Shown: positions 1 to 63,860, counted from the first letter of the stretch. The stretch: DNA of 63,860 nt from Candidatus Nanoarchaeia archaeon (GCA_035289005.1 DATDYN010000017.1:1-63860); one strand, 5' to 3'. Translations and numbers: made by a program. The notes: generated from the sequence alone by a model not told the origin.

Positions 1-854
1 CGAGGGCAGGGATCAATTCTTACCTTGAAGGATTCCTGCGCGAGGAGAACATGCGCTTCAGGCCTGACGCAATAAGATTCGTCCCTAAATCCTCGATAAG
101 GAAGAGAGGGGAGACAGTCCTTAACCAGTGGAACAATGTGCGCAAGAAGCTTGGCAATTTCTGGCTTGAGACCGGAATCGGCGAGATAAAATTAGAACGC
201 ACCTGCGGCATTGTAGGAGAGAACGGCATAGGGAAGACCACTTTTGTGAAGATACTCGCGGGAGTGATCGCTCAGGACAGCGGCACTGTCGCGAAAAGCA
301 TCAAAGTCAGCTACAAGCCGCAGTATCTTGAGTCTGAAAGCGATAAATTGGTAAGTGAGCTATTGCGGGACGCAGTCTCGAAATATGGGGTCTCGATAAT
401 CAATCCTTTAGGCGTTGACGAGCTCATGCTCAAGCGCTTGAATGAGCTGAGCGGCGGAGAATTGCAGAAAGTCTCTATCGCGCTTTGCCTTTCCAAAGAG
501 GCGGACCTTTACCTTCTTGACGAGCCTTCAGCATTCCTTGATGTAGAGCAGAGATTGACAGTCTCGAAAGTCATTCGTGATCTCATGGAGCAGCGCTCGA
601 CTTCAGCATTCGTTGTTGACCATGACTTGCTGTTCATCGATTATCTCTCTGACGACCTTATCGTTTTTGAGGGCAAGCCAGCAGAGCATGGCTCAGTCAC
701 TGGGCCTTTTGCCGTTCCTGAAGGTATGAACAGGTTCCTAACGGGCCTTGACATAACCATGCGCAGGGACGAGGAGAGCCACAGGCCAAGGATCAATAAG
801 CCGGACTCGCAGATGGACAGGAAGCAGAAAGCTGAGAATAAGAGGTATTACTGA
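1..854 (+). CDS. abcE1: ABCE1/RLI ribosome-recycling ABC ATPase, C-terminal part (5' end outside window)
   Basis: The frame is open from nt 3 (RAGINSYLEGFLREEN-MRFRPDAIRF), so the listed Met at 51 is internal. Second ABC cassette: Walker A GENGIGKTT, signature LSGGELQK, Walker B LYLLDEPSAFLD, H-loop VVDHD. Confidence 0.9.
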   Translation, partial: RAGINSYLEGFLREENMRFRPDAIRFVPKSSIRKRGETVLNQWNNVRKKLGNFWLETGIGEIKLERTCGIVGENGIGKTTFVKILAGVIAQDSGTVAKSIKVSYKPQYLESESDKLVSELLRDAVSKYGVSIINPLGVDELMLKRLNELSGGELQKVSIALCLSKEADLYLLDEPSAFLDVEQRLTVSKVIRDLMEQRSTSAFVVDHDLLFIDYLSDDLIVFEGKPAEHGSVTGPFAVPEGMNRFLTGLDITMRRDEESHRPRINKPDSQMDRKQKAENKRYY

Positions 855-908
855 GAGCGAGATATCTTCTTCATCTGATCATCTCTGATTCCAATGCGAT
901 TTTATTGT

Positions 909-1649
909 TCAGATCTTCCTCAAGAATGTCAGGAATCCAGTATGCCCTAACCCTTTGAAGTCAGGCCTGCAGCGCTTGCCTTCCAATATCCATTCTCTCT
1001 GGAATATCTCGACGCTCTTCAGCACCAGTAGCCCTTTCTGCCGCGCGGCGTTCACAGTCTCTAAAGCCTGAGTTATGTGCGGCGAATAGCAAACGACAAA
1101 AGCTCCAGGAATGCCTATCTTCTTCGCTGTGTCAAGAGCGTTCCAGGGCTCTGGAAGGTCCATAGTTATCACTTCAGCATTCTTTTCAGTGATAGCTTCC
1201 GGATCATAAGCGTCAGCTTTCTCGATAGTGAGATTCTTCAGTTCCAGCAATTCGATGTTCTTCTTGCCTGCGGCAATGCTGCGGTCATCGACATCATAAG
1301 AGACCACTTTCTTAGCGACAGAAGCGATAGAGCAGCAGAGCGCTCCAGAGCCTGTGCCGAGATCAACAACAAAAGAATCCTTAGTCATCCCTGTCTCAGC
1401 GATTATCAAGCCGATATCTTTAGGGGTTATTATCTGCGCGTGCCTGTTGATCCTCTTGAACAGGTCAGAGAATGAAGGCTCGACAAGAGTGAATATCTCC
1501 CCTTTTGTAGTCGCGACAGTGTCTCCTGGCTTCGCGTCTTTCATCTCTGCGGCGCGGAACATCCCGTTGTTGGTGTGAGCGTCTTTGGATATATCAGCTA
1601 TAAATACTTCTTTGCCTTCTTCAGATAATGCGAGCGCCGATCCTTTCAT
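909..1649 (-). CDS. trmI: tRNA (adenine-N1)-methyltransferase, TrmI/GCD14 family
   Basis: 246 aa. SAM motif VVDLGTGSGAL, MDLPEPW motif and C-terminal RPDFKGLGHTGFLTFLRK are typical of TrmI/Trm61. Confidence 0.8.
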   Translation of the reverse strand: MKGSALALSEEGKEVFIADISKDAHTNNGMFRAAEMKDAKPGDTVATTKGEIFTLVEPSFSDLFKRINRHAQIITPKDIGLIIAETGMTKDSFVVDLGTGSGALCCSIASVAKKVVSYDVDDRSIAAGKKNIELLELKNLTIEKADAYDPEAITEKNAEVITMDLPEPWNALDTAKKIGIPGAFVVCYSPHITQALETVNAARQKGLLVLKSVEIFQREWILEGKRCRPDFKGLGHTGFLTFLRKI

Positions 1650-1718
1650 TGAGGCTTCCTCCGTGATGATTTAGCATTTGCGATTTCATGATACCAATCT
1701 TTTAAAATGTGCTTAGGC

Positions 1719-4700
1719 TTATCTGTTTATCTTCTGCTCAGTCCAGGGAGCGTTTTTATCAGATCCAGATTCAAGAGGCTTCTGGTTCGGAGTCTCGTAA
1801 GAGGTTTCCTTCTCCGCAGAGGCTTTATCAATCTTTTCTTCAGGCGCAGTCTCGCTAATATGCTTCTGTCCTTTAAGCAGCTCTGCAACTATCGCCTCTT
1901 CCCATCCAGCGCTTATCAATGCCTGCTTTATCTGCTCGTCAGTCATCCCGCTCTCTCTTGCCTGCTTGAGATACTGCTCGACTTCTGAGATCTTTGAAGT
2001 GAAGCTCACAGAATATCTCACCCCAGCTATGAGAAGCGCTGCGGCTATGAGTATCAGGGCTATCCCTCCGACCCATTTCAGCACAGTCAGCCCTATCCTT
2101 CCTGCCGCTGTTGCCGCGTTCCTAACACTTTCAGGAATGATCGAAGGTTTCTCTTCAGAAGGCGCCATCTGTCCTGCGTCTGGAATCGGCGTCTCCGTGA
2201 CTTCAGGGGCGGCCTGAGGCGTCTCATCTGTCTTTTTGCCAAGCGGTTCGACATTAAGCACTGCTTGCGATCCCCTTATCTCTTTAAGGGTTAAGCGCAG
2301 GTCAGCGCTTCCGTCATTCCCATAATCTATCTCTTTGCTTTCGTTGATCCTTAGCTCGAAAGTCTGCGGCTCTGACCGCACAGTTATCCTTACCTTGTTG
2401 AAATATACCTTTTCAAGGGTCATGTAATGCTGTTCATTGTTTATTGAGAACTCCATCCTTGCATTTAGCGATAATATGACTTCAGGATTCTGCGCTAAAT
2501 CCTGAGTGAATGCGCTTGACTGCGTGAATCCTGCCCCTCCGCCCCCTGAACTGCCCCCAGTGCTGAAGCTTTTTGCAGCGCACACTCCTCCTTCATCGAT
2601 GATGCCATCACAATCATCATCGAACTCATCGCATCTCTCAGTCGCTCCAGGATAGATCTCAAAATTATTGTCATTGCAGTCATAGATTGTGAAGTATCTG
2701 TCGCCATCCTTGTCATCGTAAGGCTCACTCAGGTTGCCGCAGCTTCCAATCACCCTATAACTCAGATTGATATCCTGATTGTAATAATTCCCGGTGTTAT
2801 TGACGCAGAATGAAGAGGCAGTCCCAGAATTGTTGACTCCTCCGCTGAGGAAGTTATTCGCCCATACATTTGTGCTCTCTGCAATGCTGCTGATGAACAG
2901 GTCCTGTCTTCCGCTAGATATGTTGCTGAAGCTGCTTCCTGAGATGTTCGTATTAAGCCCATCTATCCGTACATTATCTCTCGAAGATGAACCAGTGAAT
3001 GAGGAATTCTCTATTATCATCCTGTCTGAAGACAGGTTCACAAGCAAGCCTTCGCGGACATTCGCGGACGAATTGATGTCATAGAATCTAAGCCAGTAAG
3101 AGCTTATCAGGTTTATCCCTCTCATGGAGGAATTCGTTATTTTCATATCCTTGAAAGTGATATTTGATGAGTTGTAGACTAGCAAGCTGTCTCCGGCGCT
3201 GTCTGAGAGATTTATGTTGCTGAAAAGGCTGTCATTAATAAGGAAGAGATAGATCTCATTGGTGCTGCTGAGGAATCTCGAGTCTTTCACGGTATTGCTT
3301 GAAGAATTCGTGAAGTTCAGGCTCACGCTGAAGTCGCGAAATACGCAGTTCTGGACAGAGGAGGTGTTGCGCTGCCTTGAGAATATCCCTGTCCCTGTGT
3401 TTGTCCCGCTGATCTCAGAATTGGCGCAGTCTATTGTCTGATTGGAGGCGTTCATGCTTATCGCAGGGATCATCCCTGAAGGAGAGATCCTGTACTTATC
3501 CTCTCTGGCGAACGTATACTTTTTGTTCGCGTCTATGAGAGTTATTGTTATTGCTGTGTTGTTCTCTCCATCAAGGGCGGAGGTTATTGACGCATATTCG
3601 CATGCTGAAGCGTTAGAGCATACCTGCTCATTGTCGACGATGCTGAAATTCGCGTCAAAAGTCAGCTGATTGTTAGCTGTATCATTGACATACACAGTAT
3701 AGTTTATCTCTCCCATATCCGCAAGATTATCATTGGCAGTGAAATTCATCTCCCAAGTGCCGTTATTGCTGTTTCCGTCAAGGAGGCGTGTCTGTCCATT
3801 GATTATTATGCTGCCCGCGCTTCTAGTTGTCTGCCAGACAGTCAGACGCACATCGCTTATCCCGCTTATGACATCAGTGATGTTTGCCCGTATGGTTATA
3901 TTGCTCCCTGCGCGCGCAGGATTTGAAGGGGTGATCTTCGCGTTATCACTCATTGTCTGATTGAGCAATGTCAGTGACGGAGCTGTATTGTCTATCCCGA
4001 ACAGGTCGCTCGTGTCATTGGTGGCATTGTATGATGAATCATAAGCTCCGAGCAAGAGCCTGTAATTGTTTGATTCAGGCAAGGCATTCACTGTCCAGGT
4101 GTAATGCTGATTGGTTGTCGATCCTATATCTGTCCAGAAATCTCCATCTGTGGAATATCTCAGGAAGTAGCTCATCGCTGTCTGGCTTGACTGGTTCTTC
4201 CAGGCAATCCTGATCTGGGTTGTGTGGTTTGTGTTGATTGTCGGGAAAGTTATGTTTGCGGCGCCGCAGTCATTCAGCGCATTGAGCATGTAACTGGCGT
4301 TCAGCGCGGCAGCGTAGAAGTTTCCTCTATTCTCCCCTCCCTGAGCGATGCAGAACGCCGTATTTGTGCCGCTGTTGTTGACTCCTAGCGAATAGAACCT
4401 GTTCAGCCATACTGTGTTGTTGCCAGAGGAAGAGCTGTCAACCGATAAATCATCATATCCTGAGTAAGTGCTCTCAATGGCATTCCCTGTGATGTTGTTC
4501 CTGTCTGAAGCGGTTATTCTTATCCCTCTTGTATTGTTCAAGGTATTGTTAGCCACAATATCCTGATTTGAGTTGTTGAGCAATAGTCCTGAAGCCTGCG
4601 CGTTCTTGATGCTGTTGCCGCTTATTGTGGTGTTAGTTGTTCCATTGATGATTATAAATGCCGAATTCGCGCTGCCAGTCATGTTATTCATAGTGTTGTT

Positions 4701-7700
4701 TTTTACAAAGCTATTGTGCGCGCTTTCTAGGAATATTCCGTACTGTGACGCTTGCGTGACTGTGTTATTAGTGAAGTTCAGCTGGTAAGAGGATATCGCG
4801 TACATTCCGATAGTGTCATTAGAGACATTATTTGTTATCATCCTGCTCTCATTGCTGTTGTTGAGGAATATTCCGTAATTGTACTTCTGCACATTGCAGT
4901 ATTGTATGGATGCATTATTCACGTTCTCAGCGCTGATCCCTTTGCTGTCCGCGAATCCTGCGCCGATTATGATCGAACTGTTGCAGTTCAGGGTTATATT
5001 TGAGGCATTGAGTATTATCCCTCTCGGATTGGAGATATTGTATGATTCTGCTTTCAATATGGTGTACGTGCGGTCATTGTCCGTCAAGGTTATGTTCTTC
5101 CCTGTGCTGTTCTCGCCATCAAGCGCTGAAGTTATGTTCTGGTATTCACAAAGCGCGCTGTTGGAGCAGACGAGCTGGTTGATCGGATTTATCGTGAATA
5201 CGCTTCTGCTCCTGTTCTCTGTCGCGTTGGCAGTTGAGTCGAAAGGTATTATGCGGATGAGATAGTCGTTCTCTGCCGGAAGAGAAGCTATGTTCCAGGA
5301 ATAGTTCGCCGCGCTCACTGTCGCGATATTCGTCCATGAAGTCCCAGAGTCATGAGAATAGGACAGGTAATAAGAGATGCTGTTCTGGCTGCTCTGAGGC
5401 GTCCAGTTTATCTGCACTGTCGAATTCCTCAGGAATGTTTGGCCGTTGCTTGGAGCGGTTATGTTGATCGGGCCGCACTCTCCAACTCCTTTGCTGAAAG
5501 TCACAGCGCTCGCTAAGAAATTACCAATCCCTTCCCTGCAATAATTCAGTGAAGAATCCTGTCCTGTCATGTTAGCGTTGTAATAATAATTGTTGAGCCA
5601 TAAGACAGCGTTTGTCCCTGCCAAATCACTAATGAATCTTACGCTATCTCCAAGCTCATAAGTTTTGTCAATGAAAGTGTTTCCGCTGATGTTGAGCGAG
5701 AATCCAGTTGTCTGGACAAGAATATCCCCGTTATTCTTCTGTTTCGCATTCCGCACATAAGGCGGATTCACATCACCTTGCATAACACTTATGGTTTGGT
5801 TAGTGACGTAAGCAGGATTGATAGTGTAATTGCTACCCCCATTAGCGACCCAGTAATCATCCTGATACCCGTAGCAGCTGCCTCCATACGCTGCGCCAGC
5901 AGTAGCGCAACTCGTGCCATAACCCATCTGAACATATATAGTTCTTATAGGCAGTCCAGCGGTTGGGGCGTTAACGCTCCACCTGCTGAAATTACTAACC
6001 CCATCAAATAAGGCGCTCACGTCAGTATCATTAGCGCTTATCGTTATTGCGCCACCTAAAGCGCTATTGAGAACTACTGGGTTTCCGCCATTCATCAGTG
6101 TCCCGCTAACATTAGTCCTGCTGTAACTCGCCAAAAACTTGCTCGCTTCATGGTCATTATACCTGAAAGTGTTATTATAAATATCAACCCTGCCTCCAAC
6201 ATTATGAATCAGGCGCAATCCTTCAAGAGTGTTATTCTCAAAAATGTTATTCTTCACAGTGCTGTTGACATTCAAGAAATAAAGACCTGTGCCATTGATA
6301 TAGCTGAAACTGCAATTAGTCACATTATCATTACCCCCATCATTCGCGAAATGCAGTCCATAACTCGTGCCGTCAACAAGATTAATATTGCTGATATTGA
6401 TGAAAGAAAACACGTCATTGCTCACTCCAGAACTAAGACTTATACCATAAGTCGAGATGTTATTAATCATTATCTTACTGAAATTACTATCACCTGCATT
6501 AGTAATGCTGACTCCCAAGATTGTCCCATCAAAAATGTTAATATCTTTCACAGTGCTGTTATGACTATTAAGGTAGAATATTGTAGAACTCCCAGTCATG
6601 CTGCTCGCGTTAAAATTGCTCAAAGAGAAGCTCTGCCCCACACCAGAGATACTGCTCATCATCAATGGAAAAGCAACATTAACAAAACCGATATTCTTAA
6701 TCGTGCTATTATGAACGCTATCATCACTCGCCCCACCAACAAAATCAATACCTACGTCATTCACGCCATCATCACCGTAGAATGCTGAGTTATTGAAATC
6801 AATGTAGGTGTTATTCACACCATCCTCAGTAAGTTGAACAATATGGCTAAGGAAATAATAGCTTGATGCTGTAGTGAAGTTCTCATTTATCGCCTGATTC
6901 ACCTGGCATGTGTTCGCCGTGTTGTTCTGCGCGAGCAGGCACGCTTCCAATGAGGTATAATCCCCTCCGCTGCTGTTTATGAAATACTGCGTGAAATGCT
7001 CTACTGAGAACACGTAATGCGTAGGGGTTATCTCTATCTTGTTGAATGTCTCATTATTGTTTTTGTACTCAACTGCCGGTCTGAATTCGGTCTCATCATC
7101 TTCTTTGATATAAAGCTGTGGCAATGTCCCTATCGCCGGGATTCCTGTGTGGGGTATGCTTATTGTCGCTTCGGTAATGTCTACGCTTGGCGCAGTGATC
7201 GTTCCGTTCTCATAAGTGATCATGTTAAGAAGTGAAGGATTTGCCCCTTCAATCGTTATCTTCACTCCCTGCTCTTCCATCTCGATGATATCTTCCCTAT
7301 TCCCTCTCCTATCGATTGATTCTCTCGGACGCATCTTGTCCTTTGTGAATTCCACCCTTGCATTCAATACGCGCTCTTCTTTTCTTGCTTCCTTCTCTCC
7401 TGAGAAAACTCCCTCCGCGGCAGAATTATCGCTTGCGTTTGTGGGGGTACGCAATGCCGCGGAGGAGTTTTGAACGTCATTGGCTTCTTCAGAGCCAGAA
7501 GCATTAGTATCCTCCTGTTCAGGGTAATTTCCGGATTCATCTTGGCTTTCCTGAGTTGGTTCTTCAGGAATCTCAGAATCCGTGTTTTCAGCAGGTTCTA
7601 TCGCGTTTGTCTCTTCCTTAAGCATCTCTTCATCCCCTCCATTTTTGCCGGAAGAATCCTCGACATTGAAATATGCCTTTAGGTTTTCTCTCTCCCCGTT

Positions 7701-7991
7701 CCTGACAAGTTCGGCATTTATTGTGTACTTTCCGCTCTTGTCTACGAAGAAAGTTATCCCGTTAGCCATCAGCTTACCTTCAGGATCGATGACCTCTATA
7801 GTGTAATCTGCAGTGTCTTCCGGAAGAAGCAGCTGCACCATATCCCCTATGATATAATCGTTCTTGTCAGTGCGCACTGAGCCTGTATCTATGACTGCGA
7901 AGCCTGTCATCCCTATTATGCCGAGCATGCCTGTGGCAAGTATAATCGCGATTATTCCTGCAGCGATCACTTCAAGGGTTGGGTCTTTCAT
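1719..7991 (-). CDS. Giant (2090 aa) doubly membrane-anchored surface protein with parallel beta-helix repeat modules; adhesin-like
   Basis: Uninterrupted ORF with an N-terminal TM (VIAAGIIAIILATGMLGIIGMTGFAVI) and an acidic linker. Three blocks of beta-helix-type repeats are very rich in N-x-S/T. Two module starts are near-identical (QLVCSNSALCEYQNITSALDGEN / EQVCSNASACEYASITSALDGEN). Two related ~75-aa units are present (INWTPQSSQNSISYYLSYSHDSGTSW / IAWKNQSSQTAMSYFLRYSTDGDFW). There is a D/C-rich motif DKDGDRYF..CNDNN..IYPGATERCDEFDDDCDGIIDEGG, a second TM (IGLTVLKWVGGIALILIAAALLIAGV) and a cytoplasmic tail. The start ATG overlaps the upstream stop (ATGA). Confidence 0.85.
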   Translation of the reverse strand: MKDPTLEVIAAGIIAIILATGMLGIIGMTGFAVIDTGSVRTDKNDYIIGDMVQLLLPEDTADYTIEVIDPEGKLMANGITFFVDKSGKYTINAELVRNGERENLKAYFNVEDSSGKNGGDEEMLKEETNAIEPAENTDSEIPEEPTQESQDESGNYPEQEDTNASGSEEANDVQNSSAALRTPTNASDNSAAEGVFSGEKEARKEERVLNARVEFTKDKMRPRESIDRRGNREDIIEMEEQGVKITIEGANPSLLNMITYENGTITAPSVDITEATISIPHTGIPAIGTLPQLYIKEDDETEFRPAVEYKNNNETFNKIEITPTHYVFSVEHFTQYFINSSGGDYTSLEACLLAQNNTANTCQVNQAINENFTTASSYYFLSHIVQLTEDGVNNTYIDFNNSAFYGDDGVNDVGIDFVGGASDDSVHNSTIKNIGFVNVAFPLMMSSISGVGQSFSLSNFNASSMTGSSTIFYLNSHNSTVKDINIFDGTILGVSITNAGDSNFSKIMINNISTYGISLSSGVSNDVFSFINISNINLVDGTSYGLHFANDGGNDNVTNCSFSYINGTGLYFLNVNSTVKNNIFENNTLEGLRLIHNVGGRVDIYNNTFRYNDHEASKFLASYSRTNVSGTLMNGGNPVVLNSALGGAITISANDTDVSALFDGVSNFSRWSVNAPTAGLPIRTIYVQMGYGTSCATAGAAYGGSCYGYQDDYWVANGGSNYTINPAYVTNQTISVMQGDVNPPYVRNAKQKNNGDILVQTTGFSLNISGNTFIDKTYELGDSVRFISDLAGTNAVLWLNNYYYNANMTGQDSSLNYCREGIGNFLASAVTFSKGVGECGPINITAPSNGQTFLRNSTVQINWTPQSSQNSISYYLSYSHDSGTSWTNIATVSAANYSWNIASLPAENDYLIRIIPFDSTANATENRSRSVFTINPINQLVCSNSALCEYQNITSALDGENSTGKNITLTDNDRTYTILKAESYNISNPRGIILNASNITLNCNSSIIIGAGFADSKGISAENVNNASIQYCNVQKYNYGIFLNNSNESRMITNNVSNDTIGMYAISSYQLNFTNNTVTQASQYGIFLESAHNSFVKNNTMNNMTGSANSAFIIINGTTNTTISGNSIKNAQASGLLLNNSNQDIVANNTLNNTRGIRITASDRNNITGNAIESTYSGYDDLSVDSSSSGNNTVWLNRFYSLGVNNSGTNTAFCIAQGGENRGNFYAAALNASYMLNALNDCGAANITFPTINTNHTTQIRIAWKNQSSQTAMSYFLRYSTDGDFWTDIGSTTNQHYTWTVNALPESNNYRLLLGAYDSSYNATNDTSDLFGIDNTAPSLTLLNQTMSDNAKITPSNPARAGSNITIRANITDVISGISDVRLTVWQTTRSAGSIIINGQTRLLDGNSNNGTWEMNFTANDNLADMGEINYTVYVNDTANNQLTFDANFSIVDNEQVCSNASACEYASITSALDGENNTAITITLIDANKKYTFAREDKYRISPSGMIPAISMNASNQTIDCANSEISGTNTGTGIFSRQRNTSSVQNCVFRDFSVSLNFTNSSSNTVKDSRFLSSTNEIYLFLINDSLFSNINLSDSAGDSLLVYNSSNITFKDMKITNSSMRGINLISSYWLRFYDINSSANVREGLLVNLSSDRMIIENSSFTGSSSRDNVRIDGLNTNISGSSFSNISSGRQDLFISSIAESTNVWANNFLSGGVNNSGTASSFCVNNTGNYYNQDINLSYRVIGSCGNLSEPYDDKDGDRYFTIYDCNDNNFEIYPGATERCDEFDDDCDGIIDEGGVCAAKSFSTGGSSGGGGAGFTQSSAFTQDLAQNPEVILSLNARMEFSINNEQHYMTLEKVYFNKVRITVRSEPQTFELRINESKEIDYGNDGSADLRLTLKEIRGSQAVLNVEPLGKKTDETPQAAPEVTETPIPDAGQMAPSEEKPSIIPESVRNAATAAGRIGLTVLKWVGGIALILIAAALLIAGVRYSVSFTSKISEVEQYLKQARESGMTDEQIKQALISAGWEEAIVAELLKGQKHISETAPEEKIDKASAEKETSYETPNQKPLESGSDKNAPWTEQKINR

Positions 7992-8290
7992 AGCTCTATG
8001 AACGCTCCTTTCTTCTCTTTCTTGTACCTGTCAACAGCACTATCGATGTTCTTCTGGCTGATGCCCGCAGCTTTTGTTTTGCTTTTCAGCTCTTTCAGCA
8101 CAGGATCATCAGTAAGCAGTTGTCCGTCAGTCATTTTTTTCAGAAGTATCCCTTCATTTGTCAATATAAACATCCAGAACGCGCTTCCTTCCTCTATCCC
8201 TAGCTCGCGCCTTATCTCTTTAGGTATGACTATCTGGCCGCGGCTGTCGCACTGCACTGCTCTGGGGTATTTCTTCATCTTGCTCTTCAA
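7988..8290 (-). CDS. AbrB/SpoVT-family DNA-binding protein, translationally coupled to the giant surface protein gene
   Basis: 100 aa. N-terminal swapped-hairpin motif AVQCDSRGQIVIPKEIRRELGIEEGSAFWMFI. The stop overlaps the downstream ATG by 4 nt. Confidence 0.8.
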   Translation of the reverse strand: MKSKMKKYPRAVQCDSRGQIVIPKEIRRELGIEEGSAFWMFILTNEGILLKKMTDGQLLTDDPVLKELKSKTKAAGISQKNIDSAVDRYKKEKKGAFIEL

Positions 8291-8307
8291 TCTGTGAATG
8301 TCAGCTT

Positions 8308-8345
8308 ATCTGATTATCAGATGATTATTCTGAACATAAGAATAA
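8308..8345. promoter_or_regulatory. Two palindromes between a TATA-like box and the abrB-like start (candidate operator)
   Basis: ATCTGAT-T-ATCAGAT (8308-8322) and TTATTCT-N6-AGAATAA (8325-8345). The minus-strand TATA-like TTTATATA lies at about 8347-8355 and the ATG at 8290. Confidence 0.35.
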
Positions 8346-8492
8346 CCTATATAAAGCTATCTAAAATCCACTGAACATCTTTAAATTGACAAACCCCTTA
8401 AGGGAAGCTAGGTCAGGTTTTCGTGAAAGAAAGCTTCAAGTTCATTCGCACTCTAAAGAACATTTAAATATCTCGCGCTCTTTCCAGCCTTT

Positions 8493-9203
8493 ATGGCAGC
8501 AAAAGATACATTCCTTTTAGTCTCATTGGAAGAGAGCAAGGCGAAAGAGCTTGCGCAGGTCATCTCTAGCGATGCGTGCAGGAAGATCCTTGACCATCTC
8601 TCTAAAGCGGCAGCGACAGAGACAGAAGTCGCAGCAGTATTGCAGATGCCTCTCTCTACAGTCCATTATAATCTGAAGAATCTTGTGCAGAGCAATCTTG
8701 TCGAGACCAAAGAATATCATTATTCTGAGAAAGGGCGGGAGGTACTGCATTACTCTCTTGCTAACAGGTACGTCATCATAGCGCCTAAAGGAACCACTGA
8801 GAACTTCAGGGAACGGCTGAGAAAATTCCTTCCAGTCATTGCAGTTATAGGCGCAATCTCTTTAGTGCTGCAATATCTCCCTAGATTCATTGGCAGAACA
8901 AGCGCTCTTAGCTCAGGAATAAGCGCGAGCAAGGCAGCGGTCTCTGAAGCGGCAATAGCTGCGGCACCATCAGCTGCAGATTCAGGGCAGGAAATGCTGG
9001 CTTCAGCCCCTTCAGCTTTTAGTGCAACTGCTGATACAACCGCTCAGACAGCCAATACTCTCTCAGGAACCGCGTCCTCTAATCCTTCGATAGGCGTCTG
9101 GTTCGCGATAGGAGCAGCAGCGTGCATGCTTATCATGATATTGATTGATCATTTGAGACACAGAAAGCAAGCAGCCAACAATAGCAATCAGAATAACGAA
9201 TAA
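8493..9203 (+). CDS. ArsR-like winged-HTH protein with C-terminal membrane anchor
   Basis: N-terminal wHTH (CRKILDHLSKAAATETEVAAVLQMPLSTVHYNLKNLVQSNLVE), two hydrophobic segments (LPVIAVIGAISLVLQYL; VWFAIGAAACMLIMILI) and an Ala/Ser-rich linker. Confidence 0.6.
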   Translation: MAAKDTFLLVSLEESKAKELAQVISSDACRKILDHLSKAAATETEVAAVLQMPLSTVHYNLKNLVQSNLVETKEYHYSEKGREVLHYSLANRYVIIAPKGTTENFRERLRKFLPVIAVIGAISLVLQYLPRFIGRTSALSSGISASKAAVSEAAIAAAPSAADSGQEMLASAPSAFSATADTTAQTANTLSGTASSNPSIGVWFAIGAAACMLIMILIDHLRHRKQAANNSNQNNE

Positions 9204-9228
9204 AGACAGCATAAAATGGAGGCCAATC

Positions 9229-10563
9229 ATGAAAAAGAATAATTCAATAAAAAGTTTTATGGTTTCGGTATTTATCTTAATGGTGTTATCTGTCTCAATG
9301 ATAGCTGGTATGGCAGTCAGCGCTATCGCGTCTTCAGAATCTGTCGGCAAGGTCATGATGCCGAGATATGATGACGGCGCGAGCGCGTTCGGCCAGAATC
9401 AGTATTACAGTGTCATGTTCGATGAGGAAGGCGATGCAATTGTCGCTGCAAAGCTCAAGATACAGAACACTGGCAAAGAGAACCTTTCGATTGTCAGCAT
9501 AGAGATCCCTGGCGAGAGCATAAGGATGATCAATATCTTCCAGGAAGTCCAGGGAACGCAGAAATACTGCGCGCAATGGGATGATTTCTGCACTCTGACT
9601 TCTGAGAGCGGCAAGTGCACTAATTTCGAGCGGAAATGCGTATCCTGGCAGGACCAGCAGGTATGGCCTCCGTATTATTACTCAGTTGATAAGAAAGAGA
9701 ACCAGCTTTCTAAATCAGTCCAGTACACTTTCACTCTTCCAGTTCCTCTGGATGAGCAACAGGTTGGGACAATCTTGATGTATTACAAAGTCCAAGGTTA
9801 CGTGAGCAAAGGCTGGGGAATCTATGATTTTGATTTTGAGAGCGCAAAGATGGATCAGGATGTCGCAAGCGTTCGCATAGCCGTCAATGTCCAGCAAGAC
9901 CTTATACTTGAAGGAGGGCAGAGCAAAGTCGATTATCGCGGAGATGGTCTGAGTTACGCTGTTGCGGAATCAGCGCCTTCAGCAAAAGCAGTGCAGAGCA
10001 ATGAGCTTCAACAATTCTCAAGCCAGCTGGAATGGCAGCAAGGCTATGTCAAGACCGTTGAAGGATTGGATCCTCTAGAGAGCTTCCATGTCAAAGGGAC
10101 TTACGGAACTTCCTGGCTCATGATGCACAAGATATCATTGATTGTAGGGATACTGCTTCTTGTCGCAGTCATATTCGGGCTTGTGCTTGCTATTAAACGC
10201 CTTTCAGAAGAAAGGATGAGCAGCATAGTTGTTCTTATCATCACTGGAGTTGCGGCAGGATTCCTCATCCTGCTGAACGTCCTGTTCTTCACATATATTG
10301 TGCGCAATATGACTCAATGGGTGGGATATGATTATGGACAGCTTCTCTCGCTGTTGTTAGTGCTTCTCGCCAGCATAATAACTTTGGCGTTGCTGATAGC
10401 TCCCGCAGTCTATATCGGGCTGAAGAAAGGGATCGGCAAAGGTTTCCTAGTGCTAGGGATAACGATAATCACTCTGGTGCTGCTCTCGATAATGGTTATT
10501 GTCTTCCTGGCGATAGTGAGCAGCAGCGCGATAGCAACCCAGATAGGCACAAGGGTTTATTGA
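9229..10563 (+). CDS. Membrane protein: signal peptide, ~300-aa extracellular domain, C-terminal multi-TM bundle (unknown function)
   Basis: GGAGG RBS 7 nt upstream of the ATG. N-terminal signal (FMVSVFILMVLSVSMIAGMAVSAIA) and at least 4 C-terminal TM helices. It starts 26 nt after the ArsR-like gene, so the two are probably co-transcribed. Confidence 0.6.
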   Translation: MKKNNSIKSFMVSVFILMVLSVSMIAGMAVSAIASSESVGKVMMPRYDDGASAFGQNQYYSVMFDEEGDAIVAAKLKIQNTGKENLSIVSIEIPGESIRMINIFQEVQGTQKYCAQWDDFCTLTSESGKCTNFERKCVSWQDQQVWPPYYYSVDKKENQLSKSVQYTFTLPVPLDEQQVGTILMYYKVQGYVSKGWGIYDFDFESAKMDQDVASVRIAVNVQQDLILEGGQSKVDYRGDGLSYAVAESAPSAKAVQSNELQQFSSQLEWQQGYVKTVEGLDPLESFHVKGTYGTSWLMMHKISLIVGILLLVAVIFGLVLAIKRLSEERMSSIVVLIITGVAAGFLILLNVLFFTYIVRNMTQWVGYDYGQLLSLLLVLLASIITLALLIAPAVYIGLKKGIGKGFLVLGITIITLVLLSIMVIVFLAIVSSSAIATQIGTRVY

Positions 10564-10570
10564 GTTTTAT

Positions 10571-10938
10571 ATCTCTATATACCACCAATGTATTCATTGA
10601 TGGTTCAGTAACGAAAATCTGGTTGTCCGATTTTCGGAATATCGAAAAGCTTCGCTTTTCAATATGGTATATAGAGATGTTCGAAAACGAGCACCCCGAG
10701 CCCTCAAAGGGCGATATCGGAAAACTTCGTTTTCCGGAATATTTTGAGAATATCTATATATTGATAGTGTTTCTCAAAATATCATGCCATAGGTATGGGA
10801 CCGTTGATTAGCATCCCTCCGATGAGGGATGATAAGCAACATCAAAAACCGAAGTTTTTGATTGATGGTGGGTGCGAGTCTTTGACATTTTTTTTGAAGA
10901 GAGCTGAGGAAGAGGTTTTAAGTGAAGAGCCTCAGCTC
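10571..10938. repeat. Dense cluster of hairpins/inverted repeats in an ORF-poor intergenic region
   Basis: IR ATCTCTATATACC (10571-83) / GGTATATAGAGAT (10666-78). Hairpins: GAAAAGC-TTC-GCTTTTC (10644-60), CGGAAAAC-TTC-GTTTTCCG (10718-36), CATCCCTC-CGAT-GAGGGATG (10812-31), ATCAAAAAC-CGAA-GTTTTTGAT (10841-62), GAGCTGAGG..CCTCAGCTC (10901-38). Confidence 0.6.
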
Positions 10939-10975
10939 CCATAATTTTTTATACTCTTGACATTTTCTTTAATGC

Positions 10976-11461
10976 ATGACTAATAAACTTTTGAAAGCGG
11001 TGGTAGTCACAGGCACTCCAGGCACTGGCAAGACTGCTCTTTCAAAAAAGCTTGCCGCAGAGCGCGGCTGGAAGTACATTGATGTCAATGAAGTGATCGC
11101 TGAACACAAGCTTTCTGTTGGCAATGACAGGAAGCGCGGAGTGGATATCGTTGATGAAGGCAGGCTTGCCAGAGTCCTTGCCCAGATGATAAAATCTTCG
11201 CCGAAAAAACTTGTGATAGACTCCCATTTGAGCCATTATGTCACTCCTGCACTCGTCACTGCATGCATAATCACGACCTGCCCTATCGTCGTGCTTGAGC
11301 GAAGGCTGAAAAAGAAAGGGTACACTTCTTCTAAGATCAAAGAGAACGTAGAGGCCGAGCTGCTAGGCATCTGCCAGCATGAGGCTGAGGATTTAGGCCA
11401 CAAGATCATCATTGTTAACACGAGCAGGAAAGTCGATCTGAAGGCTTTGCGTGTTTCTTAA
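10976..11461 (+). CDS. Fap7/adenylate kinase isoenzyme 6-like NTPase
   Basis: 161 aa. P-loop VVVTGTPGTGKTALSKKLA. Size and layout match archaeal Fap7-type kinases. Confidence 0.7.
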   Translation: MTNKLLKAVVVTGTPGTGKTALSKKLAAERGWKYIDVNEVIAEHKLSVGNDRKRGVDIVDEGRLARVLAQMIKSSPKKLVIDSHLSHYVTPALVTACIITTCPIVVLERRLKKKGYTSSKIKENVEAELLGICQHEAEDLGHKIIIVNTSRKVDLKALRVS

Positions 11462-11540
11462 TACAATAAGTTTTTTATACTCCGTATTTATCCTTATCAT
11501 TATTGAAGGCAAGATAATAGATCAATCAAGGGGGTGTTTC

Positions 11541-13118
11541 ATGGCGTTTGAGATCATAGCGAGAGTGGCAGGAATTCTTGATACTGAAGCGGAGATCATA
11601 TTTGTGCCGTTATTCCAGGCGGAAAGCAAGACTGAAGAGAAGTCTGGCGTCAAAGAGAGCGCGAAGAAAACTTCTGGAGAGAGCAGGCAAGCTCCGCTTC
11701 CAGGCTCTGACGTATTGCCCAAGCAGCTGCAGGCAGCTGTCCAGAACGCTGTGAATACGAAAAGATTCGAGGGCAAAAAGAAGCAGGCGTTCGCTTTGTA
11801 TCTTTCTGAGAAATCAACAATTGTCCTTGTCGGATTAGGGAAGAAGAAAGATTACTCTTCCGCAGCCCTGAGGCAGGCAGGAGTGATCGTCTCAAGAGTC
11901 TCGCGCGACAGGAAATCAAAGAAATCAGCGTTCTTGCTGCCGCAGTACGCAGTTGTCAGGAACATGGCGTATTCAGCGCAGGCACTCTCGGAAAGTTTGC
12001 TGCTCTCGCTCTACAAGTTCGACCAGCTGAAGACTAAAGATAAGAATAACGATGGCCCTGAGTCTTGCGAGTTCTTATTATCGCAACAGAAAGAGGTCTC
12101 GATCGCGCAGCAGGCAGTGAGCAGCGCGAAAGTCATTGTTGAAGCGATCAATAAGGCAAGAGACCTGATAAACCTTCCTCCGAATATCGCGACGCCTTCC
12201 TATGTCGCTGAGGCGGCGCGAAAGATGGCTAAAGAATGCGGATTGAGATGCACAGTTCTCGGAAAGAAAGAGCTCTCGCAGGAGAAGATGAACCTTCTGC
12301 TCGCTGTCTCGCAGGGAAGCGCTGAAGAGCCTCAGTTCGTGATACTTGAGCATGCCGGAAGCGCTAAAGGGAGCGTTAAAGACCCTATATGCCTTGTCGG
12401 TAAAGGGATAACTTATGATTCAGGAGGGCTTAATCTCAAGCCTTACATGGGCAGCGCCGCCACCATGAGGAACATGAAGACGGATATGGCCGGAGCCGCG
12501 ACAGTTCTTGCTGTCGCAGAGATCTCCGCAAGGCTGAAACTGCCTCAGCGCATGATCGCAGTCATGCCTTTGTGCGAGAACATGCCTGACGCGCGCTCTT
12601 ACAAGTGCGATGACATAATAACTTCTTACTCAGGACTGAGCGTCGAGATAACCAACACAGATGCTGAAGGGAGATTAGTGCTCGCTGACGCGCTCGCGTA
12701 CGCGGAGAAGAAATACTCTCCTCAGTGCCTTATCGATGTCGCGACACTTACAGGCGCAGCCTCTGTCGCATTAGGATATCTCGGAGCATGCCTGCTGAGC
12801 ACTGACCAGAAGCTCGCTGACGGCATCTCTCTCGCGGCAGTTGATACTGACGAGAGATTATGGCAGTTCCCTTTATGGGAAGAGTATGGAGAATTGCTTG
12901 ACAGCCCTATAGCAGACCTGAAGAACAGCAATGAGAGTTCAGGCCCTGGAACGATAATGGGTGGGATATTCCTCAAGAATTTTGTCAAAGATACTCCTTG
13001 GGCGCATCTTGACATCGCTTCTGTCGCTGCTACAGAGAAAGGGCTGCATTACACCACTAACGGCGCGACAGGTTTCGGGATAAGACTGCTCGCTGAGTTC
13101 GTGAGACGGGCGAAGTGA
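11541..13118 (+). CDS. pepA: Leucyl aminopeptidase (M17 family)
   Basis: M17 signatures VGKGITYDSGGLNLKP and NTDAEGRLVLADAL. I prefer the Met at 11541 (MAFEIIARV) because it is preceded by AGGGGG. The ORF-track start at 11451 overlaps the upstream gene. Confidence 0.88.
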   Translation: MAFEIIARVAGILDTEAEIIFVPLFQAESKTEEKSGVKESAKKTSGESRQAPLPGSDVLPKQLQAAVQNAVNTKRFEGKKKQAFALYLSEKSTIVLVGLGKKKDYSSAALRQAGVIVSRVSRDRKSKKSAFLLPQYAVVRNMAYSAQALSESLLLSLYKFDQLKTKDKNNDGPESCEFLLSQQKEVSIAQQAVSSAKVIVEAINKARDLINLPPNIATPSYVAEAARKMAKECGLRCTVLGKKELSQEKMNLLLAVSQGSAEEPQFVILEHAGSAKGSVKDPICLVGKGITYDSGGLNLKPYMGSAATMRNMKTDMAGAATVLAVAEISARLKLPQRMIAVMPLCENMPDARSYKCDDIITSYSGLSVEITNTDAEGRLVLADALAYAEKKYSPQCLIDVATLTGAASVALGYLGACLLSTDQKLADGISLAAVDTDERLWQFPLWEEYGELLDSPIADLKNSNESSGPGTIMGGIFLKNFVKDTPWAHLDIASVAATEKGLHYTTNGATGFGIRLLAEFVRRAK

Positions 13119-13201
13119 TAAGTTAAGGTTAATCATAAAGACGCTCTCCACCAGTAGTATCAATAACAATATTTATATACCTCTTTCTGAATTTTTCATT
13201 C

Positions 13202-13816
13202 ATGTCAGAGCACAGATTGCAGATTGGAGTCATGGGTTCTTGGAGAAAAGGGCTTCCTAAATGGTCTTATGATCTCGCAGAAGAAGTCGGAAGGCAGATT
13301 GCGCAGAAAGGCTACATTCTCCTCAGCGGCGGTAGCACAGGGGTCATGGAATACGCGATGAAAGGCTGCAAGAGCGCTAATGGCGTGAATGTTGGAATAA
13401 TCCCTGCAAGCGATTTCAGGAAATATCCTTATCTTGGAGAGCATCTTGACATAAAAATAAGCACTGGGATGGATGAGAGCGGCAGAATCCCTTTGCTTAT
13501 CAATTGCTGTGATGGCGTAGTCGCTATCGGCGGCGGAATTGGGACATTGACAGAGATATGTCATGCATACCATCAAGGGAAGCCTGTTGTCGTGATGAAA
13601 AATTCAGGCAATGTCTCAAATCAATTGAGTTCTTTGCTCGATTCAGAAGGGTATCTTGATACAAAGAAATTGGTTAAGATAAGGATGATTGAAACTTCCT
13701 CTGGGCATCTGAAGGACATAGCTGCAAATGCCTTAGATACTTTAGTTGAAGAGATAAACAAGAAAGAAGGTAGAGACAGCAATAAATATTCTCCTGAATG
13801 TGGTAAAAGAAGTTAG
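13202..13816 (+). CDS. TIGR00725/LOG-family Rossmann protein
   Basis: IGVMGS...LLSGGSTGVMEYAMKG...VAIGGGIGTLTEICHAYHQGKPVVVM pattern of the LOG/'lysine decarboxylase-like' fold. Confidence 0.65.
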   Translation: MSEHRLQIGVMGSWRKGLPKWSYDLAEEVGRQIAQKGYILLSGGSTGVMEYAMKGCKSANGVNVGIIPASDFRKYPYLGEHLDIKISTGMDESGRIPLLINCCDGVVAIGGGIGTLTEICHAYHQGKPVVVMKNSGNVSNQLSSLLDSEGYLDTKKLVKIRMIETSSGHLKDIAANALDTLVEEINKKEGRDSNKYSPECGKRS

Positions 13817-13894
13817 TGATTCAAGATATCTTGTGAATAATTCTTAAATGAAATCAAGAAATAAAAGAATTAAATAAAAAAACAAAAAGACCAA

Positions 13895-15208
13895 TCACTC
13901 CAGGTCTTCAGGAGTGAGTATGAGCACGCGCGCCGATTCCTTGTTCTCTGCCTTGGTTCCGACAATGAACTGGATCTCTGAGCGCTCAGCAGTCTCAACC
14001 AGTTCTCGCTCGACATTACCGTCAAGCAGCACAGCAAAGACTCCTGTGCCTATGCTTTTGATTGTGCTTAAGAGCTCGGTCACCGGCACTTTTCCCAGGA
14101 TGTTTAGCTTGTCATCCAGCATGTACGCTCCGCGCGTCCCTACCAAGTCTTCAAGGATGCTGTTGAATTTGTCTTTTTCTGCATTGCCTAATTTAGGCTT
14201 TTTGGCAGGAGCAACTCTTTTTTCCTCTCTCGGAGGGGGGAATGGAGGTCTTCTTTCATCCTTGCGTTCCTCCCTTTTTTCTTGAGGGGGTAGCGGTTGC
14301 TGCTGTTGGCGCGGCTCGAATCTTGGGGGCATAGGGCGTGGCTGGTTTCTGAAAGCGTTCTTGTTTTCATCACCCATCGGCCTTATCTCCTGTTTTGCCT
14401 GCTCGCCGCTTATGCGTGAGCGCAGCGCCTGATGGATCTCTTTCTTCGCGAGCTCTTCCACTTCTTTGCCTGGAGGGGCTTTCGCCACGAAATCGATCTC
14501 TCCGACAGCAAGGAGTTCCCTTATTATCAGGTCTCCGCCTCTGTCGCCGTCCACGAAGACCGTCACTTCTTTCTTCCTCGTGAGCTCCGCGATGCTTGGG
14601 GGCACTGAAGTGCCGTTAATCGCTATCGCGTTCTTGAACCCGTTCTTGAGCAGGTTCACGACGTCAGCTCTGCCTTCCACGATGATGATATCGTCTGAAT
14701 CATCGATTGCGGGTCCTGCAGGCAAGCGTTCTTTGCCGTATTCCTGGATCTCCATCACCCTAACAGAGTAAGAGACCTCTTCTGACAGCTCTTGCGAGTC
14801 TGGAAGTGTCTCGGTCATCTGCTTGAGCAGTTCTTTGGCTCGATCGATGACGAACCTGCGTTTTGTGACGCGGACGTCTTCGATCTTCTCGACTTTGATC
14901 TTTGAATTGCAAGGCCCTATGCGCTGGATTATCTCCATCGCTGCCGCTACTATCGCGGTCTCTGCCTTGTCAAGGGAAGAAGGGATTATGATCTCTCCTG
15001 TTGTCTTTCCTCCTCTGGTGTCAGTGTTGACTTCTATACGGCCTATGCGTCCGCCGCGCTGCAGCTCTCTAAGCTCCAGATCCGCTCCAAGAAGCCCTTC
15101 TGTCTGTCCGAAAATCGCGCCGATGACGTCTGGTTTATCAACTACGCCATCAATCTCGATCATTGCTGTAATGATGTATTTAGCCACTACTGGGCTGATT
15201 TTTCCCAT
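13895..15208 (-). CDS. dnaG: Archaeal DnaG primase (Toprim)
   Basis: N-terminal [25 protein letters not shown] and Toprim segment [17 protein letters not shown]...[17 protein letters not shown] lies 8 nt before the Met at 15208, so that start is preferred over 15253. It contains a P/Q/R/E-rich linker. Confidence 0.9.
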
Positions 15209-15936
15209 GGTTATTCCTCCGTGTTGGAGATACCGCAGAAAGAACGCGTTCACTCTTTGATAAAGCCAGTGCCGGATATCGGCGCGCGGCTTTCATGAGG
15301 TCATAACGGTGAGTGTCTTTCGACGTATCTGTTGTTGTCTCCACGAGAACAAGCAATTCGTCTCCCTTTAATCAAGGGTAATGATGCGATGAATCGGATG
15401 ATCTTGTCCTGATGGAAATGATGATTATAAGTTGTAGCCCGTAACACTAACTCCCGCATTCATAGCCAGGATTTCTCCATGAGCTCCAGAGGGTACTCTC
15501 GTGACGGGCTTGCTTCAGTCTTTGTAAGACTTCAGCGCTTCGGTAAGAGCAGGTAATCACAGCCCCTATTTAAAGTTTGGTATTCTCTCCTTGATATCCT
15601 TGTCCAGAAAACGCCGTCGTAAAATCGCTGCCGCGCTCATATCGCGCTGCACTGATGATCTCTGTTGTTTGTGAGTAGGAAATCAAGAAGGGCAGACGCT
15701 TGCGCATCTGCCGCTCCTTAATTAAGGGGGTGGTTTGTAACTATGAAGTAAATACAACTACTATATAAATCTTTCGCTTTTACATCACTCTCAAGTGATT
15801 AAATTCGCTTTTATCGCCTGTTCCGCACTTTAACCCACTCAACTTTTCTAAATTCTCTGCAGCACCGAAAACGATTTAAATCAGGGCATTCATCTGTCAG
15901 GATCAAGGGTTGTCTAAAATATGGTAGAGGGAGATT

Positions 15937-16389
15937 ATGGATGCATACAGCAAGAATAAGCGCAGCAGATTGAAGAGAGAGATAAGTCTTGAGATTCAGG
16001 ACAGCAATGATGTTTTTGGCAGAATGTCTCCTTTAGAATATAAGGCTCATTCAGGAATGATCCGCTCAACACGTCAAATAGAACATTCTTATGCGAATTC
16101 TTCAGAGGTTCAAGCGCTTGAGGGATCTTATGAAGAACGCAAGCATGTTAACTTCAAAGATGGCAAAGAACTGCTTGGAAGGGATATTGTCCCTAATCTG
16201 CTGAACCATCCCAGCGTAAAATGGATTCATGATAATCTTGAAGTGAAGAAGGCACTGATGTCATTAGGCGCTGAAAAAGCGATTGAGATACTCAAAGTGT
16301 ATGCCAGTCCAGGCGGAAGACTGCCTAAACAGGTCATGCTTACGGATAGGCTTCCAGACATCCCTGTCCCTGGAAATTATGCTGATTAA
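15937..16389 (+). CDS. Hypothetical protein (150 aa)
   Basis: ORF only; no motif recognised. Confidence 0.35.
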   Translation: MDAYSKNKRSRLKREISLEIQDSNDVFGRMSPLEYKAHSGMIRSTRQIEHSYANSSEVQALEGSYEERKHVNFKDGKELLGRDIVPNLLNHPSVKWIHDNLEVKKALMSLGAEKAIEILKVYASPGGRLPKQVMLTDRLPDIPVPGNYAD

Positions 16390-16469
16390 GAATTCATGTC
16401 GGTTCAGCATCGTCTTGGATGCTTAAGCGTGCGCTAACTATTTAAACTCTTTTTTATTCATCAGTTCTC

Positions 16470-17180
16470 ATGTCCCGTCCAGCGCGAGAGAAATTCAAGA
16501 CCTACAAGAACGTCTTTGACAATCATGCAGAACGGATACTTTTCAAGCTCGCGAGCGAAGGCCATTTTGAAGAGCTAACAAGCCCTGTGGCTCTGGGTAA
16601 GGAAGCGAACATCTTCACTGCGAAGAAAGGCGACAGCAGCGTCATAGTCAAGATCTACCGTCTGGAGACCTGCGACTTCAATCGCATGTACGATTTCATA
16701 AAGCTCGATCCAAGGTATGCGGGTCTGCACAAGAGGAGCAGGCGCATAATCTTCGCCTGGTGCCAGAGAGAGTACAGGAATCTCCTGAAAGCGCGCGAAG
16801 CTGGCATCCGCGTCCCTATGCCTATAACATTCAAGGACAATGTGCTTGTCATGGAGCAGATAGGGCTTCCCTCTCCTGCTGCGAAAGCAAAGGATGTCAT
16901 GCCTGAAGATGTCGCTTCTTTCGCTGAAGAGCTTATTGACGCGATGAAGAAGTACCATAAAGCAGGAATGGTCCATGGGGATCTCTCAGAATTCAATATC
17001 CTCAATGATGACGGCCGCCCAGTCCTTATAGATTTCTCTCAGTCATTACCTTACTCAAGTCCCAGAGGCAGAGAGATGCTTGAGCGCGATGTCAGGAATG
17101 TCTCAAGATTCCTCACAAAGAAGGGGTATCCTATCGACACTGAGAAGCTTATGGCTGACATTCTCGGCAAGAAGAAATGA
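16470..17180 (+). CDS. RIO-type serine/threonine kinase (Rio1-like, no N-terminal wHTH)
   Basis: GKEANIF..VKIYR, REYRNLLKAREAGIRVP, VLVMEQIG, catalytic HGDLSEFNIL, metal-binding LIDFSQS. Confidence 0.9.
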   Translation: MSRPAREKFKTYKNVFDNHAERILFKLASEGHFEELTSPVALGKEANIFTAKKGDSSVIVKIYRLETCDFNRMYDFIKLDPRYAGLHKRSRRIIFAWCQREYRNLLKAREAGIRVPMPITFKDNVLVMEQIGLPSPAAKAKDVMPEDVASFAEELIDAMKKYHKAGMVHGDLSEFNILNDDGRPVLIDFSQSLPYSSPRGREMLERDVRNVSRFLTKKGYPIDTEKLMADILGKKK

Positions 17181-17517
17181 CTGGTTCTGTCTTAACTCCT
17201 CAATTGAAGAATTTCTTTCTGGTCGTAGTATTTCCGTCCTGTCTCAGAATCTTTTTTCTTCTTAATCAGCCTCTACTGAAGAACCACAGTATCAGAGAAT
17301 AGTTTCAAATCAAATAACAATGAAAACAAATAAAGAATAATAAAAAAGAAAAATTGTGTGGAACTTTGGTTCTCACACAAGATAGCCCAAGTATGCATGC
17401 GAAAGGTACCTTTTATAAATCTTTCGTGGTCCTAACTTCATAATAACGGGTAATTAACAGACCAAATTAAAATCAGGGTGTGAATAACCGTCCTTTTATG
17501 TATAATCGTAGAACTAA

Positions 17518-18723
17518 CTACTCTCTACCCAAGAACCATCCTGTAAGGTCTATCTTCTTAAGTTTCCCTATTTTCTGCACATTGATGATCTTCTTGTCTT
17601 CCAATGACTTGAATATTCTCACTAAAGTGGTTTTAGGGATTCCTGTGCAATTGCGCAGCATGGCCTGGCTGCCCTTGTTCTCATGCTCGATAAGACAGTT
17701 GACTATAGCTTTCTCTTTATCGTTCAATGTGGCCATGATATCCCGCGCTCTCGGGTTCAGTTCCTGCTTCTTATCCTGATTAGCCGCAGCAGCGATAATC
17801 TCAGGAGCAGGTTGCGTCTTGATTTTCTCAGCTATGGCTGCCTGGACTTCCCTCTTCTTCTGGTCCTTCTTCTCCTGCTCTTTGATCTGGGCAAACTCTT
17901 TAGCGACTGCGTGCTTCATCTTTTTAGTCTCATTCTCAAGGCGCTGGAAGTATTTCTTCCTGAAAAGATATCCTGCTAAAGTGAGCAAAGCCAATACCGC
18001 AAAGCTTATTGCCAAAGGAAGAGCTGCCGCAGGAGTGAATATCTCTTTATTCAGAACAATCTCTAAAGGGACTACCGTTCCCTGGACGACTGAGACTTCA
18101 GCAGTGCCGCTCATATCATTGAATGTGGCTGATCCTTTGCATTTGCCTACAGGCACAGCGTCAGTCTTCACAGTGCCTGAAAGGTCAGTCATCCCTCCGG
18201 ACTGGAAAGATTTGCATTTGAGGGCGATCTCAGCTTTAGGTATGATCGCTCCAGTATCATCCTTGACGAAGGTTTCTACTGATCCTGCCGGAGAAAGGTA
18301 CATCACCTCATTGGCTGAAGGCACATTTTCCTCGATCACGAAAGATCTCTCCCCCCAATAATCAACTTCAGGAGTGGAAAAGAGGTCAGCCTTGATAGAG
18401 AGCTTCCAGGTTCCGACGCTAAGACGGTGCTTCAGTATCCCTTCCTCATCGATGAATTTTGTCAGATTGATAGAAGTCTTTGTATTCAGGTTAGTCAGCT
18501 GCATCTCTACAGGGAGGTATACTATCTGCTTGTCCGTGGTGACATCTTTAATAGAGATATAAATGTCTGTATAAGTCACTAAGGCATGGGCTGGCGCAGA
18601 GAATGAAGCCAAGGCTGATGTCAAGAAGAGAAGAGTCATCAGGACATCAAAGGCGGAAAACCTCTTATTTCGGGTCATGGAAGCCTGCAGCCTCTGTTTT
18701 CTGAATAGCTGTATACCTACCAT
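17518..18723 (-). CDS. Membrane-tethered winged-HTH protein with extracellular beta-sandwich domain
   Basis: Signal/TM (FDVLMTLLFLTSALASFSAPAHA), a ~200-aa extracytoplasmic region, a TM (LPLAISFAVLALLTLAGYLF), a Lys/Glu coiled linker and a C-terminal MarR/ArsR-like wHTH (EKAIVNCLIEHENKGSQAMLRNCTGIPKTTLVRIFKSLEDKKII). Confidence 0.6.
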   Translation of the reverse strand: MVGIQLFRKQRLQASMTRNKRFSAFDVLMTLLFLTSALASFSAPAHALVTYTDIYISIKDVTTDKQIVYLPVEMQLTNLNTKTSINLTKFIDEEGILKHRLSVGTWKLSIKADLFSTPEVDYWGERSFVIEENVPSANEVMYLSPAGSVETFVKDDTGAIIPKAEIALKCKSFQSGGMTDLSGTVKTDAVPVGKCKGSATFNDMSGTAEVSVVQGTVVPLEIVLNKEIFTPAAALPLAISFAVLALLTLAGYLFRKKYFQRLENETKKMKHAVAKEFAQIKEQEKKDQKKREVQAAIAEKIKTQPAPEIIAAAANQDKKQELNPRARDIMATLNDKEKAIVNCLIEHENKGSQAMLRNCTGIPKTTLVRIFKSLEDKKIINVQKIGKLKKIDLTGWFLGRE

Positions 18724-18995
18724 AGGATTCTTTAGGCCTTAAGCTTATACCCTTTTTAAAGATTTTGGAGTTTTTGGCAATCAGGCGCGTTCATCATCTT
18801 ATGATTTAGGCTTGAAGTTTTATGTTATTTTGGAGATTTTAGGCTTAATGTCTTTGCATATCTCCTGCCAAGAGATCCTATCTTCTTGTATTTTGTTAAG
18901 AGTTCTTGCCATTTCTTGCCGTAGTTGACCAACCAAAGCTTTAAAAATGGCCTGAGAGTCGTTATTCTTCGAAAAGCCATAAAACATTACATTTT

Positions 18996-19664
18996 ATGGC
19001 TTCTATACCTATGACAAAAACCATTCAATCTTTTCCTGAAGGCGAGCCGGAAGACAGCTTCATGCATGAGCTCAAGATCCCTAAAGAGCGCATAGCAGTA
19101 ATAATCGGGAAGAAAGGGGAAACCAAGCGCCAGCTCGAGGCAGCCACTAAGGCCAGACTTTCTGTGGATTCTATCGATGGGGATGTGAGGATATCGGGCA
19201 ATGATCCCATAATCCTCATGGTCGCGAAAGACATAATCACGGCCATAGGCCGCGGGTTCAGTCCAGACACCGCATTACTGCTCCTGAATCCAGAATATGG
19301 TCTGGAGATGATAGATATAAGGGAATACGCAGGAAAGAGCAAGAATAAGGCTTTGCGCATAAAATCCAGAGTCATCGGCACTGAAGGGAAGAGCAGAGTC
19401 AATCTTGAACGATTGACAGAAACTTATTTCTCAGTCTATGGCAAGACTATCGCTATAATCGGCAAGCCCGAGAATGTGTTCTTCGCGAGAAGGGCAGTCG
19501 AGAAGTTGCTTGAAGGGGCTGAGCATTCGACAGTCTATCGCTGGCTTGAGAAGAAGCGCAAAGAGTTCGTGCATGGATCATTAAGCGCCGAAGACCTGCA
19601 GCTGAGAGAGACTGGCGATAAAGACAACACTTCATCTGAAGACAGCGATGAAGATCCAGATTAA
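18996..19664 (+). CDS. KH-domain RNA-binding protein (Dim2/Pno1-like) with acidic tail
   Basis: Two KH-like units (IPKERIAVIIGKKGETKRQLE; RVIGTEGKSRVNLE). Its location near the Rio kinase is common for archaeal ribosome-biogenesis genes. Confidence 0.75.
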   Translation: MASIPMTKTIQSFPEGEPEDSFMHELKIPKERIAVIIGKKGETKRQLEAATKARLSVDSIDGDVRISGNDPIILMVAKDIITAIGRGFSPDTALLLLNPEYGLEMIDIREYAGKSKNKALRIKSRVIGTEGKSRVNLERLTETYFSVYGKTIAIIGKPENVFFARRAVEKLLEGAEHSTVYRWLEKKRKEFVHGSLSAEDLQLRETGDKDNTSSEDSDEDPD

Positions 19665-19719
19665 GAAAGCGATTAGGTATTTTTTCATTCTTATATGACA
19701 TCCTAACTTCTGCGTAAAA

Positions 19720-19851
19720 GCGATTCTGGACATAACTGCCCTGAATCACTCTTTTTTGCCGCTGCTTCTATACGCCTCGTTTCAGTTCTCTAATCATCTG
19801 ATTGTAAAGCAGCGTCAAAAAAGTTTTTCTTGATAGATTCAGGACATCGCC
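19720..19851. mobile_element. MITE-like palindromic element, copy a (degenerate left end)
   Basis: Right TIR GATTCAGGACATCGCC (19836-51). Internal arms CTTTTTTGCCGCTGCTT / AAGCAGCGTCAAAAAAG. Same architecture as copies at 24.1, 37.7, 50.2 and 63.2 kb. Confidence 0.5.
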
Positions 19852-19932
19852 GTTCAAAAAGTTAACTTTTTAAACAAATGCCTCTGTGCATGAATCAACG
19901 CGTTCAACCTTAGCATTATCCCGAGAGAACGC

Positions 19933-21726
19933 GTGATAAAAAAAGGTTCAAAGAGTGATATAATAGCACAGACAACGCTTTCTGGCAGCAAGGACAAGAA
20001 AGAGAGTGACGATCAGCCTATAGCGCACAAGCTCGCTGAGAAGCAGAGAGAGATCTCAGTAGCGGAATTCTTCGAGAAGAACAGGCACTTGCTCGGTTTT
20101 GACAACAAGAAGAAAGCCATCCTCACAGCGATCAAGGAAGCTGTCGATAACAGCCTTGACGCGTGCGAAGAGGCCAGAGTCCTCCCTGAGATCTCTGTCG
20201 AGATAATAGATATGCAGAATGACCGTTACAGGATAATCGTAGAAGACAATGGTCCTGGAATCGTCAAGAAGCAGATCCCTAATATATTCGCAAGGCTCCT
20301 ATATGGTTCGAAATTCCACAGCATGAAGCAAAGCAGGGGCCAGCAGGGGATAGGGATAAGCGCCGCAGCGCTTTATGGGCAGCTCACTACCGGAAGGCCG
20401 ATAAAGATCGTCTCAAGGATAGCCAAGGATCATCCTGCGCATTATTACGAATTGAGGATCAACACCCAGAACAACATGCCCGAGATACTCAAAGAGGGAG
20501 AAGCTCCGTTCTCAAGAGACCATGGCACCCGTATAGAGCTAGATCTTGAAGCTACTTATTCCTCAGGTCCTCAGTCAGTCGACGCATACATGAAGCAGAC
20601 TGCCATAGTGAATCCGCACGCCACATTGATATTCACAAATCCTAAGGCAGAGCAGATAATCTTCGCAAGAGCGACTGAAGAATTGCCTAAAGAGCCTAAA
20701 GAGATAAAACCCCATCCTTACGGGATTGAAGTTGGGATGCTCATAAAGATGCTGAGCAATACTGAATCAAGGACATTGCAGAGTTTCCTCACTAATGATT
20801 TTTCGCGCGTCAGCTCAACAGTCGCGAAAGAGATATGCGACGCTGCTGAAGTGCTACCGAACTTCAAGCCTTCAGAAGTCACCCGTGACCAGGCTGAAAG
20901 GATGATTCAGGCTATAAGGAAAACAAAGATAATGGCTCCTCCGACGGACTGCATAAGTCCTATCGGCGAGGAATTGCTTGAGAAAGGGCTTAAGAAAGAG
21001 ATAAATGCCGAATTCTATTGCGCGACAAGCCGCAGCCCTGATGTCTATCGCGGCAATCCTTTCCAGGTAGAGGCAGCTATAGCTTACGGGGGAGATCTCC
21101 CTGCTGATAAACCTGTCAGGATAATGAGATTCGCTAATAGGGTGCCTTTGCTCTATCAGCAGAGCGCTTGCGCAATCAATGAGAGCATGATCGAGACAGG
21201 GTGGAGAGCTTACGGATTGAGCCAGAGCCAGGATTCTTTACCTGTAGGTCCTGCAGTCATTGTCGTCCACATCGCCTCAGTCTGGGCCCCATTCACTTCT
21301 GAAGCTAAAGAGGCTATCGCGCATTATCCCGAGATCATCAAGGAAGTCAAGCTCGCCCTACAGGAATGCGGTCGCAAACTCGCGCAGTACACTCTCAAGA
21401 AAAGAAAATACACTGACGAGCTCAAGAAGCGCGGCTATATCGAGAAATATATACCTTTTGTAGCACAGGTCCTCAAAGAGATGCTCTCGCTGAAGAAAGA
21501 GAATGAAGAAGCGATCAAGACCGGGCTGAAAGAAATTCTTGAGAAGAAGAGAGGCAAGCTTGAAGATGTCTCTATGGAGAATGAGGAGTACGATGAGGAT
21601 TTCGCGAAGATCGGCGCTGATGATTCCAGTGAGAAGAGTGATGAAGAAGAAGGCGATGATGGAGAAGATGATGGGAAGAAGAGCGATTCAGGCCATAAAG
21701 GCAAGCCGTCAAAGCGGGAGAAGTGA
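19933..21726 (+). CDS. top6B: DNA topoisomerase VI subunit B
   Basis: GHKL ATPase motifs ([25 protein letters not shown]), transducer region, GTG start, acidic C-terminal tail. Confidence 0.95.
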
Positions 21727-22814
21727 CATTCATGGTTGACATGATCAAGAACATCAAGGAGACAGCGGACAAGATCTACAAGACAATCCTCAAGAAAGAG
21801 GCTCCAGAGCTTGAGATGCCTTTGCGCTCCTTGCAGAATGTCGATTATGATCCTAAGAAAGGATTCTTTGAGCTGAAAGGGAAGATGGTCATGCGCACTC
21901 TTTCAGCAGGCACGATAAAGACTTTCGCACAGACATTGCTGATGATGAACGAGTCAAGAAAGCTTGTCGAGACAGATGACATAGCCACAAAGAGAGAGAT
22001 ATATTACGTCAGCAAGAACTGGGGCGAGGCTATGTTTCACGAGCAGCCAGAGTCTGACACTGTCATGGACGATATAGAGGCGATGTTCGGCGTGAACAGG
22101 GAGCAGTTAGGCTATATCGCAGATGAGCATGGCGGCGCAGTCGCTGGAGAGCTCATAGTCATTGACAAGGACCCTAACACTGGCAAAGAGATAAAGATTG
22201 ACTGCACAAAGTTCGGGAGCGGCGCGTATTCCATCCCCTCAAATGTCGAACATCTCGAGTTCGAGACAAAAGCGAAATTCATAATAGCGATAGAGACCAA
22301 TGGTATGTTCGAGCGCCTCAACAAGCACGGCTATTGGAAAAGCGCGGACTGCATACTCATCAGCATGGGCGGAGTCCCGACAAGAGCCTGCAGAAGATTT
22401 GTCAGAAGGCTCGCGGACGCTAAGAGACTGCCAGTGCTTGTGTTCACTGACGGCGATCCTTACGGCTATCTCAATATCTACCGTACACTGAAAGTAGGTT
22501 CAGGCAACGCAGCGCACATCAACCAGTTCTTCTGCGTGCCGCAAGCGAAATTCATAGGTGTTACACCGCAGGATATCCTTGATTATAAGCTTCCCACTCA
22601 TCCATTGAAAGAAGTGGACATCAAGAGAGTCAAGGATGGGATGAAGAACGATCCTTTCGTGCAGGAGCACAAGGAATGGGAGAGAGCGCTCAATCTCATA
22701 CTCAGCATGGGCAAGAGGGCAGAGCAGCAGGCTTTCGCGAAGTACAGCCTCAATTATGTCATTGACAAGTATCTGCCTGACAAGCTCAAGAACGAGAAGA
22801 CATGGCTGCCGTAA
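21723..22814 (+). CDS. top6A: DNA topoisomerase VI subunit A (Spo11 homologue)
   Basis: Catalytic region REIYYVS and Toprim [13 protein letters not shown] / [12 protein letters not shown]-like segment. The start overlaps the top6B stop (GTG 21723; alternative ATG 21732). Confidence 0.95.
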
Positions 22815-22846
22815 TATTTCTATAATCTCCCCGCTTCTGTCAGCCT

Positions 22847-23197
22847 GTGGTTGGAAAAGCAGTGTTTTTAGTGGTTGCGCTATTGCTAATGGCGCAGGTG
22901 TCGCTTGCTGCCGAGAATTCTCTAGTCATCACTCTTATCTACGGGAGCGCTATAGTTGAGCATTCATTCAATCTCTCTGAAACAAAAGACGTAAAAATCA
23001 TCCTTCCTCTTGACGCTGAAGTCGCCGCTATTGACGAGAAGGCCGGCCTGAAAGCTGTCAGGGCAGAGAAAGCCCGCGCTGAAGCTTCAGAGAAAATCCG
23101 CACAGAGAAAGAAGTCACTGCGAAATGGACTGGCAGGACTGATGTTGAGTCAGGAAAGCCTGAAGTCGAGAAAGGAAGCAAGGGAAAAGCCAAGTGA
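22847..23197 (+). CDS. Small secreted Lys/Glu-rich protein
   Basis: Signal peptide VFLVVALLLMAQVSLAAE. A T-run follows the stop. Confidence 0.4.
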   Translation: MVGKAVFLVVALLLMAQVSLAAENSLVITLIYGSAIVEHSFNLSETKDVKIILPLDAEVAAIDEKAGLKAVRAEKARAEASEKIRTEKEVTAKWTGRTDVESGKPEVEKGSKGKAK

Positions 23198-23205
23198 TGA
23201 CTTGA

Positions 23206-23222
23206 TTTTTTTCTTTTTTTTT
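23206..23222 (+). terminator. Oligo-T tract (archaeal-type terminator candidate)
   Basis: ATTTTTTTTCTTTTTTTTT begins 9 nt downstream of the stop at 23197. Confidence 0.35.
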
Positions 23223-23279
23223 AGATTTTCTATATATTTTTTAGATATATTTTTATATTCCTGCTCTTATTCCTGCTTC

Positions 23280-23516
23280 ATGAGAAAAGATCTCGCGCTG
23301 AAGACGATACTTGGCATCTCTGTCATGGGCATGCTTTTCTCTGGCTATCTCTCCTATAATGAGCTGTTCAAGAGCGTTTGCGTCTTTGGCGGATGCGCTT
23401 ACGTGCTCTGGCTGCCGTCCTGCGTGTATGGATTCATCATGTATCTGATCGTCTTTGTGATAAGCATTCTAGGGCTGAAATCTGGTAAATGGGCGGGTTT
23501 CTTGAAGACGATTTAA
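23280..23516 (+). CDS. Small 2-TM cysteine-containing membrane protein (loosely VKOR-like; tentative)
   Basis: Internal Met of ORF 23142-23516, preceded by an AT-rich TATA-like stretch. MRKDLALKTILGISVMGMLFSGYLSYNELFKSVCVFGGCAYVLWLPSCVYGFIMYLIVF. Confidence 0.4.
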   Translation: MRKDLALKTILGISVMGMLFSGYLSYNELFKSVCVFGGCAYVLWLPSCVYGFIMYLIVFVISILGLKSGKWAGFLKTI

Positions 23517-23597
23517 TCTGTGTTAGTCATGGTATAGATCTTGATTGGAGAAAGAATAATCGCAATATTTACATACCATATCTAACTATAGTGTGCT

Positions 23598-23816
23598 ATG
23601 GCTACCACTATTCAGATAAGCTCCGAGCTGCAGACAGAGCTTTCCAAGCGCAAATTCACCGAGAGAGAAACCTACGAAGAAATCATCTGGGACTTAGTTG
23701 AAGACACCAAAGAGCTGAATGAAGAGACCAAGAAAGAATTAGCTGAATCCCGCGCTGAGATCAAGAAAGGCAAATTCTTCACTTTTGAACAAGTGAAGAA
23801 GGACGCAGAATTGTGA
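23598..23816 (+). CDS. Type II antitoxin (RelB/ParD-like, 72 aa)
   Basis: Small acidic protein whose stop overlaps the toxin start (GTGATG context). Position and size fit a type II TA pair. Confidence 0.6.
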   Translation: MATTIQISSELQTELSKRKFTERETYEEIIWDLVEDTKELNEETKKELAESRAEIKKGKFFTFEQVKKDAEL

Positions 23817-24064
23817 TGTATTCAGTCATCTTCTCAGACAAATCCCGAAAACAATTCCTGAAGCTAGAGAAAGGCGTGCAGGAGCGCATTGTCTGCGTCC
23901 TGGAAAGGATCAAGCTCAGGCCTGAAGCGTTCATCACAAAACTTGTCGGAGATGAAGGCTATAAGTTCAGGGTTGTGGATTATAGGATAATCCTTGATAT
24001 CGACAAAGGCAGGTTATTGATTCTTGTGATCAAGATCAGGCATAGGAAGAATGTCTACGATTGA
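23813..24064 (+). CDS. RelE/ParE-family toxin (83 aa)
   Basis: MYSVIFSDKSRKQFLKLEKGVQERIVCVLERI...GYKFRVVDYRIILDIDKGRLLILVIKIRHRKNVY matches the RelE/StbE pattern. Confidence 0.75.
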   Translation: MMYSVIFSDKSRKQFLKLEKGVQERIVCVLERIKLRPEAFITKLVGDEGYKFRVVDYRIILDIDKGRLLILVIKIRHRKNVYD

Positions 24065-24105
24065 GACGGTGATTAAGAGGGAGAATCAGCCTTATTGCTG
24101 TTATC

Positions 24106-24228
24106 GGTTCAGTCCTGAATCGTCTTTTTTTGTCGTTGCTTGAATAGCCATTCTTGAAGAAGCATTGATTGCGGGAAACCTGCAAGCAACGACAAAAAAG
24201 TCTTTCTTTAAAGATCCAGGACATCGCC
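24106..24228. mobile_element. MITE-like palindromic element, copy b
   Basis: GGTTCAGTCCTGAATC ... CCAGGACATCGCC termini. Internal arms CTTTTTTTGTCGTTGCTT / AAGCAACGACAAAAAAG. Confidence 0.55.
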
Positions 24229-24277
24229 AATGTTCTCACAATCTTTATAAACAGCCCGGATTCTTTGAGTCGTGCAC

Positions 24278-24381
24278 GGACTCGTTGCCTAGCCTGGATA
24301 AGGTACCAGCCTTCTAAGCTGGGGATCGTGGGTTCAAAAACGCTCTGCTTAAGGCAGGCATTGGAAGTCCCACCGAGTCCG
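24278..24381 (+). tRNA. tRNA-Arg(TCT) with a ~29-nt intron in the T-loop
   Basis: Acceptor GGACTCG/CGAGTCC, D-arm GCCT-AGCCTGGATA-AGGT, anticodon arm CCAGC-CTTCTAA-GCTGG, T-stem GTGGG/CCCAC. T-loop TTCAAA|AACGCTCTGCTTAAGGCAGGCATTGGAAG|T (intron about 24339-24367). TATA-like TTTATAAA at 24244-51. Confidence 0.8.
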
Positions 24382-24435
24382 TTTATGCTTAAAGAGCGAG
24401 AAAGTATATGTTCAAAGAAGTCCTTCACATTCATC

Positions 24436-24531
24436 GGCGGTGTGGCCAAACGGCTAAGGCATTCGGCTGCAAAGTGCAGAATATCGCATGTCAGTTCCCG
24501 AAGATCCTGGGTTCAAATCCCAGCACCGCCT
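24436..24531 (+). tRNA. tRNA-Cys(GCA) with a ~24-nt canonical (37/38) intron
   Basis: Acceptor GGCGGTG/CACCGCC, discriminator U (a tRNA-Cys identity element), anticodon stem TTCGG/CCGAA, loop CTGCAA|intron|C with the intron pairing to the anticodon (CTGCA..TGCAG). T-arm CTGGG-TTCAAAT-CCCAG. TATA-like AAAGTATATG at 24401-10. Confidence 0.8.
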
Positions 24532-24689
24532 TTCATGTTTGTAAGTGAGTTGCAGGGTTGAGCGAAGCGAGTGCTCTGCTGCGGGTACCTCTAGGGTGGC
24601 AACCCTGAGGTGAGAATCCCAGCACCGCCTTTCATGTTTGTAAGTGAGTTGCAGGGTTGAGCGAAGCGAGTGCTCTGCTGCGGGTACCT
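24516..24689 (+). repeat. Exact 75-nt direct repeat (period 99 nt) covering the tRNA-Cys 3' end plus 59 nt of trailer
   Basis: 24516-24590 is identical to 24615-24689 (AATCCCAGCACCGCCTTTCATG...GCGGGTACCT), separated by the 24-nt CTAGGGTGGCAACCCTGAGGTGAG. Confidence 0.95.
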
Positions 24690-24788
24690 AGTTCATATTT
24701 ATTGTGCAATTTTGCAGCTTTATTCGGGAGATTCCGAGCATAGCGAGGACATCTCCCTAACGGCGGGATCGAGGAACAAGACCCTCGT

Positions 24789-24834
24789 TAGGGTGGTAAT
24801 CCTGAGGTGAGAATTCATGCACCGCCTTCATCGT
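24789..24834 (+). repeat. Third, diverged partial copy of spacer + tRNA-Cys 3' end
   Basis: TTAGGGTGGTAATCCTGAGGTGAGAATTCATGCACCGCCTTCATCG versus CTAGGGTGGCAACCCTGAGGTGAGAATCCCAGCACCGCCTTTCATG. Confidence 0.8.
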
Positions 24835-24873
24835 TGTTCGAGAGTTTATTGTGAGCAATAACATCGTGAGATC

Positions 24874-25329
24874 ATGCCAAGCTGTGACATATGCGGAACT
24901 TCAGGACGGCTTGTGAGAGCCCTAGTCGAAGGCACAGAGATGTCTGTCTGCGAAGGATGCTCTAAGTACGGTAAAGTCCTCCAGACTTCGGTCACTTTTG
25001 TCAAGAAGACTGAGGAAGTGAAGAAGGTCATCAAGAAGCCTGAAGTGGTCACAATAATCATGGACGGTTATGGCAGGAAAGTCAAGAAAGCGCGTGAGAA
25101 GCTCGGCCTTACTCAGGAGGAGTTAGGCAAGAAAGTTAATGAGCGCGAATCAGTGCTGCAGGGGATAGAGAATGAGAAGACAAAACCAGACCTAGAGACC
25201 GCGAGAAAGCTTGAGAAAGCTTTAGGGATAACCCTTGTCGAGCAGTTCGAGGATGAAGGCACTGTAGTGCGGGGAAAGCAGACCAAAGAGTTCACTCTAG
25301 GCGACATGATCAAGCTGAGAAAGAGATGA
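24874..25329 (+). CDS. mbf1: Archaeal multiprotein bridging factor 1 (aMBF1)
   Basis: N-terminal zinc ribbon CDICG...CEGC plus a C-terminal Cro/C1 HTH (AREKLGLTQEELGKKVNERESVLQGIENEKTKPDLETARKLEKALGITL). Confidence 0.9.
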   Translation: MPSCDICGTSGRLVRALVEGTEMSVCEGCSKYGKVLQTSVTFVKKTEEVKKVIKKPEVVTIIMDGYGRKVKKAREKLGLTQEELGKKVNERESVLQGIENEKTKPDLETARKLEKALGITLVEQFEDEGTVVRGKQTKEFTLGDMIKLRKR

Positions 25330-25335
25330 GAGTTT

Positions 25336-26847
25336 CTAAATGCCATAGTCTGTGAATAATATCCTGTAAGGATTCTTGTCAATGCCATAGCCGTATTTTA
25401 TCTTCATCATCTCATCAACAGTTTCAAGGTAGGTCATCGTCATAGGCCTTAAGGGCACGCATGCGGACATATTGCCCAATATCGCGAATCTCTCATTCTC
25501 AAACAAAGGCTTTCGCGTATCGATGAATCCTCTGTCATGGGTGTAGTTCGGCTCGTAAGCCCGCTTAAACAGCAGGAGATAGTATCCTTGAGCAAGATAA
25601 GAATCAACAGTCGCAGGCCAGGGAGCTATCTCCGCAGTCCTTCCTTTATAGTTCAGGAACACCCATTCATTGGATTTTAGCGCGCAGGAATCAATCCCTA
25701 GCTCGTTTGTTTTCCTAAGAGCTTCATCGTAGAGCTCCCCTTTCAAGCCGAAAGGGAGCAGCGCAACGCAGAATGATATTGACAGTGCGAATATGATGAT
25801 CACTATCCTTTTAGCGTGCTTCTCAGTCATCACCAATTTCATCCCTAAAACCATTGATTCTCGCGGCTTCAGCGCTTCCGCAGCGAAGAAGACTAAGGGT
25901 ATTGTCAGCACGAAGAGATAGCGGTCGAATTTCATGGGTGTTGTGATGTATGTGAACACTGTCAGAATAGCTACTGAGACCATGATCAGCCCGATCTTAT
26001 AAGTTCTCAGGAATTCAATAAGGCGTTTCAATGAGAAAATCTTAGTATCTCTTATCTGTTGCCTTAATGATGCCATTGAGAAAGTTATTCCAAGAATAGT
26101 CAGGGGCAGCAGGATGTTGGCGCTCTCGAGGAAGTGCATGATGCTTGGAGCCATATGGATGTAAGACCTTAATTTGATGTTCTGCGCATAACTGTCAGCG
26201 ATGCTTGTGAGAGGATTCCCTGTGAAGAGATAGTTCGCAATCAGCCAGGGAGAGACTGTCAGTGCCGCAATGCCGGCATTCTTCATTATCTTCTCAATCT
26301 TTCCATGGAACAGCAGCAGCGCAACAAAAGGCATTATAGTATATTTCGCAAGGAATGCCAGCCCCAGAAACAGTCCGGATATCTCTTTTGGTCTGCTCTC
26401 AATAATCTCCGTAATGAAAAGTTCAATCAGCGCGAGCATCAGAAGCTCTGTGCCCGCGAAAGTGGCGAACATGAGGACGAAAGCGTTAAGGCTCAGCCCA
26501 TACATTATCTTCCTGTCAATCCTGCAGGCGTCAGCCATCCGTATGGTGGAATAAAGGAATAATACGGAGACTGAGAGGATAGTCAGGATCGCTGCCGCTT
26601 CTCTGCCAAGTGCCCCGAATATGAAGAACAGGACAGAAATAAGTGGGGGGCGCAGTATCTCAAGGTATTGTCCATTGCCAGCCCAATACTCCGCGTTCAT
26701 CTGGTAGCTGATGAAATCCCAGGAAAGATGGGAGAAGTGTTGTGCGATGAAATACGAAGCTGATAGTAAGAACAATGCAGCTATAATCCTGTTCTCAGAG
26801 ATCAAGGCCTTTATCCTTAATATCTTAGAATTCATCAGATCCTTCAT
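25336..26847 (-). CDS. Polytopic GT-C-like membrane protein with C-terminal soluble domain
   Basis: 503 aa with roughly 11-12 TM segments and then a ~130-aa tail. It is the last gene of the minus-strand glycosylation operon, and its architecture matches the two upstream STT3-like paralogues. Confidence 0.4.
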   Translation of the reverse strand: MKDLMNSKILRIKALISENRIIAALFLLSASYFIAQHFSHLSWDFISYQMNAEYWAGNGQYLEILRPPLISVLFFIFGALGREAAAILTILSVSVLFLYSTIRMADACRIDRKIMYGLSLNAFVLMFATFAGTELLMLALIELFITEIIESRPKEISGLFLGLAFLAKYTIMPFVALLLFHGKIEKIMKNAGIAALTVSPWLIANYLFTGNPLTSIADSYAQNIKLRSYIHMAPSIMHFLESANILLPLTILGITFSMASLRQQIRDTKIFSLKRLIEFLRTYKIGLIMVSVAILTVFTYITTPMKFDRYLFVLTIPLVFFAAEALKPRESMVLGMKLVMTEKHAKRIVIIIFALSISFCVALLPFGLKGELYDEALRKTNELGIDSCALKSNEWVFLNYKGRTAEIAPWPATVDSYLAQGYYLLLFKRAYEPNYTHDRGFIDTRKPLFENERFAILGNMSACVPLRPMTMTYLETVDEMMKIKYGYGIDKNPYRILFTDYGI

Positions 26848-26871
26848 TTATTGTTCATGCGTATGATCGCA

Positions 26872-27531
26872 TCAATCCGTCTCTGTCATATTCAGCTCTC
26901 TGAATAGTTTTTCTTTTCCCGTGAATCCTTCAAACTTATTATTGTTTATCACTATGGTGGGTGTGCTCTCGACAGAGTATCGCGTCTTAAGAGTATCCAA
27001 CGCCGGATTCCCTATATTGACATCGAAAGAGTACACATTGAATTTCGGGTTCTTCTTATGCACATAAGTCAGGACATGGCCTTGCTCTTCGCAGTCAGCG
27101 CAGTCCCCTTCATTGGAATAAAAATATATCACCAGGTCATAAGTAAGATTGCATTCCTTCTTTGCCTTGTTCAGGAACAGCCAATGCCTCAGCTCAAGCA
27201 GGGAGTAATACTCTTTCAGGTTAACTACCCTTTCATCATCTTTTCCCAATTGGGATTCCATGAATGTCAGCTTAGATCCGAGATTTCCAAGATTGATCGC
27301 CATCTCTGTGCTGTTGACATAATCGCAAGGGCTTTCAGACATCAGCAGATATTGTATCTCATTGCCCATAGTGCTCATCTTTATCTCCTGTTCAAGATTG
27401 TCAACGCTCGCGAGTTTCTTGTTGTTATTGTAGGATCCCAGCATTATCCCTAATATGAAGATGAGTGTTGTTATCGCGAAAGCCGCAAGATAGGCAGAGA
27501 ACTGCAGTTTTTTCCTCTCCATGAAAGTCAT
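26872..27531 (-). CDS. Membrane-anchored thioredoxin-fold protein (CxxC)
   Basis: N-terminal TM, then VIYFYSNEGDCADCEEQGHVL (CADC) and ...ESTPTIVINN (cis-Pro-like). The start overlaps the GT2 stop (ATGA). Confidence 0.5.
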   Translation of the reverse strand: MTFMERKKLQFSAYLAAFAITTLIFILGIMLGSYNNNKKLASVDNLEQEIKMSTMGNEIQYLLMSESPCDYVNSTEMAINLGNLGSKLTFMESQLGKDDERVVNLKEYYSLLELRHWLFLNKAKKECNLTYDLVIYFYSNEGDCADCEEQGHVLTYVHKKNPKFNVYSFDVNIGNPALDTLKTRYSVESTPTIVINNNKFEGFTGKEKLFRELNMTETD

Positions 27532-28760
27532 TGTTTACCCCAGTATACTGTGCGCTTTGCCACCCTATGGGCTATTGCAGATGCCCAGCAAACTGAATAT
27601 ATCATCCAGTATATCATGAAGAATGAGAGCGCAGACAATGCCCATGGCTGTTTCTCTTTGGAGTATTCTCTCGCGAATAAAAGGATTACGACCGCTATGG
27701 CTATCGCTATCAATGGGATTATCAGCAATGGCCCTGTATTTATGAAGAACGTATCAAAATCATACTGGAACCATGTGCTGATATCGAAGCCAATCAGATA
27801 CCAATTTACAAGGTTCTGCGCAAACGTGCTTCCTAACCGCGCCATAGAATAGCTGAAAGCGCCTATGCCTAGTATTATCGATATGATCGATATCGGGAGT
27901 ATGAACATCCCGAGATTGCCGTAAGAAGGCTTTATCATGAACCTGTAAGCGATTATGTTGTCGATGAACCCTTTGAACCAGCGCAGCCTTTGAGTATATA
28001 CTTTCTTTAGGCCGTGCACAGGATCAGTGTAGACATTAGCGTCAATCACGCTTTCTATCACGAACTTCTTGCTCTCTATCCTCAATGCTATCTCGATATC
28101 CTCAGTAAGCGTCTCGGTGTTATATCCTCCGTAAGTGTCAAAGAACCATCTCTTGTAGAGTGTGAACGGTCCTGGAGTTATAGGGACTCCGCCCAGGTAA
28201 GAGAAAGACTTGCGGATGAACAGCGCGGAGAGGAATTCAGCTGCCTGTATCCTGCTCAGTATCCCTTTAGGCTGCCATATCTTGACTGAAGGCACTACGC
28301 ACATCACTCTTTTCTGCTCAAAATACGCGATCATCTTCTTGAGCGCGTCAGGCCTGACGAAAGAATCAGCGTCCAATGCTCCGACAATCTCTCCGGAACA
28401 TCTTGCCAAGCCATAGTTGAGAGTATCTGCTTTTCCAGTATTCTTTTTAGTGAATACCTTGACACCTTTGGATTCGTAAGTCTTTGCGATCTTCAATGTG
28501 TCATCTCTTGATCCGTCATCAATGATCATTATCTCGAGAAGCTCTTTAGGATAATCCAGACTGAACAATGATTCTACAGTCTTTCTTAGTGAGCGCTCTT
28601 CATTGAAAGCAGGCACTATTATGCTCACTTTAGGGAAATATTTAGGCTTAGGATGCTTCAGAGTGCGAATATTCTGGAAGAACACTATCATGAGCAGCGT
28701 TGAGGAGAAGAGGCCGAAATAGCATAAGGTATATATGAGGATCTCTTTCATTATAAGCAT
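27528..28760 (-). CDS. Family 2 glycosyltransferase, membrane-integrated, processive type
   Basis: VSIIVPAFNEE, IIDDGSRDDT, GALDADS, TEDIEIALR and QRLRWFKG (the Q-x-x-RW motif of cellulose/chitin/hyaluronan-synthase-like enzymes), plus N- and C-terminal TM helices. Confidence 0.85.
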   Translation of the reverse strand: MLIMKEILIYTLCYFGLFSSTLLMIVFFQNIRTLKHPKPKYFPKVSIIVPAFNEERSLRKTVESLFSLDYPKELLEIMIIDDGSRDDTLKIAKTYESKGVKVFTKKNTGKADTLNYGLARCSGEIVGALDADSFVRPDALKKMIAYFEQKRVMCVVPSVKIWQPKGILSRIQAAEFLSALFIRKSFSYLGGVPITPGPFTLYKRWFFDTYGGYNTETLTEDIEIALRIESKKFVIESVIDANVYTDPVHGLKKVYTQRLRWFKGFIDNIIAYRFMIKPSYGNLGMFILPISIISIILGIGAFSYSMARLGSTFAQNLVNWYLIGFDISTWFQYDFDTFFINTGPLLIIPLIAIAIAVVILLFAREYSKEKQPWALSALSFFMIYWMIYSVCWASAIAHRVAKRTVYWGKQ

Positions 28761-28801
28761 GTCATTCTCTCCTTGCCAACTTTAATTGAGGGATCCGGAG
28801 A

Positions 28802-30316
28802 TTATTCATCCCGTCGTAATACTTTCCAGATCTCTATGTTCTCCTTAGCATAAACGTTTTTAAATGTTTCGTTGTTGCGCAGGAGACGCAGCAGCCCCTG
28901 ATCATCTTTATTCCAGATTTCTCCCAGTCGCATATCTGGGGTTATCAGTAGGTAGTCTATCTCATTGAGATCCAGCTTTTTTTGCGCTTCCTCAATCGCG
29001 GATTCATAGAATACTTCTTCCGCCGCTTCATTCTTGCGCCCATAGGCCTGTGTCGTTGAATGATAGCTGTCTATGAAAGCCTTTCTGGTAGAGAACCACT
29101 CGATCCAATAGCCATTGTCCGGATTAGAGAGTATAACTCGTTCCTCATTAGAGTTATTCTTGAGCCAGGAAAGCGCCGTGGCAAGGTCTTCCGAAGGCGC
29201 AGCATCTACGAGTCTGCTGCCATAGCTTAGTGTAGAGAATATTATTCCGCAGGCTATAAGCACATATGTGAGTGTTCGGATTATGTCAAACCTCCAGTCA
29301 AAAGAGGTTACTTTCACAATCCCCTGGCCTGCAAGGATTGCCAATGGGAAGACCAGCAATGACTGAGCGTGCGATCCTGTGACGAGCGCGAGCATGATGA
29401 ATCCCGCTATAGAAGCATAAATTGGATAATCCTTCTTTTTCTCTTTCCAGGAAGAGAAGAATCCTATTATCGCCAGCATCAGGAAAAACACGCTGAAGCC
29501 ATGCATGCTTCCGAAATCAGAGAGTGATTCCCCTATGAAATCTCTGATAGGCATCTCGTAATTATCCGTTAAAGGAGAAGGATGCACACCATATATCACT
29601 GTCAGGAATATGATCGATGCTATCGAAAAAGTTCTCTTCTCTAGCGATATCAGCGCGCTGAACAGCAGTCCTATGATGATGAGCGCAAGGAATATCGCGG
29701 AGAATTGGGAAGCGATCCCGAAAGCCAGCAATGAAGAGATCCTGCTTATCCTGTTGTCGCTGAAGAACAAGGTGAATCCAAGCAGCGTCAGAGCTATAGC
29801 CATCGAATCAGGAGAGGATATGAGCGCTAGCGAGAGGAAAGCTGGCGATGTCACAAGCATTGCCGCAGCGGTGATCGAATGCAGCAATGTCTTTGTCTTT
29901 CTCGCGATGAAGAAAAACGAAGCCAAGGAGGTCATTGCGCTCAGTAATGGGAGTGTCACAGATGCCCAAAAGCTCCCTGTCAATCTGGTAATCCATCCAA
30001 GAGCGTAATGATATGGGGTCAGTGCGATGATTCTAGAGCCATGGATCATGTTGTCTATTCCGCTATAATCCCCTTCAGAAATGCTTTCTGCCATCCTCGC
30101 ATGCAGGTAGGGCTGACTGCCAGCAAGCAGGGTGTTCTCAGCGCTTAATTTCGCGCTTATGAGCGCAGCTAGAAGTACTGCCGCGGCAAGGCAGAGCAGA
30201 GAGGCGCTGAAGATCGCCGTGTATCTTTCTTTCTTCTCATTCTTCAGCGCTTTTTCTGGTCCGTCTCCATTATTCTTGATCGCTCTCTTGCGCTTTTTTC
30301 CATTCTTAGCATTCAT
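28802..30316 (-). CDS. STT3/AglB-like GT-C membrane protein, paralogue 2 (degenerate catalytic motif)
   Basis: Start chosen at the Met overlapping the upstream stop (TGATG). Multi-TM core, then C-terminal ALSWLKNNSNEERVILSNPDNGYWIEWFSTRKAFID. This aligns with the AglB '...WL..NT....V.SWWDYGyWI....R....D' region, but WWDYG is replaced by NPDNG. Confidence 0.45.
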   Translation of the reverse strand: MNAKNGKKRKRAIKNNGDGPEKALKNEKKERYTAIFSASLLCLAAAVLLAALISAKLSAENTLLAGSQPYLHARMAESISEGDYSGIDNMIHGSRIIALTPYHYALGWITRLTGSFWASVTLPLLSAMTSLASFFFIARKTKTLLHSITAAAMLVTSPAFLSLALISSPDSMAIALTLLGFTLFFSDNRISRISSLLAFGIASQFSAIFLALIIIGLLFSALISLEKRTFSIASIIFLTVIYGVHPSPLTDNYEMPIRDFIGESLSDFGSMHGFSVFFLMLAIIGFFSSWKEKKKDYPIYASIAGFIMLALVTGSHAQSLLVFPLAILAGQGIVKVTSFDWRFDIIRTLTYVLIACGIIFSTLSYGSRLVDAAPSEDLATALSWLKNNSNEERVILSNPDNGYWIEWFSTRKAFIDSYHSTTQAYGRKNEAAEEVFYESAIEEAQKKLDLNEIDYLLITPDMRLGEIWNKDDQGLLRLLRNNETFKNVYAKENIEIWKVLRRDE

Positions 30317-31812
30317 CACGCGAACCTGCATTTTACCTCGTAGATCCTGATATCTTTCTTGTATCTTTCTTTGAAACATTCTTCATCATTGAATGATTGG
30401 GCCAATCCGCTCCCGAACTGCTCTTTTGCTTTTGAGGTTATCATCACATGGGTTACATTGTATCTTGTCAGAAGCCTCAATGATTCAGTCTTGAACTGTG
30501 TTGAGAATATCCTGCTGATATCCTCAGCCCTTTGCGCAACATCAGCCTGAAGGAGAGCATTGTCATCCGCCACATTCTTTCTCTCCGCGACGGCTGAGAT
30601 TGCGTTTCCTTCTTCAACAGTCGCCAGTATCACAGAATCTTTCTCAGTATTCTCTCTTATCCATGAGAGAGCAGTGTATTCCTGGTCGCTTAGCGCCGCA
30701 TTCGAAGATTCTCTCGCTATCATCCAGGAAGGGATTGCCAGGCTTAAGACGCAGACAAGTCCAAGGATGACCATGAGAGGTGTCTTTAATCTTGCGAAAT
30801 TAGTTTTTTCAATATAAGAATACAATTCATTATAGAATAGCGAGAAGATTATCGCGAAAGATATTCCTGCTACAGCAAGAGCGGCAGTGACCTCTATGAT
30901 TCTCAGCCAGGCAAGAAGGACCGCAGATAATGCGAGAGCCATGATTGGATAAGACCGGCGGTCTTTCCTCTTGAAGATATGGTCGAATATCGAGTAGATT
31001 CCATACGCCGCAGGCAGCAGCCCTGTCAGGTAAAGCATCAACGGCAGTGTGAGTGGAAGTGTCAAGGCTATCGCTACAGTCCCGTTCCACATTATTCCTG
31101 CTCCGTGCATCGCGAACGCGTCCTTGAACACAAGGAACAGCGCCCACATTATGAAGAATAGGGAGAATATCATAGTTTCAATCTCTGCCCTGTCGTGAAT
31201 TACATCCTCAAGCCTCAGCAGCATCGAATAGAAGAAAAAGCAGGGGATGAGGATTGCTGTGAGCGGAGTGGTCAGCATAGAGGCAAGCAAAGCTGTCAGG
31301 AACCAATAGATGAAATTGCTCTCGTGAATCCTTATGAAGCAGTAGACAATCAGGAATAGCAGAGGAATGAATAATGATAATGGAGATAAGGTGTTTGTTG
31401 TAGAGCTTATGAACGCTGGGATTAATCCTGAGATCCCTGCGCTGAAAAGCGCCGCAATCCGGTTCTTTGTCAACTGATACGCTATTAGATAGGAGATTAC
31501 AGCTATTGACGCTGATAATATGTTCGGCAGTATCTTTCCTGCAATTGCCAGAGGCATGAATAACCCTATGAATGCTAAAAGATAATAGAATAACGGCATG
31601 AATACCTGTTCTTTGCCGCCATAGCTGTAAGGATCATGGTATGCCGGCAGCCCTGTCTCAAGTATGCTTCTGGCTTCCCGCAATGAGAAATAGGCATCGC
31701 TTCCAGTGAACCCTTCGTTCTGGAACGCATAGTAGAGCCTTATCAGCAATGGCAATGCCACTAATATGGCCAGAACGATAAATGCTCGTCTCGCGGTTAT
31801 TGTCGACCCCAT
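30316..31812 (-). CDS. STT3/AglB-like GT-C membrane protein, paralogue 1 (degenerate catalytic motif)
   Basis: First loop FTGSDAYFSLREARSILETG (like the D-x-x-Y-x-x-R loop-1 motif of STT3/AglB as I recall it), ~11-13 TM segments, and C-terminal YTALSWIRENTEKDSVILATVEEGNAISAVAERKNVADD (WWDYG position = TVEEG). Confidence 0.5.
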   Translation of the reverse strand: MGSTITARRAFIVLAILVALPLLIRLYYAFQNEGFTGSDAYFSLREARSILETGLPAYHDPYSYGGKEQVFMPLFYYLLAFIGLFMPLAIAGKILPNILSASIAVISYLIAYQLTKNRIAALFSAGISGLIPAFISSTTNTLSPLSLFIPLLFLIVYCFIRIHESNFIYWFLTALLASMLTTPLTAILIPCFFFYSMLLRLEDVIHDRAEIETMIFSLFFIMWALFLVFKDAFAMHGAGIMWNGTVAIALTLPLTLPLMLYLTGLLPAAYGIYSIFDHIFKRKDRRSYPIMALALSAVLLAWLRIIEVTAALAVAGISFAIIFSLFYNELYSYIEKTNFARLKTPLMVILGLVCVLSLAIPSWMIARESSNAALSDQEYTALSWIRENTEKDSVILATVEEGNAISAVAERKNVADDNALLQADVAQRAEDISRIFSTQFKTESLRLLTRYNVTHVMITSKAKEQFGSGLAQSFNDEECFKERYKKDIRIYEVKCRFA

Positions 31813-31913
31813 AAGGTGGTTGTAGTGGAGTTCTTTTTTATATTTTTGGAAAGCTATTTAAACGCCTGAAACCATATCATTTTCTTGCAAGAAAGCGGCC
31901 TTTAGGGGTGTTC

Positions 31914-32678
31914 ATGACTGTCAAGTTGTCTACTGGGAGCGAAGCGTTCGATCATCTTCTTGGAGGGGGGATTGAGCAGGATGTAGTCACTACAGTCTAT
32001 GGGCCTGCAGGGTCTGGAAAGACAAATCTCGCTATCCTATGCGCAGTGCAGGTCGCAGGCAGCGGCAAGAAAGTCATTTTTGTGGATACTGAAGGAGGAT
32101 TCTCTGTAGAGCGCCTTAAGCAGATAGTCTCTGGACGTGAAGCCGAGATAATGGGTAACATCCTTTTCCTCAATCCGGTGAATTTTGAAGAGCAGAAGCA
32201 GGCTTTCGAGAAGCTCAGGAAGATCACGAATGAGAAGATAGGGCTTATAGTCATTGACGGCATAGCGATGCATTACCGTCTTGAGATGGGGCGCAATCCT
32301 GAGCAGCAAAGCCATTACCTGACAAACAAAGAGCTTGCACTGCAGATAGGCTACCTCACAGAGATCGCCAGGATGAAGAGGATACCTGTGCTTGTGACCA
32401 ATCAGGTCTACTCTTCTTTCGAGATGAAGGACAAAGTAAATATGGTCGGAGGGGACATAGTGCTTTACGGCAGCAAATGCCTTATCGAGCTGCAGAAAGC
32501 AAATTCCAATAAGAGGCTTGCAATCATCCGCAAGCACCGCGCGCTGCCGGAATCAAGAAGCGTGCTTTTTGAGATAGTCCAGGAAGGGATAAGATTGGTC
32601 AGCAAGGAAGCCAGTATCAATAATCCGGGGGATATTCCAGAGCCTAAAGCCTTACCTGAGAAAGAGGCTGTGGTATAA
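31914..32678 (+). CDS. radB: RadB (RadA/Rad51 paralogue)
   Basis: STGSEAFDHLLGGGIEQDVVTTVYGPAGSGKTNLAI (Walker A) and Walker B LIVIDGI; short size without an HhH domain. ATG at 31914 is preceded by AGGGG (the ORF track starts at GTG 31908). Confidence 0.85.
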   Translation: MTVKLSTGSEAFDHLLGGGIEQDVVTTVYGPAGSGKTNLAILCAVQVAGSGKKVIFVDTEGGFSVERLKQIVSGREAEIMGNILFLNPVNFEEQKQAFEKLRKITNEKIGLIVIDGIAMHYRLEMGRNPEQQSHYLTNKELALQIGYLTEIARMKRIPVLVTNQVYSSFEMKDKVNMVGGDIVLYGSKCLIELQKANSNKRLAIIRKHRALPESRSVLFEIVQEGIRLVSKEASINNPGDIPEPKALPEKEAVV

Positions 32679-32749
32679 GTACGCATTGCGCAATAAATAT
32701 GTATTTCAAAAATAATCTTCTATTAAGAATATAATAAAAAATAAAACAT

Positions 32750-33340
32750 TCACTCATCAACAAAGTCTTCAAGCTTGAGAGCCATCTCTCCAAGACCGCG
32801 CTGCTTCTTGTACTCGCGAGCGAGCAGCCAGAACACTAGCCCTAAAGATTTCTTTCCTTTGTTGTTGCAAGGGAGCACAAAGTCTATATTGTTGGCCTGG
32901 TTGTTCGTGTCGCACAAAGCGATGACTGGTATGCGCACTATCATCGCGTCATTGAGAGTGTTCCTGTCAAGCCAGGCGTCAGTCACTATGATTATCTTCG
33001 CTTCTGTGAAATTCTTCTGCGAAGTGTTGGTAAGGACTCCTGGAGGGTATCTTCCCGCGAAAGCCCTTACTCCTGTCTCTTTACTGAAAGCGTTGACAGC
33101 TTTCCAGCTGTTCTCTCTCCTGCTAGCCACAAGAATGTCTTCAGGGGCGTATTGCGCTATGAGGTTCGCGCATATCGCTAAGCGTTCATCGATCTTCTGA
33201 AGGTTGAGGATGAACAGCCCGTCAGGCCTTGCCTTGTAGATGAACTGCGCCATGTGCGCTGTCTTGAACTTAGTTCCGATATGTATTCCTGCTTTCAGGT
33301 ATTCGTCCAAAGGCACTAGCATCTCTTGATTCTCTGCCAT
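32750..33340 (-). CDS. rps2: 30S ribosomal protein uS2
   Basis: LVPLDEYLKAGIHIGTKFKT...PDGLFILNLQKIDERL. GGAGG lies 8 nt upstream of the Met at 33340. Confidence 0.95.
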   Translation of the reverse strand: MAENQEMLVPLDEYLKAGIHIGTKFKTAHMAQFIYKARPDGLFILNLQKIDERLAICANLIAQYAPEDILVASRRENSWKAVNAFSKETGVRAFAGRYPPGVLTNTSQKNFTEAKIIIVTDAWLDRNTLNDAMIVRIPVIALCDTNNQANNIDFVLPCNNKGKKSLGLVFWLLAREYKKQRGLGEMALKLEDFVDE

Positions 33341-33581
33341 GATGATTCCTCCGTTGTTCTGTATCACAATAATATCTTATCATGATATTTTTGTTCTTTA
33401 TTGACCGGATAAAGACCGCAGAAAGCTTTGAGCTATTCCGCTGAGTTTTTATCGCCTCATCAGCATGCGCGGAGTCCGTATCCTTCCTGGAACGCCTTCC
33501 TCTGCGCGTCGGCTTTACGAGAACAGAATTCAGATGGTTTATAAAGGTTTGGGTGGTCTTGAGGACAATGTGATTTTATAG

Positions 33582-34496
33582 TCAAGATCCTTCATGGGGC
33601 AGTTGTCCTTTCGCAACCAGGTTCAGAGAAGGGATGTGTGCGGGCATTGTAAATGCACATTTTATCGCTTCTCCTACGGATGTTGGTGGTGCTAGTCTTA
33701 TTCCGTTATTTCTATAATCGCATCGATATTCGTCAGTAATAACCTTTAAAGCTTCTTGAACGGCAGGATTATCATACAATCCAGTATCCATCGCTCCTGG
33801 ACGCACTGTCGTTAAAAATATATTATTATTGTATAATCCTAGCATAGCAGCATTCGCGTATCGATCTATAGCCCCTTTAGCTGCGCAATGCGTTGCCCCA
33901 TAAGAATATCCTCTTATTGCACTCATAGATGTGATTATTGCTATTCTTGTTTCCTTTTGTTTTCTGAATCTTGGTAAAAGTTGTTGCATCATTAAATGTG
34001 TTGGTCTAAGCACACTTTGAGATTCTTTCTCTATTAACTCAAGAGGAATTTCTTCAATAGGCAGATAGGGGTTATCATCTTTTAGTTTATAACTTCCTGC
34101 ACCTAAACCAACAGATTGGACCCAATAGAGAGGTTTATCACAATGAAGATTTTTGACAAAAGTCTTGACTTCTGCCTCATCCAGAAGATTCAGCGCAGAA
34201 TATTCTATCAGAGTATCATCTATAGAAGTTATCAAGCCTTGTTTGATATTCTTCAATTTGTCTTCTGATGTTGAGACCATATGTACCGTGGCTCCCTGTA
34301 ATGCAAGAACTCCCGCTGCTGCAGCCCCTATATTTAGTTTCATCTCTTGTCCATCAACTATAAGGGGATCATGGCTTGGTTCTTCAGTTACGATATCATA
34401 GAAAATGTGTTGGACTGGCCTGTAGCCGCAACCGGTCACAATGATCCTTTTCCCAGTCAGTTCTGTCGTTCTTGTTAATTGTTCTAATCTTGTCAT
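33582..34496 (-). CDS. Atypical short-chain dehydrogenase/reductase-like protein
   Basis: Rossmann start KRIIVTGCGY, then a ~27-aa insertion before NIGAAAAGVLALQGATVHMV. The active-site region reads SMSAIRGYSYGATHCAAKGA, with H where the canonical Y of YxxxK is expected. Confidence 0.55.
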   Translation of the reverse strand: MTRLEQLTRTTELTGKRIIVTGCGYRPVQHIFYDIVTEEPSHDPLIVDGQEMKLNIGAAAAGVLALQGATVHMVSTSEDKLKNIKQGLITSIDDTLIEYSALNLLDEAEVKTFVKNLHCDKPLYWVQSVGLGAGSYKLKDDNPYLPIEEIPLELIEKESQSVLRPTHLMMQQLLPRFRKQKETRIAIITSMSAIRGYSYGATHCAAKGAIDRYANAAMLGLYNNNIFLTTVRPGAMDTGLYDNPAVQEALKVITDEYRCDYRNNGIRLAPPTSVGEAIKCAFTMPAHIPSLNLVAKGQLPHEGS

Positions 34497-34545
34497 CTTA
34501 ATCTAGAAGTAGTGACTGCAGAATATAAAAGATTTTACCCGACAA

Positions 34546-35211
34546 TTATCGGTATCTTAAAAAGTGGTCAATGAGCTTGTTCTCTGCTTTGCGGAGATTC
34601 TCTTGGAAGGTGGAATATGATCTTTTTATGCTCTTGGCAAGCTGAGGGATTGTGAGTTTTCGAGGATATCTATAATATCCTTCTTTGTAAGCGATCTTTA
34701 GGGCTTCCAATTGCTTGTCCGTAAAGGTTGGGACAAGCTCTAAGCTCGCAACGCTTTTGACAGTCTCCTGCCTTAAAGAGAGCAGTTTTCCATTATAATG
34801 CTTGATTGATGCTTGGACTAACCTGTTCAACTCTTCTCTTGACAAACAAGCAACTTCCCAATCCTCCCATCCATCAGTGCTTATATGGACAGGCTTTACT
34901 CTGATGAATTGGGGATTATAGAATATCTTGATCTCTGCTCTGGCCTCTCTAGAAGAAGGATGCTGCGCATGGATAAGGATGAAATCATAATGCTGCTCTG
35001 CTCCAATTATCCGTCTGTCTTTCTTGAGTTCTTGGACGAATTTTTGTTTGTTCTCTTCAGTCCCAGAGATTATTCCGCCGAGTATAAGGTTGATTCTATT
35101 CTTCTTCATAAAATTGGTGTAAGGAAATGCAAAGAATTCAATTCTGAATTTTTCGCACAATGGCGAATAGATATCCTCTGGATCCTTAAGTCTGAATCGC
35201 GCTATCCACAT
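34546..35211 (-). CDS. Bat-type HTH_10 transcriptional regulator
   Basis: C-terminal TDKQLEALKIAYKEGYYRYPRKLTIPQLAKSIKRSYSTFQENLRKAENKLI. Confidence 0.75.
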   Translation of the reverse strand: MWIARFRLKDPEDIYSPLCEKFRIEFFAFPYTNFMKKNRINLILGGIISGTEENKQKFVQELKKDRRIIGAEQHYDFILIHAQHPSSREARAEIKIFYNPQFIRVKPVHISTDGWEDWEVACLSREELNRLVQASIKHYNGKLLSLRQETVKSVASLELVPTFTDKQLEALKIAYKEGYYRYPRKLTIPQLAKSIKRSYSTFQENLRKAENKLIDHFLRYR

Positions 35212-35280
35212 ATTACCGATAATTATCGGTTTATGTATAAAAACTTTCTGTTCGCAGGAGCGAAGAAAACGCGTATCTTT

Positions 35281-36483
35281 TCAATTTATAGAACTTTCAT
35301 TGTTCTTCAAGAACATCCTAAAATACACCAGCGCCGCAAAAGAGGCCAGCGCAGCGAACCCGAAAGTGTATGCCTGCCCTATAGTCCAGAGATATCCTGC
35401 GATGACTGATGCAGGGAGATAGATCATCCCGCTCACAAAGCCGTAAAGCCCTAGCGCCGTCCCTCTTCTCTTCTGTTCGATGTCAGAGATGTACGCTTTT
35501 CCCTGGCTTTCATCTATAGCGAAGAATATCCCGTACAATATGAACATCAGGATTATCTGGAGCTTTGTTGACGCGAACAGGAACCCTAAAGTCATAACAA
35601 AATAAATGACATACTCTGCGCTTATTATTGTTGTTCTTCCGATCTTGTCCCCTAATCTTCCGATCGGCGCGGCGACAAAGACGAAAGCGAGATTGAACAG
35701 CGCATAGAGCAGGACAATATTTTCAATAGTGAATCCTGCAGTGTAGGCTTTTAACAATAGGAATCCGTAGCTGAAATAGGCTAGCGAGAATATCGCGGAA
35801 CTGGCAAGGTAATGCTTGAAATCCGGACTCAGATCCTTGTAAGCCCTGAAGATGTTCTCTTTCTCTCTTGGCGGTGCAGGCTTGTCTTTCAGGAAGAGGA
35901 TCAACAATACCGCAAGCGCTGCAGGTATCAGAGCAATCCAGAACAATAATCCGAAGATCTCTTTAGTCTCTCCGTACGTTCTGAGTATCCCGTAAGCCAT
36001 GAATGGCCCGATTATCGCTCCTGCCTTGTCCAAAGTCTTGTGCAATCCGAAAGAATACCCTTTATTGTTCTTGTCAGAGAGAGAAGCGATCCATGCGTCT
36101 CGCGGAGGCCCCCTGAATGATTTCCCTAATCGTTCAATCACCCTGAACGCGAAAGCGGAATTGACTGAGCTTGAGAATACCAGTATTGCTTTGGCTAAAG
36201 TCGAGAACACATAGCCTATAGCCGCGAACCGTTTCCTTTTTCCTGACTTGTCAGATAGGAATCCCGCGATGTAATCCAGTGATGAAGCGGAAAAATCAGC
36301 AAGACCTTCAACAATTCCAAGCAATGCCGCAGACGCTCCAAGGACGACGATGAAGAACACTGAGAACACTGAAAAGATCATCTCTGAGCTGACATCTGTG
36401 AGGAAACTGACTATGCCTAAGAAGAATATGTTCCTGTCAACCCCTAAGATCCTTTTTTTCACAGTGGTCAGCGTGCAGAACAA
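35281..36483 (-). CDS. MFS transporter
   Basis: 400 aa with ~12 TM segments. MFS-type loop motifs (LSDKSGKRKRF; GRLGDKIGR). Confidence 0.8.
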   Translation of the reverse strand: MFCTLTTVKKRILGVDRNIFFLGIVSFLTDVSSEMIFSVFSVFFIVVLGASAALLGIVEGLADFSASSLDYIAGFLSDKSGKRKRFAAIGYVFSTLAKAILVFSSSVNSAFAFRVIERLGKSFRGPPRDAWIASLSDKNNKGYSFGLHKTLDKAGAIIGPFMAYGILRTYGETKEIFGLLFWIALIPAALAVLLILFLKDKPAPPREKENIFRAYKDLSPDFKHYLASSAIFSLAYFSYGFLLLKAYTAGFTIENIVLLYALFNLAFVFVAAPIGRLGDKIGRTTIISAEYVIYFVMTLGFLFASTKLQIILMFILYGIFFAIDESQGKAYISDIEQKRRGTALGLYGFVSGMIYLPASVIAGYLWTIGQAYTFGFAALASFAALVYFRMFLKNNESSIN

Positions 36484-36533
36484 GTTTATAATTCTTTTGG
36501 GGCATTAGGCTTCGCGGAGAATGTTCTGCTGTC

Positions 36534-37064
36534 TTATCCATATTTCTTTAGCACTGCATAAATCGGTCCTTCAGGGGTGAGCGTGCTCTTTATGAGCGAG
36601 AAAGAGGCGATCGGAAATGTCATATCTGCGATCTTTATCTTTTGGGCTGACAGCATAAGTTCTTCCGCAGTCTTCAGTGTCTTGACTCTGGCTAAAGTTA
36701 TGTGCGGCGAGTAATCTTTCTCTTTCGGGAAAAGCCCTGTCAGAGCGGAATCGATATCTCTCTGCAGTTCAATTATCTCTTTCTGAGGTTCTATCCCGAC
36801 CCATACCACTCGAGGGGCGCTCTTGTCAGGAAACACCCCTATCTTTCCTAGTGACGCGTTCAGCGAGAGAGGAATCACTTCAGTGAGGGCATTCTTTATC
36901 TCTTCAGCTCTCTCTTCAGCGACCTCTCCCAAGAATTTCACTGTCAGATGGAATTCTTTCACTTTAGAAAGTCCGGCATTATCATCATCAGGCAGCTGCT
37001 CTTGCGCTGCGCGTAAAGCCTTCTGCGCTTCTTCAGGAAGGTCTATAGCTATGAAAAGCCTCAT
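36534..37064 (-). CDS. thpR: RNA 2',3'-cyclic phosphodiesterase (ThpR/LigT, 2H family)
   Basis: Two H-x-T/S-x motifs: HLTVKFLGEV and HITLARV. MRLFIAI start typical of LigT. Confidence 0.9.
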   Translation of the reverse strand: MRLFIAIDLPEEAQKALRAAQEQLPDDDNAGLSKVKEFHLTVKFLGEVAEERAEEIKNALTEVIPLSLNASLGKIGVFPDKSAPRVVWVGIEPQKEIIELQRDIDSALTGLFPKEKDYSPHITLARVKTLKTAEELMLSAQKIKIADMTFPIASFSLIKSTLTPEGPIYAVLKKYG

Positions 37065-37121
37065 GTTCTAGAGAAAAATCAAATAAATATAAAAAGTATT
37101 TGTAATCCCTGAAGTTACTGC

Positions 37122-37628
37122 CTAATATCCTGCCTGATCCTCTTCTTCTGATTCTTTTTCAGGCGCTTCAGGAGCGGATTCTTCACCGAAATTCTCAGTG
37201 TCTTCAGGAGCTGGCTTCTGCTCTCGTGGCTGCGCCGCTGGCGCGCTCTGAGCCGATTCTCGCGGCTTGTGCGAGTCCTGCTCGATAGGCCCTTGAGCTT
37301 CTCCGATGACTTCTGCGAATCCTACTTTGCGCAGGACTTTAGTGATCCTTATCCGCACTTCCTGGCCTTCTTTGGTATTAGGGACAAATAAGACAAAACC
37401 TTTTTTCTTAGCTACTCCATCCCCTTTCTCGCCGACAGCCTCGATGCGCACATCAATCTCATCTCCTACCTGCACTGGGGCAAAGCTCTGGCCATAGCTT
37501 CCCCCTCCACTTTCTCTTGAGCCTCCGCCATAACTTCCGCCGCCCCCATAACCGCCGCCATAGCCGCCCCCTCTTGAGCCTCCGCTATAGCTTCCTCCAC
37601 TATATCCCCTGTCATCTCGTCTATCCAT
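37122..37628 (-). CDS. TRAM-domain protein with Gly/Tyr/Ser-rich N-terminus and acidic C-terminus
   Basis: TRAM core VGDEIDVRIEAVGEKGDGVAKKKGFVLFVPNTKEGQEVRIRITKVLRKVGFAEVIG. N-terminal GGSYSGGSRGGGYGGGYGGGGSYGGGSRESGGGSYG. Confidence 0.85.
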   Translation of the reverse strand: MDRRDDRGYSGGSYSGGSRGGGYGGGYGGGGSYGGGSRESGGGSYGQSFAPVQVGDEIDVRIEAVGEKGDGVAKKKGFVLFVPNTKEGQEVRIRITKVLRKVGFAEVIGEAQGPIEQDSHKPRESAQSAPAAQPREQKPAPEDTENFGEESAPEAPEKESEEEDQAGY

Positions 37629-37734
37629 GTTCGGTCACCTATCTGACCCTTTATCTAAGGTCTCTCACTTTCTATGCTTTGCAGCATATAATCCTGTTTA
37701 CGCCGTATTATTATATAAATGTGATGGTTTATTT

Positions 37735-37857
37735 CGCGATGTCCTGAATCTATGATGGAAGACTTTTTTGACGTTGCTTGAATGGCCAATTCTTATGGGG
37801 ATTGATACTCAGGTGTTTATAAGCAACGACAAAAAAGGAAAGATTCAGGACAGAGCC
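37735..37857. mobile_element. MITE-like palindromic element, copy c, flanked by an 8-bp direct repeat
   Basis: CGCGATGTCCTGAATC ... GATTCAGGACAGAGCC. Internal CTTTTTTGACGTTGCTT / AAGCAACGACAAAAAAG. GGTTTATT occurs at 37726-33 and again at 37858-65. Confidence 0.7.
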
Positions 37858-37926
37858 GGTTTATTCTTACCTTGAAAAGCCGAAAGCTCCACGCTTTAGC
37901 GTGGAGATGAAGGCTTTTTGAGGTTC

Positions 37927-38004
37927 CAAAAATCCGCCTGCCAAGGCGAGGAGCGTAAAGCCTCGGCCTGAAGGCCGAGGATAGCTCCGAGCGGCGGATT
38001 TTTG
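37927..38004. repeat. 78-nt palindromic element (CAAAAATCCGCC ... GGCGGATTTTTG)
   Basis: 12-nt perfect terminal inverted repeat. Internal hairpin GCCTCGGCC-TGAA-GGCCGAGG. It is homologous to an expanded 186-nt copy at 54172-54357. Confidence 0.65.
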
Positions 38005-38118
38005 TTACGATACCTTGAATCGCATTATTTGTTGCAGCTTTATCCTTCTGATTCCTAAAATCAGAAATGGGATTGAGATTGACAATCCTTAAATACCTGT
38101 CTCATAAAGCTATCATCC

Positions 38119-38778
38119 ATGAACTATTCAGCAAATTGGAAGATCGCAATCATCCTTGTTTTCGGAATAATATTCTCCCTAATTTCTACATTATTCTTTC
38201 TGAATCGTACGGATATGTCAGGAATAATCATCACAGGGATGGCGACTAATTCCTCTCAGGGCATAGTCAATCTCACTCTTGTCTCAAGCATAGCTATCGC
38301 GCTCTCAGTCACCGCAGTGGATTTCGGTACAGGCTATGTCACTATGGGTTGTTCGAAATGCAGTCTTCATACCCCTAGCGTCATCGAGAATGAGACTTGT
38401 TGTTCAGGATTCAGCTCTCCTGCAAACGGGCTTGTGCTTGAGAACGTAGGCAATCTTGCGGTGAATATCACGATGCAGGTTTTCGATAACGCGACCACTA
38501 TGATCGGCGGCGGAGATCTTGATTATGGAGGCCAAAACATGCCTGAATTCGAGGTTAATGTCACTGAGAAAGAGCTTGGAGCCTGCCCTAGCGGAGGATT
38601 GTATCCTGCCTGCAATAACACCTGGTGTCCTGTGAACGCTACGACTCTCACTTGGTGCGTCTCTTTGCTTCCTGACCAGAGCAAGGATGAGATAACCACA
38701 AATATACGCATAACAATCCCTGAGAATTCAAGGAAAGGGGAGCTGAACACCACTTTTATCTTTGTTGGCAACGCGTAA
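38119..38778 (+). CDS. N-terminally anchored beta-sandwich surface protein, paralogue A
   Basis: 219 aa. TM IAIILVFGIIFSLISTLFFL, then ITGMATNSSQGIVNLTL...VTAVDFGTGYV...LVLENVGNLAVNITMQV (ASH/PapD-like pattern), several Cys residues and many N-x-S/T. Paralogous to 39142-39798. Confidence 0.6.
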   Translation: MNYSANWKIAIILVFGIIFSLISTLFFLNRTDMSGIIITGMATNSSQGIVNLTLVSSIAIALSVTAVDFGTGYVTMGCSKCSLHTPSVIENETCCSGFSSPANGLVLENVGNLAVNITMQVFDNATTMIGGGDLDYGGQNMPEFEVNVTEKELGACPSGGLYPACNNTWCPVNATTLTWCVSLLPDQSKDEITTNIRITIPENSRKGELNTTFIFVGNA

Positions 38779-38920
38779 TCTCTCCCATGAAAGATAGGAT
38801 ATGTCATCACCTAATCCGGATTAAACCTCTCAGGAATGGTCTTTGGGTTATAATCTTTAACGAAAGTTTTATATACTTCCTTAATATTATTCAATTAATA
38901 ATCAGCTAAAAAGGTGAATC

Positions 38921-39145
38921 ATGAGAGAAGATATTTCGAACAAGACCGTGGTCATACTTCTGATATTGACTATTCTTATTGCTGTGAGCGGGACTCTTCT
39001 TGTCCTTGATAAAGCGGAACAGGTCAAGTCAGGGCAGAGTTCTGAAAGGCTGACTGCCCAATCATATCCTATAGGCACTGTTAAGGTTTCGGTGACCTCT
39101 CCTCCTGCACAAGGCAACCCCGCTGATCCAAGGGGTTCTCAATGA
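38921..39145 (+). CDS. Small N-terminally anchored protein (74 aa)
   Basis: MREDISNKTVVILLILTILIAVSGTLLVL resembles the N-termini of both neighbours. The stop overlaps the next start (ATGA). Confidence 0.45.
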   Translation: MREDISNKTVVILLILTILIAVSGTLLVLDKAEQVKSGQSSERLTAQSYPIGTVKVSVTSPPAQGNPADPRGSQ

Positions 39146-39798
39146 GTGAGATGACCAATCGCACTATCGCTGTGCTTCTCATATTTGGGATAGTCTTCTC
39201 TCTTGTTGCCACTCTTGTAAGCCTTAACCGGTTGTCGAATATTGATCGTTTCGGCATTACTGGATTGGTCACTAATACCACTTCCGGGTATGTCAATGCT
39301 TCAGTCACTTCAAGAGTCGCTGTTAATCTTACTCTTGCCGCAGTTGATTTCGGAACAGGGTATGTGGGGATGGGATGCAATAATTGCACGATTGATACTC
39401 AAGGTGGAAGCAATGGCGCTGCCTGTTGTGCTAATTTCCTGACTACTCAGAAAGGGCTTGTGATAGAGAACACAGGCAACACTTATCTCCAGATCGATGT
39501 CAATTTCAGCAAGAACGCGAGCGAGTTCATAGGCGGCACAGTCTCTGTCGCTAAATTCATGATGCTTGTTGTCCAGAACGATTCCGCGAGCTGCCATACT
39601 TTAGGAGCGACATGGTCTAGCGGCTATGCGAATGTGCCGATATATAACACTGGCGAGTCTGCCGGTCTTGTCTGCAATGTCCTTTCTCCGAATGCGGCGA
39701 ATGACAGCATAAGGCTGCATATCAATATCACGATCCCTGATAACGCCCCTTCAGGCGATAAGAACGCTTCTGTCTGGGTGACAGGCACAGGATTGTGA
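39142..39798 (+). CDS. N-terminally anchored beta-sandwich surface protein, paralogue B
   Basis: 218 aa. TIAVLLIFGIVFSLVATLVSL, ITGLVTNTTSGYVNASV...LAAVDFGTGYV...LVIENTGNTYLQIDVNF. A T8 run follows the stop. Confidence 0.6.
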   Translation: MSEMTNRTIAVLLIFGIVFSLVATLVSLNRLSNIDRFGITGLVTNTTSGYVNASVTSRVAVNLTLAAVDFGTGYVGMGCNNCTIDTQGGSNGAACCANFLTTQKGLVIENTGNTYLQIDVNFSKNASEFIGGTVSVAKFMMLVVQNDSASCHTLGATWSSGYANVPIYNTGESAGLVCNVLSPNAANDSIRLHINITIPDNAPSGDKNASVWVTGTGL

Positions 39799-40179
39799 AT
39801 CTTCCCTCTTTTTTTTAGGTATATTAATCGATCTTAAGCAATGCCACAGGATCTTTCTTTCAGGTAATTTTTCCGGTTCTGTAGAAAGTAATATGTTGCT
39901 GTCGGTGCCGCGTCTCAGTCTCTAACTGAGGCAGATTCTTTTCCCCTAGGCATGGTGATGGGAATCTGGTTCCCAAAAACGCATTCACGATGCATTTTTG
40001 CGATGTTCGGAAATGTCGAAGACTGCTGTCTTCGAACATGCTCAGAAATAGCCCTGCCGATTCCCGAGATGTGCATAACACAGCTTCGGCGACCTAATTC
40101 AAGTATCCCTCAAAGAATCCAATAAGGATATCTTGCTCTCTACAAAGCTAATTCTTCCGCAAGATTTATATGACCTTGA

Positions 40180-42630
40180 ATGCTGTTTCTATCTATGGGA
40201 CGGGGCAGAAGTGATGGTTTGGCTGCTGAGACAGCATTCACTTATGGTATTGCCCTGATTTTGGTGATTATCTCTCTTGTCTATTTCCGTTCTTTCCGCT
40301 CTGAGCTACCGAAGTTCATCGCAAGTTTCGCAGGGATATTGCTTCTTTCTCTTGGATGGGCGCTTTTCTGCGCAAGAAGCGGCAAGCGCATGATCAACAA
40401 GAATCCTTTGATGATCCCGATACTGTTATTCCTGTCTGCAAGCGCTTTGTCCTTGCTGAATTCTGATTATCCTTTCTTCAGCCTGATTGCGCTTGCAATC
40501 CTAGCAAGCCACATATTTCTGTTCTTTCTCGTAACTTCTGTCGTGAATAGTGAATATCTTGAAGAGATATTCCTGAAAGCGGTATTTCTCATAATACTTG
40601 CGGCGTCAGGATACTCTTTCCTTCAGCGCTTCTTCCCCAGCGACATCTTGCTTCCTTTTAGCGAGAGGATAAGCTCAACATTCCTCAATTCAGACTTTTT
40701 CGCGGCATTCATCATGATGTCTTTGCCTTTAGCGATATATTCCCTGTTCAAGAAAGATGCATTTAATGAAATGGCGGGATTTGCGTTGGCCTTATCAGCC
40801 ATTCTTATCTCTGTTCTCGGCATGCTTTGCACTTTAAGCCGTTCTGCAGCTCTAGGGGTAGCAGTCTCTCTCTCTTTCATGGCAGTCATTGACAGGAAAT
40901 GCTTTTGTCAGCAAAAAGCAAAGCTCGCTATCCTCTCATTAGCAGTATTTGCGTTACTGATATTCAGCTTCACTGCAGGCTCTTCTTATTGCACCTATTT
41001 CGGGAACGGCATTTCAGAATCAGTTGAGTACAGGATCAGTGAGACATTAACCAATCTTCCCGGAAAGCAGCCAGGCATCTATCAAGATGTTAGTGGCCTT
41101 TCTCAGGATATCAATTGGTCTTCTCAGGATATTGAAGGTTCTTCCCTATATCCTTCTCAGATGTCAGTTATCAGCTATGTGCAGAGCATCATTCTCGGAG
41201 AGAATCTCTCATTCAATAAGAAGACTGAAGCTATCATCTTCATACTTCCGATAGATCCAGCGCGCAAGATATATTATTCTTCAGCAGTGCTCATGATCGC
41301 TGACCATCCTCTGATAGGTAATGGGTTGGGGGCTTTTGGCCTGGCAGTCCCTGATTATTCCTCGGATTATATGCTTTATCCGGAGTATTACCAGCCAAGG
41401 AAGATACATGCGCACAATGAATTCCTTCAAGTGATGGCAGAGACAGGTCTTTTCGGGATTATGGCTTTCTTGGCGATCATCATCATATTCTTTAGGATGA
41501 TGCTTGTTCATATCCTTAATCTAGGAAACTCTGGCGTTCTCAGGGGCAGCGCCGCTTCACTCCTGAAACTGCAGCAGCGCAAGTCTTTCATGATAGCTGT
41601 GAGCGCTTCAATACTTGCGATCCTTGTCCAGAACATATTCAGCAATAGCTTAAGGTATCCCACGACGCAATACTTATTCTGGGTTGTGTTAGGCATAGGC
41701 GTAGCCGCAGCAATGCGCTTCAGGAAAGAGGGAGAAAGCGCAACTGAAGATAAGCGTTCTCCGATCAGGAGCATTGTTCAAAAGGGAGACGTTAGCAGGA
41801 TCAGCGCTCCAGTATTCGTGATACTCTCAATCCTTTCAGCATTGGTCATTCTGGTAGTGATGTTCTTATCATTCAGGGCGGTAGAGTCAGACCTCATCGC
41901 TTCTGATGCTGGCGACGCGGATGATTACTGGCGCGCGATCATGGCAAATCCTCTGAATCTCGATCCTTACTGGGGGCTGATGCTTGAAGGGTATAAGCGC
42001 AGGGATTATGCTTTGATATATTCCACTCTTGACAGATTAGGCGCGGTGATTCCCGGGCATTTACTTGTCAATTATCATCATGGCAAAGCATTGATGGAGC
42101 AGGGAAGGTATTCTGAAGCAAGGCAGGAATTCTTATCAGTCAAGAATCCTGTATTGAGAGATTATAATGTCGCGCTGTCTTATTATCGGGAGAATGATCC
42201 TGTCTCAGCATTGCTCTGGACAAGAGAAGCAATGCGAGAAGGGATGAACAACTCTCACGTCCATTCATTGCTTGCTGAGCTCCTGATAACTTCCGGAGAC
42301 AATGCAGGTGCAAGGCATGAGTTTGAGATCGCGTTGGCCAAAGACGAGTCTAATGTGCGGGCGGCTTATTATCTCGGGGCGCTCTCACTGTATGAAGGGA
42401 ATGCTACTGGCGCATCAGGAATATTTAATCACATAATCTTGTCTTTTTCCTATTATGACTCTTTGTCTGATGATCAAAAGGAGGTATTGCGCAATATGAT
42501 CCATCTCGACAGCGCTAATAATCTCTCTTTAGGGGGGAATTTCCCAGTATACAAAGAACTGTTTGAATTTGAGGCAGGGCAAAGGTTTTCTGCAGACATC
42601 TCTGCCGCCGCGAAATCCTTTATAAGATGA
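40180..42630 (+). CDS. O-antigen ligase (Wzy_C)-like polytopic membrane protein fused to C-terminal TPR repeats
   Basis: About 12 TM segments with the loop motif KIHAHNEFLQVMAETGLFGIMAFLAIIIIF. The C-terminal ~250 aa contain TPR-like repeats (GKALMEQGRYSEARQEF; LAELLITSGDNAGARHEFEIALAKDESN). Confidence 0.7.
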   Translation: MLFLSMGRGRSDGLAAETAFTYGIALILVIISLVYFRSFRSELPKFIASFAGILLLSLGWALFCARSGKRMINKNPLMIPILLFLSASALSLLNSDYPFFSLIALAILASHIFLFFLVTSVVNSEYLEEIFLKAVFLIILAASGYSFLQRFFPSDILLPFSERISSTFLNSDFFAAFIMMSLPLAIYSLFKKDAFNEMAGFALALSAILISVLGMLCTLSRSAALGVAVSLSFMAVIDRKCFCQQKAKLAILSLAVFALLIFSFTAGSSYCTYFGNGISESVEYRISETLTNLPGKQPGIYQDVSGLSQDINWSSQDIEGSSLYPSQMSVISYVQSIILGENLSFNKKTEAIIFILPIDPARKIYYSSAVLMIADHPLIGNGLGAFGLAVPDYSSDYMLYPEYYQPRKIHAHNEFLQVMAETGLFGIMAFLAIIIIFFRMMLVHILNLGNSGVLRGSAASLLKLQQRKSFMIAVSASILAILVQNIFSNSLRYPTTQYLFWVVLGIGVAAAMRFRKEGESATEDKRSPIRSIVQKGDVSRISAPVFVILSILSALVILVVMFLSFRAVESDLIASDAGDADDYWRAIMANPLNLDPYWGLMLEGYKRRDYALIYSTLDRLGAVIPGHLLVNYHHGKALMEQGRYSEARQEFLSVKNPVLRDYNVALSYYRENDPVSALLWTREAMREGMNNSHVHSLLAELLITSGDNAGARHEFEIALAKDESNVRAAYYLGALSLYEGNATGASGIFNHIILSFSYYDSLSDDQKEVLRNMIHLDSANNLSLGGNFPVYKELFEFEAGQRFSADISAAAKSFIR

Positions 42631-42683
42631 CTCACTTTAGTTTATCTTTCCAATAGGATTAATCATCTTATCTCGTAATTATC

Positions 42684-44048
42684 TTGGGCATGTTCTGTCA
42701 CAACCTTTATAATGCTCTCCTCTCTCCAGGCATTATGCTTTTAGGCATAAAATTAGAGGTTCAGGACGCAGAAAGGCGCAACATTTCCCTATCGTCTATA
42801 TTCTTATTATTCATTCTGGCAGCATCGTTATCATTGTCTTCCTCTGCAGTCTCAGCCATAGGCATAAGCACAGGGCAGCTTCCTTCGCTTTATGTCTTTG
42901 AGCCAGGCAAAGAGATCACGTTCCAGATGACCTGTTATGAGTACACTAACGATTGTGAAGTCTATTCAGAAGGGGATCTTTCTGAAGCGACAGTCATAAC
43001 CCCTCTCAAGCAGACAGATGAGGATTCTAAAAATTTCATCATTACGATAAAGATCCCTGCGACCGAGCCAAATCCTGGCAGGCACGCGCTCTATATCGTG
43101 GCTTCTGATGTGAAGTCTCAGATTGACGCAGGGATATCAGTCCTCACAAGGGTCAGGAAGAGCTTCGTATTCATGGTCCTTTATGGTTCTCCCTATATCG
43201 AGGCAGCCTTGTCAGTGCATAATATCAATGAGGGCGAAGAGGGTAGACTCATCTTCTCTATTATAAACTATGGGAAGTATGATCTTGGCAGTGTTTATGG
43301 GACAGCCGATATCTATAATTCAGAAGGGGTTAAAGTGGGAAGAGCGATGACTGGTTCGCATCCAATCAAGTCCACTGAAGGTGTTACTCTGACAGCATTC
43401 TGGAATTCTTCAGGGAACAAAGGGGGAGATTATCTCGCTGTAGGCAAGATATATTATGACGGCAGTGAAGCTTACCTGAACCAATCTTTCCTCATAGGGC
43501 AGAAAGTTCTTTCATTGGTCAATCACACTAAAGATTTCGAGGTAGGCAAGATCAGCAGGATGGATATCCTGCTTAAGAATGAATGGAATGGCCCGATAGA
43601 CAGCGCTTTTGCGACTGTCATTCTTAATGGCACAGTGTCCAAGACCCCTTCAGTATCTTTCTTCCAATTCCAGACTCAGGCTGTCTCAGCATATATAGAC
43701 ACTTCACCATCATCGCCTGGCGAGCATGAAGTCCTGTTCACTCTCTCATTCGACGGCTTCTACAAAGAGGTGAAAGGAACAATAAACGTGTTCAAGTCTG
43801 AAGAGCCAGAACCCTATATGCCTTTCGGATTAGGGATGAATACTACTACTCTGCTTGTGATAACTATAGTTCTCTTAGTCCTGCTTAACCTTTTCATGAT
43901 GTTCATTCACAAGAGGAATAAAGAGCATAAAAAACCCGAACAGAGCGCTTCAGATAATAACTCTGCAGGGCAGAATATCATTGAACAAAAAAGAGAGGGG
44001 CAGGCGTCAAATTCGTCAGGTTCTGAGAATAAGAGTGAAGTTAGATAG
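42684..44048 (+). CDS. Surface protein with tandem beta-sandwich domains and C-terminal TM anchor
   Basis: Signal-like IFLLFILAASLSLSSSAVSA, repeated Ig-like segments, TM TTLLVITIVLLVLLNLFMMFI and a basic tail. The start is uncertain (non-ATG at 42684; Met at about 42735). Confidence 0.55.
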   Translation: MGMFCHNLYNALLSPGIMLLGIKLEVQDAERRNISLSSIFLLFILAASLSLSSSAVSAIGISTGQLPSLYVFEPGKEITFQMTCYEYTNDCEVYSEGDLSEATVITPLKQTDEDSKNFIITIKIPATEPNPGRHALYIVASDVKSQIDAGISVLTRVRKSFVFMVLYGSPYIEAALSVHNINEGEEGRLIFSIINYGKYDLGSVYGTADIYNSEGVKVGRAMTGSHPIKSTEGVTLTAFWNSSGNKGGDYLAVGKIYYDGSEAYLNQSFLIGQKVLSLVNHTKDFEVGKISRMDILLKNEWNGPIDSAFATVILNGTVSKTPSVSFFQFQTQAVSAYIDTSPSSPGEHEVLFTLSFDGFYKEVKGTINVFKSEEPEPYMPFGLGMNTTTLLVITIVLLVLLNLFMMFIHKRNKEHKKPEQSASDNNSAGQNIIEQKREGQASNSSGSENKSEVR

Positions 44049-44136
44049 CGCGAAAGTCATAGTGGCAAAAGATCTCAGGATAAAGACCTTAAATCCATTT
44101 AATTTAAAAAGGCAGAGCATTTTTAGGTGAAAGAGC

Positions 44137-44628
44137 ATGGCAAAAGCATCTCATAAGAGCAAAAAAGGAAAGAAGCCGCAACAGAAATCTGGAATGAGCG
44201 CAAGAAGGCTCATCGTTCTGGTAATTGCATTCTTCATAGTGTTCTGCGTCTTCACTGCCTCAGCTTATCTATATCTTAATCAGGAAAGTCTTCTGTTCGG
44301 CGTTGAGAAAGTATTCATTGTCCCTGCCATGATGGAGATAGGGGATCGTGTCGGGGTGAATGCGGATAATGATGTCATGAATTTCGGGATCATCCCTCAA
44401 GGGTCTGCCTCTTTCAGGACGGTGAATGTGACTAATACTCATGATTACAGATTGCGTCTAGCGATATCTTCCGAAGGCAATATCTCTTCAATGCTTTCGT
44501 TCGTACCTAAGCAGATAATTCCTCCTAGAAGCTCTGTTGAAGTCAGCATAAGCGCTGGAGCGCCTGCAAGCCGCAGTTCTTCTAAATATTCAGGAAATGT
44601 CACTTTCACGTTCTTCAAAGAGAGTTGA
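44137..44628 (+). CDS. N-terminally anchored single beta-sandwich protein
   Basis: Basic N-terminus and TM (LIVLVIAFFIVFCVFTASAYL), then MNFGIIPQGSASFRTVNVTNTHDYRLRLAISSEG (ASH/DUF1573-like pattern). AGGTGA RBS. Confidence 0.55.
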   Translation: MAKASHKSKKGKKPQQKSGMSARRLIVLVIAFFIVFCVFTASAYLYLNQESLLFGVEKVFIVPAMMEIGDRVGVNADNDVMNFGIIPQGSASFRTVNVTNTHDYRLRLAISSEGNISSMLSFVPKQIIPPRSSVEVSISAGAPASRSSSKYSGNVTFTFFKES

Positions 44629-44674
44629 GAATCCAGCACAATCATCATGTTGGTCAGTCTGATAAATAAGAGGG

Positions 44675-46363
44675 ATGATGGTCTCAGGAAGAGAGAAGAA
44701 GTCAAGGACAATGATGTTCGCCTTCATGGCTGCATTATTCGCTTCTTTTTTGATGATAGATGTCATGATATTCAATTCTGGAAAGGAGCTGGATCCTGGG
44801 TTCATGACTGGGAAAGCCACTCAGACAGTAGGCTCAGTCAGTGTCTGCATCAACAAGCCTCCGACAATCTCTTTCTCATGCAGCAATGCGGTAATAGATA
44901 CGTTATATTCTTGCGATATAGACGCGTTGACAGACAGTGATCAGAATGTCATTCTTTTCGATAATTCAAGCTTCTTTGACATCAATCCTTCCACAGGGAT
45001 GATATCTTTCACTCCGCTGAGCAGCCATAATGGCACTTCAAGGATCAATATAACCGCTAAAGACAATAGCTCTTGCGGCAATAATGTCGCTTCAGCGGAA
45101 TTTGTCCTGAATGTGAGCGGCGCTGTCCCGATAGCTTGCGGAGATAATTCATGCCATCAGTCAGAAGATTGCAGTTCTTGCGCAACAGACTGCGGCAGCT
45201 GCGTTGTGAGCGCAATCGGCGCAAGAGGAAGCAGGGGATTGACTGTAATTCCAGGAAATACCTTCTCTATTAATGTTGATGCAATAAAAGTCCATCTTAT
45301 CCAGGGAGAGTCTTTGCAGCAATCTTTCGCAATAACTAATATTGGAGAGGCGCAACTCTCATTCACTCTTAATCTTCTGCCGGCATTCTCTTTTATAACC
45401 ATTGATCCGAAGATATTTGTTTTGAGTAAAGGCGAGTCGCAGGATATACTCGCGTTATTCGTGATAGATGACAATCTCAAACCCGGGGTGTATGTCGGAG
45501 AGTTGATTGTCAAGGTATTTCCTTCAAAGGGGAGAATGATAAAGAAATCCATTCCTGTAATTGTTGAAGTTGAATCCAGCAAGATGCTGAAAGATGTCAC
45601 TGTGGAGTTTTCTTCTGAATTATATGAATTATTCCCTGGAGAAGAGTTGAGCGGCCAGGTCACAATATCTTCGCGCAGATCGGGCATTCCAATTGACGCT
45701 GAGATCGAGTATATTCTCAAGGATCTGAGGAATTCGGTCATAATCCGTGAGACAGACCATATCACTCTGACAGATCAAGCATCAACACTGAAGAAAATTC
45801 GACTTCCTGACCAGATTGCTGAAGGACAGTATGTTTTTGTTGTGCAGATTAGGGTAGGGGAGGATATAGCCGTCTCATCAAAGGTATTCCGCGTCTCTAA
45901 TAAGAAGGAAAGAGTGATTGAAGAGGCCACAATCATTGCTGAGCGTTCAGCGCAGAATAATTTCATAATTCTTGTTGTGGCAGTCTCTGCGCTCGCAATA
46001 GCTGGAGCGGCAGTCTTCTTCACTCACAGGCGCAGCCTGTTGAGGCTCGAGAATGAGCAGAAGCAGAAGATAAAGGAAGGGATTGAGGCGTTTGCGGTGG
46101 AGTACAAGCATGACATGGATGAATTGCGGCAGGCGCTCTCTGTAAGCTCTGTGCATGAGGCGGAACAAGATGTTGAGGCTTATCTTCTCAAGCTTGAATG
46201 GTATGTCGAGGAAGTCCTTGGCAAAGGGTTCCATCCTGATCAGGTAAGGACGCATCTTAAGGCGCACGGATGGAGTGAAGCGCATATCGAACGCGCGTTG
46301 ATGAATGTGAAGCGCAAGATGATGGATAAGCGCGTTGATGATCTCAAGAAGATGGTGAAATAA
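44675..46363 (+). CDS. Surface protein: cadherin-like/'putative Ig' domain, Cys-rich knot, PapD-like domains, C-terminal TM and cytoplasmic tail
   Basis: PPTISFSCSNAVIDTLYSCDIDALTDSDQNVILFDNSSFFDINPSTGMISFTP; CGDNSCHQSEDCSSCATDCGSC; LQQSFAITNIGEAQLSFTLN; TM FIILVVAVSALAIAGAAVFF; tail with GFHPDQVRTHLKAHGWSEAHIERAL. Confidence 0.6.
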   Translation: MMVSGREKKSRTMMFAFMAALFASFLMIDVMIFNSGKELDPGFMTGKATQTVGSVSVCINKPPTISFSCSNAVIDTLYSCDIDALTDSDQNVILFDNSSFFDINPSTGMISFTPLSSHNGTSRINITAKDNSSCGNNVASAEFVLNVSGAVPIACGDNSCHQSEDCSSCATDCGSCVVSAIGARGSRGLTVIPGNTFSINVDAIKVHLIQGESLQQSFAITNIGEAQLSFTLNLLPAFSFITIDPKIFVLSKGESQDILALFVIDDNLKPGVYVGELIVKVFPSKGRMIKKSIPVIVEVESSKMLKDVTVEFSSELYELFPGEELSGQVTISSRRSGIPIDAEIEYILKDLRNSVIIRETDHITLTDQASTLKKIRLPDQIAEGQYVFVVQIRVGEDIAVSSKVFRVSNKKERVIEEATIIAERSAQNNFIILVVAVSALAIAGAAVFFTHRRSLLRLENEQKQKIKEGIEAFAVEYKHDMDELRQALSVSSVHEAEQDVEAYLLKLEWYVEEVLGKGFHPDQVRTHLKAHGWSEAHIERALMNVKRKMMDKRVDDLKKMVK

Positions 46364-46411
46364 TCCGTTAAAAACACAGATTTTATAAAGAATCTGAAGG
46401 TAAGTTTCTCA

Positions 46412-47524
46412 ATGCCAGAAGCATTCAAGCTATTATCTCAGGACGGAGCCGCAAGGACAGGCATACTCAAGACAGCGCATTATCCTGTCAAGACCCCTTT
46501 CTTCATGCCCATAGCCACGAAAGGGGCGGCAAAGCATATCAGCAGCGAGGAGCTTAAGGATGCAGGCACTGAATGCATAATTGCCAATGCTTTTGTGCTG
46601 AATCTGAAACCTGGGCTTGATGTAATAAAGAGGTTTGGCGGAATACATGATTTCATGAATTGGGACAGGGCGATGTTCACAGACTCAGGAGGGTTCCAGA
46701 TGCTCTCTAAAGAATTCCTGCAGCACGCGACAGAGAAAGGGGTTGTCTTCAAGAACCCTTTCGACCAGAGCAGGATGATGATAACCCCTGAGAAAGCTAT
46801 CGAGATAGAGAATTCTATAGGCGCTGATGTCGCCATGTGCCTTGATTATGTTCCAGAGTATCGCAAGGATAAGGCTTATATTGAGCACGCGGTGCAGCGC
46901 ACTAATGAATGGGCAGAGAGATGCAAGGCAGCGCATAATAACGATAAGCAGTTATTGTTCGGGATAAGCCAGGGAGGAGTCTATACAGATCTCCGCAGGA
47001 AGAGCGCGAGATGCATCGACAGCATGGATTTCGATGGTGTCGCGTTAGGAGGATTGGCTATCGGAGAGATGCATAAGGATACTTCTCGCATGATAAAAGC
47101 TTCATTGCCTGAGTTTGATCCTGCGAAAGCTAGATATGTCATGGGGATGGGAAGGCCTGATGAAGTCCTTGACGCGATATCTCAAGGAGTAGACATCTTT
47201 GATTCCAGATACCCCACCCAGAACGCTAGGCATAGGACTCTGTTCACTGTGAACGGCAATCTACTGATAGACAAGGCGAAGTTCAAGCTTGATAGGTCTC
47301 CGATAGAGAAAGGCTGCGATTGCGTAACTTGCAAGAACCATTCTCGCGCCTATATCCATCATCTTTTCAAGACGCACGAGCCGATAGCCATGAGGTACGC
47401 TTCAGTGCACAATGTAAGGTTCATACATCGCATGATCGAGAACGCTAGGAAAGCGATAGCTGCAGGAAAGTTCGAGAAGTACAGGAAGTCATTCAATAAA
47501 TCTTTCAGGAAAGGGAAGGCGTGA
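46412..47524 (+). CDS. tgt: tRNA-guanine transglycosylase, catalytic domain only (no PUA/C-terminal domains)
   Basis: FMPIATKGA, TDSGGFQM, GGLAIGE, zinc site CDCVTCKNHSRAYIHHL; 370 aa. Confidence 0.9.
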   Translation: MPEAFKLLSQDGAARTGILKTAHYPVKTPFFMPIATKGAAKHISSEELKDAGTECIIANAFVLNLKPGLDVIKRFGGIHDFMNWDRAMFTDSGGFQMLSKEFLQHATEKGVVFKNPFDQSRMMITPEKAIEIENSIGADVAMCLDYVPEYRKDKAYIEHAVQRTNEWAERCKAAHNNDKQLLFGISQGGVYTDLRRKSARCIDSMDFDGVALGGLAIGEMHKDTSRMIKASLPEFDPAKARYVMGMGRPDEVLDAISQGVDIFDSRYPTQNARHRTLFTVNGNLLIDKAKFKLDRSPIEKGCDCVTCKNHSRAYIHHLFKTHEPIAMRYASVHNVRFIHRMIENARKAIAAGKFEKYRKSFNKSFRKGKA

Positions 47525-47567
47525 ATATCTTTCTTATCCAAGATCCTTTTGAGAATTCTTTAATCGT

Positions 47568-50183
47568 TCATTTCTCCTCTCTCACGAGAGCCGGAATATT
47601 CCTGTAATAGAGATACCAATCTGGCAGATTCGGCAGTTCGTTCAATGATGATGATTTTGCGTTCATCCTTATCCCTATCCCCAGCATGTCGAATGCTCCT
47701 GCGCAGGCCACATTGCCATTATCGAGCGTGAAACAGGCATTGTAACTGTTGCCTTTTGCTATGCTTATAGAGGTCACTCCCTGCAATGGCCTTATGCTTT
47801 TGGTCTTGATCTCGTCCTGGGTTGTGTCAATAGCAGCTACTGTTGTTGGTCGTTGATTATAAAAGTCAGTGGCGTAAGGTTTAGGATTGCCCTCTCCAGT
47901 GCCTAGCTGCCCATAACCATTATGACCCCAGCAGACTGCAGTCTTGTCAGTCTTTATCGCGCAGGAAGACTGCGCTCCTGCTGTCACGAAAGTGTATTTG
48001 TCCCCATTGCTCGCTATTTTAGTGGCATAAGGTCTGGCAATGGCCGTTGTTCCGTCTCCGATCTGGCCATACCTGTTAGCTCCCCAGCAGTATATCTCTC
48101 CTTCATTATTCTGATTCTTCAAAGCGCAGAAATGCGATATCCCTGCGGCGATCATCGTTATGCCTGTGATATCATTATTATTGGCGTCCTTGACATAGTG
48201 AGGTGTGAAATAGCTTTCATAAGTGCCTTTTACCTTGCCTTTATTATCGCCGAGTTCTCCAGTATAACCGCTGTCACTAGTCTCTCCAGATTTTTCTGTG
48301 ATTCCCCAGCAGGCAACTTTTCCTCCTTTGAGCGCGCAGAAAGTGCTAAAGCTTCCGACTATGGACTGGACTTCGGTCAATCCTTGCTTATTATTTCCCT
48401 GCACATCACCAATGTCATGCACTTTCAAAGGTTTTATATTTCCGCAGAGATTGTCTTTGCAAGCCACATTGCAAGGAGGCCAATAATCATGTGCGGTTGC
48501 ATTATACGCTGCAGCTGCTTTTAGTCCGTCTATATCTCCCGCAAGTCCAACCATATATCCTTGATAGCATGATTTCATAGCGTTCTGTATCTTTTCAGGG
48601 GTATCAGCGTCTGGAAACATCAGTTCTCCAGTCTCAGGAGATCTTGGCTTTACGTTCTTACTCATAAACTGTGTGAAAAGATCGGATTCAGGGCAGCCGT
48701 AGAATCCGTCTCCATTTGCTGTCCCTTCATCCGCTTCAAACCTGCAGTGGCTTGCGCCGAAGCATTCAACACCACCCTCAGGTCTTAAAATACAACCAAC
48801 CCAGTTAACGATGAATGCCAGATCCTTGATGTTTGTCTGCGGACCAAAACCTAAAAGAAGATTAGACGGCGCTGAGTAGTCTTTGCTGCTGACCTTCACA
48901 TTGATTCCAGACAGCAGGCTTTTCCCCCAGCACCACGCTTCATTATTGGTCATGAGAACGCAATTGCCGCCTATAGGGTTGGAGACGACATCACGCACTG
49001 TCTTTCCTGCGGGAAGAAGGGGGATATTTGAAGGAAGGATCCCGTCCGAAGTCCTATACGCGTCCTTTAGTTCAGCAGACATGCTGATGGTTGGAGAGCC
49101 GACATAATTATAGATATCATTCCCCCAGCATTTTAGCACGCCATTATCAATAGCGCAGGCGTTAGAATACCCTAATTTGACATTTGTCAGGCCATCAGCG
49201 ACTTTGTAATCGCACATGTTAGCCGCGCGCCAGTCGATCCATTGGTTATCGACGCAGCGAAGAGAGTTGATATTGCTCGCGAATTTTCCTCCGATACGGT
49301 TTCCGTTGAATATGACAGAATCGCATTGGCTTGCCTTATCATTGCCGTTCCAGGCTCTCGGATAGCCGCCGCATTGTGAAGTGTCAGGGACAGCTTCGAC
49401 CCATTTCCAGTTGCTGAAATTCTTTGGTTTAAGCTGCATCCATTGCAGTGTTGTGGGCACTGGAGGAGTTGAAGTCGCTGGGATGAGGGCTCTGCAGAAA
49501 TAGAATTTCCCAGAGGAATAGTGGCAGGTATTGGCAGTTGACGCGTTATTGCTTGTGCATCCGTTCACGGGCAGTTCAATTACTTCCTTGCATTTCAATC
49601 CTGGCTTGAATTCTTTCTCGCAGGAAGCTGTCTCGCAAGTTGTAGCGGGTTTGCAGTCTGCAGAGCATGTCTGTGGCGTCTCATCAGCGTTGCATGTTCC
49701 GTCGCCGCAGCTGATTGTGGGGGGAGGAGTCTCTCCAGTCACTGTGAAGCTGCCCTCTTCCCATCTGCACTGCCAGCCGCTGCCTACTGTCTTCGGATCG
49801 CAGATTCTGAGCCTGTAGTATACTTTTCCGTCGCTTCCAGGCATTGTCTGCGCTTGTGTTATCGTGAAAGTCATTGTCCCTCTCTTCCATGAAGGATTGT
49901 TCGCTAAACTATCCCCCCCTGTCAGGAGAACGCTTCCTTTGGAGATCATGCTGCCTTGGTCGTTCTTCACCCGCACAAAGGCTTTCTTGAACACTGCTGT
50001 CTGGCCTGTCACTGTTATCGTTATAGTATTTGAGAACGCGCCATTTATGATAGGGATATCTGTCGTTGGGGCAGAGTAAGAGAACGCTTCACCTACTGGC
50101 TGGCAGCCTGACAGGATTGATGGAATTATCATAATAATTAAGGCCAGCAGAATAATGTTTATGTTCTCTCTTTTTTTCGCCAT
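47568..50183 (-). CDS. Secreted/lipobox RCC1-repeat (beta-propeller) protein
   Basis: N-terminal IIMIIPSILSGCQ (lipobox-like LSGC), Cys motif SCGDGTCNADETPQTCSADC, and RCC1-type repeats (CWGHNGYGQLGTG, CWGANRYGQIGDG, CWGNDIYNYVG, CWGITEKSG). Confidence 0.8.
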   Translation of the reverse strand: MAKKRENINIILLALIIMIIPSILSGCQPVGEAFSYSAPTTDIPIINGAFSNTITITVTGQTAVFKKAFVRVKNDQGSMISKGSVLLTGGDSLANNPSWKRGTMTFTITQAQTMPGSDGKVYYRLRICDPKTVGSGWQCRWEEGSFTVTGETPPPTISCGDGTCNADETPQTCSADCKPATTCETASCEKEFKPGLKCKEVIELPVNGCTSNNASTANTCHYSSGKFYFCRALIPATSTPPVPTTLQWMQLKPKNFSNWKWVEAVPDTSQCGGYPRAWNGNDKASQCDSVIFNGNRIGGKFASNINSLRCVDNQWIDWRAANMCDYKVADGLTNVKLGYSNACAIDNGVLKCWGNDIYNYVGSPTISMSAELKDAYRTSDGILPSNIPLLPAGKTVRDVVSNPIGGNCVLMTNNEAWCWGKSLLSGINVKVSSKDYSAPSNLLLGFGPQTNIKDLAFIVNWVGCILRPEGGVECFGASHCRFEADEGTANGDGFYGCPESDLFTQFMSKNVKPRSPETGELMFPDADTPEKIQNAMKSCYQGYMVGLAGDIDGLKAAAAYNATAHDYWPPCNVACKDNLCGNIKPLKVHDIGDVQGNNKQGLTEVQSIVGSFSTFCALKGGKVACWGITEKSGETSDSGYTGELGDNKGKVKGTYESYFTPHYVKDANNNDITGITMIAAGISHFCALKNQNNEGEIYCWGANRYGQIGDGTTAIARPYATKIASNGDKYTFVTAGAQSSCAIKTDKTAVCWGHNGYGQLGTGEGNPKPYATDFYNQRPTTVAAIDTTQDEIKTKSIRPLQGVTSISIAKGNSYNACFTLDNGNVACAGAFDMLGIGIRMNAKSSSLNELPNLPDWYLYYRNIPALVREEK

Positions 50184-50230
50184 TGGATACGGTAGAAATG
50201 GTCAGGATATATAAAGATTGCGTGGTTGTG

Positions 50231-50462
50231 GGCGATATCCTGAATCTTTAACTGAGAATTTTTTTGATGTTGCTTAAATGAATGACTTATAATGGAATTG
50301 GGGATGCCTATATGTAATGGCAAGAAATAACGAAAATCACCTATTGTGATCGTCAAGAATATTTACATTTTTGAGCGTGCTCGGAAATCACTTTGCGGAT
50401 TTCCGACATTTCGAGATTGAAAATCAATGCATCGATTTTCAATCGTGATTCAGGACAGAGCC
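50231..50462. mobile_element. MITE-like element, copy d, composite (interior replaced or invaded by short hairpin repeats)
   Basis: Termini GGCGATATCCTGAATC (50231-46) and GATTCAGGACAGAGCC (50447-62). The interior carries GAGCGTGCTCGGAAATCACTTTGCGGATTTCCGACAT (about 50373-50409) and the palindrome GATTGAAAATCAATGCATCGATTTTCAATC (50415-44). Confidence 0.6.
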
Positions 50463-50482
50463 AAGGTTTTGTCTTTATCAAA

Positions 50483-51130
50483 TCAGAGTATCCGCGCAGG
50501 GACTTTGCAGTGCTGCTTGAACTTCTCAGCGTCAGCCCTTGTTCCTGCGACAGCAGGATTGCCCCAATGCATCGGTATCGCGATTTTCGGCCTGAAAATG
50601 TTGACTGCCGCAGCGGCTTCCTCAGCAGTCATGACATAACTGCCGCACACTGGGACTAATGCGATGTCTATGTCCTGCAGCGCTTTCATCTCAGGAGTCG
50701 CGTCAGTATCTCCTGAATGGTATACTCTTTTCTCATTTATTGTTATTATGAACCCAACCCATTCGTTCTCTCTGGGATGGAACCTTTTAGCAGGATTATA
50801 GGCCGGAACTGTCTCTATCATCGTCCCTTTCACATTCAGCTTCTGCCCTGGCCTGACAATCGTCACATTCGCGATCTGCAGGTTCGCGAGCTTGCTCTGG
50901 CAGTCAGCCACAGTGATTATGATCGTCTCAGGCTTGATTATCTTCTTCAAGTCAGCGATAGAGCAATGGTCGAAATGCTCATGGGTGATGAGAAGTATGT
51001 CCGCTTTCTTTCCGGCAGCGGCTTCATCTGTAAGGCTGAAAGGGTCGATATAGATTGTCTTGTCGTTATCGAACCTGAACCCGGCATGGCCGAGCCATTC
51101 GATGTTCACGCCTTCGATCTCAGCAGCCAT
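50483..51130 (-). CDS. Metallo-beta-lactamase-fold hydrolase (UPF0173-like)
   Basis: IEWLGHAGF, LLITHEHFDHC, HSGDT. Met at 51130 is preferred because these proteins usually start just before WLGHA. The ORF track starts at 51199. Confidence 0.8.
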   Translation of the reverse strand: MAAEIEGVNIEWLGHAGFRFDNDKTIYIDPFSLTDEAAAGKKADILLITHEHFDHCSIADLKKIIKPETIIITVADCQSKLANLQIANVTIVRPGQKLNVKGTMIETVPAYNPAKRFHPRENEWVGFIITINEKRVYHSGDTDATPEMKALQDIDIALVPVCGSYVMTAEEAAAAVNIFRPKIAIPMHWGNPAVAGTRADAEKFKQHCKVPARIL

Positions 51131-51252
51131 AATGCCTATAAGCCCCTCTTTTATTATAAATGTTGCCTTGCGTTCCTTTATTATGGCCAGAATCCTCAAT
51201 CATGCATTTTTAAGCGAAACATTTAAATACATAACTTCCAATCAAAAGGTTA

Positions 51253-51852
51253 ATGGCTGAAGAATCAACTTTCAGAGGCGCTATAAGCTTTCTGGAGAAA
51301 ATAGGGGTGTATGATGTCGTTCTCCCTTTCATACTCATATTCACGATAGTCTTCGCTATCTTCGAGAAGACTAAAGTCCTTGGGGTAGAGAAGATCGGCG
51401 GGCATGAGTACAGCAGGAAAGACCTGAATGCCACAGTCGCGTTCGTCATAGCTTTCCTTGTCGTCGCGTCTTCAAAGCTGGTTACTATAATCAATGAATC
51501 ACTAGGGAAGATAGTCCTTCTGCTGCTCATCTCAATATGCTTCCTCCTCTTGATAGGCAGCTTCTATCGCTATGATGAGAAAGTCTTCCTTGAAGGATGG
51601 TGGCGCAAGGCGTTCATGGCTTTCATGTTCATAGGAGTCATACTCATATTCTCTGACGCGGTCAAGACTGACAGCGGAGAGAGCTGGCTGGAGTCTTTCT
51701 GGAATTTCCTGGTCAATAACTGGCAGGCAGGCTGGACAGCCTCTCTTATACTTGTGATCTTCATAGCCATCTTTATCGGCTATATTGTCGGCCCGAAGCC
51801 TGGCGGAGAGCACAAGGAAAAGAAAGAAGGCAATGGCGATCATGGGCATTGA
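51253..51852 (+). CDS. 4-TM membrane protein, tandem paralogue 1 of 3
   Basis: FRGAISFLEKIGVYDVVLPFILIFTIVFAIFEKTKVLG; ~4 TM segments; Gly/His-rich tail. Confidence 0.6.
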   Translation: MAEESTFRGAISFLEKIGVYDVVLPFILIFTIVFAIFEKTKVLGVEKIGGHEYSRKDLNATVAFVIAFLVVASSKLVTIINESLGKIVLLLLISICFLLLIGSFYRYDEKVFLEGWWRKAFMAFMFIGVILIFSDAVKTDSGESWLESFWNFLVNNWQAGWTASLILVIFIAIFIGYIVGPKPGGEHKEKKEGNGDHGH

Positions 51853-51967
51853 GGCGTTTTAGCGATATCAAATAGCAATATTAATAAGAGGCATATGTTT
51901 TTAGAGGATAAATGATCGGCGAAACCTAAGTCAATAATTCAGGATATTCGCAAAGGAAGGTGAAGAT

Positions 51968-52573
51968 ATGGCTTCAGCATTGACAGATTCGTTCAGCAGA
52001 GGACTCCAGTTATTGATTGATATAGGGTTAGCAGATGTCATGCTCCCTTTCATGCTCATCTTCACGCTTGTCTTCGCTATCATGATGAAGACTGAGGTTC
52101 TTGGAAAGAACAAGCGATACAACGGAGTGCTCGCGCTTGTTCTCGCTCTTGCCACAGTCATCCCTCATGTCACAAATTCTTATCCTCCTGGGTCTGATGT
52201 TATTGATATCATAAATATCGCTTTGCCGAATGTTTCTGTGGTTGTTATCGCGATTATCATGCTCGTGCTGCTTGTAGGGATCTTTGCTGGAGGGCAGTTA
52301 ACCACAGTCGCGACAGCCCCTGTAGTGCTGATATTCTTGGTGATAATAATATACATCTTCGGAGCTGCCGCAGCCTGGTGGTCAATCCCTGAATCTCTGA
52401 GTTTCATGAAAGATTCTGACACTCAGGCATTGCTGATAGTCATAGCAGTGTTCGCGATAATCATCTGGTTCATAGTCGGAGAAAAGAAGCCTACTGCTGG
52501 ACAAGGGCTTTTCCATTCATTAGGGGAATTGTTTAAGCCAGGAGGAGGCGCGTCTCCACCGCATCATCCTTAA
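51968..52573 (+). CDS. 4-TM membrane protein, tandem paralogue 2 of 3
   Basis: FSRGLQLLIDIGLADVMLPFMLIFTLVFAIMMKTEVLG aligns with paralogue 1. Same length class (201 aa). Confidence 0.6.
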   Translation: MASALTDSFSRGLQLLIDIGLADVMLPFMLIFTLVFAIMMKTEVLGKNKRYNGVLALVLALATVIPHVTNSYPPGSDVIDIINIALPNVSVVVIAIIMLVLLVGIFAGGQLTTVATAPVVLIFLVIIIYIFGAAAAWWSIPESLSFMKDSDTQALLIVIAVFAIIIWFIVGEKKPTAGQGLFHSLGELFKPGGGASPPHHP

Positions 52574-52594
52574 TAAGTATATTGACAGACACTC

Positions 52595-53167
52595 ATGGCA
52601 ACGATACTTGACGCTGGACTGCTGCAGAATTTCAGCATATTCTTCTCTTTCGTGTTCGTCATCGCGATAGTCTACGGAATCCTCACATTCACCAAGGTAT
52701 TCGGCGAGAGCAAAGGCCTGCAGGTTCTGATAGCTTTCATCGTCGGTCTTATGGTATTGTTAGTCCCTGACGTCAATAGGCTGATAACGACAATGGTGCC
52801 CTGGTTCACCACATTTTTCGTCTTCATCCTGTTCTTGCTGATAGCCTACAAGATCTTCGGCGCCACAGACGCTGACATAATGGGCGCGCTGAAAGAGAAC
52901 TCGACAATAGTCTGGGTTGTAGGAATAGTGTTTGTCGTCATACTTATCGGGTCTTTCGGTTCAGTATACGGGCAGAAATTCCTTGCAGGACAGCAGGACA
53001 TAACTTCAGGAAGCGCTGCAGGCAGCGAAGGGACAGGAACTCCGGACTATTCATCTAATGTTGCGGCGACGTTCTTCCATCCTAAGGTCTTAGGGATGCT
53101 CTTTATACTCATCCTTGGAGTGTTCACTGTGGCGATACTTGCGGTCAATACCGCCGGTGGGCATTAA
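52595..53167 (+). CDS. 4-TM membrane protein, tandem paralogue 3 of 3 (more divergent)
   Basis: LLQNFSIFFSFVFVIAIVYGILTFTKVFGESKG. Same topology and length (190 aa). Confidence 0.55.
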   Translation: MATILDAGLLQNFSIFFSFVFVIAIVYGILTFTKVFGESKGLQVLIAFIVGLMVLLVPDVNRLITTMVPWFTTFFVFILFLLIAYKIFGATDADIMGALKENSTIVWVVGIVFVVILIGSFGSVYGQKFLAGQQDITSGSAAGSEGTGTPDYSSNVAATFFHPKVLGMLFILILGVFTVAILAVNTAGGH

Positions 53168-53260
53168 TTCCTTCATGTTACCTCTCACTCAGGATATTAG
53201 GGATCAATCACCTCTATGCTTAAGAAATAAGCAGAAAAACAGATCACTCAAATATCCCGA

Positions 53261-53944
53261 TCATTTGCTTTTGACCTTTTGAGCGGCCTTGACGCGCGCA
53301 GTGATCCTTGAGAGCTCATTGACATTGTCGACGAATCCTGGAAGTATCTTCTGGAATACCTTCTCCAAAGCCTGGATGTCAGTCCCCAGATTGACTATCC
53401 CTTTATCATAATCGGAGATCTTGCCGAGTATTCCCTCATGCAGCTTGTCAAAAGAGCTTCTCAGATCGTCAACTTTCTGCTCAAGCTTGCTAAGGCGGGA
53501 TTCCACAGTGTCTTTCCAGTCAAGAACCCTGTTCACGCTCTCTATGAGGTCTGTCCATTTCTCATCGATTATGGCTTCAGCGATCTCATGCATCCTTCCT
53601 TCATTGCTGGATTGAGGCAGCCCCATATCAGGTATTCCTGAAGGATGCAGCTGAGGTATTCCCTGTTGCTGGAAAGAAGGCATCTGTTGTTCCATGATCT
53701 CACCTTTTTGATGTTCTGGAGGCTTCTGTTCAAGCACTCCTTCCTTGAGGTCTGCCTGATTTATCGCGCGGCTGATATTGTCCATGCCATAGCCTGCGCG
53801 CTGCAATGCCTCAAGTATCTGGTTGTTGCTGAATCCCTGCGCGCGCATGGTCAGTACGCGGTCGGTAGGGACGTCTGTCGGCCCTGCCGGGTTAGGCGGT
53901 ATCGCTCTGTTCTGTGTGAATATATCAGTCATCACTGCCATCAC
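53261..53944 (-). CDS. Coiled-coil protein with N-terminal 'G-x4-Q-I..L...G-Y/W' helical module
   Basis: QGFSNNQILEALQRAGYGMDNISRAI near the N-terminus, a Q/P-rich linker, and a C-terminal heptad-like region (VESRLSKLEQKVDDLRSSFDKLHEGILGKISDYDKGIVNLGTDIQALEKVFQKI), loosely reminiscent of FlaC-type coils. Confidence 0.5.
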   Translation of the reverse strand: MMAVMTDIFTQNRAIPPNPAGPTDVPTDRVLTMRAQGFSNNQILEALQRAGYGMDNISRAINQADLKEGVLEQKPPEHQKGEIMEQQMPSFQQQGIPQLHPSGIPDMGLPQSSNEGRMHEIAEAIIDEKWTDLIESVNRVLDWKDTVESRLSKLEQKVDDLRSSFDKLHEGILGKISDYDKGIVNLGTDIQALEKVFQKILPGFVDNVNELSRITARVKAAQKVKSK

Positions 53945-54025
53945 GAACCTGCCTTGATATATTGAATGTCAGTAAAATTGTTGTTTGTTGTCACGAACAA
54001 AAGACAGTGAGCTTTTTAAAGATTG

Positions 54026-54357
54026 TGATGCGCGAGGCGATGTCCTGGACATCAGTTTCTCATTAAAAATTGCGCTGGGTGTGATACCCCTACCATTTAT
54101 GGTGCAATGTCGGAAATGTATTGCATTTCCGAGCATCCCGAAAATCTTTTGATTTTCGCGATTTTTAATTTCGAAAATCAGCCTTTTGGCGAGGAGCGTA
54201 AAACCTCGGGCTTTATGTCGGAAATCGACAAGGTGATTTCCGAGCATCCCGAAAATGCGCACATTTTCGCGAGCCCGAGGATAACGAAAATCACCAAGAG
54301 GGGATTTTCGGGATGGAAAATCCGAGATTTTCCATAGCTCCGAGCGGCTGATTTTCG
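54026..54357. repeat. Nested array of hairpin repeats filling a 437-bp intergenic gap
   Basis: Collapsed MITE end GGCGATGTCC-T-GGACATC (about 54032-54053). Two copies of ATGTCGGAAAT-N10-ATTTCCGAGCATCCCGAAAAT-N9-ATTTTCGCGA (54107-61, 54215-72). Outer palindrome CGAAAATCAGCC...GGCTGATTTTCG (54172-54357). Confidence 0.8.
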
Positions 54358-54381
54358 TTATATACTATCAAAATCTCCTCT

Positions 54382-54867
54382 TCATTTCTGCTGTTCCTGC
54401 TGCTCAATCATCTCGTCAATCTTCTCCTGCACTATCTCTCGTATCAGTTTATCCGCTTCTGTGCGGGTGACATACTGCAATGGCTCCAGGAAATCTATGT
54501 ATTTCTGCAGCACTTTCAATTCATCTGCTTTCGCGCAGTCCATGAGCTCTTTGACCATGAGTCTTGCTTTCCCTCGCAAGTCCTCAATGCTTCTGCGCAT
54601 CTCGATAAGGTCAGAGCTTGTCGCTCTGGTCTCCTGGGATAATGTCTTGCTCTGCTTGAGCATGTTCTGCTCTATCAGCTGTATCTTCTTGCGCAGTCCG
54701 TCATAGCGCTCTTCAATAAGCCTTAGCCTGCGGTTGAGGTTAGCTATCTGAGAAGTGATATCTGAAGAAGGCGCCGCAGCCATCTCCGGCTTGTGCTTGA
54801 ATATGCCGCCGCTCTCTTTTTTCCCCGCTCCTTGCTGACCGAACAGGGGAGGTGTAGCTTCTGCCAT
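54382..54867 (-). CDS. Coiled-coil protein (161 aa)
   Basis: ITSQIANLNRRLRLIEERYDGLRKKIQLIEQNMLKQSKTL...IEDLRGKARLMVKELMD; no enzymatic motif. Confidence 0.5.
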   Translation of the reverse strand: MAEATPPLFGQQGAGKKESGGIFKHKPEMAAAPSSDITSQIANLNRRLRLIEERYDGLRKKIQLIEQNMLKQSKTLSQETRATSSDLIEMRRSIEDLRGKARLMVKELMDCAKADELKVLQKYIDFLEPLQYVTRTEADKLIREIVQEKIDEMIEQQEQQK

Positions 54868-55217
54868 GATTAAGAGCGAGAGAGATTTACTGATATATAA
54901 AGGTATGTTGCTGTGGGGTGAAGGCTTGGATTTCTAATGTCTTTCTCCGCATCCAAGGCAAACATTTAAGAAGGGAAGATGATATATTATGTATTAAGTA
55001 TATAATATACTATGAAATATATCAAATATATAAGATAATATGTTTTAGGCAGTTAGCTCAAGACCTGGCCGGCATCGCCACCCCCAAGCAAGGCGCAACT
55101 CAACCACCCCCACCATTTTCATTGCGGCAGAGATAGCTCTTCGGAAGAACTATGCCATAAAGCGTTTCCAGAAAAGAAAGACTGATAAATGCGGCAGACA
55201 ATGCAGTGCAGACGCTG

Positions 55218-55370
55218 ATGAAAAAACCTATAAGCGCGACTATCGAGAAAGAACTGCTCGACTGGATAGACAGCAAGCTGGCTGAAGGCTCGAGGTACAG
55301 GAATAAATCCCATATCATCGAGACAGCGCTCGAGATGATGAAGCAGGAAGAGAGCAAGAAGAAGAGATGA
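55218..55370 (+). CDS. Ribbon-helix-helix (CopG/MetJ-like) protein, 50 aa (below the ORF-track cutoff)
   Basis: My own translation: MKKPISATIEKELLDWIDSKLAEGSRYRNKSHIIETALEMMKQEESKKKR. It shows the beta-strand/helix/helix RHH pattern and ends 49 nt upstream of the ATPase gene. Confidence 0.6.
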   Translation: MKKPISATIEKELLDWIDSKLAEGSRYRNKSHIIETALEMMKQEESKKKR

Positions 55371-55419
55371 TCCCATCAAGGGCGGATAATCAGGCAATCA
55401 CCAATGAAAAGAGAGGTGC

Positions 55420-57702
55420 GTGTTGGCAGATTCGTGGAATTATGAAGTCATAAGGGAAGGGGAAGATGTAATCATAAAGGTTGATTGCGAGAGGATACTC
55501 CGCATCCCTTCCATAGAGGACGATCCTGTGTACATGGCGAGGATCATCGAGACATTGGCTGAGCTTCCTACCGCGACAAAGATACTTCTTGTGCAGAAGC
55601 GCGATTATGAGTATGATTATGACCAGGTAAAGCTCCTTGTCGAGATCGCCCAGCTCTATCTCAAGCTCGCATCTCAGAAAGAATTCTTCTCTTATGAAGC
55701 GCTGAACCTCAATGGCAAGTGCGCGCATCTGGCAGGAGAGATGTACACTGCGCTTCAATCACTTATCTTCCGCCAGCTGAAGGAAGATCCGATATCCGCT
55801 TTTGTCACGATGAAGCGCATGATGAGGGATGAGCGCATTCTTGAGCAGAAAACTGTGGATGAAGCTTCGCTTGCCTGCAGGAAGAGGTATATCTCTCTGC
55901 TTTCGCACATGCTAAATCTGCTGGGCAAGACAGCCCTGCTCGCTCTGGCCAGGCCTCATCTTGAAGGCCTTGAGACTGGGAACCGTGACGTCTATCGGGA
56001 GATATTCCATCCGATCATAAAGCCGGACTTCATGTTCACGAAGATCATGGCGAATTATCCTCCTGACGGAGAAGAGATCGACAATTACACTATAGGCGAT
56101 GACACTGAAGTGACAATATTCCGCTTCCCTAATTCAGTGAAATATCTTTATCATCTCTCTCCTCCGGAATTCAACCTAAGCGAGGAAGAGTATGACTTGC
56201 TTGACATGGCGCGCACCATCATGGCAGAGCACAAGCCTTCTCGTGAGGAGTTCGTCAATCCGCGAAGGATGAGGGAGGTATTCTCGAATGTCGGCAGGGA
56301 CCTCATCCAGGAGATAGCCAACAATAAAGGGCTGACTCTCACGCAGAAGCAAGTCCTGAAGATGACCAGCATACTTGTCAGGTACACTATAGGTTTCGGC
56401 CTTATCGAAGTGCTGCTACAGGATGACAAGATCCAGGACGTCTCTATCAATTCGCCAATGGGCAGGATCCCAGTGTTCGTAGTGCATGGAGATTACGCTG
56501 ATTGCGACACTAACATCATAATCACTGTCCCTGAAGCTGAGTCTTGGGCGTCAAAATTGCGCATGATTTCCGGAAGGCCTTTGGATGAAGCAAATCCAGT
56601 GCTTGATACAGAGATCCAGATACCCGGAGCTGACGCAAGAGTCGCCGTAGTCTCAGAGCCTCTCGACCCTACAGGATTGGCGTTCTCTTTCCGACGCCAC
56701 AGAGACAAACCCTGGACACTGCCCTTGTTCATCAAGCAGAAGATGATAACTTCTTTCGCCGCAGGATTGCTCAGTTTCATGGTTGACGGCACGCGCGCGA
56801 TGCTCATCGCGGGAACGCGCAGTTCAGGTAAATCCTCATTCTTGACTGCCCTGATGATTGAGATAATGCGGAGGTATAGGATAATAACGATAGAGGACAC
56901 TCTGGAACTCCCTTCCGGAGGGATGCGTGATCTGGGATTCAATATCCTATCGATGAAAGTCGCCTCAAGCATGACTCGCGGCTCTTCAGAAGTTAGCGCG
57001 GCTGACGGCATAAGGACAACACTGCGTCTTGGGGATTCCTCATTGATAATCGGCGAAGTCAGGAGCAAAGAGGCCGTAGCGCTCTATGAAGCGATGCGCA
57101 TAGGCGCTGCCGCGAATGTAGTCGCAGGGACGATCCATGGCGATTCCCCTTACGGAGTCTTCGACCGTGTAGTTAACGATATCGGAGTGCCGAAGACCTC
57201 TTTCAAAGCCACAGATGTCATAATCGTCGCCAATCCGATCAGGAGCGCTGACGGCATCCATCGCAATAGGCGCGTCACGCAGATCACTGAAGTCAGGAAG
57301 CATTGGGAGAATGACCCAGTGATTGAGGGAGGATTTGTCGATCTCATGAAGTACGACGCGAAAAATGACGCCCTGAACATATCTGACGACCTGATAAACG
57401 GAGACAGCGAAACTTTGAAAGCCATCGCGTCCAATATCCCTGATTTTGCAGGAAACTGGGATGCTCTCTGGAAGAATATAGAGCTGAGGGCGAAATGCAA
57501 GCAGGCGCAGGTTGATTACGCAGTCCAGGCCAACAATCTGGATTTGCTTGAAGCCGAGTTCACTATAGAGTGCAATGACCAATTCCATCTCATCTCTGAC
57601 AAGATCAAGAGAGAGACTGGAAAGCTTGATCCGGAACGCATATGGTTCGAGTGGGAAGTATGGATAAAGAGGGAGATAAAGAAGCGGCAGGCAAGCGCTT
57701 GA
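55420..57702 (+). CDS. Type II/IV secretion-family ATPase (GspE/FlaI/PilB superfamily) with long N-terminal region
   Basis: Walker A IAGTRSSGKSSFL (about aa 465 of 760), Asp box IITIEDTLEL, Walker B SLIIGEVRSKEA, His box AGTIHGDSP. GTG start preceded by GAGAGG. Confidence 0.9.
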   Translation: MLADSWNYEVIREGEDVIIKVDCERILRIPSIEDDPVYMARIIETLAELPTATKILLVQKRDYEYDYDQVKLLVEIAQLYLKLASQKEFFSYEALNLNGKCAHLAGEMYTALQSLIFRQLKEDPISAFVTMKRMMRDERILEQKTVDEASLACRKRYISLLSHMLNLLGKTALLALARPHLEGLETGNRDVYREIFHPIIKPDFMFTKIMANYPPDGEEIDNYTIGDDTEVTIFRFPNSVKYLYHLSPPEFNLSEEEYDLLDMARTIMAEHKPSREEFVNPRRMREVFSNVGRDLIQEIANNKGLTLTQKQVLKMTSILVRYTIGFGLIEVLLQDDKIQDVSINSPMGRIPVFVVHGDYADCDTNIIITVPEAESWASKLRMISGRPLDEANPVLDTEIQIPGADARVAVVSEPLDPTGLAFSFRRHRDKPWTLPLFIKQKMITSFAAGLLSFMVDGTRAMLIAGTRSSGKSSFLTALMIEIMRRYRIITIEDTLELPSGGMRDLGFNILSMKVASSMTRGSSEVSAADGIRTTLRLGDSSLIIGEVRSKEAVALYEAMRIGAAANVVAGTIHGDSPYGVFDRVVNDIGVPKTSFKATDVIIVANPIRSADGIHRNRRVTQITEVRKHWENDPVIEGGFVDLMKYDAKNDALNISDDLINGDSETLKAIASNIPDFAGNWDALWKNIELRAKCKQAQVDYAVQANNLDLLEAEFTIECNDQFHLISDKIKRETGKLDPERIWFEWEVWIKREIKKRQASA

Positions 57703-57764
57703 TGACTTCCTATTCAATCTCGCATTGACCTCTTGTGCGCAGCGCGCTTCAATCACGCTTATCA

Positions 57765-60098
57765 ATGGCAAAAAAAGAGGATAGCTCAGAAGAAGCGCCG
57801 ATGAAGAACGAAGGAGGAAGGATCGGCCAGTCAGAAGTAGACCAATTGATGCAGAAATACCGTGAACGCCTTGATTCTCAGCTGAATGTCTCACGGCAGC
57901 AGCTTTCTGAGAGTGAGGATGAGGAAGGGACAGCCTCAAGGGAGTACAGCGATTTCAAGAAAGAGTATATGCCGACGCATCTCTCATTCTATGAGAAAGC
58001 CTGCAATCTCAGCGAGAGCGTGATGAAGATAAGCCCTGACAAGAAAAAGCTCCAAGAATACCAGGAAGCTATAGAGGTCTGCCATCTCAATATCACTCCT
58101 ACAGGCGCAGTCTCTTTCGCGTTCCTAGCGGCGATATCAGTCATAGTCTTCGGAGGGTTGGCATCTTTCGCGATATTCAGCTCAGTGTTCTTCATAATAT
58201 TCTTTCTGGCTGTAGGCGCATTGCTGATCCAGCCTTTGAGCACTCTGCCGATGTTCTTATCCACTCAGTGGCGCATGAAGTCTAGCAATCAGATGGTCAT
58301 CTGCATATTCTATATTGTCACTTATATGAGGCATACCTCTAATCTTGAGCTCGCGATAAAGTTCGCTTCAGACCACCTCTCTGCTCCGCTCTCTCTTGAT
58401 CTCAAGAAAGTCCTTTGGGATGTCGAGACTGAGAAGTACGAGTCTCTCAAGGAATCCCTTGACACTTATCTCCTGTCCTGGAAGAAATGGAACATGGAGT
58501 TCGTCGAGGCCTTCCATCTGATAGAATCCTCATTGTTTGAGAGCTCTGAAGACAGGAGGCTTTCTCTGCTGGACAAATCATTGAGCGTCATCCTTGAAGA
58601 GACTTACGAGAAGATGTTGCATTATGCGCAGGATCTCAAGACCCCTATGACTATGCTGCACATGCTCGGTATCATCATGCCGATCCTGGGATTGGTCATA
58701 TTGCCGCTCATGGTCAGCTTTGTCTGCGAAGTCAGATGGTATCACTTAGCGGCGTTCTATAATCTCGCGCTCCCTCTGGGGATATATTACTTGGGCAAGA
58801 AGATCCTCACGACAAGGCCGACAGGTTACGGCGACACAGACATCTCTGAAGAGGATCCTGAACTCAAGAAATACCGGAATTACATATTCAAGCTAGGCAC
58901 CGCTAAAGTCTCGGTCTCTCCGGCATTGATAGCAATAACTTTCGGAGTAATATTCCTTCTCATAGGCATCAGCCCTCTGATACTGCACGCTTTCACTTCA
59001 AGCACTGATTTCGATATCATCTGGAGAGCTGATCCTGGAAGCGATGAGAGCAAGATAGGGATAACAAACACTCTGCAGGATCCGACAGCGCTGTTCTCAC
59101 TTTTAGGGTATCTGGAATCCCAAGGCTGTCCTGTAGGGGAGGCCGGCGCTGAAGGCTTGGGAGATATTGTCGGGCCTTTCGGGTTTGGAGCCGCATTGCT
59201 GAGCCTTTTCTTCATAATCGGGTTAGGGGTGAGCATAGGGCTGTACTTCAAGCATAAATCCTCGAATGTGATAAAGATAAGGGAGGACGCTAAAAAGCTT
59301 GAGAAGGAATTCGCTTCAGCGCTCTTCCAGCTAGGAAACCGTCTAGGCGATGGATTGCCCGCGGAGATCGCTTTCGGCAAAGTTGCGGAAGTCATGGAGG
59401 AGAGCATCTCAGGCAATTTCTTCAGGATAGTGACTTCCAATATAACCCGTCTTGGCATGAGCGTTGAGCAGGCGATTTTCGATCCTAAGATCGGCGCGCT
59501 CGTGAATTATCCCTCTAATGTGATCGAGAGCTCGATGAAAGTGCTTATCGAGAGCTCAAAGAAAGGGCCTTTGATAGCGGCGCAGGCGCTCATCAGCATC
59601 TCTGACTATATCAAAGAGATCCATCGCGTTGATGAACGCCTTAAAGATTTGCTGTCAGAGACGATATCCTCAATGAAATCGCAGATCACTTTCATGACTC
59701 CAGCGATAGCTGGCATCGTCATAGGCATCACAAGCATGATCTCAGGTATAATCGGAAATCTTGGCATCCAGCTTCGCAGCCTCGGCTCTGGAGGGGCTGC
59801 TGGCGCAGGGTTGGGCAACATGACTGACATACTTTCTATGTTCGGAGAGGGAGTGCCCACTTTCTATTTCCAGATAATTGTCGGAGTATATGTCGTAGAA
59901 ATAATATTCATCCTCACTATAATAGTCAATGGGATAGAGAATGGCGCGGATTCTCTGAATGAGAAATATCTCTTAGGGGTCAATATGGTGAGGAGCACGA
60001 TATCCTATGTGTTGATAAGCCTTGGGGTGATGCTAGTGTTCAATCTTGTGGCGGGCAGGATACTGAGCGGATTCCTTTCAGGCGGCGGAGTGAGTTGA
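57765..60098 (+). CDS. FlaJ/PilC/TadC-like polytopic platform protein
   Basis: About 9 TM segments and two cytoplasmic helical modules resembling T2SSF repeats (SNLELAIKFASDHLSAPLSLDLKKVLWDV; EFASALFQLGNRLGDGLPAEIAFGKVAEV...LGMSVEQAI...YPSNVIESSMKVLIESSKKG). ATG at 57765 (MAKKEDSS) is preferred over the non-ATG start at 57735. Confidence 0.65.
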   Translation: MAKKEDSSEEAPMKNEGGRIGQSEVDQLMQKYRERLDSQLNVSRQQLSESEDEEGTASREYSDFKKEYMPTHLSFYEKACNLSESVMKISPDKKKLQEYQEAIEVCHLNITPTGAVSFAFLAAISVIVFGGLASFAIFSSVFFIIFFLAVGALLIQPLSTLPMFLSTQWRMKSSNQMVICIFYIVTYMRHTSNLELAIKFASDHLSAPLSLDLKKVLWDVETEKYESLKESLDTYLLSWKKWNMEFVEAFHLIESSLFESSEDRRLSLLDKSLSVILEETYEKMLHYAQDLKTPMTMLHMLGIIMPILGLVILPLMVSFVCEVRWYHLAAFYNLALPLGIYYLGKKILTTRPTGYGDTDISEEDPELKKYRNYIFKLGTAKVSVSPALIAITFGVIFLLIGISPLILHAFTSSTDFDIIWRADPGSDESKIGITNTLQDPTALFSLLGYLESQGCPVGEAGAEGLGDIVGPFGFGAALLSLFFIIGLGVSIGLYFKHKSSNVIKIREDAKKLEKEFASALFQLGNRLGDGLPAEIAFGKVAEVMEESISGNFFRIVTSNITRLGMSVEQAIFDPKIGALVNYPSNVIESSMKVLIESSKKGPLIAAQALISISDYIKEIHRVDERLKDLLSETISSMKSQITFMTPAIAGIVIGITSMISGIIGNLGIQLRSLGSGGAAGAGLGNMTDILSMFGEGVPTFYFQIIVGVYVVEIIFILTIIVNGIENGADSLNEKYLLGVNMVRSTISYVLISLGVMLVFNLVAGRILSGFLSGGGVS

Positions 60099-60135
60099 CA
60101 TCTTAGTCCTAATCAATCTTTCTAGAAAGAAATGA

Positions 60136-60287
60136 TGGGAACGGGGGGACTTTCCAATGCAGAACCGCTTCGCGGCTCACGCACTTTTTGAACCCCCGAC
60201 ACCTACGTGTCAGAGTTCCTCTGACATCTTAAAATGCCTATGAGGATATCTTCAGCGTAGTGCTCTCCCAGTCTGAGCTACGTTCCC
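60136..60287 (-). tRNA. tRNA-Phe(GAA) with two introns (canonical 37/38, ~41 nt; T-loop, ~37 nt)
   Basis: Reverse complement: GGGAACG-TA-GCTC-AGACTGGGA-GAGC-A-CTACG-CTGAAG|41 nt|A-CGTAG-GTGTC-GGGGG-TTCAAA|AAGTGCGTGAGCCGCGAAGCGGTTCTGCATTGGAAAG|T-CCCCC-CGTTCCC-A. Introns lie at about 60209-60249 and 60150-60186. TATA-like TTTTTAAATG at 60311-20 on the minus strand. Confidence 0.8.
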
Positions 60288-60583
60288 GTCATCGTGAGAC
60301 AGAAGCGGCGCATTTAAAAAGGTTGCGGAAGCCGGGGCGATGTCCTGAATCTCCAGATTTTCCCTCCCCCGACAGAGTCAGTGGGATAGGGTGAGGGGAA
60401 TCTGCTTCGGATTTAGCCGAAGCGCGGCAACCGATAACAGCAAACTATCTCGACAGCGCCTGGAAATCATCTCTCTCACAAACAGGGCGGGAGTGGGAAG
60501 GGCGTCCCCTTCCCAGCGCCGCAGAAAGGTTGGCGTTTGTTATGTCAGGTCAAGGCAAATTCCTGAACCTTAACAGGGATCAT

Positions 60584-61054
60584 TCATGCGGCGCAGTACT
60601 GCACTGTCAAAGGATCGCTCATGAACGCTTCTCTCCTTATCTCATCGATTATATGGTAGACTTCTTTCTTGCGTATCTGGAACTTGTCCTCTATAATCTC
60701 TATGAAGTCTTCCATCTCTTTCACATCTTTGAATACCGCCTCTATCATGAAATCATAGTCGTTATTCACTTTGTAGATCGAGTTTACGCTGAAGTTCTTC
60801 AGCAGGTATTCTTTCAGTGCGTCACGCTGCTCGCGCTTGACTTTGAGCAGGAATGAGGCTTTTGCGGTATACCCGATCTTTGTGAAATCTATGAGCGCCG
60901 TGTGCTTAATTATAAGCGATTGCTCATATTTCTTGATCCTGTCGAATATGGTGGATATGGGCATCTGTATGCTCTTGCTCATAGTTGTCAGATTCTGCCT
61001 GCAGTTCTTTCGCAGATGCGAGATCAGCATCAGTTCTTTATTCGACATCGTCAT
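60584..61054 (-). CDS. Lrp/AsnC-family transcriptional regulator
   Basis: N-terminal HTH (LISHLRKNCRQNLTTMSKSIQMPISTIFDRIKKYE) plus a C-terminal RAM-like domain (ASFLLKVK...DYDFMIEAVFKDVKEMEDFI). Confidence 0.85.
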   Translation of the reverse strand: MTMSNKELMLISHLRKNCRQNLTTMSKSIQMPISTIFDRIKKYEQSLIIKHTALIDFTKIGYTAKASFLLKVKREQRDALKEYLLKNFSVNSIYKVNNDYDFMIEAVFKDVKEMEDFIEIIEDKFQIRKKEVYHIIDEIRREAFMSDPLTVQYCAA

Positions 61055-61165
61055 TATATCCCTCCTTTCCGGCTTTTCCGGAACATATCCTTATATGTCG
61101 GAAGAATGATATATACCTTTCTTATAGAGGATATATAACCTAATAGAATTATATACTCTTTATTG

Positions 61166-62668
61166 TTATATCGCTTGGTCTTTCTGGCCCCAAAGGCCTA
61201 GCTTCCTGAAGCACTGCGCAGCGAATGCAAAGAATCCGCAGATATAGAAAGGGATCAGTATGGCTAGCGAGAGCGCAAGGAATATGCTGAATATAGGTTT
61301 TGAGATGCCAAGAGCTATCAGTGAAGAGATTGTATGCCTCACTATTGGCAGCGCGAAAAGGTAGAGGTAATAACCGAAAAAAACATTGATCCCGATCATT
61401 GCGGCGGCAGTGATCGCATGTTTTATCCTCCCGTTCATGCAGCATAAGAGCACAACTATTCCTATCGCGACAGACAGCAGGGCAGTCTCTAATGTGAAGT
61501 TAACAGCTATTGCCTGAGTCTGTATATCAGCTCCAGCGATAGAGTCTTTCAGCACACTCCCGAGCCTGAATACGGGCAGGAGAAGGAATGATGTTATCGC
61601 TGCAGCGAATATCGCCAATGCAGATGAAGGCAGATCAAGCTTTCTCTGCTCCGCAAGCAGATACCAGAGCACTGCAGGCCCTATCAGCAAGGATAACAGC
61701 GCTATGACATTCAATGCATAAATAATTATTATCGTGGATTTCATCAGCAAGGAAGAGGCGCTCGCGAGATTGCCTGAAAGCAAAAGCAGCAATGAAGCAT
61801 GTCCCTCTCCAAGTTCTCCGAAATAAGAGATCTCCTGCCCTAGAAGGTAAGGGAAGACGAAAACCCCTAATTCTGTCAGCAGATGAAGGACAAGCATTCC
61901 GCTCACTCCGAGAACAAGAGTCTTGCCGTCATGGAAGAACCCCACAGCTTTCCTGTAGAAATCCTCAGAAGCGTCAGCTATCCTGAACGCGAAAGTGGCA
62001 GTGCCGAGACTTTTCGCGTGCTTTATTATGACGAAGACATAGAAGAATATCAGGAACACTGTCAGTGAGGAATCAACAGCCCAGCCTAGCCACTCAACGA
62101 AAAGCTTGAACATGGCGAAGAAGAAGAACAGTAACACTCCTAAAGAGATCACTGCGCGCTCAATCTTTTTCCAGACGCTTAACGCCTGGCCTTTCTCATG
62201 CAGCACTGCGAGAAGGCTTGGCTCCCTCACCTCAACATTCATGAACAGCGAGAAAGCCGAGATGAGTAGCAGTATGCCCAATCCTGCGTATATGGAGATT
62301 GTCAGCAATTCTCCTGAATAAGTGACTATAGGATAATAAAGCCATCTGAGGAACGCGTACTGAGCTCCGTCAGCTTCAGCGACAGATTTCAATGCTTCAG
62401 CGCTGAAAGCTATCACTTCATTAATGACAAGAAGGAAGTAGGAAGTGAGCAGTAGGCCGTCAACAAGCTTGTCCTTGTAGCCGTAGAATATCTCTGAAAG
62501 GTTTGCGCGGTAGACCAGCACTCCAAGGCATGCCCAGGAGACTATCTTCTTGATGTAATCAAGGTCCGGCGAGAGCCTGCCTAAGAATTCAAGCACGTCA
62601 AGAGTTATCAGGAATACGAGCAGCAGTTCAGCGATTCCTATATCCAGTCTCTTGATGAGATCAGCCAT
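61166..62668 (-). CDS. Polytopic membrane protein (500 aa, unknown function)
   Basis: At least 12 hydrophobic segments and no recognised motif. Last gene of a three-gene minus-strand set. Confidence 0.55.
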   Translation of the reverse strand: MADLIKRLDIGIAELLLVFLITLDVLEFLGRLSPDLDYIKKIVSWACLGVLVYRANLSEIFYGYKDKLVDGLLLTSYFLLVINEVIAFSAEALKSVAEADGAQYAFLRWLYYPIVTYSGELLTISIYAGLGILLLISAFSLFMNVEVREPSLLAVLHEKGQALSVWKKIERAVISLGVLLFFFFAMFKLFVEWLGWAVDSSLTVFLIFFYVFVIIKHAKSLGTATFAFRIADASEDFYRKAVGFFHDGKTLVLGVSGMLVLHLLTELGVFVFPYLLGQEISYFGELGEGHASLLLLLSGNLASASSLLMKSTIIIIYALNVIALLSLLIGPAVLWYLLAEQRKLDLPSSALAIFAAAITSFLLLPVFRLGSVLKDSIAGADIQTQAIAVNFTLETALLSVAIGIVVLLCCMNGRIKHAITAAAMIGINVFFGYYLYLFALPIVRHTISSLIALGISKPIFSIFLALSLAILIPFYICGFFAFAAQCFRKLGLWGQKDQAI

Positions 62669-62716
62669 GAGCGCTCCGATAGTCTGTCCGTGATTTCATG
62701 GCTTGAGATGATGCCT

Positions 62717-62857
62717 TCACAAGAACAGCACAGCAAGGATGAAGCCTATGATTATCCCGATCAGCAGGCCTGTGATCAGCTCTTTAAGCCCGTACTCGAC
62801 TTTCTCGAGCTGCTTCATCTCATTGATCAATTCCTGGGAATCTTTCTTGATTACCAT
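62717..62857 (-). CDS. Small tail-anchored protein, 46 aa (below the ORF-track cutoff)
   Basis: My own translation: MVIKKDSQELINEMKQLEKVEYGLKELITGLLIGIIIGFILAVLFL. It starts 2 nt after the upstream ORF ends. Confidence 0.4.
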   Translation of the reverse strand: MVIKKDSQELINEMKQLEKVEYGLKELITGLLIGIIIGFILAVLFL

Positions 62858-62858
62858 C

Positions 62859-63128
62859 TCATTCAACCCCTTCACGGCCGCGGTTCTTGCCAGGCAATGC
62901 CTCTTTCAGCTCTATCTTGCCCATCACCCAAAGAACTGCGCCCACTCCGAAAAATATCGGAAAAAGCATAAAATCTTTCCCTTTAAGGAAGTAATCAGGA
63001 TTCTGATGCAATAATGGGCGGCCTACAGCCCCAAGAAGAACCAAATACAGGCCGATGCCGATGCTTGTTGCCGCAAGAAATATCAGGATCAATCCTATGA
63101 ACTCGTGCATGCGCACATTATGCTGCAT
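62859..63128 (-). CDS. Small 3-TM membrane protein (89 aa)
   Basis: FIGLILIFLAATSIGIGLYLVLLGAV and LFPIFFGVGAVLWVMG. Tightly packed with the two downstream ORFs. Confidence 0.45.
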   Translation of the reverse strand: MQHNVRMHEFIGLILIFLAATSIGIGLYLVLLGAVGRPLLHQNPDYFLKGKDFMLFPIFFGVGAVLWVMGKIELKEALPGKNRGREGVE

Positions 63129-63232
63129 ATCATCCCTCTTTTAGCCTTTGAAGGCGTTCGCCTGCTTTTAGCAGGTCTTTCCTGATTATCTCTCAGAAGC
63201 GTGATAGATTATTTAAATGTTGTGATGCGCGA

Positions 63233-63352
63233 GGCGTTATCCTGAATCTATAAATGAAGACTTTTTTGCCATAGCGATACAACTCTTCATTTAGTGGCTA
63301 AATCTTGGTTATAAGAAAGCGGTGGCAAAAAAGAGTGATTCAGGATAACGCC
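63233..63352. mobile_element. MITE-like palindromic element, copy e (perfect 16-bp TIRs)
   Basis: GGCGTTATCCTGAATC (63233-48) / GATTCAGGATAACGCC (63337-52). Internal CTTTTTTGCCA.../...TGGCAAAAAAG. GATGCGCG occurs at 63224-31 and at 63353-60. Confidence 0.75.
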
Positions 63353-63458
63353 GATGCGCGGCTTGATGATTGGCATGAACTCTGGAAGCATTAAGGGATT
63401 GCCGCGTCATGAAAGTGTATTATCAGAATCTATAATAAAAATAATAATAATTGCGTCT

Positions 63459-63860
63459 TCAATCCACGCTCTCTTCCTCGACTGAAGAGTCGTCTATATC
63501 CTTATCGATCTCTTTTGCAGGCTCTTCAAAGGATTTGGCAGGCTGCTTTTCAGCTGCATGAGCATTGTGCGTTGCCTGTTGCGCGGCTTGCAAGGTCGCT
63601 GCCCCGACAACCGCCAATGTCCCGAACTTGCCAGTGCTGAGTTGAAGCTCTCCGTTCCATTCACCCACATAGCCGTTCTTTATCTCCACCTTGTCCCCTT
63701 TATTGACCTGCTCTATCTGCTCGTTCCATAAAGAGAGCTTGACCTGCCCTGTCTCGTCCTTGAGTATGGCGTTAGCGACTCTTCCGTCCTTGCCGAATTT
63801 TGAGAAAGTGCGCGGTTCCGCCTTGTCGACTATGTCCGCTATAAGGTTCACATTGCCCTG
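63459..63860 (-). CDS. OB-fold single-stranded-DNA-binding (RPA/SSB-like) protein with acidic tail; 5' end probably outside window
   Basis: VANAILKDETGQVKLSLWNEQIEQVNKGDKVEIKNGYVGEWNGELQLSTGKFGTL. The frame stays open to the window edge (..QGNVNLIADIV), so the listed GTG start may be internal. Confidence 0.75.
   Translation of the reverse strand, partial: QGNVNLIADIVDKAEPRTFSKFGKDGRVANAILKDETGQVKLSLWNEQIEQVNKGDKVEIKNGYVGEWNGELQLSTGKFGTLAVVGAATLQAAQQATHNAHAAEKQPAKSFEEPAKEIDKDIDDSSVEEESVD

Follow-up and report, generated by a model that had tools for sequence, protein, structure and literature searches.

Does a membrane protein that resembles the catalytic subunit of oligosaccharyltransferases (OSTs) and has lost its WWDYG signature still act on the asparagine of N-x-S/T sequons? 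This question is raised by a five-gene run in a tiny DPANN archaeon of the Woesearchaeota (Candidatus Nanoarchaeia archaeon, GCA_035289005.1 DATDYN010000017.1:1-63860; the whole stretch of 63,860 nucleotides is referred to as the window). STT3, AglB, and PglB are regarded as one family, with characteristic motifs and a single function as its defining features. To our knowledge, the sequon-binding WWD motif and the DxD/DxE metal site of external loop 2 (EL2) are needed by, and invariant in, every characterised OST. An earlier note on this DNA described the run as a glycosylation operon with three STT3/AglB-like GT-C paralogues lacking WWDYG, coupled to a polymer synthase and enclosing a membrane thioredoxin, and allowed for either highly divergent OSTs or enzymes with a different acceptor. 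Translation of the sequence gave five ORFs, all on the minus strand and at the positions that the note had assigned to them. The genes and the nearby elements are as follows.

31834..31862, minus strand: A/T-rich TATA-like elements TTTAAATA and AAAAATATAAAAAA (sequence reading alone)
30316..31812, minus strand: P1, a short GT-C protein of 498 aa with a predicted STT3 fold (ORF, profile, AF2 model, Foldseek)
28802..30316, minus strand: P2, a P1 paralogue of 504 aa (hhalign, phmmer, orthologue conservation, synteny)
28767..28772, minus strand: Shine-Dalgarno-like GGAGAG (sequence reading alone)
27528..28760, minus strand: GT2, a membrane-integrated synthase-type glycosyltransferase of 410 aa (Pfam, TIGR03937, PDB profile, motifs)
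26872..27531, minus strand: Trx, a membrane-anchored thioredoxin-fold protein of 219 aa (alignment, family profile, orthologues)
25336..26847, minus strand: P5, a GT87/ArnT-like GT-C protein of 503 aa (Pfam PF09594, hhalign, AF2, Foldseek)

The P1 stop and the P2 start overlap in TGATG, provided that P2 begins at the ATG at 30316, which yields the 504-aa product of the called gene P0018; an alternative in-frame ATG upstream, at 30379, would yield 525 aa. The GT2 stop overlaps the Trx start in ATGA, and the remaining two gaps in the run measure 41 nt (P2-GT2) and 24 nt. The TATA-like elements lie 22–50 nt upstream of the P1 ATG, within the 95 nt between P1 and the divergently oriented radB, and the GGAGAG, placed 7–12 nt upstream of the GT2 ATG within the 41-nt gap, would be compatible with GT2 as an internal cistron in a polycistronic transcript. 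Among the sequencing runs searched for the locus, those containing it were groundwater and soil DNA metagenomes only, and none was an RNA-seq run.

P1 comprises approximately 11 predicted TM helices followed by an extracytoplasmic C-terminal domain of approximately 120 aa. Its family is homologous to that of P2 over the full length (hhalign probability 100%, E 4e-58), and the P1 family profile found STT3, PglB, and AglB as its only matches in the PDB (E 7e-10). P2 also matches STT3 by phmmer, and the phmmer and profile alignments to STT3/PglB/AglB cover both the TM core at the N-terminus and the WWDYG block. The structure comparison that the earlier note had called for points in the same direction: the best Foldseek match of the AF2 model of P1 (pLDDT 84) is STT3 (TMq 0.75, E 2e-13), with a TM score of 0.75 to both the yeast and the human protein, the top 17 matches are all STT3, AglB, or PglB (TMq 0.60–0.75), and the order is STT3, AglB, PglB, DPY19, and then AftA and ArnT. 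The STT3-type fold of P2 is assigned through its full-length homology to P1. As judged from profiles and the predicted structure, P1 and P2 are distant STT3/AglB homologues with an STT3 fold, and the P1 family is large, as clustering at 50% identity gives 661 or more clusters (E below 1e-30). No family member reaches any of the curated OST models (PF02516 STT3, AglB_core-like, and TIGR04154). P1 scores 28 bits against TIGR04154 (cutoff 450) and P2 10.8 bits against PF02516 (threshold 24.5); among 15 family members, none matches PF02516, one matches AglB_core-like (E 0.016), and three match PMT_2 weakly.

The motif correspondences drawn by eye in the earlier note are borne out by the alignments. 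In EL1, P1 carries D39-A-Y41-F-S-L-R45 opposite the STT3 motif D-P-[YW]-F-N-Y-R (D-P-Y-F-N-Y-R in STT3A), and Q-P-Y-L-H-A-R of P2 stands at the same place. HMMER aligns ALSWIRENTEKDSVILATVEEGNAISAVAERKNVADDN of P1 and the NPDNGYWI block of P2 to the WWDYG block of STT3, placing T-V-E-E-G and N-P-D-N-G, respectively, opposite W-W-D-Y-G; the family consensus at this position is [STP][LPV][ED][ED]G for P1 and H-Y-x-x-G-[FY]-W for P2. Across the 166 P1 and 46 P2 sequences, both the aromatic WW pair and the DxE motif are lost. The EL2 SYDNE of STT3 aligns with T-L-S-P-L in P1 (family pattern T-x-N-x-x-S) and with S-P-D-S-M in P2, the Asp of which was considered as a DxE remnant and rejected, being conserved in just 2 of 46 orthologues. 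The EL1 acid is retained as D or E in the P1 family (166 sequences) and in 39 of the 46 P2 orthologues; the window P2 reads S-Q68-P-Y, with Gln at the position where the family residue is Glu. The EL5-like loop of P1 has no conserved acid among the 166 sequences. In P2 this loop reads S266-D267-F-G, and the acid of S-D-[LF]-G, a possible counterpart of the catalytic Glu in the TIXE/SVSE motif, is found in 42 of 46 orthologues. A profile of P1 residues 196–378 (TM7–TM11) had zero OST matches in the PDB, which leaves the pyrophosphate-binding Arg and the EL5 Glu of OSTs with no aligned position in P1. Three residues are conserved in 100% of the P1 family, namely C479, C495, and E212, the last of which is predicted to lie towards the cytoplasmic side of a TM helix; P2 lacks this Cys pair. 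In the window P1, G244 and V246 stand where the family motif W-Q-N-x-P has its N-x-P. Because this substitution and Q68 of P2 fall at family-conserved positions, one or both copies could be inactive.

GT-C enzymes generally rely for catalysis on an acidic residue of the first external loop. GT-Cs that use polyprenol-monophosphate sugars (DPY19, PMT, ALG6, and ArnT) need this acid and do not need the OST-type DxD metal site. Since the EL1 acid is kept in both families, together with the EL5-like Asp of P2, and the WWD and EL2 metal site are lost, we infer a probably metal-independent, non-sequon transferase. Euryarchaeal AglBs with monophosphate donors retain DxD and WWDxG; thus, motif loss alone is no proof of a donor switch. 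Between the two possibilities raised by the earlier note, the evidence leans to a different acceptor, because WWD and the EL2 DxD/DxE are lost family-wide, P1 has no conserved acid in its EL5-like loop, and no curated OST model is reached.

The notion of three STT3/AglB-like paralogues does not extend to P5, for which hhalign gives non-significant probabilities of 9% and 58% against the P1 and P2 families. P5 was rejected as an STT3 paralogue and is, on sequence and model evidence, a GT87/ArnT-like GT-C. It passes the Pfam GT87 model PF09594 (31.8 bits, GA 25; residues 67–262), and its AF2 model (pLDDT 85) has a generic GT-C fold with ArnT as the best Foldseek match (E 1e-4, TMq 0.57); its profile had no match among the PDB sequences. 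The EL1 motif S-W43-D44-F..Y48..N51-A is invariant, with D44 in all 11 sequences, and C388 and C463 are conserved in the C-terminal domain. Thus, the non-STT3 placement that the earlier note had named as the contrary outcome for all three proteins was found for P5 and not for P1 or P2.

Related loci, searched for with a 7-sequence subset of the alignment, place P2 directly downstream of P1 in 50 of 50 cases (Woesearchaeota/Nanoarchaeota MAGs), usually between RadB/uS2 and MBF1 and in most loci with overlapping stop and start. P1 and P2 form separate clades (support 0.997–1.0), their patristic distances are correlated (r 0.88), and P2 evolves approximately 1.5 times as fast as P1. Near the pair, Trx is found in 29 of 40 loci, GT2 in 27, and a third GT-C in at least 11, and the pair stands alone in 7. 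The order P1-P2-GT2-Trx with overlapping or nearly overlapping stops and starts is repeated in approximately 25 distinct genomes at 28–38% protein identity; the position of the fifth gene is taken by different GT-C types or is empty, and some loci carry GT2 genes on the opposite strand, a few kb off. Recurrence in about 50 independent genomes puts the arrangement far beyond what chance would produce, and the functional link to GT2 and Trx is not obligatory, as roughly a quarter to a third of the loci lack these genes. The surface proteins of the window are saturated with sequons, as had been claimed (95 observed, 46 expected; z 9). Neither the window nor approximately 0.8 Mb of the relatives' flanks contains a canonical AglB, and no DNA pattern coding for WWDYG was matched in the window. 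Among all ORFs of 58 loci, WWD.G was found only as the N-terminal EL1 WWDSGVY of PMT_2-like GT-Cs and never in an OST C-terminal domain.

In GT2, a GT-A domain lies between an N-terminal TM helix and the C-terminal TM helices, and the expected QRLRW (Q257-R-L-R260-W261) is present together with D82, D130-A-D132, and T-E220-D221. Among 34 orthologues, the motifs D82, D130-x-D132, E220-D221, and Q257-x-x-R260-W261 show little or no variation. It matches the Pfam GT2 model (E 3e-33) and, over residues 32–402 of 410, TIGR03937 PgaC_IcaA (E 3e-44), at 151.5 bits against an equivalog cutoff of 422.3; the NodC model gives 57.8 bits (cutoff 550). In the PDB, its profile matches BcsA (E 5e-36), chondroitin and hyaluronan synthases, and PcManGT (6YV7; E 2e-30), an enzyme with a role in N-glycan synthesis. 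Of the claimed coupling to a polymer synthase, what stands is a GT2 with synthase motifs that neighbours the pair in most loci; the coupling is not obligatory, as the pair-only loci demonstrate.

Trx proved to have the thioredoxin features ascribed to it, with an N-terminal TM helix, C144-A-D-C147, and the cis-Pro P191. Its family profile matches thioredoxins at E 9e-8 (about E 1e-7 for 4O32 and 3UL3) with CxxC and l-P-t-i aligned; in single-sequence Pfam searches, all matches were below threshold. A basic N-terminus precedes the TM helix, from which the domain is predicted to lie outside, and a helical linker is present. C69 occurs in 100% and C127 in 96% of 33 orthologues. CxxC was rejected as a universal feature of the cluster, as it occurs in approximately 20 of these 33.

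In a feasible model, these genes form an operon for cell-surface glycan assembly that is conserved in Woesearchaeota; its invariant core would be the translationally coupled P1 and P2, shortened STT3-derived GT-C membrane proteins that, in this view, stem from an old duplication and have been inherited jointly since. The best reading of the pair, with about an even chance of being correct, is a two-subunit STT3-derived glycosyltransferase, probably metal-independent, with a dolichol-phosphate-linked donor and a non-sequon acceptor, within a surface-glycan module; the pair is probably not the N-OST of the organism. P1 and P2 would act together at the outer membrane face and transfer a sugar or glycan from dolichol phosphate to a glycan or to a protein side chain other than the N-x-S/T asparagine. 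GT2, Trx, and P5 would be accessory to this core. The PgaC/NodC-like GT2 would make, and probably export, a beta-linked oligo- or polysaccharide, or a lipid-linked glycan, that feeds the P1-P2 step; the outward-facing Trx may form or shuffle disulfides in the ectodomains (P1 C479-C495; P5 C388 and C463) or serve as a structural subunit; and P5 may add a further sugar from a dolichol-phosphate sugar.

It is tempting to speculate that P1, P2, and Trx form a hetero-oligomeric OST-like machine, which would transfer a dolichol-linked glycan, possibly the chain made and exported by the co-operonic GT2, en bloc to surface proteins with WWD-independent acceptor recognition and with an oxidoreductase subunit paralleling Ost3/6-TUSC3. 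In the extreme form, it would be the main protein-glycosylating enzyme of Woesearchaeota. We regard this machine as unlikely, and slightly less likely still is the view that P1-P2, with Trx as a third subunit, is the Woesearchaeal N-OST itself, hetero-oligomeric, highly divergent, and able to recognise sequons without WWD. Sequence and fold both place OST catalytic subunits nearest to the pair, which appears universal in the lineage and lies amid housekeeping genes; the sequon enrichment implies that some OST must exist; no canonical AglB was found in the window or the flanks; and a CxxC Trx partner recalls, by analogy, Ost3/Ost6/TUSC3/MagT1 of eukaryotic OST. Against these points stand the loss of WWD and of the EL2 DxD/DxE, the lack of a conserved EL5 acid in P1, the failure of P1 and P2 to reach any curated OST model, and the treatment of DPANN as AglB-bearing in published work (PMC8993221, citing Nikolayev 2020).

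Loss of most OST catalytic motifs would also be expected if P1, P2, or both were dead pseudoenzymes with an STT3 fold, serving as scaffold, lectin-like, or lipid-carrier-binding subunits, for example as partners of the GT2 synthase or of a real AglB. The Gln at the EL1 acid of the window P2, the absence of the family N-x-P from P1, the faster evolution of P2, and the strict invariance of P1 residues (E212 and the Cys pair) that are not classical GT-C catalytic positions are all in keeping with such a role. However, the EL1 acid is present in most P1 and P2 family members and, like the S-D-[LF]-G acid of P2, argues for retained outer-face chemistry, and loci with the pair and without GT2 argue against a mere synthase accessory; we therefore consider dead subunits possible, if on the unlikely side. 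Finally, the five genes may be unrelated neighbours, with the pair, a GT2-Trx unit, and P5 in separate pathways and merely co-located. The modules are indeed separable, as the pair-only loci, the GT2 genes on the other strand, and the variable fifth gene indicate, but this view is very improbable given the recurrent P1-P2-GT2-Trx order with tight junctions and the co-orientation of all five window genes, with gaps of at most 41 nt and two overlaps.

The analysis points to a large sister family with the STT3 fold and without the sequon-binding and EL2 metal motifs, often accompanied by a thioredoxin-fold partner. The two proteins appear universal in the sampled Woesearchaeota and always occur as a co-evolving pair. 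Pfam and NCBIfam contain no model for the family, and our literature searches found no account of DPANN STT3 pairs that lack WWDYG. If the pair is active, it would bring a new specificity, for acceptor or donor, to the OST fold and would illustrate how OST-like enzymes diversify and acquire subunits. The surface glycans of Woesearchaeota are especially interesting in view of the presumed dependence of these archaea on contact with other cells.

The accessory proteins each resemble known systems in part. GT2 shares D, DxD, TED, QxxRW, and the N- and C-terminal TM helices with PgaC/IcaA, NodC, BcsA, and hyaluronan synthase; its locus lacks PgaD, BcsB, or another known partner, and a minimal cellulose-synthase-like fold also occurs in non-processive enzymes (cf. 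PcManGT, 6YV7). Trx shares with Ost3/Ost6 of yeast and TUSC3/MagT1 of human a membrane-bound, extracytoplasmic or lumenal CxxC thioredoxin fold with a genetic tie to an STT3-type protein. By contrast, it has a single N-terminal TM helix followed by a C-terminal thioredoxin domain, whereas in Ost3/Ost6 an N-terminal thioredoxin domain precedes four TM helices; OST3_OST6 (PF04756-type) was not matched in the Pfam search of Trx, and approximately 40% of the orthologues lack CxxC, so that the parallel is one of analogy only. P5 shares the EL1 Asp (W-D-F) with GT87 (polyprenol-phosphate-mannose mannosyltransferases) and ArnT, and its GT-C fold is nearest to ArnT; it differs in the weakness of the match (31.8 bits) and in an additional C-terminal domain of approximately 130 aa with conserved cysteines.

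P1 and P2 share with AglB/STT3/PglB (GT66) the GT-C fold, the STT3-type TM core, the small extracytoplasmic C-terminal alpha/beta domain, D-x-Y-F-x-x-R in EL1, and an alignable block around WWDYG (..ALxWLxxNT....V..xxxxG..I....R....D); the short AglB-S of Archaeoglobus fulgidus (C-terminal domains 3VU0 and 3VGP) is the closest kin considered. Unlike these enzymes, which have 600–970 aa and 13 TM helices, P1 and P2 have approximately 500 aa and approximately 11 predicted TM helices, carry x-x-[ED]-[ED]-G (P1) and H-Y-x-x-G-[FY]-W (P2) in place of WWDxG, lack the EL2 DxD/DxE, and are always encoded as a diverged pair. The STT3-like GT-C architecture is also common to the DPY19 C-mannosyltransferases and the PMT/TMTC O-mannosyltransferases, GT-Cs that depend on dolichol-phosphate-mannose. 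The likeness of P1 and P2 to DPY19/PMT is at the level of the fold, with sequence-level matches limited to the weak PMT_2 matches in 3 of 15 members, and DPY19 is the next-best fold match of P1 behind the OSTs (Foldseek E 7e-9). DPY19 and PMT use the EL1 acid without an OST-type metal site, and PMT1 and PMT2 act as a heterodimer.

Five open reading frames occupy 25336-31812, all on the minus strand as proposed in the earlier note, and are given here with two signals read from the sequence.

30316-31812, minus strand: P1, a short STT3-fold GT-C protein of 498 aa
28802-30316, minus strand: P2, a short STT3-fold GT-C protein of 504 aa
27528-28760, minus strand: GT2, 410 aa
26872-27531, minus strand: thioredoxin-fold protein (Trx), 219 aa
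25336-26847, minus strand: P5, the third GT-C protein of the operon, 503 aa
22-50 nt upstream of P1, minus strand: TATA-like A/T-rich stretch
7-12 nt ahead of the GT2 ATG, minus strand: GGAGAG

The P1 stop and the P2 start overlap in TGATG, given a P2 ATG at 30316, a start that yields the 504-aa product and is shared by the public gene call P0018; the GT2 stop overlaps the Trx start in ATGA, and the remaining two intergenic gaps are 41 and 24 nt. Both overlaps had been reported previously and are present in the sequence. The window is archaeal (topoisomerase VI, RadB, uS2, and an MBF1-type HTH protein are encoded), and its closest named homologues are from Candidatus Woesearchaeota.

P1 and P2 are STT3-like. 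Single-sequence phmmer searches of the PDB returned STT3 chains only (E about 5e-4 for P1 and P2) and paired the P1 block ALSWIRENTEKDSVILATVEEGNAISAVAERKNVADDN, and likewise the P2 block, with the STT3 block around WWDYG, the sequon-binding motif of oligosaccharyltransferases (OSTs), reproducing exactly the alignment previously drawn by eye. A P1 family profile of 17 sequences reached a best E of 7e-10 in the PDB, and its matches below E 0.02 were STT3, PglB, and AglB only, including the minimal C-terminal domains of the short AglBs of A. fulgidus (3VU0, 3VGP). In addition to the C-terminal block, the N-terminal membrane core was aligned (profile positions 8-229 with STT3A residues 20-262); a separate profile, built from the middle part of P1, matched no PDB entry for an OST and gave no alignment for the EL5 Glu or the pyrophosphate-binding Arg. 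The AlphaFold model of P1 (pLDDT 84, pTM 0.85) most closely resembles yeast and human STT3 (E 2e-13, query-normalised TM 0.75), followed by AfAglB and PglB and then by DPY19, AftA, and ArnT. No P1- or P2-family member reached PF02516, AglB_core-like, or TIGR04154 when P1, P2, and 15 family members were tested. P1 and P2 are full-length paralogues of each other (hhalign probability 100%, E 4e-58).

The proposal of three STT3/AglB-like paralogues thus stands for P1 and P2 and fails for P5. The hhalign probability of P5 is 9% against P1 and 58% against P2, it scores above the Pfam GT87 gathering threshold (31.8 bits vs. 25), it has an invariant EL1 (first external loop) motif of its own, S-W-D-F..Y..N-A, and its model (pLDDT 85) yielded generic GT-C matches only, the best being ArnT (E 1e-4, TM 0.57). 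These results show that the count was wrong by one and rule out P5 as an STT3 paralogue. At related loci, the fifth position is held by a PMT_2/ALG10/GT22-like GT-C, often adjoining a 226-240-aa GT2, or by nothing.

Motif conservation was read over alignments of 166 P1-family sequences and 46 P2 orthologues. At the W-W-D-Y-G columns, the P1 family reads [STP]-[LPV]-[ED..]-[ED]-G, with G402 in 98%; the STT3 metal motif SYDNE aligns to T-x-N-x-x-S, so that no acid stands at the metal-motif position, and no acid is conserved in the external loop that follows TM7, which has K230, H236, G237, and W-Q-N-x-P. The family retains the EL1 acid, 2-3 residues ahead of the invariant Y41, and conserves E212, C479, and C495 in 100%. 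Because these cysteines bracket the terminal beta-hairpin of the P1 model (strands 480-485 and 489-493), a C479-C495 disulfide is likely; the P2 family has no conserved Cys pair. Of the 46 members of the latter family, 39 have E or D at the EL1 position; the EL5-like loop reads S-D-[LF]-G (acid in 42/46), and S-H-Y-x-x-G-[FY]-W-I stands at the WWDYG position. The Asp of SPDSM in the window P2 occurs in only two of the 46 orthologues. At the EL1 acid position, the window P2 has Q68 (E68Q; Q in only 3/46), and the window P1 has G244 and V246 in the W-Q-N-x-P motif (N244G, P246V; N in 94% and P in 98% of the family). These departures from conserved positions may point to a relaxation or change of function in this lineage.

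Searching with the P1 profile gave 661 representative clusters with E of 1e-30 or lower and 1343 with E of 1e-10 or lower; of the top 150, nearly all have lengths of 475-540 aa. A scan of species-representative genomes gave 51 loci, almost all from MAGs titled Woesearchaeota, Nanoarchaeota, or Nanoarchaeia; the label "uncultured Methanosarcinales" on many third-party-assembled MAGs is taken to be a placeholder. An HMM census of all loci placed P2 directly 3′ of P1 in 50 of the 50 with downstream sequence, and the P1 stop codon usually overlaps or directly adjoins the P2 start. Where neighbours were read, radB/uS2 and the MBF1 gene usually flank the pair, and topoisomerase VI is often close by, as in the window. 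In a joint tree, P1 and P2 fall in separate clades (support 0.997-1.0), with P2 evolving about 1.5 times faster than P1, and their patristic distances correlate across 44 loci (r 0.88); the separate clades and this correlation indicate that the duplication is old and that both genes have since been passed on together. A more distant archaeal MAG (Dive96_bin3.463, locus L058, 4312-7141) encodes two proteins in tandem with weak similarity to P1 (77 and 104 bits); both attach at the base of the P1 clade, outside its 49 members, which suggests that the core family is not alone in having tandem STT3-like pairs.

Among the 40 loci with at least 4.5 kb of downstream sequence, a thioredoxin-like gene is present in 29, a large GT2 in 27, a third GT-C in at least 11, and an extra ~700-aa protein with a thioredoxin-like region in 8; the P1-P2 pair stands alone in 7. 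GT2 shows D82, D130-x-D132, E220-D221, and Q257-x-x-R260-W261 as invariants over 34 orthologues, the last bearing out the Q-R-L-R-W-type motif noted before. Its alignment with PgaC/IcaA spans the full length at a score far under the equivalog cutoff. Among solved structures, BcsA, chondroitin synthase, and hyaluronan synthase are nearest to it, with the crenarchaeal membrane mannosyltransferase PcManGT also matched; together, these features identify it, at the sequence level, as a synthase-type membrane GT2. Trx comprises a basic N-terminus, one TM helix, a helical linker, and a thioredoxin domain that should face outward. Its CxxC (CADC in the window copy) and cis-Pro align to thioredoxins (E 9e-8), confirming a thioredoxin-fold protein in mid-operon. 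C69 and C127 hardly vary among 33 orthologues, of which only about 20 have CxxC; this indicates a conserved partner with an optional redox site. Eight related loci (L008, L014-L016, L025, L039, L041, and L044) have a variant cluster 3′ of P2, in which a thioredoxin-like protein of ~210 aa that lacks CxxC precedes one of ~700 aa whose thioredoxin-like region weakly matches TraF; some of these loci continue with a GT-C of GT87-like or PMT_2 type, carrying WWDSGVY in its N-terminal part, and a small GT2 of 240 aa.

Other features of the window are as follows.

1719-7991, minus strand: beta-helix/NosD-like surface protein, 2090 aa, 11.7% Asn
38119-38778 and 39142-39798: two sequon-rich pilin-like proteins of ~218 aa with class-III-signal-like N-termini
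40180-42630, plus strand: 816-aa, ~12-TM protein with a Wzy_C (O-antigen ligase / PglL-type) domain and C-terminal TPR repeats
47568-50183, minus strand: 871-aa RCC1-repeat (beta-propeller) protein with an N-terminal signal or lipobox-like sequence
24436-24531, plus strand: tRNA (Rfam, 54.5 bits; missed by ARAGORN)
23813-24064, plus strand: 83-aa ParE-toxin-like ORF (Pfam E 5e-6)

The tRNA, in a stretch without a convincing ORF between the ParE-like and MBF1 genes, probably holds an intron, since the match spans 96 nt for a 71-position model. The Wzy_C protein, encoded just 3′ of the pilin-like proteins, may work on pilins as an O-oligosaccharyltransferase-like enzyme or else be a glycan ligase. 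Surface proteins had been described as sequon-rich, and this holds for the 2090-aa protein (95 N-x-S/T sites vs. 45.7 expected from shuffles, z 9) and both pilin-like proteins (11 sites vs. about 4 expected, z about 4); cytoplasmic proteins in the window show no enrichment. The RCC1-repeat protein is sequon-depleted (3 vs. 9.3 expected, z -2.4), opposite to the other surface proteins. The excess in the 2090-aa protein is strong, if indirect, evidence that N-glycosylation takes place in this organism; very probably, its surface proteins are N-glycosylated and an OST is required. No canonical AglB was found in the window or in the flanks of 58 loci.

The reading that we prefer, to which we give about an even chance, is that P1-P2 is a two-subunit, STT3-derived GT-C transferase. 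The two proteins would act jointly on the outer membrane face and would retain the general GT-C EL1 acid together with the Asp of the P2 EL5-like loop. With the OST metal site and the sequon clamp lost, the donor would be dolichol-phosphate-linked and used independently of metal, and the acceptor would not be a sequon. The GT2 product is plausibly the donor or acceptor for this step, Trx probably serves ectodomain disulfides or acts as a subunit, and P5 would be an add-on decorating enzyme.

Alternatively, P1 and P2 may be non-catalytic subunits of STT3 fold, a reading that we consider unlikely; the altered WWDYG and SYDNE positions speak for it, and the EL1 acid kept in most members of both families speaks against it. 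It is still less probable that the pair is a divergent, hetero-oligomeric N-OST: the sequon-rich surface proteins call for an OST, and the sequon clamp has been lost. That the five genes are unrelated and only share a location appears very improbable.

Literature and family-model searches found no Pfam or NCBIfam family for, or published description of, the P1/P2 proteins. They represent a new, large subfamily within the known STT3/GT-C kind and not a categorically new system. The donor chemistry proposed for P1-P2 is like that of DPY19, PMT, and ALG6, which use a dolichol-phosphate-linked donor and are metal-independent.

Follow-up and report, generated by a model that had tools for sequence, protein, structure and literature searches.

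A type IV filament-like ATPase and platform pair and its lineage-specific neighbours in Woesearchaeota

The window analysed here, a stretch of DNA of 63.9 kb, comes from a member of the Woesearchaeota (DPANN, class Nanoarchaeia), a tiny archaeon of symbiotic type. The block under study (51253-60098) carries three membrane-protein genes (TM4_a, TM4_b and TM4_c) on the plus strand, two genes for coiled-coil proteins (CC1 and CC2) on the minus strand and, on the plus strand again, the genes of an RHH protein, an ATPase and a platform protein, in this order (Table 1). All the elements named in the original prediction were found in place, and small corrections were needed.

Table 1. Features of the block, with positions counted along the window
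Feature	Position	Strand	Description and basis
TM4_a	51253-51852	+	199 aa, polytopic, about 5 TM; ORF, five hydrophobic segments, AF2 helices
TM4_b	51968-52573	+	201 aa; paralogue, N-terminal signature common to TM4_a
TM4_c	52595-53167	+	190 aa; divergent third paralogue, without the TM4_a/TM4_b signature
CC1	53261-53944	-	Soluble; likely start ATG 53941; alignment of 29 sequences
Repeat spacer	53945-54381		437 nt; direct repeats and GATTTTCG/CGAAAATC palindromic repeats
CC2	54382-54867	-	161 aa, soluble coiled coil; divergent from the RHH-ATPase operon; alignment of 33 sequences
AT-rich intergenic region	54868-55217		Between CC2 and RHH; sequence read
RHH (CopG/ParD-like)	55218-55370	+	50 aa; presumed operon regulator; Pfam PF03693, TIGR02606
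ATPase	55420-57702	+	760 aa; FlaI/TadA/GspE2-like core at about residues 293-650, extensions at both ends
Platform	57801-60098	+	765 aa, about 9 TM; GspF/PilC/TadC/FlaJ superfamily; two cytoplasmic helical domains, variable beta-rich loop

The ATPase had been described as a GspE/FlaI-superfamily protein with four core boxes and a Walker A motif about 465 aa from its start, and both statements hold. Pfam T2SSE (PF00437) matches residues 419-604 with 53.4 bits (cut-off 24.9) and is present in all of the best 120 homologues. The Walker A (GTRSSGKS, 465), Asp (IEDT, 491), Walker B (GEVR, 545) and His (GTIHG, 570) boxes are invariant or nearly so in an alignment of 15 homologues; judged by these motifs, the protein is a catalytically intact ATPase of the secretion superfamily. 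Its similarity to known ATPases is limited to the core, and the N-terminal 290 aa and C-terminal 110 aa are conserved extensions that matched nothing known. Of the proteins with known structure, A. fulgidus GspE (2OAP, E 1.7e-29), CpaF (3e-21) and FlaI are nearest to this core. The best NCBIfam model was that of the TadA family (TIGR03819), with 125.5 bits and a cut-off of 373, and the FlaI equivalog (NF058587) gave 118 bits (E 5e-34) with a cut-off of 550; neither score reaches its cut-off. Several orthologues bear the JGI label 'archaeal flagellar protein FlaI'.

The platform had been described as a T2SSF/FlaJ/TadC-type protein of about 780 aa lying within 65 nt of the ATPase gene. Its ORF opens with GTG at 57735; since the homologues and an identical database protein (P0001, 765 aa, 100% identity) begin at ATG 57801, the intergenic distance is 98 nt and the protein correspondingly shorter. 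Typical FlaJ proteins are about 200 aa shorter still. Searches of Pfam, including T2SSF (PF00482), NCBIfam and PDB sequences gave no match to the platform, even with a 25-sequence profile, and its two modules are recognizable solely from the fold and from remote homologues. In the AF2 model (pLDDT 75.8, pTM 0.73), Foldseek aligned the cytoplasmic domain with EpsF (2VMB, 3C1Q), OutF (5NBG) and PilC (2WHN) at a probability of 0.89-1.0 and a TM-score (target) of 0.58-0.75 over 105-120 columns, with an rmsd of about 3 Å to EpsF/OutF and 5.3 Å to PilC; the whole-query E-values were poor (0.7-2.5). This domain is predicted to adopt the GspF/PilC fold. Additionally, Pfam T2SSF matched seven of ten remote full-length homologues, one with 32.8 bits (P0390, cut-off 25.2) and the other six with 17-25 bits, the match falling on the first cytoplasmic domain in six and on the second in one.

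The small RHH ORF, predicted to end 49 nt upstream of the ATPase gene, does so. It passes the Pfam ParD/RHH model marginally (21.5 bits, cut-off 21), and its TIGR02606 score (E 3e-5) stays under the model cut-off. The RHH strand-helix-helix pattern of about 45 aa is present, and the core PISATI...RNKSH is invariant in an alignment of 23 orthologues; the alignment with CopG (1B01) is full length and not significant (E 0.46). No gene for a ParE-type toxin adjoins the ORF, which is kept in 36 of 80 related loci. The AT-rich region in front of it is presumed to be the shared promoter/operator of CC2 and the RHH-ATPase operon.

With respect to the coiled-coil proteins, in CC1 a Pro/Gln-rich linker joins a small N-terminal helical domain (weakly UBA-like) to a conserved coiled coil of about 110 aa at the C-terminus. 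The protein has no TM segment, and Pfam and PDB gave weak coiled-coil matches only. Family searches with CC2 returned no match, the FlaC_arch profile matched neither protein and no relatedness between the two was detectable (hhalign probability 3%). CC1 was found in 28 loci and CC2 in 36. That two such proteins lie on the opposite strand, parted by a repeat-filled spacer, was correctly predicted; the filled spacer is specific to the genome of the window, and in relatives the CC1-CC2 gap measures about 50-250 nt. Pieces of the spacer repeats recur between other genes of the window.

The upstream genes had been read as three tandem 4-TM paralogues sharing an N-terminal signature. The triplet itself is upheld by hhalign (probability of 99.9% for TM4_a-TM4_b, 99.2% for TM4_a-TM4_c and 98.8% for TM4_b-TM4_c), but hydropathy and the AF2 model indicate about five TM helices in each protein, and the signature is restricted to the first two. 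Pairwise BLAST of TM4_c against the other copies was not significant. The three are ancient paralogues. All 925 homologues of TM4_a belong to Woesearchaeota/Nanoarchaeota, are annotated as 'hypothetical' and contain no Pfam domain, an orthologue of TM4_b occupies the equivalent position in 28 loci, and TM4_c has an orthologue in 28 loci. TM4, CC1 and CC2 are lineage-specific families.

The ATPase/platform pair was found in at least 468 species-level genomes, nearly all of them Woesearchaeota/Nanoarchaeia, and the platform carriers amount to at least 1241 clusters at 50% identity. In the window and in 69 of 77 informative loci, the platform gene lies directly beside that of the ATPase and has the same direction. 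Compared between pairs of genomes, the ATPase has a median identity of 64% and the platform one of 59%, above the values of GlyRS (43%), RFC (50%) and SSB (54%) for the same pairs. Within the Woesearchaeal lineage the two proteins evolve slowly and form a near-universal core. Such conservation is not typical of adhesion-pilus platforms, and a more central function would also fit.

In agreement with the original prediction, which found no class III prepilin signal in the block, a pattern scan of all ORFs of the whole window with all start codons was empty. The prepilin peptidase and arl/fla set said to be missing from the block were not recovered either: no A24 peptidase (PibD/FlaK), archaellin or ArlH occurred among the window ORFs scanned, which were a part of the total. 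The only RecA/KaiC-like ORF of the window (31908-32678), about 23 kb away, was rejected as ArlH and is Rad51/RadB-like. In 80 loci the surroundings of the engine include no conserved gene for a pilin, peptidase, ArlH, ArlF/G or ArlCDE/ArlX.

From these absences a non-canonical filament, secretion or DNA-uptake machine with unrecognized subunits had been proposed. The part of that proposal concerning an engine of the type IV filament superfamily (RHH, long ATPase and FlaJ/TadC/PilC-like platform) stands; the step from the missing linked pilin to a non-canonical machine is not supported in that form: archaeal ATPase/TadC modules are often apart from their pilins and work with unlinked ones (Makarova, Koonin and Albers, 2016, PMC4858521). 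For some nanoarchaeal ATPases pilins could not be found (PMC4858521). In this regard, other loci also speak against the non-canonical reading. In two of them (L042 and L075) the platform orthologue is head-to-head with a syntenic nine-ORF operon, about seven of whose nine ORFs begin with [KR][GAS] and then a hydrophobic stretch of 20 residues (e.g., MKLKLKKGQTSEFIGITLLVIV, MKKKGSVFMTAFVIAVAIAIVII). These pilin-like proteins, candidates by their N-terminal pattern alone, gave no Pfam match, and neither the other loci nor a metagenome scan yielded relatives of them. In another two (L028 and L060) MoxR-DUF58-vWA genes and the gene of a giant Ig-domain protein precede the platform, and MoxR/DUF58/vWA genes are listed as a T4P-associated set (PMC4858521). 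Additionally, flaB and flaK have been reported at other sites in most Woesearchaeal MAGs (PMC11606122, PMC5994134), for which flaH, flaI and flaJ are also reported, with strongly expressed flaB (PMC11606122).

In attention to the above, we consider that the block is probably a Woesearchaeal variant of the archaeal type IV pilus or filament assembly engine, acting on pilins supplied in trans, and that the genes of the filament subunits most likely lie elsewhere in the genome. The ATPase hexamer would dock onto the cytoplasmic domains of the platform, and ATP-driven motion of the latter would lift pilins with class III signals out of the membrane and polymerize them into a surface filament by which the cell would attach to surfaces or host cells. 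The pilins would be trimmed by a peptidase of FlaK/PibD type, also encoded elsewhere, and the RHH protein would control the divergent promoter region. More speculatively, CC2, CC1 and the three 5-TM paralogues would be lineage-specific accessories: the coiled-coil proteins and the paralogues may surround the unusually large ATPase as a cytoplasmic scaffold and a hetero-oligomeric membrane anchor, possibly analogous in role, and not homologous, to ArlX/ArlCDE or PilMNO.

Of 49 informative loci, 28 have the TM4 triplet-CC1-CC2 block beside the engine; when the search started from TM4, the engine was alongside in five of seven loci. The outcome that such families never co-localise with the pair, which had been set against the original prediction, was not observed. 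A tenable, if rather doubtful, alternative is that the motor is of pilus type and that it has no functional relation to the TM4 triplet and CC1/CC2, which inherited gene order would hold at its side. The syntenic block indeed extends to clearly unrelated genes (TGT, MBL-fold hydrolase, HD hydrolase and translin upstream, SSB and GlyRS downstream), the genes form three separate transcription units, the engine has no TM4/CC genes within 10 kb in 21 of the 49 loci, TM4 genes occur without engine in L085 and L087, and in L007 the triplet is displaced from CC1/CC2. Against such passive linkage, TM4-positive loci are interleaved across the whole platform tree, the eight-gene block of L083 is intact with flanks that differ on both sides, and both accessory families are confined to the lineage of the engine. 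Moreover, CC2 and the RHH-ATPase operon have their divergent promoter region in common, and CC2 remains there without CC1/TM4 in L022 and L027 (L009, L066 and L076 have the same arrangement, on contigs too short to judge). That TM4 and CC1/CC2 are parts of the machine is plausible but unproven; housekeeping neighbours are kept almost as often (SSB, GlyRS and translin in 41, 28 and 20 of 80 loci, respectively).

It is unlikely that the engine, though derived from the type IV filament machinery, works without pilins as an essential membrane machine of housekeeping level with the 5-TM and coiled-coil proteins as integral parts, devoted for example to surface-protein secretion, DNA uptake or a cell-cell contact structure. 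The conservation of ATPase and platform beyond that of GlyRS, RFC and SSB is in favour of it, as are the large conserved ATPase extensions without known relatives, the lack of conserved pilin genes near the engine in the 80 loci, the two novel accessory families tied to it in many genomes and the giant surface protein genes that often adjoin the platform. However, the separation of pilins and engine is normal in archaea (PMC4858521), a platform orthologue does lie beside a multi-gene operon with class III signals (L042, L075) and there is no positive pointer to another substrate. The SSB-like OB-fold gene found downstream in 41 of 80 loci could also be adduced, but since it lies on the opposite strand and moves together with GlyRS, it looks like housekeeping synteny.

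A divergent archaellum motor (ArlI/ArlJ) for swimming with Woesearchaeotal FlaB archaellins is very improbable: the FlaI names given by JGI, the FlaI E-value of 5e-34 and the flaB, flaH, flaI, flaJ and flaK genes reported in most MAGs, with their highly expressed flaB, would favour it, but the equivalog score is 118 of the required 550 bits, the TadA-family model and A. fulgidus GspE do equally well or better, ArlH, ArlF/G, ArlCDE/X and archaellin are absent from the scanned window ORFs and not conserved in the 80 loci, CC1 and CC2 do not match FlaC_arch, and the platform is longer than FlaJ and missed by Pfam.

Returning to the preferred reading, a pilus-type engine with pilins in trans, its relation to the known systems can be outlined as follows. 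With the archaellum it shares the ATPase superfamily and a platform of about nine TM segments with two cytoplasmic domains, as in ArlI/ArlJ, and CC1/CC2, presumed to be cytoplasmic and encoded close to the motor, are reminiscent of the ArlX/ArlCDE ring. Unlike the archaellum, the window has no ArlH, ArlF/G or archaellin among its scanned ORFs, its ATPase stays far below the ArlI cut-off, and by Pfam neither CC1 nor CC2 resembles FlaC/D/E.

Among solved structures, A. fulgidus GspE (2OAP) and the Tad motor CpaF/TadA come nearest to the ATPase core, and the cytoplasmic domain of the platform has the GspF/PilC fold in common with these systems. The TadZ and Rcp genes and the TadE/F pseudopilins of Tad have no counterpart here, the ATPase has extra regions at both ends, and the platform is one fused polypeptide with both T2SSF-like halves, which in Tad are the separate TadB and TadC.

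The archaeal type IV pili with a VirB11-family ATPase and a TadC-like protein, notably 4F, are also among the closest known systems (Makarova, Koonin and Albers, 2016, PMC4858521), as a likeness and not as a clade assignment. The window departs from them in a platform that escapes Pfam T2SSF, in the 5-TM triplet and CC1/CC2, which are without described counterpart, and in an engine conserved far more than usual pilus components; likewise, the 290-aa N-terminal extension of the ATPase differs from the Cys-rich domain of 4F (PMC4858521), and the 110-aa C-terminal extension is also additional. In common with them, one operon encodes both the ATPase and a polytopic TadC/FlaJ-like protein, pilins are often unlinked (PMC4858521), as they probably would be here, and the neighbouring genes frequently include unrelated small transcription regulators and MoxR/vWA. 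Finally, halobacterial 4F systems include an intracellular coiled-coil protein (arCOG07564), as the window includes CC1 and CC2.

The ATPase and the platform of this cluster could be identified, and they form a conserved pair. We consider it rather probable that the cluster represents a lineage-specific form of archaeal type IV pilus engine, acting on pilins encoded in trans. All eight ORFs of the original prediction were found in the window, and its structural description was right. The ATPase scored 53.4 bits with Pfam T2SSE (cut-off 24.9); its Walker A box at residue 465 and the Asp, Walker B and His boxes after it are all invariant in 15 homologues. Only residues 293-650 were alignable to known proteins, the nearest solved relatives being A. 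fulgidus GspE 2OAP (E 1.7e-29), CpaF/TadA (3e-21) and S. acidocaldarius FlaI (3e-15). The best NCBIfam models were the TadA family (125 bits, cut-off 373) and FlaI (118 bits, cut-off 550); therefore, the protein is a superfamily member outside every curated equivalog. Its N-terminal 290 residues are strongly conserved (mean column identity of 66%), as are its C-terminal 110, and the N-terminal 295 residues used as a profile gave no match to PDB sequences. Additionally, in the ATPase orthologues of two related loci (L058 and L008) about 500 codons are inserted in frame, splitting the Asp box itself (IED^TLEL); for L008 this was seen solely from a tblastn match that breaks at this position. The translated insertion of L058 ended in ...VAHN, the next residue being T, and contained LAGLIDADG-like motifs, so that it is an intein with a homing endonuclease.

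Coordinates of the features in the window and in related loci
Feature	Sequence	Coordinates	Strand	Length
TM4_a, TM4_b, TM4_c (paralogous membrane proteins)	Window	51253-53167	+	
CC1 (coiled-coil protein)	Window	53261-53944	-	
CC1-CC2 spacer, with repeats	Window	53945-54381		437 nt
CC2 (coiled-coil protein)	Window	54382-54867	-	
RHH	Window	55218-55370		
ATPase	Window	55420-57702	+	
Platform	Window	57801-60098	+	765 aa
SSB-like OB protein	Window	63459-63851	-	
Intergenic repeat	Window	10600-10760		
Intergenic repeat	Window	37945-38007		
Intergenic repeat	Window	39994-40013		
Intergenic repeat	Window	50327-50409		
Intergenic repeat	Window	63212-63244		
Beta-helix/NosD protein, [IVM]TG motif	Window	1719-7991	-	2090 aa
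[IVM]TG-motif protein	Window	38119-38778		
[IVM]TG-motif protein	Window	39142-39798		
[IVM]TG-motif protein	Window	44675-46363		
RCC1-repeat protein	Window	47568-50183	-	871 aa
[IVM]TG-motif protein	L028	20919-21272		
[IVM]TG-motif protein	L054	17506-17757		
[IVM]TG-motif protein	L060	20448-20765		
[IVM]TG-motif protein	L073	4978-5220		
[IVM]TG-motif protein	L074	1308-9701		
ATPase orthologue with insertion	L008	5908-9693		
ATPase orthologue with insertion	L058	5035-8838		
Platform gene preceded by MoxR, DUF58, vWA/BatA and surface-protein genes	L028	4151-7035		
Platform gene preceded by MoxR, DUF58, vWA/BatA and surface-protein genes	L060	5316-8189		
TM4 triplet without engine	L085	10001-20582		

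In databases the ATPase has a generic name, TM4, CC1 and CC2 are hypothetical proteins, and the platform is a 'hypothetical protein' with no domain. The start of the platform is most likely the ATG at 57801, matching an identical database protein and all homologues. No match to Pfam, NCBIfam or PDB sequences was obtained, either with the single sequence or with a 25-sequence profile. The AF2 model from 25 homologues (pLDDT 75.8, pTM 0.73) had about nine TM helices, two cytoplasmic helical domains, a helical N-terminal region in the cytoplasm and a variable loop rich in beta structure, and Foldseek against the PDB matched it to the cytoplasmic domains of EpsF, OutF and PilC (probability 0.89-1.0, TM-score (target) up to 0.75). 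Pfam T2SSF matches were found in seven of ten remote full-length homologues, one of them exceeding the cut-off. From the model and these matches, the platform is taken to be a divergent protein of the GspF/PilC/TadC/FlaJ superfamily, which would provide a function for thousands of database entries. Profile-profile comparison of its two halves detected no internal duplication in an alignment of low diversity (Neff 1.8).

The claimed RHH protein passed Pfam ParD/RHH marginally (21.5 bits against 21) and belongs to a conserved family with the invariant core PISATI...RNKSH. The three TM4 proteins are true paralogues (profile-profile probabilities of 99.9, 99.2 and 98.8%) with about five TM helices instead of the four originally counted, and the N-terminal signature attributed to all three is common to the first two copies and absent from the third. 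TM4 (925 homologues), CC1 and CC2 had no relatives in Pfam, NCBIfam or PDB beyond generic coiled-coil noise. In the AF2 model of TM4_a (pLDDT 70, pTM 0.38) the helices were confident and their packing uncertain, which would fit a protein folding only inside a hetero-oligomer and proves nothing; Foldseek found no meaningful match to it. Two candidate identities of TM4 were rejected: a prepilin peptidase, the consensus having no GxGD-type second catalytic motif, and a relative of the platform TM region (hhalign probability of 0.2%). CC1 and CC2 are helical coiled-coil proteins, as anticipated, and have no TM segments; against Pfam and PDB they gave generic coiled-coil matches only, with no FlaC/D/E signal, and no homology was detectable between them. 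The spacer between them is indeed full of repeats, and it is about 400 nt longer in the window than in related genomes. These repeats belong to a dispersed family of short intergenic elements, consisting of palindromic GATTTTCG/CGAAAATC modules and of a 37-nt direct repeat in which TTTCCGAGCATCCCGAAAAT occurs. GATTTTCGNNAT has eight matches in the window, six of them in this spacer, against an expectation of 0.3 for the whole window. Rfam gave no match to the family, which may represent a MITE/REP-like element or else serve as a shared operator.

The ATPase adjoins the platform in 69 of 80 related loci and is missing in eight with sufficient upstream DNA. RHH and CC2 were each present in 36 of the 80, and CC1 with the TM4 triplet in 28, all among the 49 loci with at least 7 kb upstream. 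Since TM4-positive and TM4-negative loci are interleaved across the entire platform tree, the TM4 arrangement looks ancestral, with repeated break-up. When TM4 homologues on long contigs were taken as the starting point, the full arrangement (TM4x3 / CC1-CC2 / (RHH)-ATPase-platform) was found in five of seven loci, in agreement with the proposed co-localisation, and in L083 it is kept although the flanks differ on both sides. It must be noted that the conserved block runs into obviously unrelated genes (TGT, MBL hydrolase, HD hydrolase and translin upstream, SSB and GlyRS downstream) whose positional conservation is comparable to that of TM4/CC, and that L085 and L087 have TM4 genes without the engine. 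Therefore, a functional link of TM4 and CC to the engine is only plausible. Pure synteny of the neighbours, which is compatible with a pilus engine, has an appreciable chance of being right, short of an even one. CC2 is the strongest accessory case, because it shares a divergent promoter region and has kept its position in more loci than the others.

Apart from the ATPase, no neighbour was as constant as a gene for an SSB-like single OB-fold protein (Pfam Ssb-like_OB), which in 41 of the 80 loci is located downstream of the platform, on the other strand, and is often followed by GlyRS; this placement is probably housekeeping synteny. In L085, the genes that come after the TM4 triplet and the putative CC genes encode a CheR-like methyltransferase, a 47-aa product and five to six unknown proteins (250-375 aa each, one with a weak SLT match), and neither ATPase nor platform is encoded within 10 kb; this arrangement may be an insertion or a replacement.

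The genomes of Woesearchaeota and other DPANN archaea are small and fast-evolving. Nearly all best matches of the ATPase, the platform and TM4_a carry the names Candidatus Woesearchaeota, Nanoarchaeota or Nanoarchaeia. With each GTDB species represented by one genome, the platform was found in at least 468 genomes, and an exhaustive profile search gave 1241 clusters at 50% identity. The median pairwise identity, taken over identical genome pairs for all proteins, was 64% for the ATPase, 63% for a YchF-like GTPase, 59% for the platform, 54% for the SSB-like OB protein, 50% for RFC, 43% for each of GlyRS, translin and CC1, and 33% for CC2. Thus, the engine is among the slowest-evolving proteins of its genomes, which is unusual for pilus components. 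It seems unlikely that the eight genes are an undescribed near-essential Woesearchaeales machine, in which a type IV filament engine would have been remodelled around a membrane and cytoplasmic scaffold of its own and would serve a central DPANN process (e.g., host-cell contact or macromolecule transfer across the envelope) rather than an ordinary adhesion pilus.

No class III signal emerged when all ORFs and start codons of the window were scanned for the pattern, and Pfam detected no archaellin, pilin, A24 peptidase or ArlH in 38 of its 61 non-overlapping ORFs; no pilin-like family was conserved near the engine in the 80 loci. In L042 and L075, the platform orthologue (53-55% identical) has no adjacent ATPase. 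An operon of nine ORFs, syntenic in the two loci, adjoins it in head-to-head orientation, and about seven of the encoded proteins start with a short basic stretch, then [KR][GAS], and then a 20-residue hydrophobic segment. Such N-terminal patterns are the mark of an operon of major and minor pilins. No profile recognises the proteins of this operon, Pfam giving no match, and the only relative of the pilin-like gene in JGI metagenome contigs was an identical sequence on a 1.2-kb contig. Next to such an operon, an essential machine independent of pilins is quite improbable, even with the slow evolution of the engine and the lack of conserved pilin genes near it in its favour. An archaellum motor is less probable still. 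In its favour, flaB and flaK were reported in most Woesearchaeal MAGs by KEGG-based studies (PMC11606122, PMC5994134), with flaB highly expressed (PMC11606122), and FlaI is a relative of the ATPase; against it, no ArlH was detected in the scanned window ORFs and no FlaC/D/E signal in CC1 and CC2. In L028 and L060, the platform is again without an adjacent ATPase; the genes before it encode MoxR (AAA_3), DUF58 and vWA/BatA proteins as well as a surface protein of some 1400 aa, with Ig domains (Pfam) in the L060 copy. MoxR and vWA genes are T4P-associated (PMC4858521). In the preferred pilus engine, the ATPase would, like its family, form a hexamer, and ATPase and platform would extract pilins and drive a filament under the putative control of RHH. 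A role of CC1, CC2 and TM4 as scaffold or anchor is speculative.

Many predicted surface proteins of the lineage have an N-terminal signal anchor followed within a few residues by a conserved [IVM]TG motif (...IITGMATN, ...GITGLVTN, ...EITGAVV, ...EITGRVV), which is probably a lineage-typical Sec cleavage region. Besides its right-handed beta-helix/NosD repeats, the 2090-aa member in the window has a MopE-type metal-binding motif. On visual inspection, the N-terminus of the RCC1-repeat protein resembles a lipoprotein signal. This protein and the 2090-aa one are presumably large surface proteins typical of DPANN genomes.

Woesearchaeota and other DPANN archaea are abundant, uncultivated and thought to be attached to other cells, and the engine may bear on how they attach and exchange material. 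What makes the cluster interesting is how extremely it is conserved, together with its candidate accessory families and the ATPase extensions, which are unexplained; these extensions and the lineage-specific TM4, CC1 and CC2 families offer well-defined subjects for structure prediction, for metatranscriptomics and for cryo-ET on enrichment cultures. No description of the cluster was found in the searchable full-text literature; the predicted archaeal secretion systems and the DPANN pilin islands described in PMC5898192 and PMC6393860 are different ones. If the accessory genes are parts of the machine, they would represent a new architectural solution in the type IV filament superfamily. The missing pilins, which stood as an observation, had been read in the original prediction as the sign of a non-canonical machine; they point only weakly in that direction, since 'nanoarchaeal' ATPases without identifiable pilins are documented, and so are ATPase/TadC modules that serve unlinked pilins (PMC4858521).
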